DNA from: Phoronis australis
Lineage: Eukaryota; Animalia; Phoronida
Assembly: GCA_002633005.1 (NCBI GenBank)
Contig: NMRA01000105.1
Span: 536,010-600,009, forward strand
DNA: 64,000 nucleotides
Direction of reading: 5' to 3'
Positions 1-64,000 of the stretch are shown here, piece by piece; position 1 is the stretch's first letter; every line of letters starts with the position of its first letter. The position numbers were made by a program, and so were the translations under genes. The notes beneath the pieces are model-generated. The model searched no databases. It saw only the letters and a list, made by a program, of their open reading frames with translations, and was not told the DNA's origin.

Positions 1-2321
1 CCTAGTTGCGCTTGGCATAAGACGTTGTACAAGTAAGACAGTCGAGGATTTATCATTCTTGCTATTTGTTGCAAAGGACATGAAACTCCAAGGGTGCCAG
101 ACTTACCTCGGTCTCAGTGATTATATGGCTGATCGAGTTTTGCCAACTTTTTGTTTATTTTCATAGACAACCTCGAAATAAGTGTATTTTGTGAGCCTTG
201 CAGCTCGAACCAACTTTTTGGACAAACTGGGCTAATTATTAAGTCTTTCCAATGACGTAATTTTATTTTTCTATAAGCCAGTAAGGCTGCTACTGAAGGG
301 TAATGAAGAAAGAGACACTTTCACGCCACGTGGTGGCCCACTTTAGAAAATAATTCTTGATGGTAGAAATAGGCGAGTCAATGGATTTATACCCCGGGTT
401 TGATGTCTGCTGGGCCGGGTTCATGGGATCGTAGCGGATGGATATTTACGACAAACACAGTTAGTTACCGTTGCTAAGTCACACAAGCAAAAAGCAAATA
501 CGGCGAAGTCCTGTGGGAATGTGCTACCCTAGCAGATTCTCTACGATGTGCTTTCGATCACATTTCACTGAAACTGTTACTATCCATATACAGTGGCGAC
601 GAAAGCATTCTCATATTCTTTTGGCAAATGGTCGTCATGGTTGAGGGTACGACGGGAGGGATACTCCCTCTCCCAAGGGGGAGGGAGGGGGTCTAGGGAG
701 CATCTCCCATAAGTTTGAGAATTCAAATCTCATTTGGTGCATTCTAGAGGCCTCGAAGTGCCTTTTTGACGTACTTTATGGAGAACTGAGACCGCCGTGA
801 AACTACAGCGGCCGGACCGGTTCCGGCGCCCATGACGTAAAGTTATAGATCACGGCATTTGCAACAAGGGAAGAAAAGAAAAAATTTGCAAGCAGCAGCA
901 TTTCCACGATACCATGCCTTTATTGAGCTCATTCATAGATTGCGCAAGCTCGTTGACATATCAAGCTTCATTCGACAGAGAAAGACTACTTTCATAAAAG
1001 TTGACGGCTTTTGCCATCCATATTCATAGTAAGCAGCAGCTTGTTCAATTAAAAACCTTCTAAATTGTGAATAATGCAAGAGCAAATCGTTGCTTATTCT
1101 TAAGAAGATGGTACGTGAATTTTGTCCCCGGGGTTTCTCGACTATATTTTGAAGGTGGCTGGGGGTACAGTTGGAACATTATCATTCCCAATCTATTTCA
1201 ATTAAGTGTGAACTCGAAAAAAGAGATCAATTGTCGGGAGCTTCCATAAAAAGTCATGTCATGGAGTAACGTTCCTGAAACACTTCCCTTTCTCCACAAA
1301 TTTAACCCTTTTGCAAGTATTCTGCTTAAAACCACCTTTTTGACAAGCTGCATCGTTAAACACTCCTTTATAGCACCTCTTGTCCCAATCGTGAGTTGAA
1401 TATTTCAAAAACAATAGAAGAAAAGCGACCTCGATTGGAAGTTTCTTAGCTCCACGGACAAGAGTGCGACGTATGAACGTGTCATATCCACCAACACGCG
1501 AGTTTCTTGTACAAACTTGCGCCATATCCGCGCTTCTCCGATGTCTTGAGAGAAAGTGAAAAGAGCCACAGCGTGGTCAAATACTTAGTTATCATAACCA
1601 CCACAAAAGCAACTCTTTGACATTGTTCATTATACCATAAACCACGGGGAAAACGAGAAGCAGTATCTGACGACTTTTCACACTAAAAACTACGTTGGAT
1701 TAATGGTGCTTTGATTGGTTGTCCCGATTTTTTGTAGAATATTTCGACCAATAAATGCTTGTACCTTGCGATCAGCTAATTAACATAATTTATCATCAGT
1801 GTTTGCGGGTGTTCTAATTTGACAGCTGGTCGACTGGTGGAATTTTTTTGGTGTTTTTCTAATGAAATTGGTGATTTTAACCACTTTAACCATAAACAGA
1901 CCATAAGAGACACCCAATTGTTTGCCACCTCATAGATTTTTGTACGTGGAAAAGGGAACCAACGGGTAGAGTTTTGAACTCCGAAAGTAGATCCTGTTGA
2001 AGGGGATAAACTGGAAAAGGCGGCTTTTGGAAAGGAATCCTATCAGAAGACACTATGGAGTATCCGCGGACTTTCTACATACACGTAACTCTCATATAGG
2101 TCTACAATACACAACGAAAGCAAAGCTTCGGTCATCGTTCTAAGGTCAATGAGACAACGTTTGACACTGAATTGGTTGCAACTAAATTTTGTTTATATTT
2201 TGGATGTTGGAAAAAATGTCAAAAATACGTAGAGTGAATTGTACGCACAAATGAAGCCACCCTTCCTGGACTATTTCAGAAGTAAAGAGAACCTAATTAG
2301 TCAGAAAGTTGCGCCTCTTAA

Positions 2322-3203
2322 AGGGAAAGGCAACCTTTTTTCATGTCATTTTTAGCAAAAATAAGGTTCTTTGATTATCCCAGACATATTTTCACTTGAT
2401 TGCAGCTTTTCGTAATTTAATTAATTATTCGTCCTTTACTCCGGAATTGACGTTTTGGGAGGCAAGAATTTCGCGCCAATTTCTTTTCATGTAGTGTGAC
2501 TGTGAGAGCTGTCGAGTCAGTTATTGTTATACCTCGGCTGTGACAAGTTCGGTCGTCGCTTGCTTTCGTTTACGAGTCAGTCAACATGCCACATTGTTGC
2601 TGCGTACCGGGATGTACTCATTATCGCCCAGAGCCTGTAAGCAGCTCTGCTGCGATGTTGAGTAGAGGGAGTGAATACAGGCCCCGTTCGACACCCAGTG
2701 ACGAGAACACTTCGTCGTCCAATGAATAGATCGGTGAGAGAATTTTGATAAGTTTATTGAGGACTTTTCAAAAGTAATGGAGCTATTTAGAAGGTGCCAG
2801 GTGTGTGGCGAGGGAGTCACATGGCGGGATGTAAGTAGTTTGTGTGCTCAGGTCACTATCAAGTGGGAGTGTGTCGCGGGACACTCGGGCAAGTGGAACA
2901 ATTGTTCCTCTGTCCGTGAGACGATAACAGTGTGGCATGTTGACTGGCTCGTAAACAAAAGCGAACGACTACCAAACTAATCACAACAGAGGTAGAACAA
3001 TGATTGACTCTGCAGCTCTCACAGTAAGACTATGTGAAAAGAAATTGGCGCGAAATACTTGCCTCCCACAACGTCACTTCCGGAGTAAAGGACGAGTAAT
3101 TGTTTAAATTACAAAAAGCTGTAATTAAATGAAAAATATGTCTGGGATAATCAACGAACCTAATTTTTGCTAAAAATGACATGAAAAAAGGTTGCCTTCG
3201 CCT
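2322..3203 (+). mobile_element. Non-autonomous DNA transposon, Kolobok-like, internally deleted, with THAP-transposase relic
   Basis: About 190-bp imperfect TIRs (AGGGAAAGGCAACCTTTTTTCATGTCATTTTTAGC... / ...GCTAAAAATGACATGAAAAAAGGTTGCCTTCGCCT) flanked by TTAA at 2318-2321 and 3204-3207. Internal ATG at 2586 reads MPHCCCVPGC (THAP N-terminus). After a stop and frameshift: FDKFIEDFSKVMELFRRCQVCG...IKWECVAGHSGKW (CxxC...CxxGH zinc motif). Confidence 0.75.
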
Positions 3204-3262
3204 TTAAGCAAAACAAAACAATGTTAATTGTAAAAATAAATTATCATTTCTATTTTTACAGA

Positions 3263-3326
3263 ATGGGTCGTCTCGGTCGGTGTCAAGCGATCTTGGTCCT
3301 TGCGCTGGTCATATGTTTGATAAAAG
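3263..3326 (+). CDS. Mucin-like gene coding exon 1: signal peptide
   Basis: ATG at 3263 gives [21 protein letters not shown] (basic n-region plus hydrophobic core). Preceded by acceptor tttttacag, implying an upstream non-coding exon. Ends at AAG|GCAAGT; the phase-1 G joins AA of exon 2 to give Glu. Confidence 0.7.
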
Positions 3327-6300
3327 GCAAGTGTCTAACCGAGTTGGCAGAGCTTGTTCAGGACTGTTGCGCTATATAAGACCAGAATAACGATATCGTG
3401 CAAGTTCGCGAGATATCGTCATGAATAACAAGATTTGAGAGTGAACGTTTCCGGTGAACATTCTTTTACTGGCGATGAATGAAAAGATACAAGAAATTTC
3501 AGACGAGTAAAGAATAAATATTAGTAAATACTATTTTATTGGCAACATCCAACAGAAAGTTGAGAGAGTATTCATTTCTAGACCATTAATTTAAGTTGTC
3601 GCCAGGTCGTACATGAAGCGAAGATTGACAGTAATGGATTAACGTTACTGCAAACGCGACATTGTATACTCTAACGACTTCAAGAACCAAAAAGTAAACA
3701 TACTGCAAAACTTTTGTACTATTGACTTCGCTTTGGGATGATCAGTTTCTGTGGGGAACGATCAAATTCACGGATGACGAAAGGAACTGACAAGAAAACG
3801 AATTCAAAGCAAACGAAATTCAGCAAATTCCAAGAACGTCAAAAATTGTCAGTACGCTCCCAAACGCTGAGCTAACTCGTCACAATGTGACGTTCTCGTG
3901 ACGTAAACTTGACCATTGTTAATGTTTGTATTAGAGCGACAACGTATGGCGAGCAAGATAAGTAAACCTTATCGTTACTTGCCTAAACTTTTTTTTCAAC
4001 TCGTGCAATTTACTCAACGGAGAAATTAACAGGCTTCATCCACACCGTCATCATCGGCATCTCTTCTTCACCATCACCTTTCTCACCATCTTCACCATTA
4101 TCATCACCATCGCCGCCTTCACCACCGCCACCATAGACATATCAATATGTGATGTATATGACCGCCACCTTCACCATCGCAACTTTAACCATCATCAGCG
4201 CTTTCACCACCATCTTCACAATCACCACCATCTTCACCATCTTCAACATTACCATCTTCACCATCATTATCATCATCATCATCATCATCATCATCACCTT
4301 CATCATCATCATTATCGTCTTCATCACCATCATTGTCATCATCGTTGTTATTGTGGTTGAAACACGCTCTACAGCGCTTTCACTATTTGTTCTTCGTAGA
4401 AACAAAAACTCAGGAGACGACTGTTGAAGTGTCGACCCATGCAATTCGAATGTCACCTACTGAAAACACGACAGAGGGAAGAAATCTCACCTCCACTCAG
4501 GTATGGAATATGACTAGTAACGAAGCAGTCACACAGGCAAGTAATATGACGGTTTGTCTGTCTGCTTGCCTTGCGGCGGCCAACGCAATGACAACTCAGG
4601 CAATGATGTATACTGCGACTGATGGGACGACGACACGGGCAAGTAGTAACATGACGACTTATGAAACTGAGACTCAGGCAAGCAATGTGACAACCTATGA
4701 AACGGTGACCAGGGCAGTTAATATGACAGCCAACGAAACGGCAACCCCTCCAAGTAATATGACCACCAATGAAATGATGATCCATGAAAGTAGTGTTTCT
4801 GCTTGTATGTCTGCCTGCCTTATGTCTACTTATGAAATAACGACTCATGAAACGACAACCCAGCTAAGCAATAATGGAGGGAATAGAGGGGGAAGTGCGA
4901 ATGAAGGGAAGGCAGGGGGAAGTAACCAAGAAACGCCGACAGAAGCAACAAGTAACCCGACCAATGAAGCGACGACAGAGACGAGCAATATGGCCACCAA
5001 TGAAGTGGCGACAGAGACAAACAATATAGCGACTAGTGAAGCGAAGACAGCGGCAACTGATTCGATGATTGAGCAGATGACGACACTAGCATCAGGGCAA
5101 GCAACAGCGCCGACTTCGGACACTGAGGGTGCTACGTCTCAAGCAACAGGCGAAACAGGCACACAGACAAGAGAAACCAAAACTCTTGGTATTCATGGAA
5201 ATGTAACAGCAAGTGAAGTACCTCAGTTTACCACTGCAACAAGTGTGCCGCAAGCCCCTAAATTTACCCAAACAGACCAAACCACTAGTGCCACTGATGG
5301 TTTATCTCGGACACCTGTGGTCACACAGACAAGCAAAACTACAACTCTTGGTATTCTGGGAAGTGTAACAGCGACTGAAGCACCTCAGATGACACAAGCC
5401 CACGAAGTTGCAATTAAAACAACCCAATTCACTAGCGCCACTGACGGTGTATCTCAGATATTTAAGTTCTCCACAGCAGCAGTAGAGTTTACAACTCGAG
5501 GTGAGTGTGTCGAGTTAATTTAGTTAGAACTACTTTGACATTGATAAAAAGACGTGCTACAGTCTACGCATACAAATAAGTAATTGTACTTGGGCGTAAT
5601 CTCGCAATTTAGCACAGGGGCATGCCTACGCTGTTGGGATAACCTACAATAAATTTTGAATAAAAGGTTTTCTGACTGAAAGACCTATGTATATAATGCT
5701 TTACGTATTTGCCTATAGGTAGATGTTGCTCGTATAGGCACTGTGAGTGTTTTTAACCATTCGGGGTGTTTTCAATTAATTGTCTTAAAATCTTAAATTG
5801 AAATCGTGACAACATCTCCTGTTTCGGATAACTCAAATCATAAAAACGCCGCCTTTTGGATAAAGGAAAATAAGGAGACAATTTTTTAGACCAAGGACTA
5901 AAATTGTACTCCGTGACTATGCATATTAAAAAAGGATTTTAAAATGTAGCCAATACTTTATCCAAATTATGTCCTATCTTCCGTTATGTCTGTCAATCAC
6001 GGTATTAATCGCACCGGGCAAGGTAAACATGAAACTTATTAAGCCCGTTCATGTGAACCTTGCTTGAAATTTTCCATGCTATTTTATGCAAATTTCTTTT
6101 CGAGTGAACAAATCTGATAATTTCGCAATTTTTTGTTCGTGTCCACTTTCAAAATTCCTGAAATATTCCACGAAAAAGGCTCGCACGAACGGTCCTTTTA
6201 GAAACCTAAAAAAATGTTTCGTTTTCGATGGACTGAAAAAATGATTCGGGGAAGACATTTAGACATGTGTGAAAGAAAATCTTTCCAAATACGCAACTAT

Positions 6301-9300
6301 TTCTTTAAGTTTTCAAAACGTTTTCAATTCACAAAATACGCTAATGCCATTATGAAGTCAATGTTTTCGAAAAGGTGCGTTCTCGACAAGGTACAAGGAT
6401 TGTGGAAATGTCTGTCGTTTTCAAAAGAAGTTACATTTTTGCGCACCTAGCTTAAAGTATAGGGGGGGAGGGGCTCGATTTTTTCGGTGTGCGAACCTTT
6501 TAGTGAAAGAAATCAACGACGACTAAAAAAAAACAGGGCCACTAGGTTCAGGACCGCGAACTGTGCATCCGCGCCGACTTCCCGAGGGGTTTTGTGGACT
6601 TTTGTCTTGTTTACTCGGACTTTTTGTTTCGCTGAGGCGGACCTTTTTGCCCAATTCGCCAAATTTGGGGGGGGGGCTCGTTCGAGCCCCCCGAGCCTCC
6701 CTGGGTGCGCCCATGATTTCTCGCGTCTTGCACAAGTTGGCCGGACATAGAGGCACTATTTCCTATACGATCGCCGTGGCTTTTTTGTCCGGTTTCAACT
6801 CGAGTGCCGAAAAAGTGACCATCCAAACGACAACTAACGCCGGGTGAAATTTGCTGCGGAAAGATATTTGCGATTAAAAGCGTAAAAATGGTTCTCTCTT
6901 AAAAGGATACTAAACCTGTACTTTGAGCTAACGCCAGCTTAATAATAAAAGAGGCATAAAACACGTGGTTTCTCTTGCGCGCACCCAGCCTAAAAGATAG
7001 AGGGGCTCGAATTTTTCGGTATGCGGACCTTTTACTGAAAAAGATCAACGAGGACTAAAAAAACGGGCCACCAGGTTCAGGCCTATACGGATTGTGCATC
7101 CGCGCCGTATTAGTGTGGGGTTTGTGGACAATTGTCTAGTTTACTCGGACTTTTCGTTTCACGGAGGTAGCCCCCGAGCCCCCCCCCCTGTATGCGCCCA
7201 TGTTTCTATAAAACAGGTTTTGATTTAGGCAGCTTAACCTTATAAAATTAGTCTTACCACATCGTCCTTAAATAATTCTGAACCGATTTCATAACGATAA
7301 GTGGCCTAATCAAAAAACGTTGCATTTCGCCCTGTTTAGCTGGCTAAAAAGAGAATCTGTTAATAGGCCTTTTACTCTCATAAAATCCGCCTCACGGCAT
7401 TCGTTACCGTGGTGATAGGATTCTATTTCCTTTTCTGACCAACTCACGTCACATGCGAAGCGCACATGCGCAATTTTCGAATTCGTAATCTTAGTGTTGG
7501 CCAACCCCAGTGAGGCGGGCTAAAGCATTTTCTCGAGTCTCTGATGGCTTAGGTGTATGGAAATAAAATCTCATCATGGTAAGGAATATTACGAGACCTA
7601 AGGATTTTATGACAGTAAAAGGCTTAACTCGAGCTTCGTCGTTTTTTGTCATCTGAACAGGTCAGAAAACAACATTAAAAGCAAATTTAACTCTCTTTTG
7701 CCATTTTGGCTTCCATTTCCCAGATTGTGAAAAAATCGTTCATCCAGGGAACAGGTAACAAATTATACACGGTGATTTTACCACTTCACTGAAATTCTAT
7801 TTTATTTTTTGTAACATTTTCAACGATTTCAACCAAAAAATTCTTAGTGTAGAGAATACAAAAATCATCATAGCTCATCACCCACAACAGCATATTTGCG
7901 ATGAATCAAAGTTTTTAAAAAAAAGTTTGTTTCGAGGAAAACCCTTCCATGTGTGCGAGTTTGGGACACCGTGACTCCGCATGTTACAAAAATGCGAAAC
8001 TATGACGCGCACAGACAGTGCGGCGCGCATGAGAATCGAGACGCTTTTGGAAAAACGCATATCCATCCGTATATATGTTCGTAAAGCTACGCTGTAGCGA
8101 ATGTTGACCACAGCAGGCAAATCACTCAAGCATAGTAAAGCCAAAAACCCAGCATATGGTCCGTATATTTTCAAAATGTGCTCTTGGTGCCAGTTTCGCA
8201 CGTTCATAAGTACGGCGGGGCGTGACATGTGCCCATGCAAGTATCAATCGTGCTGTCTTTTAGTTCCCTGAAAAAAAGTTTTGACGGTCTCTTGCCATTC
8301 AAAATCTAGTAGATTTTGACTAGTAAATAAATTGGTTCATGTAGACATTCCTCATTGTCACACGGGTCACTTGTCTCATGAAATTGAATAAATGATGGTG
8401 TCATGGCTCTCCCACTATGCCTACGTCATTTTCTTTCCTCTGTTTAGTCTAATTATGTTGTAACGGCATGTAATGAGTTTCTTCATTGAACAGCACGAAC
8501 TGACATACACCCTCAGTGCTCTCTGTTGCCATCACTGAAGCACTGACGGTAGTTCTCTCAGTTCTCAGTACTGAATTGCTAACTTCGGTGTCTGACCAAT
8601 CAGCTATATGCCGGAATTCAGCACCATGATATGATTCTCTTAATTAATTTGAAACAAAACATGTCATGATGAAAGGGCACTCAATTGAGAATACATTTTG
8701 ATTCTGACTGATCTGTGAAGGATAGTTCAGCGTACAACAACATACTGTTTTCAACCACGATCTCCCTCCTAGCTTTTGCCAATGCTTGCAGAGGCGGATC
8801 CAGGATTTCTGTGGGGGCGGGTGGCAGGGCTCAGTGAGTATTCATGATTAGCCAGGATTTTGCCCGCCAGACAATCGCACCCCCGTACTGCCAAATGGAA
8901 TCTGGGAGAACTTTAGGAGGGGGGACATGGCCCCGTCGGCTCCACCTCCCCTCTAAATCCGCCACTGACTTGCCTCACTCATGGTCTTTTATTTGGCTTT
9001 GCAGTGATGCCACAAGTGACTGCATGGTCCGAATGGGGATTGTGCAGCGCCTCCTGTGGCCCAGGAGTACAGATCAGAACAAGAAATTGTACCGACCTGA
9101 ACAACTCCAGCAGGCATGACTGTACCGAACGTTTATTTGACACGCAGTATTGCGATGAAGGGCTTTGTGCGTGTTCGGTAGACAGTGTCTGTTCCGAGCA
9201 GAGCTGCGGGAACAGCAAGAGCAGTCAAATTCACCAATGCAAAGAAGCAACATGCGGTCAATTCACGTGTAGTTGCGCTTCAGGTTATGAGGTCTTTGAC

Positions 9301-12300
9301 ATTTCCTCTGATGGCCAGAACAGCGTGCAGTCATGTAGAGGTACGTAGGCCTATAAGTCTATGAGGTGAACCAACACCTGGTGTCTACTTCCTTTCTTAT
9401 TGGCTGCACTTGAATGTCTTCGCCAACTACGCCGGTTCAACCGGCTAACTTATTAGGAAGGAATTACCAATGTTTCCAGTTTATATCTTCTCGATGACGA
9501 CTTCCGTCTTTATAGTAAGACCAACGAACGTATCACAGAAAAAAATAGACTAATTTGCATCATCCAAAGTGGTTCTCTGTGAATGAAACAGAAGTCAAAT
9601 TGTATTTTTGCAGTTTTTTTCGTAAAGATTTTGAATTTCTGTTGATGTCCAAAGCATTTTTCTGTGACTAGTTTCAAATAAAAAAGGACCTGTTAACTGC
9701 TCGTCACTTCATCGATTTTTCTCCCACATGGCAAAGCACGCCTCCTTATTTGACATGGCAAGACATATTAGATGAAGCACATTTCCCTCATATGCAAAAT
9801 GTGACCTTTATTGACGGTTATGCATTTGGGAAATGATCAATGGGTAATTTCATTTGAGGCCCGGCATGATGCTTGCATTTATTAGGAGCAGAGTTTGAAA
9901 ACTGGGTTTAAAAGTAGTGAATCTGATGGCTTTTTCTAGAAATTCTTGCAATATTCAAAGTGAATAAAGGTCATGTTAGCTTCCCCAAATAGCAGGTTAT
10001 AATGCTACTATCTGTTTAAACGGTATTTGAGTTTTGGCGTTCCATGCTCTTTAATCCATTGTATACTTTAGTGACAATTTGAAGATATGTCAGCACCTTG
10101 TGGTTATTCATAGCATTTTTCTTTTTCTTCCAGACAAGAATGAATGTTTGGATGCCAGCAACGTGTGTAACGGTAGTGGAAAGTATGCTCCCGGAGTGAT
10201 AGGATGTCAGAATACCATAGGCAGCTATGAATGTCTCTGTGGAAATGGTTACTCATATGTGAGTTCCACGAAAACCTGTGCTGGTAAGCGCGTCTTGAAC
10301 AAAGGAGTGTTTTTGGCGCCTCCCATTTAAACAATATTGTTTCAGTGTTTTTCATGAAGTACACTTGGTATTAAGTATTAGAATGCGTTTTAAATTAAGA
10401 ACATCTGTTATAAACACTCTGGTTTATACGGTGTTGAGGGTGATTAAACACTGATGTATGCAGTAATATGTCTCTGCATTTGGACAGTTTCTTGAATTTC
10501 TGACACAAAAGTGATGTGAGTATTAAATTTTGTTGCAACTTTAAATTGGTGGTGAATGGTTTGTTGACAATTCACTGTGTTTACTGGATATGTATTTTCA
10601 CATGAACTGACTGCTGTTCAATAATCTGAGTGTCTTTCCTTCAGATGTCAATGAATGTGAAGGAAAAAATGACTGTGATCCGGGCAGATCCTCTTGCAAA
10701 AACACCCAGGGTAGCTACATGTGCAGTTGCAGTGACCCCTATCAGGGAGATGGCAAAGCTGGCACTTGTAGAGGTGAGTGAGTGTCGGTGAATTACATCA
10801 GTAACTCATAGAGACCCCTGTTTTCTGTTTTCAAAACCAAAAAAATTGCTTTAAATAGCAAAAATGAAATTATTTTTTTCATTTTGGAGACTATCAAATT
10901 CCATTTAAGTAATTCAAAGTGATGTTTATGTAACTTAAAAATTATCTAACTTTTTTCGCCGCGTTACCATGGTGCAGCTCCGTTTTGCTGATTAATCTGT
11001 TGCTCTAATTCATGTAGTGTTTCCCGAGACCTGAAAAAAGCAGCGCCACCTGAAGAAAGATTGAACAACTACTTGAACAAGTGTGGTGCAAAACAATCGT
11101 TGATCGATTTGTGGCCAGAATATGTTGAATTTGGTAGATTATATTCCTAATTTTAGTTATTAAAGTCCAAAAATATCTGGCATCTTCTGATGAGATATGG
11201 AAATTCCGAATCTAAATAACCGTGACTAATTCTGAAAACAAATTCAGTTTCCGTGAATCTCGTCCGTTTTCCATTATGGCGAAAAACCTGGATCTCCGGA
11301 ATCAGTCTTGCCTTAGGTCATGTTAGCATATTGAAAGTGAAGTATTACTATTACCATCGAAATCTTGTAGTCCTAATCTTTACCTTGTATCCATGAACTC
11401 GTGCATATCGTTATTAAAATTATGATCAAGAATTCAGAAAAGTATTTGCATAAATCATTGGATTTTTTGTTTCTGTCAATCCCGGCTCCTGCTCATGTAT
11501 TTGTCATCATTGGCCTATGAATATACAGCGCCATCTATGTGCTCATGTATTTGTCATCAGTGGCCTATGAATATACAGTGCCCTCTATGGGCTCTTGTTG
11601 ACAAGTACAGCAGGGCTGAATTTCGTAGACTGCAAAACATTAACTTACACTTGCGGTGAAAAATCTCCACTATTATAGTGAATTGAATTTGAAATTCAAG
11701 ATTCCAAGCTCACCGACCAATCATTTCATAATCGTCACTTGTCATGATGGACTGATAAGTGAGGTGTGACTATAATAGGTTAACAATGCTAAAGTTGTGC
11801 ATAAAGGCTACTATAAATGAGGGAATCTTACCGCTAATTAAACAATGGACTTAGAGACAAAAGTCCACATGGAGGCTAGGGCGAATAGCAAGCGCCATCT
11901 ACATGTCATAATTCTCTAGTTGGCACTGAGGCGGGCAACCCTGGATTGTCAGAAAACCTTAAGTCTGTCCACTCAATTACTCTTTATTTTACTTTAATTT
12001 TACAGCATTAAAATAGGAGTAGCCTGAACAATTTAGACGTTTGATTTCGTCCATTTTGTGGACGGAAAGGGTATATAGTGTTAGTAGTGTTCCAGCATTA
12101 TACTCCCTGAAGCCCCTAAGTTCGCTAATTCACAATCATAATAGCATTACGTATGTTCAGGGGCCGCAGTACTTTGCTAGGAACACCCCTGAGTATACTT
12201 TGCTAGGATAGTACACCCCCGAGCATACTTTGCTAGGATAGTACACCCCCGAGCATGCTTTGCTAGGATAGTACACCCCGAGCATACTCACGAAACACTC

Positions 12301-15300
12301 ACCTTTCACTCGCTTGGTTTTGTGAGATCTTGCGAGATCAAGATATTTGGTTTATGGAACACTCTCCTGGCTTTGATGATGATTGTAAATTAATATTCTT
12401 TCAATTTATAGCTGCAACATCATGTTTTTTGACATTTCTTACCATTTGCTAGTCAAAAAGTATACCTCATGTGACTCATGTATGATCAATATAGTCTTCA
12501 AATGCCATGTTATGAAATGATGTTCTCAAGAATAAGTTGTTTTGGTGTTTTCTTGCAGATGGTCGCCTGCTGAAGTTCTCAGCTCACAAAAAAGTGAAAC
12601 TTGGAGAAGACTTCACGCCGTACCTGGAGAGCCCCCTGTCTTTACCGTATGATACTAGATCCTTCTCTCGTGTGGTTTATGCCACCAAGTCAGGAGTTGT
12701 GTTGATGGTTGATTTGCCTGGTAGTAGCACTACTGAGCAGCGCAAGGAGTTTAGTAGCCCAAGTGAAAAAAATTTGAATGACTTCACATTTCATGAAAGC
12801 TGGAAAGAGCGAGTTTTGATTAGTCCTTATTGGTCAACAAGCGAGCTTAGTAGCGATGCTGACAGCGGCTTGTTCTACAACACATTTGAAATTACTAATG
12901 CAAGCTCAGGAGAGACAACTACTGCCTTGCAGTTTGCTTCTGCAGTTGTTAATGCATATGATTCCTCATTGCAATTCAAGGCTCAGTACGCTGCTGTGTT
13001 CACATGGAACAAGATGAAAGATCCGGAGAATCAGAACAGCGTGACTTTCCAGTGCATCCTCACATCTGACTACAACAACACTTATGCAGCATTTATTTAC
13101 GAGGACCGCGCTATGAACTGGAAGAAGACTTTGTCGCCCGGGCAGAACTTTCGAGCACGGGTTGGTATTAAGACACCAAGGACATCTAAGGAGTATGAGA
13201 ATTCTTATCTTCAGCATGGCAAGGACCAAACGTTGATTTCTCGCATGGACCAGCAGACTCAGCATAAGAATGGTCAACAAGGACGATTTGTCTACAGCTT
13301 GACGACTGGCCACGATGCTTCATTTGTTCACGCAGGTCTCGCCTGTAGAACGTGGATTACCGATGATAAAAACAGCACATTCTCGACAGAGAAAGCAAAT
13401 TTGGCACCAAGTGGAAGGGAGATGGTGGATGAGTCTTTCTGGGTCGACATTACCAAAACAGGAAGTCCAGTAGATGGCGTGAGATGCTTTGAGAGTATGG
13501 ATTCATTCTTTATTGATGGGGAGGAGCAGCCAAAGCTGCGAGCATGTTACAGGGATGGTGCTTTACTGACCGAGGGTGAGCCAGCAGATTTCCTCAACAC
13601 CCTTAAGCGATACAGTGGCGACAAGAACAACCTTGACCATGAGGCTGCAAGGCACTGCTGCCGTCAAGCCAACATCGATTCTTTTGCTAGTAGCTACGAT
13701 CTGTGTGAAGATTATCTCACGCGACGTCCCATTGTCACAAGCGCCAAGTTTATCAACCGAAAACCAGGTACACCATATCTGTCTGTCTGGAATACTGTGG
13801 TGTTTTAAGGGAATGTCTGACTTTCAGTCACATGCAGTGTTTTAGTTACGGTTGAGAATCAAATGGGCTGGGTCCCTTGGACACAGCCATTATAGGGATT
13901 AATTCAGATTGTACTTATCGTTCTGTAATCTGGCAATCCAATTACATAACTGATAGTTCTTGATAGGCATGATGATTCCGTTGTTTCTTAATATCTAGCC
14001 TTCTAATTTTGTTCAGTAATTGTATTTCAACACACAAACCAGAAATGAATCATGGTTGCAGTGTAGTGAACTTGTTTGTCTGGCATGAGAACTAAAGTTG
14101 AGATTTTTGTATGTGGATCTAAGTTTCATTAGTACTGACTCTGCTGATTTCAGCCTCAGGTATTGGCGATCCTCACTTCCTGACCTTTGATGGCAAAATG
14201 TTCACGTTCAACGGACGTGGAGAGTATATTCTGGCAAAGGTGGATGGAGAGTTTGAAGTTCAAGCACGTGCCACACCAGTCATGAAGAATGGCAAGGCAC
14301 AAGACGCGACCATCTTGACGTCTGTTGCTGCCAAGCAAATGAGTCCTTTGAGCGATGTCGTAGAGTTCAGACTGAACAGTTCTGGAAGTGGAATTGGTCA
14401 GTTCATTTCATTGCTTGTGGTGATCATTGCTATCTACCAAAAACAAGCGACGTGTAGTGTGCCCCCTTTTGGCAATTGTTTTTTGTTTGAAAAATTAAAA
14501 AATTTGAGTTTCTTCATTTGAGTTGGTTTAAAAATGTTGTACCAGAGAGATCATTGCCACCAATCTCTATATTGCATCATTCCGTGCTGAAAATAGTTTT
14601 TGCATTTTCTCTAATTTGATGACTGTTACTGTCATTGGTCACTAGAGCATGGTCAGGGATTTTGTAGGTATACTGAGTGCTGTTTAGTGGTAATTTTGAT
14701 TGTTATTGTGAGACATCTTGTTTCCCAGAGTTGCATGCGCGGGATCTTTTGATATAATTTTGCAGCGCTCACAAAAATGTGAAATCATGTAAGTTAACAC
14801 AGTCTTGCCTCTTGTTTTTTCTATGAGCTCATGAGTGTTATTTTGACTTAATGATCCACTTCATTCTTTTGTAATATGAGTGATCATCAACGTCACATGT
14901 CTTTTAATAACTAGGTGATATAGAGTGACCGTGCGACTCCAGTCTGTATGCATACACTTCATGTTTGGTTTATTTGTCTTTGAAGTTAAGAATTTTTGAC
15001 CTGCAGAAGCAGCTCTCAATATACAATATCACAACATTTTACTTTTGGGTTGAATGACACTTCTATCTTTTATACTGGTCCAAGTGCATCTTTGTCCTCT
15101 AATGGCAGTTTTATGGTTATCTTATTTATTTAATTTTTAAATGTTTTTGCTCTTAAGTGCGGACAATCATTTTATATTCACTAAATGTAGATTTAGAATG
15201 CATGACGTAGGAGGCAATAAAAAGATGACAATTTTATGAGAGTGCTGTCATTATCAAGTATCTGTACCCCCCTTACAGATGTGTACATCAACAAGACTAT

Positions 15301-18300
15301 ACAAGATGGAGGTGGGGACAAGATACTTTCCCAGCACCAATCTCACAACGGTGTTCGCTTGATGACTGTTACTAGGGACTCGGAGACATTTTATACCATG
15401 GCCTTTTTAACTGGTGTAAGCGTGCAGGTAAAAGTGGAGTTTAATCTCTTACGTGTCGTTGTCATCGCTCCTGGAGAGTGGAAGGGCAAACCTGTGGGAT
15501 TGATGGGCAACTCGGACGACAACCTTGACAATGACTTTGCTTATCCCAACGGTACCCAGCTGGAGACGGGAATCGACTCAACTGAAGAAGAAATCTTCTT
15601 CTGGGGACAAGAATGTGAGTTGTTTTACGATTACTGCAACTAGTATTGTTAGTAGAACATATACCCAAGATCTGCTCCGTCAGTGTTGTGATAGAACATA
15701 ACCAAGATCTGCTCCATCGGTATTGTTGTAGAACATAGCCAAGATCTGCTCCATCTTTGTTGTGGTAGAACACAGCCGAGATCTACTCTTTCAGTGTTGT
15801 GGTAACATAGCCAAGATCTGCTCCATCTTTGTTGTGGTAGAACACAGCCGAGATCTACTCTTTCAGTGTTGTGGTAGAACATAGCCAAGATCTGCTCCGT
15901 CAGTGTTGTGGTAGAACATAGCCAAGATATGCTCCATCAGTGTTGTGGTAGAACATAGCCAAGATCTGCTCCGTCAGTGTTGTGGTAGAACATAGCCAAA
16001 ATCTGCTCCTTCAACATTGTGCTAAAACTTAGCCAATATATGCTTCACCAGTATTAGGACAGCCACGATCTTCCCAATGAGATATTGTCAGAATTACCTT
16101 CATAGTAAAAACTTGTCTTGCTTTTGGATCCACAGAAACATGTGGCAGTATGGTGTTGGCCTTCGGCTACTCCTGTTCATGAACATCAGTGGTCCAGGCT
16201 TGGTGGCCTGTCACCACTCTTAGGCAAGGTCAACTAATCGATTTTCTGGAACTGGCCATATCTGATGTTTATAAAGACATCTCTTAGTTATGTGACTTTC
16301 CTAATAAACCATCAGAAATGACCAAACTTTTGGTATGCAATTTCAGTTGTTCATTGTGAGTGAAACTAGCCTGGGGTCCGTTTCATGAAAACTGGATCAA
16401 GACTTAAGTCAGAAATTTATTTTTGCCCTCCATTCAATTGTTTCTGAAAAGTAGTTAAATCTCACTTGAGAAAAAGTGCAATCTCTGAGAATATACGCAT
16501 AATTACTAGTTTCTGTGACAATCTCAATGCCATTTCTGGACTGCGATGTGCTCATTTTGTGAAGGGAGAAGGTATAATCAAGTTCCTGTCTTAATTCTTT
16601 AATTTTTCATGAAACACACCAGAGATATTTTAAGTCTTACCCTGTTAACAAGAAGAGCTGAGACAGTCCATCAGAATGTTTCTTGTGTCCTTGCTCAGGA
16701 CTTCTGTTTCTCATTTCCAGGGAGAATCAACAATGACACCTCGCTGTTCTATTACGACCGTGCTAACAACGAGAGTTGGGCTTTCTTCGATGAACCCAAC
16801 AATATACCGGTGTTCTTTAACTCGGATCTCACCATCATGTTCCCAGACAGTGTTGAACGGGCTGCTGCAGAGGAAGCTTGCTACGGCCAATCATCAGACC
16901 CCAACCCAGCTGCTCGTAGGCAATGCTATTTTGACTTCAAGGTTACGGGTAGTGCAGAGATTGCAAAAGGAACCCAGGCAGCGAAAATAGATGTTGAAGC
17001 CAAACGAAAAGCCCTGAGTAAGTTTTGTGCGCTTTATCTTCTCAAGGAGAGAAATATTATCATCAGTGTAAACCAAGTTACTGGCTTCATGAGCAGTAGT
17101 TATTTTAACTAAAGCTGTATTGTAGTTTTTTTCCTGTTGTGGTCATTCTTTTGTGTGTCATCAGTCCTACACAACGCTGTGCTAAACATTTTAATTCCTA
17201 CAGCACAAGGACAATTAGTCTTATTTCATTTTTTTCAGATTTTGCCGGCAGAAAGGTGCATTCTTTTTCATTTTGTTAAAAGGTTATATTTAATTTAAGC
17301 AAGATAGGAGAGTCGTGTGAAATGATCATCTTTAGATTTAAGTTTCACGAGTGGATCTTGATTATATGAAGACTTTCAAAAAAATTTCACTCTGCTACGC
17401 TTCACTGGTTTTGCAGGGGTGCTGAGTAGAGTTGCATTTGCACCAAATCCTCTGCTGTGGAGGCATATTTTGCTGTTCATGACTTTTCCAAATATTCCAC
17501 TGGCACACCTCCATTCGATACAAGATTAACTATGTACAGTTATCAGTGCTAAAATGAACTTATTGGTCCTAAACTTATATTGAGAAGGAGCTTTGGTATG
17601 AGTAAATTGTTTTGTAACCCAATTATTGACATTGTTGTTTACAGCCAACTACCCCCCAATTGTCAAAGGGAATGCAACTCTACAAGTCATAGTAGGTCAT
17701 AGTTACTCAGACCTGCATACCCTTGATGCTACTGATCAAAACGGTGACGCCATCTATTTCCTGTTGAATGAAAATGCGCCGTCTGGCCTCTCAGTCGCTA
17801 ATGACACCAAGAAACTGTCGTGGACTAGTGTTAAGTATGTTGCCAATGCCACAGTACAGATTACAGCCACCGATCTGTCTGCCTCATCGCTGTGGGTTCC
17901 AAAAGTGGAGCTGTGTAACTGCCAGGTTAGTCTATTTGCTGTGAGTGTCTGTTACATGATAATCACAACCCCGTCAACAACAGCAGCAGCAACAGCAGCA
18001 GTAGCAGCAGCAGCAACAACAGCAGCAGCAAAAGCAGCAGAATTATGCAGCAGCAGGAGCAGCAGCAGCAGCAGAAGTATCATTTTGAGGTAGCAATATC
18101 ACCAGTATTGACAGCATTAGTGGTAGCAGCAGCAACAACACCAGTAGTCGAAGTATCAGCAACAACAGCAGCATCAGTAACAGTGCAGTAGTAACGTCAG
18201 CAACAACTGCAGCAGTGCAACAGCAACAGTATTGTCAGCAGCACGAGTTGGCAGCAGTGTCAGCAGCAGCAGCAGTAGCAGCATCAGCAGTACCAGCCAT

Positions 18301-21300
18301 ATCAGCTATAGTCATTTCTTAATTGTTAGTTATCTCGCTAATGATTTACTAAATAGCTCAAAGTTACGATTGCTGATCCTAAATTGTTACTGTGTGATTT
18401 TAACTTGCGTCACTATCATTTTTTTATTCTTCCAGAATGGTGGTGTCTGTCAATTCGGGACCAACGGCTTGGCAAACTTCGTCATCGTCCCCTGTCAGTG
18501 TCAGCCCGGTTATGCTGGAGACCTCTGTGATACGGACATTGATGGCTGTGCAGACAATCCCTGCCACACTACATGTACTGACGTGCCAGCCAAAACATTC
18601 GCTGTCTCCAACGTCACATTTCAGTGCGATCCATGCCCTGTGGGCTTAGTTGGAAACGGTCAAGTTTGCTACGACTATAATGAGTGTCTGAAGGACTTCC
18701 CATGTGAGTTAAAATTTTCATTTTTAAAAACTGTCATGATCTTTTTTTAGATTTACGCTCATATTCCCAGACGAGCAATAATCATAGCTAGAGACAATTT
18801 AACATTGTTTTTAGACTCAGGTTTGATTTGCTCCCACAAAGAACAATGTCTTCTGAATAGAACAGCGACTTGACGTCTGGCGAATTTTCAATGATATAAA
18901 TACCTTTAGTGTTGTGGGTATCGTGTAGGCCAGCTCCATAAATTCATTCAGATAAAATTTATTTAAAGTACAACAAGGAAGTTCCTATTTTTACATGGGC
19001 ATACGGTACATCAAGTTGACTTGTTGATTGTTTTCATGACGGCCACAAACTTGTGAGGACCATATTGAAATCAAGCATTCAGGTTTATGTGGCATATATT
19101 CATGCTTTCCCTTTGGTCTGTGCGGCAGCTGCACCATTGAGAATCATCGTTTGGGTTCCATGTTCTGTCAGTGGTGAAACCCTTTGGTTTTTCTTAATAT
19201 GGGTTGTCACCATTTTTATTGTGCTATTTTTAATATTTTTGCGGATTATTTATCGAAAAATCTATACTGTGGATTTCCAGGTGAACAGAAATGTGAAAAT
19301 CTGCCAGGAAGCTACGTCTGCTCATGCAGCGCTGGATACAACATGGCAGCCAACCTTAAGAACTGCACGGACGAAGATGAATGTGCGCGTGGCACAGACA
19401 ACTGTGACGCTAAGGCCACCTGTAGGAACACCGTGGGAAGCTTCACGTGTTCCTGCATTTCAGGCTACAGTGGTTCAGGTATTTTTCAGCTCACATTTTG
19501 CATGTTTCGCCAGGTGATGCACGACTGTGTTATGGTTCACGATGTATGTACACCTCAACCCATGGTTAGCATTTTCTTGTGTATGTCTGAATGCAAGGAG
19601 AAATCTGCACCAACTTAACATCCTACAATTTATACTCACTAACTCTGAATAATAGGAATCTGAATTATATGTTAACCACCGTTGTTTTATGTGTTGACCG
19701 ACTGCTGTGGCACTGTCTTGTCGCATTTTTTATGCTTGTGGCTCAATAACTGTTCCTTGATGGATCTCCATGATGATGTTTGACATATGTTTCTATTGAG
19801 GAGAGTGCAACAGATGCAGAATTTGTGACAAATCTGCATATAGTCTCCATGTGGCAGTTTGTTTTTCTTTGTGTTTGCCCACCACCCGTATTTCATGGAA
19901 TTTGGCAAATAAGTTCACTATCTCATAGACAACAACACCGGCCCTGCTTCAGTTAGATTCGACATTCATTGGGTCCCCTATTGGCCTTTGTTATCTTCCT
20001 CCCTATCTGAATTTCTTAAAGAATCATGCTGAAAGGTGGCATATGTGTTCCTATTGAGGAGAGCGCCTCTGTCCTTTTTGCACCCCCGAGAGGCTATCAA
20101 TAATTTTTACTAACATTACTTCATTTAATAGGAATGTTTAAAATAATGACCAGCCCTTTTTATCTGTCCTGCGTGCGATGCACAAAGTGCAAACATACCA
20201 GTGCTGCATTATCATGCTCTTGGAATATTTAGTTAGCTTGAAATTTTATGTAATGTAACAGTCGTAATCTTTTATAACCAATGAATGGTGAAAAGTTAAT
20301 AAATAGGAAAGCCTGTTACGGGATATCCCCGAGGTGTACCCCTAGTCCCTCATATGGACCTTACCGTGGGCAGCTTTGGGATATGTTGTGAACATGCCAT
20401 TTATCATAAACGATTACTTTATCATAACAGGGTTTGTTATCCTCAATCTTTCTACATGCATATAATTGGGTAATAAGCCATGCTGGAAACCAGTTTCCAA
20501 TGAATTATAGCTCAAGGCTTGGTTTTGTTGACAAAATCGATATACCTCAATTGTAGAAATTTAAGAACCCGCATAGCCCAATTTTTACCCCTCGATTCAG
20601 ATTTTATAGTTTCCATCTGTTTCTCGTCCCAAAAAGAAAAGGGAAAAATACAGCCTGGTTGCTTTCAAACCTTTTATTTAAGACATCTGATAAGAAATGA
20701 TAATTACTCTCACTATGTAACCTAGTCTGAATAGAGTCACTCTATTGATAAGCCCCCTTAGTGAGAATGGAATGTGGATAGAACTGGTCAGGCTGACCAC
20801 ATGACATTGGAGAAATTTAAAAGATTTCTTCCAATCATTCCTTATCTCATTTAATTGTGAAGTTTACAGCATGCCTGACTGTATTTCTTGTGTGTCAGGT
20901 TATGAAGGCACCTGTCAGGATGTTGACGAGTGTTCGGCTAACACAGCTCCGTGTCCCAATAACTCTTTCTGTCAGAACAATGAGGGCAGCTATGACTGTG
21001 TCTGTATTCCTGGCTTCAAATGGAATGCACAGACTTCCATGTGTGATGCAATCGACGAATGTCTGTTGGGGAACAACTGTGCACAGGTAACAGACTGCAT
21101 TATGGCTTAATTTGGTTCATGGTGGGGAAACTTGGGTTATCACAGTACAGAAGGCATATATGAGACAGTGACCAGTTGCCTGCCAGTATCACCACCCCTG
21201 TACTGGCTTTTGTGTGCTGCAGTGCTGACATTATAAAATGGTACAATTGTCAGGTTGCAAACATACGATGACACCATAACCAACTAGTCAGGTTACGTAT

Positions 21301-24300
21301 AATCTGACTAAAAATTTGCATGTCTGTTGGTGAGATTTATTGTGATCAGATGGCATGCGCTTTGGGAATATTTTGTGCAAAAGATTTGCTATCTTCATCA
21401 ATAAATTTTGAGGCTCTCTTTTGGTCTTTTCATATTTTTGTGGTGGTTGCTTAGTCGTTTTCGCACCACAAAGCACATTATATTTTTCCAAACTTTCAGT
21501 TCTGGTGCTGCCCTCTAGTGACGAGTGATTTTGTGCCAAAAGTTTTGATTGGCCCTTTAGTCCTTGATTTTGACTTGTTACTTTACAAATTCATACTTAC
21601 CATAAGATAATGGTCATAAAAATTGATTTATGGTTGGATACAGATTTTCAGAAAACAAATTAAACAACATTGTTTAGAAAAATCCCAGAAGAAGCCTCTG
21701 CCAAAAATGGCCTACGCTTTTTAGTATTCAAACATTTTAATTAAACGTGTTGGCTTCTATGTTCTGTTTTACTATTGGTCTTTTTATGATGCTCTGTTTT
21801 ACTATTGGTCAGTTTTACGATGTTCTGTTTTACTATTGGTAAGTTTTACGATGTTGTGTTTTACTATTGGTCAGTTTTATGATGTTCTGTTTTACTAGTG
21901 GTCAGTTTCATGATATTCTGTTTTACTATTGGTCAGTTTTACGATGTTGTGTTTTACTATTGGTCAGTTTTATGATGTTCTGTTTTAGTATTGGTCTATT
22001 TTATGATGTTCTTTTTCACTATTGGTCAATTTTATGATTGGCAGGAGTGTAATGATGAAGTGGGCAAGTACTCGTGCTCATGTAAGGCAGGGTTCAAGCT
22101 TGCAGCAGACCTGCGGAATTGTGAGCCGGCCAGTCAATGCAGTGCAGAGCAACGAGCTGCGTGTGACGGAGGAAACAACCGCTCGGTCTGCGCCAACGAT
22201 GAAACCAACCAGGGTTTCTTATGCCAGTGCCCCAAGGGTTATGCTTTAAACTCGGAAAAACAATGCATTGGTAATTATAATGGCTTATGTGTTGTAATCA
22301 ACAAAATTAAGTCTCTTGTACTTGACTGCGTATGTTTCTATGGCAAGATTTGTTATGATGAACAGAATCCTATGTTGTCACCCTTACCGGCCGAGATTGA
22401 GGAACTCGAACGGTTTGCGTTCCTGGAAACCTGTCGCATTGGTCAAAGGCACCATGCTGTTGTACTTAATTATATCACCTCAGGCTGCTGATGTTATCGT
22501 TCACTAGATAATCAGCCCATCATAAACACTCAGGGGACAACAATAGTATTTTTGAATTTTCGAATTGAAAGCATTTAAATAGCACATGAATTTTGAATAC
22601 TTCGTGAAAAGTACACATGATTAGGTTTTTGAATTTTGAAAATCAGACAAGAACTGTGACTTACACAACCAAAAATTTTTGTACAATGTTGCCATATTAT
22701 GCTTCTCATTACTTATGCTGTTTATGCAACATTATCGGGCCAATTACCAAACCAAATATTTACACTCGACTCAACTTATTCCTTACAGAAGATTACAGCT
22801 AACCTTCTGGAGAATTTCTCCACAAGAGATTTACCATTTACTTTCTGCTCTTATCTATGTGGAATTCAGTTAATGTGACGGAAGTGTTTAAATTCTGTCT
22901 CCTCCTCAGAGAAGCTCCTGGAACCTGTTGTAGTTGATGCCAGCATCTGTGTGTTGTAGATATTGACGAGTGCTCAGCAGGTACTGCCCTCTGTAGGGCA
23001 TCGTCTAGCGAGTGCAAAAACAACGAAGGTAGCTACACTTGTGAGTGTAGGGCAGGATACAATCAGAGCTCAGATGGAAAGACATGTGAAGGTAATATTG
23101 ACAAACTGTCATAACCCTGGGTTTAATGATGTTTTTTGAAGTTGAGTCTGATTGATTGATTGATTGGTTGATTGATTTATTGTGTGTTATTAATGCATTT
23201 CATATTTTGTGTTTAGGTACACTGTTATTGTAAGGCCTATCCAGAGCTCTCAGCCATATTGATTGAATTGCCCTGGCTAAGCAATCCTAAATTAATAGAT
23301 TTCCTAAATTGACTTTCTTACTTTAATGCTTTACATTGTTGAGTATAGTAGCCTACTTTTATTCCACTTTGTTTCTTGGAATGCATTATGTTTTGCCGGT
23401 ATCCATGTGGTTTCCATATGTTCCTTGATTCTTTTTACAGAAAAATTTTAGACTTCAATTATGTCTACTCTCAGTTTCTTTGAACATTTGTGCAATATGT
23501 TCTTTTCTGAAACCGGATAAGTTGACCTTACAGATGATACAAAACGCCATGTACACAAAAGTTCAGTTTATCCTCAGATAAAAGTAAACAGGCTCTCCCC
23601 AGTATCAGCTGTCACCTTACTGAGCAGATGATCGCCTTCCCGACACTTCAGAAGCTCTGGAGTGAATGACTCCAATGCCACAGATTTATGCTCTAGGAGG
23701 TGCACACATAGGTCAATAATGATTAAGGTCGATTTGTAATTTGCAGACGTGGATGAATGTGCCAAAGCAGGTGGCACCAAGTGTGAGCAGACGTGTTCCA
23801 ATACAGTCGGCAGTTACATCTGCTCTTGTCAAAAGGGATACAGTCTCAACAGTGATGGCAAGACGTGCAACAGTAGGTGTCCTCAGCCATATTATTTAAA
23901 GCTGCATCTTGCCACGTTGAGCTGGCTAAAACGAATATGACTGTGACTTGAGTTGGTTATGGTAGTAAAAGGCATAATTTGATAAATGTGTTTTAGACAG
24001 CTAAACGGCAAAATGCAACTTTAATTTGTTAACCCTATTAAAGTTTAAAAATTTTCAAACATTTTGGCATTATGTATTTTAAATTACAAAGACATAAATG
24101 TCCCCCATTTACCCATTTACGAGCACTATAATTGATCACTGATACCTTCACAAAGATTAGGTTTCATGTTGAAATATGGGGAGCTGACAAGTGTAAGTAA
24201 ACAAAATAGTGTAAAGTTGCAGTTCTTGAAAACAGTGTGCTCTAGCTTTCGTCAATTCCAGATATTAACGAGTGTGCCAAAAGTGTTCTAAACAACTGCG

Positions 24301-27300
24301 ACAAGACCAACGGCGTATGCACGGACACTGCAGGTGGCTACACCTGCTCGTGTAAGACTGGTTATGCCCTCTCTGGGGATCTGTGTATTGACCTGAACGA
24401 ATGTGCTCAGCCTGACCGTGGGAACTGTTCTCAGGGATGTCGCAACCAGATCGGCACGTACATGTGTTATTGTGGAAATGGATACACACTAAACTCTGAT
24501 GGTAGAACATGTGATGGTACGTGTTGTGTGTAAACTTAACTTCGTTTTGGGCGTAGAGGCAGTAACTTGTCCGCATAGTGGCTTAGAACTTTACTGAAGG
24601 TTGTAATTCATGGGTGTCCACACACAGTAGACCTTTTGAAATTGACATGCAAGTTCACTGGAAGCAGTTCTTTATGAATCCTGTTCTTACCCATGCAACT
24701 AACCCAGTTGGGCTGTGTAACTATAAACACCCCTTAACGAAGGGTTTATGGTCCTGGGTGAGAAGTAAGTGTTTGATTACCCCCTATGGATAGCAGGATA
24801 GTGGAGCCCAGAATAGACTGCTACCTTCATCTTTTGTCTCAGTGCATTGCCTATTCATTTGAAAAGTATACAAAAATTAAGTTGCACCGTGAATATCATT
24901 GCACTTTATTGCATTTATTTTAGAGGATGTTGATTAAGATGTTACGCAACTGTCAAATTTTTTTGGAGCAGATGCATTTTGAAATTTTATGGAATTCAAC
25001 CAATTACACAGCTCGTCAATAAAAATTGATGGTGCAAAGTTTTGAATTATGTGTTGTTTTGTCATTTTTAGATGTCAATGAGTGCGTGAGTGATGTCTCC
25101 AATGATTGCTACTCCAAACTTTACTGCAGTAACACAGTGGGTAGTTACGTCTGCTCCTGCCCTTCAGGATTTGTGCTCAAGTCAGACGGAAAGACATGCG
25201 AGTCTATTGAGAAGTAAGTTTTATCTTTGAAATGCTTCCATTTACTTCCAATGTTCGTTGTCAGTTAAATCCATATTATGTAGTCAGGTAATCACCTAGG
25301 ACCTGTTTCTTAAAAAGTCTATTGGCTTTTGCTTTTGACTGAAGTCAAAAGTCAGATATCTGACTATGAATAGCCGGAAATCTTTTTTGTCTTTTGTGTT
25401 TCTCAAAATGGTTTGTCTTCTGTCTTGTTGAGCAGACTACGGATTTCTGTCTTTTGACTTCGATTTGTAGACAGATTTTCTGAAACTGGCTTAGCCATTC
25501 GTAGACTGATTTTTAGCCAAAAATCAAAAGTAGACTTAAAGCCAATAGACACTTTGAGAAACAGACGCGGGATTTTTGGTTATGCATTCATATTTAAATA
25601 AAAGTAAATACTATATTCGCCCTAATAACCACCCATGCCCCTATAAGCGCCCCCCATGCGTTTTCAGACTTTGCTAAAATAAGCGCCCAGCCCATGAACA
25701 CGTACATACAGATTTCAACCGCCTTGGGACACAATAAGTGCCCCCCTGAAACAAATTTTCCTAAGCGTCCGAGGTGGTTGGGCGAAAACGGTAGTATTAA
25801 ATAGTAAAATACTGCTCCCCATGAAATGATTTATAACATTCTTGTTGATGTATGGTTAATAATGTTCCTCTATTGCCAAGATGTGCCGCGGACAACACCT
25901 GCAGTTATACCTGTGCCCGAGTCAACGGTACGGACATTTGCCAGTGTCCTAGCGGTCAACAACTGGACGGTCCAGGCATCAACTGCACTGACATCAATGA
26001 ATGTGCAAGGTCTGACAACCACCTGTGTGACAGCACCTACAATGTGGTGTGTGAAAACTTGTCGCCTGGTTACAAGTGCGTCTGTTCAGACAGCCTGTAC
26101 TACACTCAGGTGGAGGGGAGGAAGTGTGTTGATAAGGACGAGTGCGCTTTTGGCACCTACACCTGCCCTAGCAACTCCCGATGTCAGAATAAGAGCCCTG
26201 GATACAGCTGCGAGTGTGACCCTGGTTATGTCGACGATGGAAGTGGGCAGTGTGTTGGTAGGTGTTTTTTATGTTAGTGCTGTCATGCATCGAGTACTTG
26301 TTTTGGCACTACTACTGCTGTTGATAGGGGGCGCTTGTGAGCTTCAGTCACTCAGTTATTTAGTGCAATTGGTGCTGTAGGTGTCTTATGCAACCTTTAT
26401 ATGAAAGTAATTGCAAGCGGTTGTGCCAAAGAGTTGTTAGTACCCTGGCGTAGTGTATGTAGTCAACCATTAACTGTTTAACTGGTGACGTGCATAAGAC
26501 ATTTTTGATCACTAAGAATCTGTAGTCAATGTTCCTTTCTGTTAAAAGATTATTTTGAAGTTTTTAAAATTTATGAAACATTCTGCGTACAACTTTTCAG
26601 TGTTATGGAAGGGCAAAGCATCTTTCGCTTAGCCCAATTCCTAATGCTGGTGTGCAAAATGGGCCAAGTTCACAGGGACGAAATATACTTTCTTAATTTG
26701 TGAACATTTTTAGGCTTAGCGTTGGACATTTTTGAGTGAATCATTTGAAATACGGTGGCCACAATTTATACTAAAGCCTGGGAAATCCCACTGCATTAAA
26801 TGCCCCAAGCAAGAATACAGAACGCTAACTGACTACCAACTACACTATCACCACCTAGTGGCAAAACATTACGTCACTGCTATATCAAAAATAGCTATAG
26901 TAATGTGTGCTCAAGGTTATTAGGGGCATATGCCAATCATAAATATGATTTCTCAACATTTCATTGGTTGTCACTTCAGATGTGGATGAGTGTTCCCTGG
27001 GTAAGGATAGCTGTGACGACATACTGGGCGTGTGTACCAACACCAACGGTTCATTCACTTGCGCCTGTAAGGCAGGATACAAGGGCAATGGGATCACATG
27101 TGAGGACGTTGATGAGTGCGTCGCAGGACTCCATGAATGTGATAAGGAAGCGGGTGTCTGCATCAATAATGCTGGTGGCTACAGCTGTAATTGTACAAAG
27201 GGATACACTATGGCGGCTAACAAGCGCATCTGTAATGGTATGTCTACAGCCCAATGCTTTGCTAAATATATTTTCTCTTTGTTCACATAAACTGATAGAT

Positions 27301-30300
27301 TGTTGATGTGGCCAAAAGTCAGTGAGTAGGACTTCATGATCCATCATGCCATGCACCACGGGCAATATGGCAGTCAGTTGAATAGATGCAGCTACTAGAT
27401 AGTTATAGGTGCTTTTAGTTCATTCTCAGTTTGGGCTCTGCTATTCAGATTACATAGGGGGTAATAGAACAAGTACCTTCTCAGCCAAGACCATAAACCT
27501 TTTGTTAAGGTGTGCTTACTTACACAGTCCAACTGGGACAGTTGTATGACTAAGAGCAGGGTTCACAAAGACCAGGTACTTTCACTGACCTTGTATGTCA
27601 ATTTCAAAAAGCTTATTGTGTGTGAGTGACAACCATGATTTACAACCGTCTGCAAAATTCTAAGCCACTATGCTGACTAATTACCCCTCCAAGCCTGAAA
27701 TGTTACATGATTTTGGTAGAGTTTGGAGGGGGTATCGGAATAAACTGTCATGTGAACACTGCATGACTAAGTCATGGATCTACAACTTGTGGACTGTGCC
27801 CAGGATTTGTGACTGATGTTTGACTGTTGAAGAGATACTTAAATGACACTTTATTTCTTCCTAGATATCGACGAGTGCTCTGGTAACCATGGTTGCTCCC
27901 ACCTCTGTAACAACATGCCCGGCACATATCGCTGCTCGTGTTTGCCCCACTACAGACTGGACTCTGACCAGAAGTCTTGTGTGGTTGAGTTTGAATGTAA
28001 CCCCCAATTCGCTTCACAGTGTGAGTTCAGCTGTGCCAAGATTAATGGCGTGGATCGTTGTGTCTGTCCGAATGGCAAGACACTGAATACTGACAACAAG
28101 ACTTGTGATGGTAGGTTACAGTTGTATACAGTGTGTCTGTCCAAATGGTAGACATTGACCATAATCTGCTTACCTTGTGAAAAATGATAATGGTGTATTT
28201 GGTAATCCGTTGGAAGCATCTGTGTGCTGCTAATTATAGAACAGTGTTCATGACGTTGTTTCAATGCATTATTGTGAAGGCATTGTGGTGACCTGTCATT
28301 CTATTATTAAATCGTTCATTCCAGATGTTAACGAGTGCGTAGTCAATAAACCTTGTGATGCTACTCGTGGCGTGTGCAATAACACAGATGGCTCCTACAA
28401 GTGTGCTTGTAGCGACTCCTTCATTCTGGGACCTGGCAACACTTGCACAGGTGAGATATGGGCACCAAAGTCTTTCCAATTTAGGACCCAGTGTGATTGA
28501 CAAGTGACATTGTTTCATCAGTCTTCCATGAAACACAATTATGTATAGCCCCTAAATAAGTGGTTTCCTTATGTTCAAGTTTTAAAAATAGAAGGCATTT
28601 TTCGCAAAAATGTTAGAAGCCCTTGAAACATGAAAGAAGACGGTTTTGGAAATCATTTTGTCCAAAATTGGTGAGATTTAATAGACTGTAAGCTTTAAGT
28701 TGGTGTTGTGATAACGAGAAAGTGAAATGTGACACTTCCCCATAACATGTCATGAGCAAATAGTTGATCTGCTCTTGAGTGACCATTCATCTTATCTGAG
28801 TGAAAAAAATTTCTGTCACATTGTCAGAAAGTGATACCCATTTTTTCTTTCACCAATGAATATACCAGTCTGCCATGGTCAGAAGGCAGATTGGACTTCA
28901 GGACTACTCGGCAGCTTTAAACATCTGTTTACATTTACTTACTAGTTACCTTATTGGCCATCTTAAATGCAATTAACATATATTAACATGATTACGGTGC
29001 ATCATGCATATATTGTGACCAGTCATGTGTAAGTCACCATGGGGAGTACAGAATTTAACCACAAGTTGACATCACTGGAGTGTAGCCCTCTCACCATAAA
29101 TAGGCAAGTCTGTTGTCTGATCCAGGCAGACAATAGGAATATTCTTCAGTTGCATATTCTGAACACATCCTTATTGTATTTTAACCCCAGAGCTCATGGA
29201 AAGCAGTATGCCACAACACTGAAAGCCCAGAGTTGGCTAAGCTTGATGAAGCGTGGTAAACATCTCTAGCCCAATTTATAAATTTCAAGTAAAACCTGGA
29301 ATTTCGAGAAAATAACTTTTGTTTTTTAGGAAGAAAAATCAACACCATTGAGTTTTCGATTTTTAAAATCAGCCAACAATTAATCATCTGAAGAACTTCG
29401 ATTTGCTTAGAGCTAATTACATTGAACTTTGCATTTCATTAGATTAGAGATCTTCACAAACAATAGACAGGTTCAATAGGCTGTGCAAACACACTACAAT
29501 GTCCTATTTGGTGTCAGCTCAAGATCACAATGAGCTCTAAATCTAGACTTAATGCTGACATCAATCTAGTCCATTGTTAAGGTTGTGCAGAGCCTTATCT
29601 ATTTCTGAGTAGTGTGCATAGCACTCCAATGAACTTGTTTATATGTTGTACTTTGGGTACATGGCCATGTGTACTTTTAATAAATTGCCTTAAATTGCCT
29701 CAATAAGTCTGTGTAATTTGCCCAATAATGATCTACAAAACTAGACTTTTCTTTTCACTATTAGGTCAAATGACCATGTCTTTTAGTAAAGTTTAGCAAA
29801 AAGAAAGGTACAAACGAATAAGCAAAATAACAGTCTGAATACCATGTTGACCAAATTTAGTTTCTGAAATCTCAAAAATCCCAGTTATAAAATTATTTCA
29901 TTTTCATTATGTGCCACTTTTGAGTTTTTTCATGACCATCAAAAAGGTTCAGTTTTTGATAGTTCATATGCAAAATAGGAATATTTTAAAAACAAGACAG
30001 GAATTTCGAATTTGTCCTTACGGCTTTTTAGAGAACAGGTCACAAAGCATAGTATATGAAAGTTTCATGTGAATCCAATAAGCCATTTCTGATATATGAT
30101 GTTACAAAATTAATCAGATTTTATAACTTTTCTAGTATCCTACCTAAATTTAGCGTTCCAGTGCTCTTTTGTCTGATGTCACGACCCTGGTGCTTATTGT
30201 CTTTAGCTGTTCAAAAAGATACTGAAACTATTCATCAACAGGAACCAGAGAACTGAAACTTAACGCATTTAGTTTGAGTATGATTTTGTATTACGGTAAA

Positions 30301-33300
30301 AATGATTCTAACTAATAACTTTGTACGATAACTTTAATTTCAGAAGCCTAACAGTTAATACATCACCAGTTTTAGTCCATGTTTGTCAGTTTTAGCCAGT
30401 GTTACATTACCATGAAGCCAACACTGATGTGATGATAATGCTCTACTGCTCCAGATTTCCTAAGAAAACAGGGACCCTTTCCAAGAAAACTGACTTAGCT
30501 ATGACAAATCTTAACTTTCAGTCTAGTTTATAAATAAAACTTAAATTTGTCTCAAGTCTTTTTCAAGCAAAGAGTTTTTTTAATGTTTGACTTTGGCATA
30601 AGTTTTTGCCTTATTTTGATTAACTTACCAGATGTGGAAGTTTCAAAGTTTGGAATATGTGACAAATCGTAGACTTAAGTGTAAAATGAACTTAAGTCAG
30701 TTTCTTGGAATGGCCCTCAGACCTCTTGACTTCACACAGGGCTTGTGCAAATCTGTTGAGTACTATAGTGTCATGACATGGGCCGAGTTTCTAATGCGTG
30801 AGGATTTTCAGAAAGCTTTGGAGTGAAGGGGGTGTAACTGTAGAAAATCTCATCTTGGGCAATAAGAATTAAGTCGGGATCAGAGTTCAGTAATGGTAGG
30901 ACGTACGCTAAGGCCTCGTTAAAAAGCAAGAGTACATGAGACATTGTTGTGTATTTCAAATGAGGAGACATGATTTTGGCTAGATTTTTCTAGCCGCAAG
31001 ACAGCTACTGAACTGACTAATGTTCACATGACGTGACATTTTTCATATGGCGGATCAGACATATGATTTGCCTTCTGATTGGACAGTATGTGAGTGACTT
31101 GTTATTCTATCTTGTTGAGACACTTACTCTGTTTTTTTTCAGATCGCAATGGTGTCTGGGGTGTTTGGGGCAACTGGAGTACCTGTACCAAGACTTGTGA
31201 CAGCGGAGAACGATATCGGATGAGGCAGTGCATGGACAAGGAGGGCAATGGTGCTGATTGTCCTGGTTCAGGCACTGAGAGGGAGACATGCAACGCCATC
31301 TATTGTCCATGTTAGTAGCTGGTGTTTGTTTCATTGATAAATTTATTTAACAAACCTCCTTGGGAGGAAAATTTTGTTATGATAATAATAATAGTAATAA
31401 TTATGAAATATTTGCCAAATGTGCTTATTAAACATCTGCAGGTGACAAGAAATTAAATTTTACTCTAGGAAACACTTATAGCTGAGCTCACAGGTGTTAT
31501 TTTTAACTTGTTAGGGTAAGTTGCTTTTGACTTCAGTGGTATTATTAGATTGATCACCATGACTTTTTTCAGTGGATCCTCTCATGAAGTCGAATGGCGT
31601 CAAGATCATTCTTTCTGGCCCATCACTTACCATTGAAAAGGTACTTCAATGCTGCTTTACAGGATTGTGATTGTGATGATTAGAATTACCATTTTCCTTT
31701 TAATCAGTGTGTCTGCTATAATAGTTGTGATGACAGATCTGTGTTAGAATTATAAGCAACTCATTTTCCTCATAGTCTGCCAACTCATAAACATGCCTCA
31801 ACTATTCCGTGTATAGATTAAGAATCTGCATTCAATTTAGTCTTGGAGACTAGCCTGATATCCGGAGCTAACCATTTACCACTGTAATTTTGTTCCCAGA
31901 CAAAAGCTGCGATGCCAAACCTCAAAGCGGCAGTTAAGAAAGTGGTCAATGAGTACTGCAATTCTGAACCTAAGGACTGTTGCCAGGAGGTGTTTCCTTC
32001 ATACACCTATACACCGTAAGTTAAGGGTTCAGGATAATTGTTTTTGGTAATTGTTCAAGACGGTACGAATTACGGTAAAAGTTCTCCCACTTGGGACAGT
32101 GAAAATTTAATTATGTTGCTCAAGGTCGGAGTTTGTTCCAAACTTTAAAGATAGGCAATACTGGCCGTTCCAAATTCAGGAATTACGATCAATGACAAAC
32201 GATCATCCACTTCAAAGATGTGCGCTATGGGAACTCATGGGAATGTTGCATCAGTGGCTATTTTTATATTCAGAATCTGTTGATACAAAACACAATGTTC
32301 CAGAGGAAATTCAGTTTCAGCTTGAATTTTGGTTCCCAAATTTTCGAGACTGTCCCAAAGTGAAGAAATTTAACCGTAACTTTGAATTTCTATTCTACAG
32401 TCGTCAATCTCTGCTTATGCTGGCCACCCTGCCATGGAACACATGTCTTGTGAGAGGAACGATATAATATTCGTTTCACTCATTATCATTCCAATGCATT
32501 GTTTTCAACAAAAACCTAATCTTATGCGAAAATGCAGTTTTCGTGTTGTGTACAGTTTTAACTTTGTATCCTGAATAAAAAATGCTCAATGGAATTACCG
32601 TTAATGTATCATTACTGTTACTATTACAATTTGCCTGGCGTTACCATGGAACTGTAATGTATTACATTTTACTTACCATCTCATCAATCTCAGACAAAAA
32701 TAATTGCCCAAATTGTTTTTCATTTTTCAAAGGCTTCTAACGTTACTATGGGTACCTACAATTCCTGAGAATTATTCTGTGATGATTGCTATGGCATCGA
32801 TCTTTCAATATGATTTGTTTGTTGAAAAAATGAAGAAAAGAAAAGTTTACTTATCGGCCGTATTGTATTTTATTGAACTCTTTATTATTGCTATTAACTT
32901 TCATTATTATTATTGTACGTTTTATTATTTTTTGTTGCTCTTTAGGGACCCTAATGGCACGCTAGTCTTTATTGACACGGCTAATGTGCAGACAGAAGAC
33001 AGTAGTATTATCAGGAACCTGGCTACCAATAATATCGAAGTGATGGTGGTCATCATTGCTGAGCAAGACAATGCCCTCTGCGCGTCAGGGAAGACACAGT
33101 CATCGCGTCTAAGGCGTGCCATCACCTACAACAGCTCTACTGAGATGATTTTGCCTCAGACTTCATTACTTATAACTCTTTCCGACTCGTAAGTATAGGG
33201 ATGCAGTGCCTTACTCTGGCAGTGTGAATTGTGTCTCGTGGTAGACTGTGAAGAGTTTAGTATGAGTCATTGTTGGCATAGGCAGCATTTGTTATTTATT

Positions 33301-36144
33301 TGACAGTTGGCAGTGTTTATTCATTTGTTCATAAAAAATGAAATTTTATTTTTTCTCTAGAACAGGTGTCTATGCAAAATATTTTCATTGCTGTAACATT
33401 AATAGAATGTGACGAATTTGAAATGTCATGCATGCAGCCGCCCCGGTTACTTTGATCTCATGCACACTTCAACATCGCCCAGTTTTGTTTAATTGTAAAA
33501 GAAGAGCCAGCACCTTGCTGAGTGTGGGAGTCCTCTCTGGGTTTTTTTAGCTCATGTTACAAACCAGCCTTGCCTGAATTTACTAAACCAGAATTTGTTC
33601 CTGCCTATTTTTGTGTTACCGTTAGGTGAATCAATCGTTATCATTTTGTTTTGAAGCATCCTAATTGGTCCAAAATGATGAAGTTGCAATGTGCTAACTT
33701 TAAATACAAGCACAGTCTGTCCAAAACACATGGCTCACAAAATGAGAACAACTATATCTTTGTCTTACATATGTGTTGAAGAACAGTTATAATTTTGAGA
33801 ACCCAATAATGTGAGAGTCTATGGACTTGATTCACTTCCAGAGCTGCCCTAGCAGACCTCACAAATGTTGTCAGTGAAGCCACAGGAGTGAATGTGTCTG
33901 TAGAGGGTGTGAGCAAGGCAGAGCTACCCGCCCTCCCCACTACTACTGTGGCGCCCCCTGCATCCACAGCAGCAATAATGGTGAACGCTACAGCACCGGC
34001 AAAGGTCACCACAACGTTGAAGGTAACTCTTCACAAACAGCGGCCATTTTTAACAACAACCAATGTTAATTTTGACAATGAAGCGAATCATCATCTCAAA
34101 ATTCTTCAGTTCACCTGTCACTTGTGAAATCGTCATCAGTCAGTAGGTTGCTACGTTATATGGTCTATCTGTCGTATCTACCAGTCTGCAGGAAATAGTT
34201 GAACATCTTTTTGCATTTGTTTAATTGCAGTGCCTGCAGTACCATTAGGTAACAACTGCTCAAAATACTAGTATAATACGCATCAGTAGCATGTCGTAAA
34301 ACTTATTGCCCAGGGGTTATTGAAATTACTTAGAATATACTCATTCTTCTGTTGACATATCATCTGAGTGTCATGCACACCAAGGGGCATTTTTAGTCAT
34401 ATTAGTTAAGACTGGCACCTTCCAGATATTTATTCACACGCATTTTATAGTGGCTCATGAAGTTTATGGTCAAACGTGAACACGGTGTATGGCCAAGTTT
34501 GTGTCATTTGCTATGACTTTCGTTTAATTCTTGAGAAAAAAACGTATGGCATTAGCAGTCGCGTGTCTATCACTGACCTTATGACCTTTTGATAAGCGCA
34601 GGGCTGCAGACGTGTTGTTTTCTGCTGTATTTCAGAGTTTCGCACCAACTGGACTAGAACCTTGGGTCATCCCTGTTGCTGTTGTCGGGGGGTTAGTCGG
34701 GCTTACCATCATCGTTGCAATCATTATTTTCATCGTCAAGAGGTAGAAGGAACTTTTTACTTTTTGTTGTCACAAAGCAACATGCCTGCTGCATGCTTGT
34801 ACAAAATGCTAATCACATTATAAGTTTTCAAAGTAAACTGGACCGTGTCAAAAATTGAGGCACAAAACTAAGGATAAACTACCATTTTTTTGACTTAATA
34901 GATCATGTTTCATTTCCGGCAAGTTTTCGAACAAGGTCTTGACAGGTGCGACTCCACGCACTTTGACAAAATTGTGACAACTTGTCTTGTCAGTCTTTTA
35001 CATTCAAAAAGTTAGCGGCTTGATGTAAAAGCATCGCATTAAACTCTTACTTAAGTTCAACTGAAATGTCTTTTTATTGCCGCAAGAAATGTTTGAGCAA
35101 CTAAACTGCTAAATAATTCTGGCAAGAAGTCTGTCCAAGTTTGACAAAGTCGGACAGTATTCTGTCGAAGTCTGTCTTGTTCAGTTTGAAAACTGCTACA
35201 CAAAACTTGGGATTCTAGAATCTGCTGCACAGCTACAAGATGAACATATAAATTGCCTACAGATTCAAAGTCTTCCAGTTTTCTGAGGTCAGTGAATTCA
35301 GTTAATTAAAAATTAAAAACAGATTGAGAGACCTGAGAACACATGCAACAATCAAATTTTTGTGCAGTAATTTGTATTCAATTTCTCAGTTTTAAACGTG
35401 ACGTGTTATCATAATGACATTAATCCTTCTTTGGTCTTTGTTCATTTGTGACAGTGATTTTGTTCATAATCAAGGTGACTGGGTTGTAGTACATACTCAA
35501 CAACTACAAAAAGGCGAGACGTGCAATGTTTCTGAGTCTACAACAATTCTTTGTGTGTTTAGTAAACAATGTGGCAGAAAAGTGGAACTTTATTTTGCTG
35601 TGAACATTTTTAACAGAAATAATCATTGAGAAATTCTGCATCATTCTTAGTGTACTTTGTATAAAAGGACATTTTATAAAAAATGATTATGTAATGTGTT
35701 ACCAGGTAATTGGCCCTTAGAAATGAAAACTGTTAATTTTGTTTTAATTTGTGCAAAATAATTGAAAAATCTGTGTCAAAGTTTAATGTGGAGCTTTCAT
35801 TGGTACAATCGTACAGCAATGTTTCAGTATTCCAGCGAATCTATTCTGAGTTAGAAGGCAATTTCATGACTTCTTCTTAAATTGGAGAGTGAAAAAAACA
35901 ACTCGACGCCTGATTCACAAAGTGATGTACTTTAAAGAAGGTTCAGTTTGTTACCCTAAATGTCTTGTAACAAAGTACTCCCAACTTAATGGAAAAAAAC
36001 ACCGTACAACACAATTGTTTGCTGTCATGTCATCCTCAACGTTAAAACTGTTCTTAAAATCATTATTCCCGCTGTATTTTCAGGCCGTCCAAGGTTGGCT
36101 CCGCCAGCATCACACAGGAAGATCAGCTTCAAGCTACTGCTTAA
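3263..36144 (+). CDS. Membrane-anchored mucin-like protein with TSP1, NIDO, AMOP-like, VWD and about 23 EGF-like domains (MUC4/SUSD2-type core plus fibrillin-like cbEGF array), 2543 aa
   Basis: 29 phase-consistent exons: 3263-3326, 4400-5500, 9005-9340, 10134-10283, 10645-10773, 12559-13767, 14154-14396, 15279-15614, 16721-17017, 17645-17925, 18436-18703, 19281-19478, 20899-21086, 22045-22270, 22960-23091, 23747-23872, 24262-24516, 25072-25213, 25881-26257, 26980-27237, 27865-28110, 28325-28450, 31143-31310, 31573-31640, 31900-32015, 32946-33188, 33842-34022, 34636-34742, 36084-36144. Sum is 7632 nt, open throughout. All introns are GT-AG except the first (GC-AG). Confidence 0.88.
4047..4345. 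repeat. Degenerate (CAT/CAC/CTT)n trinucleotide tract in intron
   Basis: Runs of catcatcat and caccatcttc. Explains the spurious poly-Ile and poly-Met ORFs at 4149 and 4142. Confidence 0.9.
4400..5500 (+). CDS. Mucin-like gene exon 2: Thr/Ser/Ala/Met-rich mucin-type domain
   Basis: Lies within ORF 4333-5523. Acceptor ttcgtag| and donor |gtgagt. 12-aa repeats [12 protein letters not shown] / [12 protein letters not shown] / [12 protein letters not shown]. Confidence 0.85.
6441..6715 (+). mobile_element. Short interspersed repeat/MITE family ending ...TGCGCCCATG (copy 1)
   Basis: Aligns by eye with 6979-7202 (same strand) and 43997-44238 (opposite strand). Confidence 0.7.
6979..7202 (+). mobile_element. 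Same repeat family (copy 2)
   Basis: Shares ggctcga.tttttcggt.tgcg.accttt...tgtgcatccgcgccg...tttactcggactttt...tgcgcccatg with 6441-6715. Confidence 0.7.
8789..8967 (+). mobile_element. GC-rich MITE (CAGAGGCGGATCCAG...TAAATCCGCCACTG termini)
   Basis: Terminal inverted repeats. A partial second copy starts at about 55846 and shares ctgccaaa.ggaatctgggagaa. Confidence 0.65.
9005..10773 (+). CDS. Mucin-like gene exons 3-5: TSP1 plus three EGF/cbEGF domains
   Basis: [22 protein letters not shown] (TSP1); DKNECLD...[12 protein letters not shown]; DVNECEG...[12 protein letters not shown]. Confidence 0.9.
12170..12287. repeat. Tandem repeat, about 30-bp unit x4
   Basis: Unit tactttgctaggatagtacacccccgagca. 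Confidence 0.85.
12559..13767 (+). CDS. Mucin-like gene exon 6: NIDO-like plus AMOP-like domains
   Basis: LISPYWS...AAVFTWNKM...[22 protein letters not shown] (NIDO pattern), then ACRTW...HCCRQ...[10 protein letters not shown] (AMOP pattern). Confidence 0.85.
14154..17925 (+). CDS. Mucin-like gene exons 7-10: VWD domain and cadherin-like segment
   Basis: [21 protein letters not shown]...[14 protein letters not shown]...[11 protein letters not shown]...C...CYFDFKVTG, then NYPPIV...[12 protein letters not shown]. Confidence 0.9.
15652..16030. repeat. 37-bp minisatellite, about 10 copies
   Basis: Unit gtagaacatagccaagatctgctccgtcagtgttgtg, head-to-tail with no spacers. Confidence 0.9.
17975..18292. 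repeat. Degenerate (CAG/CAA)n tract in intron
   Basis: Runs of cagcagcagcaacagcag. Confidence 0.85.
18436..28450 (+). CDS. Mucin-like gene exons 11-22: tandem array of about 20 EGF/calcium-binding EGF domains
   Basis: Repeated D[IV][DN]EC...CxNxxG[SG][YF]xCxC motifs, mostly separated by phase-1 introns. Confidence 0.92.
21758..22036. repeat. 31-bp minisatellite, about 9 copies, abutting the exon 14 acceptor
   Basis: Unit atgttctgttttactattggtcagttttayg. Confidence 0.9.
24573..24788 (-). mobile_element. Dispersed repeat of about 220 bp (copy A, inverted)
   Basis: Reverse complement aligns with 27453-27673 and 36595-36811 (catagggg.taat...gaccataaacc.tt.gttaa...aatttcaaaa...ttctaagccactatgc). 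Confidence 0.75.
25299..25567. mobile_element. MITE, Tourist/Harbinger-like termini
   Basis: TIRs ctgtttcttaaaaagtctattggcttt / aaagccaatagacactttgagaaacag. Confidence 0.6.
25609..25793. mobile_element. MITE with internal taagcgccc repeats
   Basis: TIRs tactatattcgccc / gggcgaaaacggta. Confidence 0.5.
27453..27673 (+). mobile_element. Dispersed repeat of about 220 bp (copy B)
   Basis: Homologous to 36595-36811 and inverted relative to 24573-24788. Confidence 0.75.
30471..30716. mobile_element. MITE
   Basis: TIRs gggaccctttccaagaaaactgacttag / cttaagtcagtttcttggaatggccc. Confidence 0.65.
31143..36144 (+). CDS. Mucin-like gene exons 23-29: second TSP1, juxtamembrane region, transmembrane helix and cytoplasmic tail
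   Basis: [25 protein letters not shown] (TSP1); ...SSRLRRAI...; [27 protein letters not shown] (TM, exon 34636-34742); tail [20 protein letters not shown] (36084-36144). Confidence 0.82.
32071..32378. mobile_element. MITE with TACGGTAAAA...TTTAACCGTA termini
   Basis: TIRs tacggtaaaagttctcccacttgggacag / ctgtcccaaagtgaagaaatttaaccgta. Related termini at 53581-53826. Confidence 0.65.
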
Positions 36145-36594
36145 CAATACAACCAATTGGAGATCTGCAACAGTTTTACATACAATTCGACATTCCTGTG
36201 AAATCTGTGCTAGCAAGTGCGGGATTTATACTCTCCAAATGGATAATAATGTCTTAACATTTTTTGTTGTTTTTTGTGTTGCCAAAATGTTCAGGCATTC
36301 TAATATTTAAACAATGTGTAATGGGGATTTCTGAAAGAACCCCCACCAGTATAAAACCTCATTGGGGCTCTTTCGGCTCAAAAAAAGTTCCTATATGATC
36401 TCTTTCGGAATCGTTGTGCATGTCTGCCTGGGACACGAAGAAAATATGGGCAAGTTGTCAATATTTCTGAATTTTTTGGCCTTTAAAGGTCCATTAAAAT
36501 ATTTCAAGTTGATTATTTGTCAACAGAAGCATAATTAGACTTCTGTTGTAGAAGCCAAGTTGTCCACAACATTTGAGACTGGGCTATTTAAAAC

Positions 36595-36811
36595 CATAGG
36601 GGATAATAAAACAATTATCTTTTCAGCCAGGACCATAAACCCTTTGTTAAACTGTATTTACTTACACAGGTCAACTGAGACAGGTGTATGACTAAAAGCA
36701 GGGTTCACAAAGAACTACTTTCCCTGACCTTGCTTGTTCATTTCAAAAGACCTATTGTGTGTGAAAAATGCCGATGATTTAGAACTGTCTTCAAAATTCT
36801 AAGGTTCTATG
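36595..36811 (+). mobile_element. Dispersed repeat of about 220 bp (copy C)
   Basis: Homologous to 27453-27673. Confidence 0.75.
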
Positions 36812-37929
36812 TGGACTAGTTATTCTCTCCAAAATGAAGTGAAACCTTCCTTTTACAGTATGCCTTAAAAGCCCTTGAGTGAAGTTTCCGAAAGAACCCC
36901 ACCTCTTTTTCCTGAAAGAACCCCGTGAGCTCTTTTTGGATGCAAAGTCACTTTGGTAGAATGAATCCCCAGTTGTGAAAATTTTTGTGGTGCAAGTACA
37001 ATCATTTAATTTTTGTGATATTTTTGTTCTACATAGGCCTTGCTATGATTTTCCGACAACCTTGACTACTGTGACGCCTCCTAGTGGCAGTTTTGTCTGC
37101 CACTATCATTCAAACCATTCTAAGGATGATTTTGAAAATTGGTGCATATTATGGTCTTAGTGGACGACTTTGACTGCTGTGGCACCTCCTAGTGGCAGTT
37201 TTGTTTTGTTTTGTTTTGCACCCAATAGCTGTATTTCCTAAACACTCTGCAGAATCTTTATTAAATTTACTAAGAGGGTTTATATGAAGTTAACAACAGA
37301 CGACGACGACTTTTAGACGTATCTGATGAATGCTATGCCTTCTAGAGTGACAATTTAATTTTTTCTGTTTTCCTTCGTTTCTCTGAAGTTCCTTGACAGA
37401 TTTTTTCTGAAATTTGTTAAATATCTCTCTATTAAAGACACAATGACATGTTCCCAACTTTGATGGATTCAGTGTATTTTGGACAATCTAGTGGCCATTT
37501 TTATGATACAAATAAACAACCCTAAAAGCACACCATTTGTGGTGTATTCGTGGGTGCATTTCAACGCTCAGCGTTGCTCTTGTTAAGACTTCACATTTAA
37601 ATTCATAGTACATGAAAGGTATCGGTTAAAGATTTTCTTTGAGATCAAGTCATTTAATATTTAAGTGAGCCAATACATGCTTTAGGAAGTCCAACAAATC
37701 TTAATTTTAAAATCTGAGATTGTTCAACACTCCAAAAAGTATTCACAAGCTCCGTCTTGGAAATTTTATCTTGCAATACTAAATATGGGCATGTGCAATA
37801 TTATGTTACTTTAAGAATGCATTTAAATGGAATGATTCATGTTGTCCGTGGCTTCTTAACTATAAGTGTTTGTACTGAATATTTTATCTAGACTGCAGTT
37901 ATCTTTTGTTGGTTATCACTTGAGTCTCA

Positions 37930-38250
37930 GTAGATGTTTCATGCCAGTCACATGCCATCTTCCTCAGGTGTTACCTCCATCTGTCATGTGATACGGGGCT
38001 CTTGTAGTCCGGCTGGTATCCATTGACTGCAATGTTGAGGGCTCTGGTGAAGTGCTGTGATTGGACTGTTGAATGCTATAGAATCATGCGGTACCGACAA
38101 CAGAGGGGGTAAATGAAATAGATGCCTGATCCCTTCTTTCTGGCCAGTAGCCGATCGGTAAATCCTGCTGACTGGCAATGGCTGGAGGTGTTATGATGGC
38201 TTGCTACTGAAGCCCGAGTTTGAGTCGTGTTTGATGTTCTTGATGTGAAT
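37930..38250 (-). mobile_element. Degraded Penelope-like retroelement 3' fragment (GIY-YIG relic plus hammerhead-like motif)
   Basis: Frameshifted minus-strand translation resembles the GIY-YIG C-terminal pattern (xEH...SVASHHNTSSH...WPERxI). It is followed by CTGAGGAAG-ATGGCA-TGTGAC-TGGCAT-GAAACATC at 37967-37933. Confidence 0.45.
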
Positions 38251-41200
38251 TTAAGTTTGTGCCAGATACATTGATTGTTAGGCCCTCAGTGGATTTTTGT
38301 TGAGAACATTTTAAACACTTTATGAGAACTCTGGTGAATGTGTTCTATTTCATGTCGGGGAGAAAATTCACTCAAAAAATAAGGCTCAAAAAGAACAATA
38401 ATCAGGACTTTTACTGTTCTAATTTGCTTATAGAATTTTTGACAAGCAACACATAGATATATTTTTGGAATCTAAAGTTATTTTCCTACTTCATTTTTCC
38501 AACATAAATTAAACTTTCTGAGTGAATTTTATCACTGAATATTCATTTACTCTTGTAGTGACTGTGCACATAACCGAAAACGAGGTCTCCTGGTAAACGA
38601 ATTTTGGTTCTCAGGGTGTACCATAAACTACTTGTTCCTTGGGCAACATGGCTGTCATCTGAGAAGTTATTGTCAGACCAGATACATTTATGTGCATACT
38701 ATTAAGTATTCTGTTCTTGAGATAGGCTTCTCTGCTCCTGGTAGGGCCAATGCTAACGGAGGTGTCTTAAGGAAACACTTGTAGCAACCATAAACCCACC
38801 TTCTGTCGAAGAAGCTAACTAGATTTAGACCAGTTAAAGATGCATAGTCTCATTAAATGGTGAATATGCAAATGAAGTACAAACAACCCCGGGACCTCCT
38901 GTGTGCAGGAAACCATCCAAAAACCAGTTACCACGATTACAATCTCGCGAAAGTCTCGTTTTGCGAGTCTATTTTTAAGTAAATGAGTATAATATTTCAT
39001 CATTAGCCTTATGAAACAAGGCACAGTTTTCATTATTTGTTTATCTTACTATCAAATAACGATTGCAAAGTATTTGGATTACGAATTTTTTTATGTTCAC
39101 ACTTGTTTTTAAGTGTATCTGTTGTGAGGTTTTCTTTAAAACCGCAATTTATTTACAAATTTTCTTGGTTATACTTGTACACACAGTTCTCCAGGAAATC
39201 ACTAGGTGGCGCTGGCTGCAAATTTAAATATTCATAGTATTAATGAGACATAGCATCTTTAATTAACGCTCAACTTGTTCCTTACCCAGATAAAAAGTGA
39301 ATTTGGTCTTGCAAAGAACTGATAATTTAAAAAAACTATCAATTCTTCCCAGTCCCAGATGGCACATTTACTCTTGACTTGAGAACAATTTGAGACCAAT
39401 TTAATAACGGTAAGTGGTCTAATTCAAAAGTTGTTTTTGTGAGGGAAGGCAGGTTTGAAACAGCTTAAATAAGTAAGTTCTAGGGGTGGGTGCGGGGGGT
39501 TACCAGTTGGTTGGACTGCAAAACCAAATGGCCGATGATCAAACCTGTTGTTCAGACTTCAAAGCGTGATGGCCCGACTGGTTTTGAAGTCCAACCAATT
39601 GCTGATTCCCCCTTGAAGTTAGAGCCTATAGACATCATATGTTTTGGAACTCGCAGCATTGAGGGGCTAATTCAAATTCATTATTTTTGTTTGCACACGT
39701 GACAACCAGATGATTGTGAGCCAAACTTTTTTGCCACACTGGTTAAAAAATAAGGCGTTTTCAAGAACACTTTCCCTATATGGCAATTGGTCACAGTGGT
39801 AACCATGTGGGGGTCTGTTGGCATCAATGATGATTAGCTCTGATCGTTACTCCACCCAGTGTGACGTGCCAGCTTATGACTGGTCACTGAGATATTTATG
39901 GGTGGGGCAACAGTAACTGATCAAGGAACAAGCCCAAAAATAATTAAAAAACTTGGATTTGGGTATGGATGCAGAATTTTATTGGCATCAAAGGTGGAGT
40001 TAATCAGAGTTATAAAAAGGGGAGTGGTTATGTGAGAATTGTTGATAACTTTGTCTATGCATCTTTGATGAAGAAAGAATAAAAGACCTAAATCCTTATT
40101 GTTTTGTTTTTGAAAAAGGAAAAACAGTCTCACTCAGAGCCGAGTGACATTTTATCAAGAATAATTGTGGATGTTCTCAAAGGAAAGTAAACACTGGTTG
40201 CATGAAACAAGTTTGGGATTGAGCAACTACGATGTCTAAGTGGCGTCACAAACATTAATTTTATTTTGATCAATTGCCATCAAGTTTCAAATTTGCTCTC
40301 GGCCAAATAAGGGTAGATTTATGGAATTGAAAAGAACTGACGTACATTCTTGCATTACACCAGGGTTGAGTAACTCGAAGCTACCTTACTAATTAACCGA
40401 TAATAAATATGATGAAGTGCTGTTATTTGACATTGAGGGGACACTAGTGTCACTCTAATATGATTTATGCGAGTCATTAGTGACACTCACGGAATGAAGA
40501 ATGGATTCCGACCATAACCTTGAGTTACTTAGGTTATGGTCTTACCCTAACTTGAGGTGGTTTTGAGTTAACCAACCTTGTCTAGCTATACAAGATGGCT
40601 TGTCACGGTTGAGTCATTTTAAGCATCAAGCATGGTCTCTAACAAGAACGAACTGCCATTTTTTTCTCAGAATTGTCATCTCAGTTAAGATCGGTTTTCG
40701 GGAGGTAAGAGATCAGAATCAAAATTAATTTCTCAGATGTATCAGTTTTAATAGAAATAATTAATTAAAATAGACACTGCATTGACACAGCAATTTCAGG
40801 AATGCAACAGATATCGGCGGACACAAACAAATTCATTCATAACCACCGAAACTAACATATAGCAACATAGCATACACTAAACGTGGAACATAAAACCTAC
40901 AAAGAATAACCAAAGTGGAACAGCACTCGTGTATGGCAAAAATTCTCCAATTAATGGGACAGTCTCTAAAATTTGGACACCTATATTCCATGATCCGATA
41001 TGACATGATTCTTGAATATTGAACGACCAGTATTGTATATTTCTAAAATCTGAGACAAGCTCCGGCCTTGAAATATTCACCCACCCAAGTTGGAGAATTT
41101 TTACCATATGTAGTATAACCTACTACAGGCAACTGTAAACATGTCACTACTGTCACACTGGGATGGGATAAGGTAGTTCACCCCAACACCACCTAAAGAC

Positions 41201-42184
41201 TATAAAGTCGTGCTGGAACCAACTATAATCAATTAATTGCACTTAGATTATGACACGATTTTAGAATACCAACTTATATAGCATTTTTCACATGCATAAA
41301 ATGGCAAGCAAGCCAGTGACCGGTCTCAATATTGCGACCAATCAGCAGTAAGTCATGACAGTGATACAATGATCCCCAGTCTTTTTGTCTGAAGAATGCA
41401 AATGGATGAAACAGTCAAAATTACAGTGTTACAATATGTGGATCTGGTCACTGAGACCAGTCAATGGCCTCAGTGTTGAGTCTAGATACTGGAAGTTTTG
41501 TGAATTGATTTCAAATCTGGAAATACCAGTGCAGAATGTGCCATCAATTGTATTTTCGAGTGGACACTTTCACCTGTGTTGAGCGCTGGTATGTAACACA
41601 AAATAAATTTGTAATCAAAGTGACTTAAATTAACAAACAAGAATTAAATGCACATTAAACCAAAAATTGCAATCTATCACTGACTAAAAAACATAAGCAG
41701 TAAAAAATTACACACATTGCTGAAAATTTTTATTCATTCGCTAAACTTTGAACTACTCAAGAAACCAGATAACTTTTAGGACAAAATTCCTAATGATAGT
41801 AAATGGACAAAAACAATCATATACGCTTACAGTGTTGCAAAAACACAAGCACAATAAGTAAACATAAATTTTGAGTTGAATATATCACAGCTAGAGATAA
41901 ACTGATCTCTTTCAAGGGACCCAGTCAACAGGCAAGTGGTCCTGGCCCCAATTAGTGACAACAAAAAGAAAGAACATCCACTAGTAATTGTAGCAAAGTA
42001 TTTCTGTTCATCTGGTGATTGTGGTCAGTTTTGGCAATCTCCAATAGACTTACACTTAAGGGTATATTTGTGTGAATGGTACACCACACTTGTAAGCACC
42101 TTTTGTCCTATAATTTATCATCCTATTTGCATTCTTAACAATTGAGTGTTGTAGCGCCTGATATTCTAGTCCACATAATTTAAT

Positions 42185-45100
42185 CTAAGTAGTGGCCGCT
42201 TCATCACCAGAGGTAGCTTTGTCCCATCCAGAATTTGTCAAAAACCTGTAAAATCGAAAATGCGATAAATGCTAAGTATGATCCATCTTTAGTGTTTCGC
42301 AGAATCACAACCGTGAGCTTATACAGTTTGAGAGGAGAGTCTGCTCTGTTGAGACACACTCAGCACATAAGAACGTCTGCTCTGTTGAGACACACTCAGC
42401 ACATAAGAACGTCTGCTCTGTTGAGACACACTCAGCACATAAGAACGTCTGCTCTGTTGAGACACACTCAGCAAATAAGAACAGGTCATATCATCCAAAG
42501 CATTGAAAAAATGAATTTGCCAACTTGGAGTATCTTAGGTGCAAGCAGCCGAGACAGGTCTAAGTTGAACCTTCTATGAATATGTCACTCATTGTTTTGT
42601 CTAACTTAAAAACACTCTTTTTCTCATTTCAGTGAGCAAAATTTTATGGGATCTTTACCAAATGTAATTGTCTTTTTTCAGAATCCATCTTGTAATCGCT
42701 CTCTTACCGTCTTGATATATTCAGACAAAAGCGTGAAACACCAGACAGACTAAATGGGGCATCATGAACATATAATGGAGTTTTTCACATCAGTGATCCA
42801 TTCTTTAAGTTCTATTACCTTGTGATATTCTCCTCTAAATATGATATGTAGACCAGTTTAGTCTTCCAAGAGTCTGGTATGGCATTGTAACCTAGTCTAC
42901 AGCCAACCAGGGCGCCAGCAACAGCACTGTTGGTGTCGGCATCACCACCCTACAGAGAGAGACACAAGTCAGAACATTTCATTAAAGTACGGGTGAAGTA
43001 ACGACGTGCACAACCCAGTGAATACAATTTTTCCATCAGTGAGATACAAACCCGCCAATCAATCATCATATAGCACAATCACCACCAAGTGTCACTCAAA
43101 CTGCACCACAACAGACAAGCTACTTGCTCTTACGCTCATCTGCTGATTTTGAAGGCCAACTGCTTAATATTTTTGTATGGTAAAACAGTCCAAGCCACAA
43201 ACTACAAAGAGTGCACATACATTCAAGGCTGTCTATTATAAACTAACTTCCACCTCATAAGAAATTTAAAGCTGCAATAATGAACCATAACTTGTCACTA
43301 ACAATAGCTTAAGCAGATGACAAGTGATTTTGTGGCTTAAAAAGAACCGACAGTTCACTATTGCTTGAGATCATGCTCAGTGGATAAAATGACACGCAGT
43401 CACGCACAACAAAGTTGAAAGGATACCAAGCCTGGTTTTGGCCTATTAAAAAATACTACTAATGACTTTCTCATCCAGTTCATTCTCTAAAACAAAATAA
43501 TGCCCTGTAACCCCGGACAAGCTCAAATCTATGGAGGAAATTTTGAAAACTCCTTTCAAAGTCTACTACAGGGGCAAGCGTGGCCTACGATTTTAGTGAA
43601 TTACATAGCAACTAAGGGAAAAGACCACCTACCAAAGACCATGATGTACAATCTGTGACATTAGGGAGAATGAGTTTTAAGTTGATTCCTGCCTTAAACT
43701 TGGAAGATTGACACCAATGATGCATTAGCAAGTGACAAAACAAGGATTGGTGGAAATCATCAGAACAGGGTTAGTATACTTTTAACTTGTTGGTCTGGCT
43801 ATAAGTATTAATCACCTTCATTAACAAACGAGACCAATATTACAATCATGAAAATAAGTTAGCTTTTTGACAGAAGGTGGGTTTAGCAGCACACAGTCAT
43901 ACAAGAAGCTAGTTGAGTGTGACAAGAGCATGATTATTCAGTATTTGATGATAATGAATTTTAATTCAAATTGTGACTTTTAATCACTCAAAAAATCATA
44001 CGTGCATCCAGGGGAGCTCGGGGGCTTGAACGAGCCCCCCACTTGGCGAAGTGAGCAAAAAGGTCTGCCTCAGAGAAACAAAAACTCAAAAGTCCACTAC
44101 AAAGGTAGGAACTACCAAAACAAAATCAGCGAATGCACAATTCATAGCTGCTGCTCTGAAAATACCCCGTGAATCTTAGTAAAAGTCCACATTCTCAAAA
44201 ATTCGAGCTCTCCCTTTTTTAGGCTGAATGCGCCCATGCAAATATGGACTTATCAAAATTATCTACCGATTTGGACCACATAAACAGATAACGATGCGAC
44301 CAACTTCATCATTAATAGTACCCGGTATATTCATGAGCAAAATCTAGAAGCGGGTTGATATGCATGCAGTCACAGAAGTAACTTGCAGGAGTATTGAGTA
44401 AGTGGCAGTTACTGTATCCCCAGGTGAAGCAGACAATCATAATCAAAAGCAGATGACAATAACCACAAGCAGACAACCGTAATCACAACAGACGTTTTTG
44501 TGAACTATGTCACCCCTTCACACTATTCAAGTGGTCAAACCCAGCACTTTTTAAAGCACGGATTAGAAGAAGAAAATGATAACAAAGTATCCCACATTTC
44601 CTGCAATCTTACAAAACTTCCGCAGAGTTAATTCAATTACCGAAGCCTAAGTAACTTCCTGAAAGAAGTAACGGAACAAATTACAAAAAGAAAACAATTT
44701 GCAATTCCAGTTCCTTATCTTGGATATCCATAATTTCTAAATCATTGGAGAATCTTTTTGTGAGTGCTAAAACATTATTTAATGTAAATCTGTACTGTGG
44801 GTCAGAGGCCTACTTTCTTCAATAAACACAAAATCTCACCTATTTCTAACACAATATGCCAGTTGTGAATTTCTCATGTTTTCATATACAAGGCAAGTAG
44901 CACCACTGACAATACAATTTCTCATGTTTTCATATACAAGGCAAGCAGCACCACTGACAATACAATTTCTCATGTTTTCATATACAAGGCAAGTAGCACC
45001 ACTGACAATACAATTTCTCATGTTTTCATATACAAGGCAAGCAGCACCACTGACAATACAATTTCTCATGTTTTCATATACAAGGCAAGTAGCACCACTG

Positions 45101-45814
45101 ACAATACAATTTTCAAGCTCTGCACCACGGCTACCTCATCAAACAATATTTGTGGACATTCCCAACAATGTTTTAACCCTTGAAATATAAAAAGGACAAT
45201 CTTCGGAATTATGTTTTGTCTAAAACTAGTGAGGTTTTATTATATTTCAGCAATTTTATAAAAGAAATATTGCAGCAAGAACGTTTTTTCTTAAAGTTAT
45301 GTAGGACCCAAGGAAAATGCGAAATTTTGGCGAACTTTGGAACATTTAATCTCTCCGTCAAACATTGTAGATCATGCTTATATGAAACCTTCACACACCG
45401 TGCTTTATGCACTGTTCTCCAATACGCTGTAAAAAGGAATTAATTTTAAAGTTTTCCAATTTTGCATGAGGGGCTATAAAAACGGAATTTTATGATTTTC
45501 ACGAAATTAGTCCAGAATTGTAGAAAACAAAATGATAATTTTAAACTGAAACAACATTTTTGAGATTTCATTTTGAACGCTTCAACTAAATTTGATTGTG
45601 TTATCGATGCTGTTGTTTTGGTATCAATCATTTTTGCTAAATTTAACAAAAAGGCATGGTCACCTGCCCAATTAATGATTGATTGTAAAAAATAAGGTAC
45701 AAAATCAAATTATACAGGCTTTTTACTTTCAAAAAAATTGAATTAAAATCTATACAACGGCAACAACCTCAGTATTGGATACAAAGTCAATGGCCCACAG
45801 GTTCCATTTTACAC

Positions 45815-45847
<33 letters not shown>

Positions 45848-48800
45848 TACAGGTACGCTGCAAAATAGGCTACCTAAACTTGGACTAGTTGTAGCAGGTT
45901 ACAATGATAACAATTCACCACAACACATTTCCAGTTTATGTATAAAGACAAAAGTTTCGCGTTCAATTGTTTTGTGAATATTGCTTCTAAACGAGCCTGA
46001 TTGGACAAAATTTGCAATCTGCCAGATGAAAATTGCTCCTCAGATCACCAAGTACAGGGCATACGAAAAGAACATGAAACTCTATTTCATCTTCCACCAC
46101 ACTACAAATCTGGCGTAATATAAATCTGGCATACTTTTCAGATATTTCGCTAAATACACAGACATGTCCATAAGGTTACATAACTTTAAAAGGCCAGATT
46201 CACACCACCAAACCAGCGACTAGTACATACCTCCTTGACTAGTTTCTCCATAATATATCGGAAGTTGGCATGTTTAGTGGTTTTATTCAGAGCCCAGAAT
46301 CCTGCCCCCAAAGTCTTGTAGGTGTATCCAATCAAGCCGTGGCCACTCAACTTAAGATCAACGAGTTTCTTAGGAAACATGTGCTGTCTCAGCTCTTCTT
46401 TCTAAAGTAAACCACAAAAATTCTGAACAATTTCACTCGAAATACAATCCTAAGAGATGAGTTGAACACAGAGATCTTGCATTACCAAAATCATGATAGT
46501 TTCCTTGGAGTCCCTATGACCAAACAACCTCTAAGAAACATACTTCATTTCAAGTTTCTTTCATTTAGTAAATAAAGTATAATGACATTAACCACAGAAC
46601 ACTAACTTTCCATACTGGCCGAGTAACACTTAAGTCTGACTTAAGTATTACTCCGGTATGAGCTACATTAATGAGCTACACAAAAATTATTATGAAAGTT
46701 AGCAAAGTCTAGTCTTGCGACTTTTGATAAAACAGACCCCATGCTCTCAGTATCAAACATAACACTGTTCAATGACGATTTTGACCTCATGCAAAAGCAG
46801 AGATATTCAAGAAACTTAACAATGGAAATGTGTACAGTCCAGTCCACTAAGGGGGTCGATACCCACCTCTTCATCTGTTTGTAAGAAGTTGCAGGCGTAT
46901 TCGTAACTCTTCATGGAGATAGCTTGCACATCTATCTTTTGTTTGTTCAACACGCACTGCAGCATCATAGCTATGGCTGTTGTCACGGCAACACAAGATG
47001 CTACGCACCTGAAATGCAGCAGAAAGCGTTCAAGAAAATTTTCAAGCAATAAATGCATACCATAACACAAACTCTTTCCTCATATTACCTTTCTATCACA
47101 CTAAAGTCTGTGTCATATGTGTTTCAAAATGAGGTGAATTCTAAATAATTTTTACGGCATCAAGGTTAACAGTGTGAATATCATCACTTAGCAGTCCCAA
47201 GCACAACTTAAAAATTAATAAATCCTATTTTTTAAAAACACCACTGTGTTTTTCTTGTGCAACTGCACAAGCCATTTCTAAAAAGTTACTGCTATTTGTT
47301 CAACCCAGTACTTCCCTTCTTTTAACAAAATTGGATTTTACAAATTACAGTACCTTAGAAAATCGTCAGTTTGGAAAGGCAAACTAACTCAAAATTTTAC
47401 AAAACTTTCTCTCAGGTATCATCTGCACCATGTACACCATACTTGCAACAAAGTAAAAATGTTTCACAAGTTATTTTTGGTTGAGAAAATTGACAAAATT
47501 AAAGTCCATTTGTAAACCATTTTGTGTACCGAGCTAACAAAATCTTAAGCACAATCTACCCAAAACACCAGCAGCCAAAAGGCACATGCGTATGAACACT
47601 ACTTTCAGTTAGTAATACTTAGATAAAAATGATTTCCCACGACATAACCAGCTTTACAATAAAAAATACATTTTTGGGACTACTGTTGAATTCGATAGAT
47701 TTCTTAAAGTTATTAGTTTTGAACTAAGCTATAACACACTTATAAAATTCACTGCTTTTGCAATTTTATTAGTACAAATCATTAATTCTTGCCAACGTCT
47801 GCCAGGCATTCACTGAAATCAAGACCAGTGACTTATGCCAAGAATTGTACAGAGACACTCAGCTTACCTCAAAATCCAACTGCACAATTAATGGGGAACA
47901 TATTATTGGAGCATTAAACTGACGTTTTAGGTTGTAAAAGTCACGTTTCTTGTCCAATTTTCAAAATTCAAAAAACTAATTACGTGGCTGCGCTTTTCAT
48001 GAACTATTCAAATTTGTTATTTACAAGCTTTCGAAAATTTGAAGATACTAATGTCATCCCCAATGTGTTTATGGTGGTCTCATTATCTACAGAAAGATAA
48101 AATCAGCAGTCTGAGGCAATTCAATTTTAATTACCACAACAGCACGATGTCGTTCATCTGAACCACCAGATTCTGTGGTGCGCAAATTAGTTGACCTGTT
48201 AGGGTGCCAACGTAGGAGTCTTTTCATGTTAGACAGTTGAAAATGTTTAGAATACTCTTCCATTTATTGAGTGAGGTTTAGCTCTGCAGGCAGAATGTAA
48301 AACTAGCTCGTTAAGGTTAAGCCCGATTCCGCTGCTGATCTCAAAATACACCTTAATATTGTTGGAATAATTGTTTTTATTCTCAGAATGCAGTCTCTGT
48401 TAAGATATGCGAATCAGATGAAAATGCAATTTATCATGTTAATTTATTTAAATTAAAATCAATCAGTGTTACATTTTAGATCCAAAATATTGATAGCCAC
48501 TGAATACAGCAACAGAAATGCACGAATTTAATCCACAGAATTGTGCAAAACGTACTTTGTAAAAGACAGTGCTACTTCCAACTAACAAGTTTTAAAAACC
48601 CATTTCCTCAAAAACGATTCTGTCAGAACATACACTGGCATTTAGATAACCTTCTATTGTCAAAACTAGACTTTTCTCAATTTTATAATGACTAATAATA
48701 CTGCCAACACCACGACATAAATTTGATAAAACTGCAACATAAACATTGCTCACCACTCTACATAGTACTTGTTCCTCTATATCTGTGTCTAAATATAGTA

Positions 48801-51800
48801 AAACAATCATTGTTCAAAATTATGGGGGTGTCTAGTGAAAACCCATAAGCCTTCAACAGGCATGTGACTGTTATATGATATGAAAGAAATTATAGAATCA
48901 CAGGGACCATGTTAAACCTATTTCCACATCAATTAAAAATATTAATTTAAAGCCTGTGAAAATTATACTTGACAGTTTGGAACTAGAGCCCTCTAACAGG
49001 AAGGTGTCACAAGGGTAAAAAGACTTAAAGCAATTATTTTTAGAACATCCCCTTAAACCTATGTAACCGCATAATAACACAGGGCTGCAAAAGGCAGATA
49101 AGACCAGGAATTACGAATGGAGGAAATGAATTGGAAAACAAGGGAAAGTCCTAGATGAAGACAATTAGACTATAAATATCGGCGAAGATCATATTGACAG
49201 CTATTCACATCCAAGGAGTGGAGTCTACACATCACAATGGCTTACAAGGTAAGTGATATTTGCAATCAAAAATCTAAGAGTTAGATTGAACATACAAAAA
49301 CATGAAATTTGAAAAAAAACACACTTTTTTGTTTAGTAAGAGAAAGCATATTTATTGAATAGTGAAAATTGCTTGTTTTACATTCTCAGCAGAAGCTGTG
49401 CCACTTACTAATGGTGAACTAATAATAGAATATTACATCTTTAGTTTCATTTTAGTGGTTCTGTCAATTGCTTTGAAATACTATTTTATACTTTTCCAGT
49501 GAAGATTATTTTCAGTCAAATAATTATTTGATGAATTTTAGCAGTTACTGCCAACTGAAAAACCAAAATAAGCTGAAATGAAAATTTTTAAAAAATCCCT
49601 TGTCAACTGGCATGACTCACAAAACATTTGTGGCAAACCTGAGGCCATTCGAAAGAAGTGATCTGATTCAAAGCATTTATTATTACTACTACATTGATTT
49701 CTTATTTTTTAATAATTCTTCTGGTCAAGAAATTTTGCAGACTAGTAGAATTCATCACACTATGAAACTTTGGTTATAGTCAGCTATGGCGTGCCCGCAC
49801 TTCGAGAACCAGTTTTCTCCAAAGAATAACAAGGCATCAAAATGTAGGCACCTTACATGTATATCTGACTACTGCCAAAATTTCAAAACATTTTCATTAC
49901 TTTCAGTCTGACTGACATGCCATCTGTTGGTCAGACTGATACGTGATGGGACTGTCACTTTTGCAAAATACCGGTTTTGGCTACTTGAGGCAATGCTGGT
50001 GAGACGTGACGACAGGGATGTAATTCATGAGACAAATCCTATGCTAACATTTGGGGTTTTTTTACCCCAACGCCCAAGCGAGCCTAAGCCAAACTGTGAC
50101 TAAACCGTCATGATCGATTCACAAATTCTTGCTCATTGCTCAGCCACGATGGCGAAGAAAATCTAATATTAACTTCTCTCGATTTTAAAAATTCAAAGAC
50201 AGCTAATATTTATTTTTCAATTTTAAAAACAGTCACATTGGTATTTTGCCTTACTTATTGTACGGTTTTTGACTTTGAAACTCATATGCTAAACAGCCGT
50301 GTTGGTTTACGACCACAATAATCTCATCCAGCACATTCAACCAAGCCCATGCAATAGCAAGTATCTCCATTCCATCCACGACGGTGCCATCAAAGCTTTG
50401 ATGTGCCGAGCACTTCGCTGGATACTCTGGGGTAAACGGTGCACACTTTTTCGTCTACTTGCATGCAAATCTCGTAGCCAGTGACTGCATGGTGGTGATT
50501 TCATCCTCAATCAAAAAGGCACAAGGACCTTTCTCCTCCTCAGGAGAAAAAGGGCCCTGAATTTGTTTCACTCTCTCTCTAATACAATACTTATGATGCT
50601 GTTTTTCAGACTATTCAATTGGTGATCTTCACCCTGGTCCATTCTGTGGTCATCATAACCGCCACTCCCTGCCAAATGCCGGACGCCGTACGTCCATGCC
50701 TACGTCCACCCCTGGATCGTCTGGTCAAACAACTTGCAGCCAACCGCAACAATGACCCACTCCAAGAATCCTTCGCAAATGTTCCACCATTTGGTGCAGA
50801 AATACAGAATTTCCTCAACAGTCAAGAAATGGATGTGAGCAAAAACGTCACCATTCCTTTTGAGCTCAGTGACTCCACATGTCCGAGTGGGTACGACAGG
50901 ACACCGCAGCAGATGGTAGATCTCAGAGAACGCAGTCACTGTCCTTGGTACTTACAAGTGAACTCTGATGATATGAGAATCCCCAGGATATTAATAAATG
51001 CTAAATGCAAATGCGACCATTGTCTGGGTTTAGGAAATTCCAACGAGTGCGAGCTAGTTACGCGTCGAGTTCCTGTTCTGAGACAAAGGCACGAGTGTGA
51101 TCAAGATGGGTACTACAAGTATACAGAGTCTTGGGAAACTATCGGGGTCGGGTGTACTTGTGCCTTTCCCAATCGATCAATAGGAGACACTGGATCAGAG
51201 TCTGAGACCACAAGCAGTGGAGATGGGCCCCAAATGGCCACGCTTTGAAGACATAAATAACAGACTATTAGATATTTATTTTTTGTATGGAGTTTTACTG
51301 AGGTGATACAAAGTGACATGAAACTATTAATCCGTCACAAGATATCAATATTTTTAGAGTATTGTTTTATATTATACAATCAATTCTACAAAATGTCATA
51401 TCACAGTGAAAGAATTATATATTTATGTTGCAAAATATCACTACTTTTAGGGTTTTTTAAATTACTTAAAGATAAGCATGTTAAGAAAACTATTAAATTT
51501 ATGACAACAATAAAATGCAAACTGTCTATATCGCTTATTTATCCTAACAAGCACCTAGGAGAATGACCAGAGACTGAGTCATAACTTTGCAGGTTCTCTT
51601 CATGCTTCATAGCAGTGACATCTAGTGGACAGGTGAAAATGTCAAGAATCATCAATTTCAAACTAAAATAATCGAGTTTTCATTCAACAACTAGAACTGT
51701 CTCAAAGAAACATTACGTCACCTGATGTGGCCAACAGGTGACGCGCAGATCAGACTTAAAAATGTTTGTGATCAAAATTTCCACACTGGTTCAAGATTTA

Positions 51801-54800
51801 GATAATTTTATGTTTCCAGGAAACTTTGGATGTTTTGAAGGTGGTGCTGTACGTGGCTTAAAGGTGTAACTCCCCAAACTTTGTGTGAAAAGATAGAATT
51901 TAGTGTGAAAAGAACAGTCCACTTTTTCACCAGAAGCTAATACATGAACAACAGAATTCTCACAAGCACCATGTAATTAAGTTTTGTTCCACTGAGATGT
52001 TACTTATGGGACCTGGTTGTTTGTTGAGTGTTATTTGTTCTGCTGCAGTTGTATTACTTTAAAGTATTTTGAGAAAGTCTGATGATCGAATTAGCCAACG
52101 ACGTCTAGACGACATTGACCTACCTTTTGAACTGTCCATGTCAGAGGGCACTGTTGAAGTAGTGCGGTAGGTGAATACGGAAAACAATATCACATGGCCG
52201 TGTTGCATTCGACTGACTCAACTCATATGGGATAAAAGACAGTACAGTTCTTGAATTCTTCAACAGAAGCATTTAGGGATTAAAAAACATTACCATGCTC
52301 CTCCGATCTAAATTATTGCTCTCTGACTGAGCTGGCATCTCAACACACAGGCAATGCGTACATGTGCAATTATCAAAAGTGCAAATTTTGGGTTGACCAA
52401 CCAACCCCCAATTGGAGTGTTTTCTTTTGATGATTTTGATTTTCTCATTGGTAAGGAATCCTATAATAATGAGTATAAAGAGTGAAATGCTGAATTGGCC
52501 ATTTTCGTTTTAAGCCACCTAAACAGGGCGAGGCCGTCCCTGCTTTGACTGGAATATATACTTCCAACACAATCACACCCACCTACCTAGGATCATGATG
52601 ACTAGTCTTGCATATCGCCACAGTATTCTGAATGACCTGGTCAAGGTTCTTAAACTGGTGTATACCAAGAATGGACGTCCTCATGACACCACCATTGGGG
52701 GCCGGATACATGTTGGCACATTCACCCATTTCCCTCCATACAGTCTCAGCCCACTGCAATACAGCTTATTACATAATACCAAACTCAAATTAAATGACCA
52801 ATTAAGAAACCGGGCCGTTCAGTGGTGGTTGTAGTCTGACTATGCTTCTCTACATCAACCAGTGTGGCCGTCTGCCCTTGATATCTCAGTTGATCTGAAC
52901 TCCTTTTGTGGGGTACAAAGCAATTATCGCATTAGCGATGTATGCAGGACAATAAAAAACTGGCTGAAATAAATAGAAGTGTCAAGGACAGAAACTGGTA
53001 ATTTAACATGTTTGGCTTCAGAAATGGTTGAATTCCTTGTGAAAGGTTAAGTGTAGAACCCTTCTTTCATAGAAGAAATATGATAAAAATTAGCCAAAAC
53101 CCTGTGATGGGTTTTGATTTCTTGACAACAGTTTTGAGTTGATGTGTGTTTACATTAATGTATTCATTCAGCCTGAGCGAGGTAGATAATTAGCGTTTGC
53201 CTTGTGACGGCAGACAAAAGAACGAGCCTGGCACTTAACAAAAGAAGGATAGAAATCAGGCCGCTAAAAACCAGTGTCATCTCGAATACCGACTAAACGA
53301 GAGTAAGTCGTAATGTGTGTTTCAACGTGGCTCCATGGAAGTGGAAGTTCACCTCTCTTACCACTGAAGGAATGAACATAGTATAGTCTTCTAATGCAAG
53401 TACAATAACCCATGGGTTTCCAATGGAAAAAGCCCACATTCTGCCACAATTCAACAATCCAGCCTAGACAACTGATCACTTCATTATAGTTACAATACAA
53501 GGTAATTGGATACACTCGCTACCAAGGGTTGCACTTCTTGAAATATCTTAAAATAAAAGCCATAAGCCCAGGAAACCATATACTGTAAAATTCTTCAACT
53601 TGGGACAAAAAGAATTTTTACAATTGCCATGTTTCTATAATTATTCTTCAGAGGTTTACCACATCATTGCAAATGCTCAAAATTTTACCAAATGCCGTCT
53701 GCTACAGATACAAACCATGGTAAACGCAAAGTAAATTTTCCAGAAAAGTTATTTTTGTTGAGAAATTTGACAAAATGTAATTGCGCCTGTCTGCCATATT
53801 GTGTCCCAAACTGAAGAATTTTACATCATTTTTCAAATGCTTGATGATCACATAAATCTACTTTGGGGATGAAAATAATGCCCTGATTGTGTTTTTTCTT
53901 AAAAAACCCTGAGGTACAGAAATTCTACCAAAAAGGTTAAACAGTTTTTGAAAATTTGAAAGGAACCAGTTTTCTGGATTAACACATACCAAATGGGGAT
54001 CCTCTTCATAGCTTCGACAGCTGAGTACTTTTAATGTCGTAGCTCCAATACCCATGCCTCCTTGGTCCTCACACTCAGGGATACCTTCCTTTCTCCACTT
54101 GTTCAAACGCTTTGCGAAATCTAATACGTCAATCTGGAAAAGGCATGCAACATAACTGATATCCAGTAAACACATGATAGCGTGTCTTGTTTTAAAAGTA
54201 GCAAAGCGTACATGAGTAAGCTGATCTCAAGTTACAATCATTAATTGGTCGATACATACTACATAGAATGAGGACAACCAATCCCAGCATTAAAGTCATC
54301 CCCCATGGTGTTTATTATAAAAAATCGTCAGGTATTGCCGCTCGTTTTCCCGTGATTTATGGTATGACAAAGAATGGCACAGCATTGCATTTGCAATGGT
54401 TGTGACAACTCCGTATTTGAGCACGCTGTGGCTCTTTTGATGAGGGACATCAAAGAAGCACTAATATGGCTCAAGTTTGTACAAGAAACTAACATGTTGG
54501 TGGACACTCATGTCGTAGAGCTAAGAAACTTTCAACTCAAGTCGCCTTTCTTCTATTCCCTCGTTTATGGGATATTAAATTAACGATTGCGGTATGCAGA
54601 GCTATGAATGTATGTTTTATGATGCTGACAATGTGGTCACTGGTCAAAACAGGGTAAATAGTGATTTTAAGCACTTTAGTATTTTGTACACAGGGAGCAC
54701 AAGAAGGCCACTATCCCATTTTCAAACAAGATTTAACCTTTTGACCTCCGTCTATAATCATCCTACCTTCCCACAGTGCTCAGCAACTGACTGCATTATC

Positions 54801-57581
54801 AATATCATCTGGTCTGAGTCATCCGTCCAATCTCCATCCTTCCAACGAGCGCGGTGCATGTCCGGCACTTTCATACTGTATTCCAGATGTTTCTTACCGT
54901 AGTACTATCAAGATAAACAGAGATTCCAGTAATGAAACAAGGTTTTATCACCTCATGACAGCAGTGAGGCTTAACAAATAGCTTCAAGTCACTCAAAAAT
55001 GCTGTTTAAAATAGTCACTGAGTCACTCATATCAGCACTGACTCTAAGAGTTGTAAATCAGAGAATTTTGTACAAAAATGACAAAATAAATGTAACTTTT
55101 TAAGTCAGACATGCATTTGAAAATCCATATACCAATTACAGGTACTGTTCAAATACTTTGCCCACAGAGGCAACTTATTTTATAGACAGGAATGAATTCT
55201 GAGACAATTTGGAACCTTTGACCAATCAACGGTCAAGAGTCCAAAATCCTCATTATGCCAATCTCTAAACTTGGTCATCTTGCACTAAGTCTGGACCCTT
55301 TTCTCATGTACCCATTTTCTAAAAGGGGTCCATAGGGCCTGATAATCACCATAGCAATTTCCTCCTTCACCATAAATTCTGTTAACAACCCAATGGCATC
55401 ACCGACGCAGTTTCCATAGATCGTGCCATAGACGTGGTCTTTGAGTTCCTAGAAATAAAATACAGAGAAATCTGGAGTCTTAGTTGAATGTCAATTGTAT
55501 TTAGTATGGGACAACAATTTAACTTGCTTTTGAGGCCCAAGTGTGAGTCCTATTTCACAGCATGACATCAAGTACATGATACAAAGCAATTCTTGCTCAT
55601 CTCATGTGATCAGTACGGCTTAAAGCTGCAATTCCCATTGTTTAGCCGACTAAAAAACCAAAATTAAATAAAGCCTTAAATTCTCATAAAATCAATCTTA
55701 TAAATTCCTTACAGTTGTACGATCTGATGTTCTTGTTGGAAAGTTACGGAATTACTAGTAGAATCTTACCAAGATTTCCGTTTTTCTGTTCGTAAAACAG
55801 GGCAAAATGCAGCTTTACAGACAACTTAAAAATGATACACATACCAGAGGCGGATCCAGGATTTTGAGTTGGGAGGAGGGCAAGGGGAGAGTGTTTGCCA
55901 GTATTTTGACTGTCAGACATTCACACTCCCTAACTGCCAAACGGAATCTGGGAGAATTTTACGGGCATATCGAGCACTGATTCGAACTCTCAATATCAAC
56001 AACTTTAAGACACTTTTAATTACTACAGATCTGAGCCAAAGATAACTTCATCAGCAATCAACCACTGAAGGAATAACGTATATAAAACAAACACAATAGC
56101 CCACTGAATTTAGAGTCCTTAGTCTGAGTCAGGGTAATAAATCTGTGAAAGCCATTACGAAAACCAGGGTTTCAACTCCAGATGACAGTGATTTCCAAAC
56201 CGAGACTAAATTGCAACCTAGTCAATTGTTGAGTATTCCCGTGGTCTTCTGTCTGGCATTGACAGCTTTTGGTTGCTTTTAGTAAATCTTCAAACCATGG
56301 TAGATTGTTTGCCAGTGGGTTGTCATGGTGATGCCGGGTGAAATAGTACAGGAAGGTTGATGTTCAACGATGGTCCAGATTCACATCTGGACTAGCCACA
56401 GTTTAGAAACCACTGTTGTCTGGAGTTGAAACCCAATGGGAGGTTTTTGTAATGATTAAAGTTAGAAGGTTTAACAAAGCATGATGGAATTTGGTACTAA
56501 ACTTAATGGTAAACAACTCAGTAGCAACAAAAGCTTTAAACCTAAAATTTCCAGAATAACTTAGATGGATTTTTCATTATTGAAAATTAGTGAACCAGAT
56601 TTTCAATGGCATCCGAAAGACTTTGAGTTGCTGCCTGCTGAAAGTTTACATTTCGTTAGACAAGAGCTCAATTAAATGTAGTAAATCAGTTAAACTTCTC
56701 TGTCCCCTTTTGAATAAGGACAGCAAGATGAAATTATACCAGACTTTTGTTAAATCTCACTTCACTCAATGTCCTTCAGATGGCACTTGTGTGGTGAGCA
56801 AAAATCTAAGAAAGCCTATAGCACAGAGCATTGAAGTTTGTATTTGACGAGTCCTAAGAGACCGGAACTAACATCATCTACTTCATTCTCAAACAAAAGC
56901 TGATCCACTTGTAACATGGAGATTTAAATGTTTAAAACCTCTGAAGATTACAAGCTTATATTTAGAAATACAAGACCATGTCCACTTAACTCTAAGTTTA
57001 AAATTGAAGAGTCAGATAAGTAAATGCACTTGCTATAACTGGCACTTCAAAACTTCCTTATTGGTCTCAATTTTATGTGCTACTATAGGTTGCAAACTAT
57101 ATGAAACAAAGTGGACTAATGATGTGAAAGCTACCGCTGAGCTTTCACATTTTCTCCACGGGTTTAGTGCCTTATCTGTGTTGAATGTGTAAGACATGCA
57201 TTAGGTCAGAGAGTGTCAGTTTCTACTGCCAAGTAGAGATGATGGCACTGTCTACCATTAGAGTGACCATGCACCGTCTCTAGCTGGTCCCAATAGAGAC
57301 CGTGAAGCTCCTATATCTCAGAAGCCTTTCAGAGAATTATGCCTCACACTGACTAAAACGTCAGCCACATTAATTGTTATAAGTACTTTTTGCGGATAGA
57401 GGGACACCTTTAGGAGACCGCCAATGTCTTCAATTCCTTACACAGTACTAAGGATGATATCCATATTATATCTACAAGTTCAAAGGTCTTCTATTTTCAG
57501 AAGGCCGTAATTGTGGAATTTTTCCATTGAAAATTGGCAGCTGTTTCTTACCGGGTCCATTGCTACATCATTTCTAGCCAT
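42185..57581 (-). CDS. ADP-ribosylglycohydrolase family protein (DraG/ARH fold), 360 aa
   Basis: 9 phase-consistent GT-AG exons: 57581-57552, 55448-55350, 54904-54767, 54133-53990, 52753-52587, 47008-46867, 46401-46231, 42949-42819, 42245-42185 (1083 nt). Family motifs GNCVGDAIGLLTEF, GDWTDDSDQ, APNGGVMRTS, SHHDPRC, GGDADTNSAVAGAL. Confidence 0.9.
42339..42482. repeat. 36-bp minisatellite x4 in the last intron of the hydrolase gene
   Basis: Unit gtctgctctgttgagacacactcagcacataagaac. Confidence 0.9.
43997..44238 (-). mobile_element. Same repeat family as 6441-6715 (copy 3, inverted)
   Basis: gggagctcgggggcttgaacgagccccc...gcaaaaaggtctgcctcag...aaaagtccac is the reverse complement of the 6441 copy; ends tgcgcccatg. 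Confidence 0.7.
44868..45112. repeat. 48-bp minisatellite x5
   Basis: Unit aatttctcatgttttcatatacaaggcaagyagcaccactgacaatac, with alternating T/C variant. Confidence 0.92.
49142..49178 (+). promoter_or_regulatory. IL-17 core promoter: kB-like site and TATA box
   Basis: GGGAAAGTCC at 49142-49151 (its reverse complement contains the GGACTTTCC core of the Ig-kB site). TATAAATA at 49171-49178, about 60 bp upstream of ATG 49237. Confidence 0.6.
49237..51248 (+). CDS. IL17: Interleukin-17-like cytokine, 216 aa
   Basis: Exon 1 49237-49248 (MAYK|gtaagt) plus exon 2 50610-51248 (tttttcag|ACT). Signal peptide MAYKTIQLVIFTLVHSVVIITA. IL-17 cystine-knot motifs RSHCPW...RIPRILINAKCKCDHC...CELV...VPVLR...C...Y...WETIGVGCTC. 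Confidence 0.92.
51249..51514 (+). promoter_or_regulatory. IL-17 3'UTR with AU-rich elements and poly(A) signal
   Basis: ATTTA at 51274, 51421 and 51497 in very AT-rich context; AATAAA at 51509-51514. Confidence 0.5.
53581..53826. mobile_element. MITE related to 32071-32378
   Basis: TIRs tactgtaaaattcttcaacttgggaca / tgtcccaaactgaagaattttaca. Internal part resembles 47390-47530. Confidence 0.6.
56153..56454. mobile_element. MITE
   Basis: TIRs gggtttcaactccagatgacagtgatttccaaac / gtttagaaaccactgttgtctggagttgaaaccc, extended by cattacgaaaacc / ggtttttgtaatg. Confidence 0.65.
56640..56850 (+). mobile_element. Degraded non-LTR retrotransposon (CR1/L2-like) RT C-terminal fragment
   Basis: Frameshifted KMKLYQTFVKSHFTQCP / WHLCG / RALKFVF matches the LYxxFxxxHxxYCxxVWHxC...RALRF pattern of CR1/L2 ORF2. 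Confidence 0.6.
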
Positions 57582-57801
57582 AACGTATTATGATTCCGGA
57601 TCTTGAAAAATGCCAGCCAAGTGAGAGCTGTAGAGACTGCATGTATGGTCACACTTCAAATGCACTATATCTTCAGTTAGATTCTTGAAGAAATGTGGGC
57701 GAAGTTTCTGCGTGAATGTCAAAAATCGGGCGGATGACCTCCTTGAGTCAATATTTGTATTTAATAAACACTGAAAATAAACTTACGGATTCACTTTGTT
57801 A

Positions 57802-58302
57802 AGACCCTTTCATATTGATTTAACTCCAGTCTGAGGGGAGCATCGACGTAAACAGCGCAGTTAACTGGACCGTTCATACTGGCTTCGGTAGTTAATGAAC
57901 ATCAAAATAAACGGTTGTGTGCTGCTGTCGTCATCGAAGTTATCGCAAGGTAGCGTTGCATGCTAAGATTTTTTCAATGTTTCAATTTGGAATGTGCTAA
58001 GTGACATTAAACTTATTTTTAAATTGATTGGTTATTATTAGAGCAAAATATAAGCAGCTATTAGTGACAGCACTACCTTGTAACTGTTGATGATAACAGT
58101 GGCACCTGGCGATAACTTCGATTGGACTGGAGTTAAGCGTTCATACTGCACCGCAGCATCGACGCTGCGGTCTTCATGAATCCACCTGTTAACTGCAATG
58201 TTAATTGGAGCTGTTAACTGCGATCCAGGACTGGAGTTAAGCGTTCATACTGACCGCAACTCCCCAAACCATCGATGCGTCGATGTTAGTATGAAAGGCC
58301 CT
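57802..58302. mobile_element. PIF/Harbinger-type MITE
   Basis: TIRs AGACCCTTTCATA / TATGAAAGGCCCT. TTA TSD at 57799-57801 and 58303-58305. Internal repeats ggactggagttaagcgttcatactg. Confidence 0.7.
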
Positions 58303-60930
58303 TTAAAGTTTCAAATGTCTAATTCTTCATGTATCGGATGTATCTCAGTATCTATCTTGTCTTTCTAAGTTTGTTCAAACTTTTTATCTGTTTACCTTAC
58401 CCACCCCTTGTGTATTTTTTCATTCGCGCTATTTCATTGAACTTATATGACGACTGATATCTTAGGACCAATAAAAGAAAAACATGTAAATGTCCATTTA
58501 TGTCCAACATAAACCAGTTTTCTGCTGGTGTAGGTCTTGATCCTTAGTTATGGAGGCGAAAAGGCACTTGATTTCTGTCGCATATACAAGTCCCTTGATA
58601 GTGGCACCGAGGTTCCAATTACCAAATCCTATTTTTTGATACAAAACATGTGGAGAATTTCTCACGCTAGTCACCACTCACATTCCCTCAGCCCCAGACA
58701 ACTTTAATGATGCCTATTCAGCACGCCTTTTGAATTAATGTAGATCTGAGCTAATGGAGTGGAAAGGTTATAGCCTACACTACTGTCTCAACAGTGGTGG
58801 CTGTTGTTACACCCAAATTGGGTTTCTCCGGCATTTGCACAGAGTTGGCTAGCAACTGTAGAGAGTAGTTTTAACTTGATACATTTTAAATATTACAAAA
58901 TGACTAATAAAATTAATTTGTGTTTATATTAACTGGTGATACAGGAAAGAACCTCCAGGATATCTGCCTTGGCTATTTGTACCTGAACGGCACACAGTTA
59001 CTCTTGTGTTAGAAAGCATAGATCATCCATTTCTGTTAAAGCATAATAGTTTGTCAGAGTGAAATTTACACTTGGTCTACCAACAGACTTTGTTTTCGAA
59101 ACGACACCAAATCCCGTGATGACAATGAAAGACAGCACACACACACAAAATAGTACTTTTTCATTTTTTATTTCCCATTCCAATGATAAAGTAACAGGGG
59201 CCTGGGATTCCCCTGCCTTACTTTACAATCGATAAGTGAAAATTGGCAACACAAATATACAGTGGAATTGATTTTAACAATGACAAACAGGAAAAAAAAC
59301 AACAAAATTACATAAAGTGTTGTATACATTTCTGAGAAAGGAATACAAAAACCCTCTTTGCATATATTTTTTTTCCAAAATAGAGTTTCTCAACCAATCT
59401 TTATATTGTAGAGTTTACTCTTGATCTATCTTACTTGAGAATTCATACAGGAAAACCTATAGCTTGAGCATCAGAATATTGCACTTATAAAATTTCTACG
59501 TTTAAAGCAATCCAATGTATAACAAAGGTAATTTCATCAATGGTATGCACTGCTTTCTAAGAGGACCGTTGCTACTGCACCTCAGAGTGAACAGGTGGTT
59601 AAAAATAACAGCATCACCATGTGCAATAGTTATATTTATTACGACATATATTCACTTATGAAAAACACTTTGCCTCGATGATGTCATGTCATTGTCTTAT
59701 AAATCCTGGTAAAGCACCATATTTGTGTAAATCTTCTACGCGATGAAAAAAGAAAAATTAATCAGCAGCACTGACATTTTTTGGAAAGTAAGCATCAAAA
59801 GGCATCAATTGACATAATTATAGTTAACTACATGAAGGCAAGGAAAATTTGTCCCAGAACAAAAAAGCGCTGTTACTGTTAGCAGGTGAATAGCTGGGAC
59901 TATGTTAGCCTAGCCTGTCTGTCAGACCAAAGCAAAATACAAATTTTATCAGAAACACTTGAATAGAGTCTTAAATGGCAGCTTTAGACATGCCATTTAT
60001 ACAACTTTTGGAATTTTTTAAATAAATGAGGCAGTTCTTGAGTTATTTAATTTTTTTGTTGACAAAGGAATTGTTATTACCTTATACCCAATGATCCATT
60101 TTTGTTGTTTTATTTACGTATATTTACTTTACTTTTCGACACAAAAGTGTATCCTTTAGAGGGTCTCAGGATCGCCTCTTTTAGTTTCAGATTTATTTTC
60201 TATGTTATTCTCGTCAAATGATATAGGAACTGAGAGGTATTGTGTTGGTGTCCATCCAAAAAGAGCATACTCATATCCTAAAATGTTTTGATGCACTGCA
60301 GCGTTGAATGAACAATTATTTTAATGAAAAATGTAATTTTTTTAAAAATGAACCTATTCATAGCACCACCACGAGGTAGAAAAAGAGTAAGAAAAATATT
60401 TTGAAGAAAATAGAAAAGACTGACACTGTCCCCAAAATTGAAGTTAAATTGAATTTTAAAAATATTCTATGCTATTTTAATGATAATGTTTCACCAATTT
60501 GGGCTACTAATTGTAATTTAGCGAAGTTTTAATACATTTGATCAATCAAATTCGAAATTAACTTTCTGTAGCAAGTTAATTTCAATCTCAAAAATTTGCT
60601 CAAAATGCGCGAAATAAAAACAAAACTTTACTTTCCTTGATACATGAAACCAAGACACCGGAAGTTATGATTCCTCCTCAGGTAGTTTCGCATTAGGCCG
60701 CCTGACTTGATGGGGTTGCGAACCTCTTAACGAGTCACTATGGTTAGTGAGTGCCACCGGCTCTACTTACCTGTCTCTACTGCCAAGTAGAGAGTGATGG
60801 CACTGTCTAGTGACCATGCATAGTATCTAGCTGGTTCCAATAGAGACTGTGAAGCTCCTAAACGCCAGAAGCATTTCAGCGAATTATGCCTCACACTAAT
60901 TAAAACGTCGGTCACGTTAATTGTTTTAAG

Positions 60931-61047
60931 GACAATGGTCGGATATAGCGGTCCCGGATTTTTTAGAGAGCCATTTCATCCACTAAGTAACGGGCCCAGT
61001 GACTGTCTGGTTCTCTAAATCTGGGACCGCTATATCCGACCAGTGAC
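60931..61047. mobile_element. 117-bp hairpin MITE with 9-bp TSD (Mutator-like)
   Basis: TIR tggtcggatatagcggtccc. TSD tgttttaag at 60922-60930 and 61048-61056. Empty site (single tgttataag) in the paralogous segment at about 57375. Confidence 0.8.
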
Positions 61048-61075
61048 TGTTTTAAGTACCATTTGCGGATGGAGG

Positions 61076-61493
61076 TGCTGTGTGTGAACTTGGAATCCTG
61101 CTTAATCTCAGGATCGCGTATGCGTGAACCTGGAATTGAGTATTCTTTTAAAAGGCAAACAGGTGAAAAGAATTTTTGTAATTATTGGCCTCGTGATCAA
61201 CCATTTTCTCCTTTACCATAACTTATGTCGCTGAACCGGAGGAATATGTGAATGGCTAAATCGATTATTGTTCGGTGAAACTGATCGCTCGTATTTGAAA
61301 AGGTGGTTAAAATTGACGTAACTTTATTCCGCAAATGTAACTAATTGATTTAGTGCAGTGCAAATTTTTATGAACATGAACATGATTATTTGAGTGAACT
61401 TTTCAAGTTGCCTCGCGTATTCCAAGTTCACCCAACACTCACTTCCGCTTAATCTTGAGATTAAAGCAGGAGATTCAAAGTTCACGTACAGCA
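61076..61493. mobile_element. 418-bp MITE with TG...CA ends and 4-bp TSD
   Basis: TIRs tgctgtgtgtgaacttggaatc / gattcaaagttcacgtacagca. TSD GAGG on both sides. Empty site gcggataGAGGgacacc at about 57392. Confidence 0.8.
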
Positions 61494-61669
61494 GAGGGAC
61501 ACCATTATTGTGAGGAGACCGCGGATGTCTTCAATTCCTAACACAGTAGTAAGACTGATATCCATAATATCTATAGGTTCAAACGTGTTTCCATTTTCCG
61601 CATTCTTTGGGGTTAATGGACCGTACATGTGGACATTTTCTGCGCTGAAAATTGGCAGCTGTTTCTTAC

Positions 61670-61699
61670 CGGGTCCATTGCTACATCATTTCCAGCCAT
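61670..61699 (-). CDS. Duplicate first coding exon of the ADP-ribosylglycohydrolase gene (copy 2)
   Basis: ATG...CCG|gtaaga encodes MAGNDVAMDP, phase 0. Lies within a diverged duplicate of 57222-57790. Confidence 0.6.
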
Positions 61700-61951
61700 A
61701 ACGTATTCTGTTTCCGGATCTTAAAAAACGTCAGGCTGGCAAGTGAGTGAGTGCTGTAGAGACTGTATGGCCACACTTCAAATCCACTATATCTTCAGTT
61801 AGATTCTTGAAGAAATGTGGGCGAGAAGCAATTCGTGAACTGAAGTTTCTGTGTGAACGTCAAATATCGGGGCCGATAACCCACTTGAGTCAATATTTAT
61901 ATTTAGCCAAATGAAAATAAAACTTCCGGATAGACTCGAGCATTCACCAAC

Positions 61952-62142
61952 AGGTGACACTGAAAACTCTTTTTCTCCGCGGAGAATACCTTGGCCGCTG
62001 CGGAAAAACCTCTTTCCGCCTCTTAGAAAACTTTTCTCCGCCAAAAAAATTTTTTTTCCGCGGAGAAAATCTTGCCGCTTCTCCGCGGAGAATTTTTTTG
62101 GTATCGGAAAGGTTTTCTCTGTTATTTTTTTCAAAGTCACCT
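61952..62142. mobile_element. MITE-like element with TCTCCGCGGAGA palindromes (also at 63502-63686)
   Basis: Termini aggtgacactgaaaa / ttttcaaagtcacct; repeated palindromic tctccgcggaga. Confidence 0.5.
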
Positions 62143-62681
62143 TTCTTCTCAAGTTTCCGGATTTAAAAGCTAGAAAGCTAATCCGGCTTTCTGGGTTTCA
62201 GAGTATTTTCACTCGAAATTTTGCTTATTGGAGCGCTTTTCACTCTTCAAAAATCTTAGGCTACTTCCCGGTAATCTGCCGGGTCGGTATAACGGCTGCA
62301 TTGCGGTCAAACACGCTTCCGCTTTCAGTTTGCAACCCAGCCACTTACGACCGTTGGATCATTTCTCTGAGTAAGTTTCATAAAACGCATCATCCATTCC
62401 TCACAGTACCTTCTGACACTGTCAAACCTATTGAAGACGATGCTGTGTAGTCAAATATTGCTGAATACCAACCTTTCAGTTGGAACCGTAGTTAAAACAC
62501 TCCTGAGGATTTTTGTAGTAAGAAAATGGAATATTTGTGAACGAACAACCCACTCACGTCCATGAACATTGTGAATGGTTGAGAGAATCCACAGTGATTA
62601 CAAAAACTTACTTGTAAAACAACCATGAATATAAACAAGGCCTTTGGTGTACCAACCTCATAAAGCATGTACTTCTTGTCA

Positions 62682-62776
62682 NNNNNNNNNNNNNNNNNNN
62701 NNNNNNNNNNNNNNNNNNNNNNNNNNNNNNNNNNNNNNNNNNNNNNNNNNNNNNNNNNNNNNNNNNNNNNNNNNNN
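62682..62776. other. Assembly gap
   Basis: Run of N. Confidence 1.
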
Positions 62777-63235
62777 TCATTATTTATGCTACCCTGGCAC
62801 AGTGGGGTATGACGTCATCAGCGGGTGAAACGACAAAACCTTTTTTAAAAATCTCTTTTAACTAAGTTGGAGTTTTGCGTTTTCTCATTGGGTTCATTTT
62901 TGGACTCTTGCGAACGTTAGTTAGTTTGCGTTTGCGAGAAGACAACACGTGTTCTCTCGCGAACGTGACCCCGTTCGCGAGAACAACGCCGGTCCTCTCG
63001 CGAACGTGAGTTCATTGGCGGACATCTTGGATCGAGGAAAAACGCTCGGGAGGCGAACATAATTTGTCGCGTATCTTCTCAAATGTTGTAGATTTCACGA
63101 AAAAGTGTGAGTAGAGTGGCGCGCGTGATCCATAAGAGTGGGTAATTGTATATTGCGACACTTCATTTTATTTTTTAAGTATTCCTGACAGAATTTGAAA
63201 TGGGACCAACTTATCCGACTATTACCGTTTCTTAC

Positions 63236-63271
63236 CGGGTCCATTGGCATTGCTACATCATTTCCAGCCAT
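63236..63271 (-). CDS. Duplicate first coding exon of the ADP-ribosylglycohydrolase gene (copy 3)
   Basis: Encodes MAGNDVAMPMDP|gtaaga (6-bp in-frame insertion), phase 0. 63228-64000 duplicates 61662-62459. Confidence 0.5.
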
Positions 63272-64000
63272 AACGTATTCTGTTTCCCTTGAAAAAGTGA
63301 GTGCTGTAGAGACTGTATGGCCACACTTCAAATCCACTATATCTTCAGTTAGATTCTTGAAGAAATGTAGGCGAGAAGCAGTTCGTGAACTGGAGTTTCT
63401 GTGTGAACGTCAAATATCAGGGCCGATAACCCACTTGAGTCAATATTTATATTTAGTCAACTGAAAATAAAACTTCCGGATAGACTCGAGCATTCACCAA
63501 CAGGTGACACTGAAAAACACCCTTTCTCCGCGGAGAAAACCTTGGCCGCTACGGAAAAACCTTTCCGCCTCGGAGAAAACTTTTTTCCGCCAAAAAAATG
63601 TTGCCGCTTCTCCGCGGAGAATTTTTGTGGCATCGGAAAGGTTTTCTCTGTGGAGAAATCCGTAATGTTATTTTTTCAAAGTCACCTTTCTTCTCAGTCA
63701 AGTTTCCGGATTTCGAAAAGCTAGAAAGCTAATCTTTCTGGGTTTCAGAGTACTTTCACTCGCAATTTTGCTCATTGGAGCGCTTTTCACTCTTCAAAAA
63801 TCTTAGGCTCCTTCTTGGTAATCTGCGTCGGTATAACGGCTGCATTGCGGTCAAACACACTTCCTCCTTCAGTTTGCAACCAGCCGACTCGACCGACACA
63901 GTTTAGATCATTTCTTAATTCACTAAACGCATTATCCATTCCTCAACGTGAGTACCTTCTGACCGTCAAACCTAAGACGATGCTGTGTAGTCAAATATTA

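What the first reader, a model, noticed from the sequence alone, without database searches (positions are those of the whole stretch)
47009..52586. Interleukin-17 gene nested antisense inside intron 5 of an ADP-ribosylglycohydrolase gene
Seen: the complete IL-17-like unit (promoter about 49140, exons 49237-49248 and 50610-51248, poly(A) signal 51509) lies on the + strand within the 5.6-kb intron separating hydrolase exons ...SHHDP-R (52587) and CVASC... (47008). This is the host's largest intron in the model. Knowledge: IL-17s are rapidly induced epithelial immune cytokines in invertebrates, and ADP-ribosylation is used by both bacterial toxins and host immunity. Inference: a possible coupled locus in which cytokine induction interferes with, or is co-regulated with, a de-ADP-ribosylating enzyme, next to a barrier mucin gene. 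It could equally be a neutral insertion of a mobile IL-17 paralogue.
Basis: partly seen in the sequence, partly recalled or inferred. Interest (0 to 1): 0.75.

Follow-up and report, generated by a model that had tools for sequence, protein, structure and literature searches.

The report
Ordinary nested IL-17 inside enzyme intron
In this invertebrate an expressed IL-17 immune-signal gene sits backwards inside an intron of an expressed ADP-ribose-hydrolase-family gene, and it is most likely an ordinary, independently controlled gene-in-a-gene rather than a coupled immune switch.

Summary
The nesting is real. RNA reads splice the minus-strand host across the whole 5,578-nt intron 5 (3, 7 and 30 reads in three runs, plus a contig of a second study). 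They also splice the plus-strand IL-17 intron (3 and 3 reads). Host-strand pre-mRNA reads cross the IL-17 unit in these runs too, so the nesting is not an assembly artefact. The IL-17 is a standard two-exon invertebrate IL-17 (Pfam, PDB, fold, TATA box, kB-like site). The host belongs to a widespread invertebrate DraG/Tri1-like hydrolase clade of untested substrate. Gaps in two mussel protein models suggest that the host intron is older than the insertion. No coupling is shown: both genes are lowly expressed and rank the same way across three runs (n=3), which shows no interference and proves no co-regulation. Antisense nesting of a short gene in a long intron is the common pattern in animals, and such pairs are usually uncorrelated. 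Conservation in related genomes could not be tested. Verdict: real, ordinary, low interest.

The parts
57552..57581 (-). Host hydrolase exon 1 (coding part, 10 codons)
   Evidence: ATG and GT donor; joint 55447/57551 in 1, 6 and 9 reads
55350..55448 (-). Host exon 2 (GDAIG and TEF motifs)
54767..54904 (-). Host exon 3 (TDD metal-binding motif)
53990..54133 (-). Host exon 4
   Evidence: joints; mussel isoform P0101 lacks this segment
52587..52753 (-). Host exon 5
   Evidence: Pfam ADP_ribosyl_GH 27.1 bits, cut-off 26.2; joints
47009..52586 (-). Host intron 5, 5,578 nt, GT-AG, phase 2; holds the IL-17 gene and interspersed-repeat fragments
   Evidence: skip of 5,578 in an X1 contig and 3/7/30 reads; host-strand intronic depth 0.42-0.62
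46867..47008 (-). Host exon 6
46231..46401 (-). Host exon 7
42818..42949 (-). Host exon 8 (DADT metal-binding motif)
   Evidence: loose ends at 46230 match its start in an X1 contig and 7 and 12 reads; NCBIfam DraG/Tri1 partial hits
   Evidence: best of 25 candidates, E 0.041; 119 of 120 homologues continue past exon 8
49143..49177 (+). IL-17 core promoter: kB-like 9-mer (49143-49151) and TATA box (49171)
   Evidence: both motifs together in 18 of 2,000 shuffles; no strict 10-mer kB site in intron 5; consensus recalled
49237..49248 (+). IL-17 exon 1, coding part (4 codons)
   Evidence: joint 49246/50608
49249..50609 (+). IL-17 intron, 1,361 nt, GT-AG, phase 0
   Evidence: 3 reads in X2 and 3 in X4
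50610..51248 (+). IL-17 exon 2, coding part (rest of signal peptide and IL-17 domain)
   Evidence: Pfam IL17 E 3.1e-16; PDB IL-17A hits; fold
51249..51514 (+). IL-17 3' UTR with three ATTTA motifs and AATAAA at 51509
   Evidence: depth ends by bin 51463-51693

Best explanation
An expressed two-exon IL-17 gene lies antisense inside intron 5 of an expressed DraG/Tri1-like hydrolase gene, and it likely arrived as a DNA-level copy that landed in a pre-existing intron and is likely run independently from its own promoter. Shown: the host polymerase transcribes the minus strand through the IL-17 unit, the whole 5.6 kb is spliced out, and the IL-17 is transcribed and spliced on the plus strand. Inferred: the opposite orientation keeps the IL-17 splice sites and poly(A) signal invisible to the host transcript, so the insertion is tolerated. 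Also inferred: the TATA box, kB-like site and AU-rich 3' UTR make it an inducible, secreted cytokine gene like other invertebrate IL-17s, and any polymerase collisions have little effect because both genes are weakly transcribed.
For: Splice joints and strand. Host-strand depth over the IL-17 unit is 0.36/0.13/0.70 against 0.55/0.65/0.56 elsewhere in the intron, with zero opposite-strand depth in host exon bins, so it is not strand leak. The IL-17 keeps the family's tiny-first-exon layout (sea urchin SpIL17-1 exon 1 encodes two residues, PMC5457136 passages; two exons are the commonest layout in mussel, PMC8353272), so it is not a retrocopy. Mussel models P0101 and P0121 lack segments matching host exon 4 exactly and exon 5 to within 3 codons, so intron 5 is probably old. 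None of 33 mussel IL-17 rows lists an ADP-ribosylglycohydrolase neighbour, and IL-17 synteny is not kept across phyla. In Drosophila 9.5% of genes are in nested structures, 71% of nested genes lie on the opposite strand, and pairs correlate no more than random pairs (PMC3814207). Nesting typically arises by short duplicates entering long introns (PMC5174743 abstract).
Against: Both genes rank X2<X3<X4 (host joints 13.6/17.7/79.9 and IL-17 depth 2.6/4.2/7.8 per billion letters), which shared regulation would also give; the same order has a 1-in-6 chance. No transposon ends or target-site repeats mark the insertion, so the route is inferred. Conservation in close relatives is untested: no genome is held, and the 80 metagenome loci were unspliced. 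The mussel table lists flanking genes and might omit host genes. The old-intron argument rests on two predicted protein models, not on DNA.
Confidence: 0.75

Rival explanations
1. Passive co-regulation: the kB-like element and open chromatin of the IL-17 promoter also act as an intronic enhancer for the host, so both rise together in stimulated or epithelial tissue.
For: Same rank order in three runs, with the host about 5-fold and IL-17 about 3-fold higher in X4 than in X2. A kB-like site lies inside the host intron.
Against: n=3, one study, conditions unknown, low counts; tissue mix or library make-up would give the same pattern. Nested pairs are generally not co-expressed.
Confidence: 0.13
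2. Selected interference switch: acute IL-17 induction blocks host elongation by convergent transcription, lowering a de-ADP-ribosylating enzyme so that ADP-ribose marks persist early in inflammation.
For: The geometry allows collisions, and both strands are transcribed over the same DNA. Interference between nested genes is a recognised effect (PMC5174743 abstract).
Against: The run with most IL-17 also has most spliced host mRNA and no drop in host-strand reads over the unit. In flies interference is reported as selected against, not exploited. The host's substrate and immune role are unknown. No challenged sample is known to be among the runs, so the test is weak.
Confidence: 0.08
3. Artefact or private arrangement: the IL-17 was misassembled into the intron, or the IL-17 reads come from a near-identical paralogue elsewhere.
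For: No long read spans the intron. The X1 IL-17 contig differs at 14 of 594 letters, against 8 letters in the host contigs, so a close paralogue may exist.
Against: Host-strand reads lie over the IL-17 promoter, intron, exon 2 and flanks, and carry the same variant letters as the IL-17-strand reads of the same run (50680 in X2; 50636, 50692 and 50711 in X4). 60 of 84, 75 of 103 and 149 of 231 laid reads are 99% or more alike. There is no N gap in the intron.
Confidence: 0.04

Closest known systems
Opposite-strand nested protein-coding genes (Drosophila and mammalian surveys: PMC3814207, PMC5174743, PMC8467205)
   Same: Short, one-intron gene from a duplicating family, on the opposite strand in a long intron of a multi-exon host.
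   Different: I found no IL-17/ADP-ribosylglycohydrolase pair in the searches run; the pairing itself looks unreported.
Invertebrate IL-17 genes (sea urchin SpIL17-1, PMC5457136; mussel IL17-1 to -23, PMC8353272)
   Same: Tiny first coding exon, IL-17 domain in exon 2, hydrophobic N-terminus, CPW motif, cystine-knot cysteines; best named hits are from Lingula, Ridgeia, Paralvinella and Liolophura.
   Different: A single copy in this 64-kb window rather than a tandem array; intronic; induction by bacteria not tested.
DraG/Tri1-like ADP-ribosylglycohydrolases (Pfam PF03747; invertebrate 'YegU-like/Tri1-like' clade)
   Same: 47% identity over 338 aa to Haliotis P0002, up to 56% to Lingula P0072; TEF, TDD and DADT residues kept.
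   Different: The homologue P0002 scores far below the DraG and Tri1 equivalog cut-offs (64 vs 337 and 53 vs 490 bits). Human ARH3 and ARH1 are more distant than the prokaryotic structures. Substrate unknown.

Membership tests
Nested (intronic) gene pair | Inner gene lies wholly inside one intron that the host really splices | tested here: met
   5,578-nt joint in 4 of 4 runs; IL-17 unit 49.14-51.53 kb lies inside 47009-52586
Nested (intronic) gene pair | Inner gene is its own transcription unit | tested here: met
   Opposite-strand reads and its own splice joint in 2 of 3 raw runs
IL-17 family | Pfam IL17 domain above the curated cut-off | tested here: met
   60 bits against 24, E 3.1e-16
IL-17 family | Four cystine-knot cysteines and the IL-17 fold | tested here: met
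   C137, C142, C186 and C188 align to IL-17A cysteines (that these are the knot cysteines is recalled); model pLDDT 82.9; every listed Foldseek hit is an entry of the IL-17 family
IL-17 family | Signal peptide and secretion | tested here: inconclusive
   Hydrophobic N-terminal stretch; no signal-peptide predictor or assay
IL-17 family | Dimer signalling through SEFIR-domain receptors; induction on challenge | not testable with these tools
   Sample conditions unknown; no receptor in hand
ADP-ribosylglycohydrolase family (PF03747) | Pfam domain | tested here: met
   Exon 5 alone passes the cut-off; all 120 listed homologues carry PF03747
ADP-ribosylglycohydrolase family (PF03747) | Metal-binding acidic residues | tested here: met
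   E34, D71, D72, D300 and D302 match 115, 118, 109, 118 and 118 of 120 homologues and align with DraG and Tri1
DraG/Tri1 arginine-ADP-ribose hydrolases | Third catalytic Asp (DraG D97; triad listed in PMC8120803) and equivalog score | tested here: inconclusive
   The Tri1 and Lmo0067 alignments put the Asp on a Gly (G117, 117 of 120 homologues); the DraG alignment puts it on an earlier Glu. P0002 is below both cut-offs
Retrocopy | Loss of parental introns | tested here: not met
   The IL-17 keeps a spliced intron after codon 4
Transposon-carried gene | Terminal repeats or target-site duplication around the unit | tested here: not met
   Only short, imperfect two-copy repeats in intron 5
Functionally coupled sense-antisense pair | Reproducible (anti)correlation on stimulus and conserved arrangement | tested here: inconclusive
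   Three runs with the same rank order; conservation untestable

The most novel reading that the evidence does not exclude
The nesting is a selected cis-circuit: the kB-driven IL-17 promoter sets the output of an uncharacterised invertebrate ADP-ribose eraser, by shared enhancer or by polymerase collision at peak induction, linking cytokine release to ADP-ribosylation state. The host may also choose among three duplicated promoter/exon-1 modules.
Probability: 0.1. Interest if true: 0.6.

Novelty: new member of a known kind. Interest (0 to 1): 0.2.

Why it matters
As it stands it is an annotation point: an IL-17 with a 12-nt first coding exon hidden antisense in another gene's intron is easy to miss in IL-17 repertoire counts, and unstranded RNA-seq would mix the two signals. 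If coupling were shown, it would be a direct genomic link between an invertebrate cytokine and ADP-ribose removal, and it would give a first biological context to a large untested hydrolase clade. The locus is a convenient test of whether an inducible nested gene disturbs its host.

Tried and rejected
No whole genome is held, so paralogue counts and synteny could not be done. The metagenome scan with the host alignment covered 43 of 64 parts, confirmed 536 stretches and kept the best 80; none of the 80 showed a spliced pattern (one had two whole copies) and an IL-17 profile hit none of them, so it says nothing on conservation. The host tree (41 rows, quick search only) places the host among animal homologues with no well-supported neighbour. 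Repeat search for transposon ends around the IL-17: only chance-level repeats. Rfam on 42000-62600: 0 matches. A second IL-17 in the window: none. Strict 10-mer kB site in intron 5: none; AP-1, CRE and C/EBP patterns in 48601-49236: none. The bacterial promoter scan does not apply. No RNA holder was listed as on record; the evidence comes from laying the reads. Literature searches gave no paper on an intron-nested IL-17 or on this pair, judged from listings only; the library lacks most subscription papers. Look-ups of earlier findings 29, 33, 55 and 56 returned nothing.
Full report
Observation. The window holds a minus-strand gene with coding exons at 57581-57552, 55448-55350, 54904-54767, 54133-53990, 52753-52587, 47008-46867, 46401-46231 and from 42949; all seven introns are GT-AG (2103, 445, 633, 1236, 5578, 465, 3281 nt). 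The spliced frame is open for 341 codons and is 47% identical over 338 residues to a Haliotis ADP-ribosylglycohydrolase (P0002, E 4e-105). Inside intron 5, on the plus strand, a 12-nt coding exon (49237-49248) and a 639-nt exon (50610-51248) give a 216-aa protein.

RNA evidence. No genome is held. One contig run (X1, guessed to be RNA, second study) and three raw RNA runs with the same species label (X2-X4, one study, about 18-19% of each read) were laid on the locus. The 5,578-nt skip is seen in an X1 contig and in 3, 7 and 30 reads. The other host joints within the laid stretch are seen too, and loose ends join exon 7 to exon 8. The IL-17 intron is skipped in 3 reads of X2 and 3 of X4, on the opposite strand; none is listed for X3. 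Host exon bins have zero opposite-strand depth, so the libraries are cleanly stranded. Host-strand reads nevertheless lie across intron 5, including the IL-17 promoter, intron and exon 2, at mean depth 0.36/0.13/0.70 over the IL-17 unit against 0.55/0.65/0.56 elsewhere (these are only a few fragments). They share variant letters with the IL-17-strand reads of the same run. No long read spans the intron.

The inner gene. It scores 60 bits on Pfam IL17 (cut-off 24) and matches 22 PDB sequences, 21 IL-17A and one IL-25. It folds at pLDDT 82.9, and every listed Foldseek hit is an entry of the IL-17 family. It has a hydrophobic N-terminus and the CPW motif described for invertebrate IL-17s (PMC8353272 supplement). 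Of ten top homologues looked up, the named clusters are Lingula, Ridgeia, Paralvinella and Liolophura, which points to a lophotrochozoan. A kB-like 9-mer (49143-49151) sits 20 nt before a TATA box (49171). Both motifs occur together in 18 of 2,000 shuffles of the 200 nt before the ATG, and the kB-like motif alone in 200 of 2,000. No strict 10-mer site exists in the intron. These consensus patterns are recalled. The 3' UTR has three ATTTA motifs and AATAAA at 51509. A tiny first coding exon is the family's normal layout: sea urchin SpIL17-1 exon 1 encodes two residues (PMC5457136, abstract and passages), and two exons are the commonest layout in mussel (PMC8353272, passages). It is therefore not a retrocopy, and no transposon ends flank it.

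The host. A search with P0002 gave 1,135 proteins at E 1e-20 or better among 7,997 scored candidates; the 120 listed come mostly from molluscs, cnidarians, nemerteans, annelids, a brachiopod, hemichordates and echinoderms. The metal-binding residues E34, D71, D72, D300 and D302 are shared with 115, 118, 109, 118 and 118 of those 120. The nearest solved structures are prokaryotic (MJ1187, Tri1, DraG); human ARH3 and ARH1 score lower. P0002 falls far below the DraG and Tri1 equivalog cut-offs. The third catalytic Asp of DraG (triad given in PMC8120803, passages) aligns to a Gly in two alignments and to an earlier Glu in another. The enzyme is likely active, but its substrate is unknown, so reversal of bacterial toxin marks is not supported.

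Order of events. Of 120 homologues, five have a gap of 15 or more residues against the host. Mussel P0101 lacks exactly exon 4, mussel P0121 lacks exon 5 from its first residue to within 3 codons of intron 5, and P0119 stops matching at intron 7; the other two are N-terminal truncations, at 58 and 71, which match no intron. About 16% of positions lie within 3 residues of an intron, so five matching ends are unlikely by chance, but these are predicted models, not DNA. I infer that intron 5 is old. None of the 33 mussel IL-17 rows lists such a hydrolase as a neighbour (the table gives flanking genes and could omit a host), and IL-17 synteny is not kept between phyla. The simplest history is a DNA-level IL-17 copy entering an existing intron of about 3.2 kb. 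Conservation in relatives was not testable: the 80 metagenome loci kept were unspliced and had no IL-17.

Coupling. Per billion letters read, host joints number 13.6, 17.7 and 79.9 and IL-17 exon depth is 2.6, 4.2 and 7.8 in X2, X3 and X4. The order is the same. That shows no interference in bulk, and it would fit shared regulation, but three samples of unknown tissue and treatment give that order one time in six. In Drosophila, 9.5% of genes are in nested structures, 71% of nested genes are on the opposite strand, hosts have long introns, and pair correlations equal those of random pairs (PMC3814207: abstract, passages and section 4). Nesting typically arises by short duplicates entering long introns, with interference selected against (PMC5174743 and PMC8467205, abstracts only). 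This locus fits that default in every respect tested. The neighbouring plus-strand gene (TSP1, NIDO, VWD and EGF domains) is mucin-like by its domains; by my reading of the sequence it ends near 36.15 kb, about 6 kb from the host's likely last exon, and nothing links it to the pair.

Verdict. A real, expressed, antisense nested IL-17 gene: a new member of a known kind. Searches (listings only) found no report of the pair; subscription papers and most supplements were not visible and could hold one. Independent passenger 0.75, passive co-regulation 0.13, selected interference 0.08, artefact 0.04. Interest 0.2.

Noticed in passing
window 57398-57790, 61493-61931, 63227-63481 (ATGs at 57581, 61699, 63271, minus strand): The host's promoter/exon-1 block occurs three times (76-83% identical), each with an ATG and an intact GT donor in frame with exon 2; these could be tandem alternative first exons. 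Only the nearest copy lay inside the stretch laid with reads; 6 X4 reads showed a variant joint at 55447/57552. An N gap (62682-62776) lies between the two upstream copies.
   Followed up: partly
window 50712-51304, run X1: The X1 IL-17 contig differs at 14 of 594 letters; of 11 listed coding changes 7 alter the protein, against 2 of 8 for the host. Either a fast-evolving allele or a close paralogue.
   Followed up: partly
window about 4200-36150, plus strand: Large mucin-like membrane-protein gene (Thr/Ser-rich region, TSP1, NIDO, VWD, many EGF-Ca domains, a hydrophobic segment near 34.7 kb), convergent with the hydrolase.
   Followed up: partly
window 47878-48141 and 22455-22722; 54219-54625 and 1350-1777: Interspersed repeat fragments (72-73% identical, inverted) shared between host introns and other parts of the window; reads from other copies pile up at several places in intron 5.
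   Followed up: no
window 2317-2598 and 2926-3208: A 283-nt inverted repeat pair, 88% identical, resembling a non-autonomous DNA transposon.
   Followed up: no
window 44868-45112 and 42339-42482: Near-perfect tandem repeats (48 nt x 5.1 and 36 nt x 4) in host intron 7 and the putative intron 8.
   Followed up: no
P0002-P0121: This hydrolase clade is multi-copy in several molluscs (Haliotis, Sinanodonta, Mytilus) and has no solved animal structure among the hits; most members carry Gly where Tri1 has a catalytic Asp in one alignment.
   Followed up: partly
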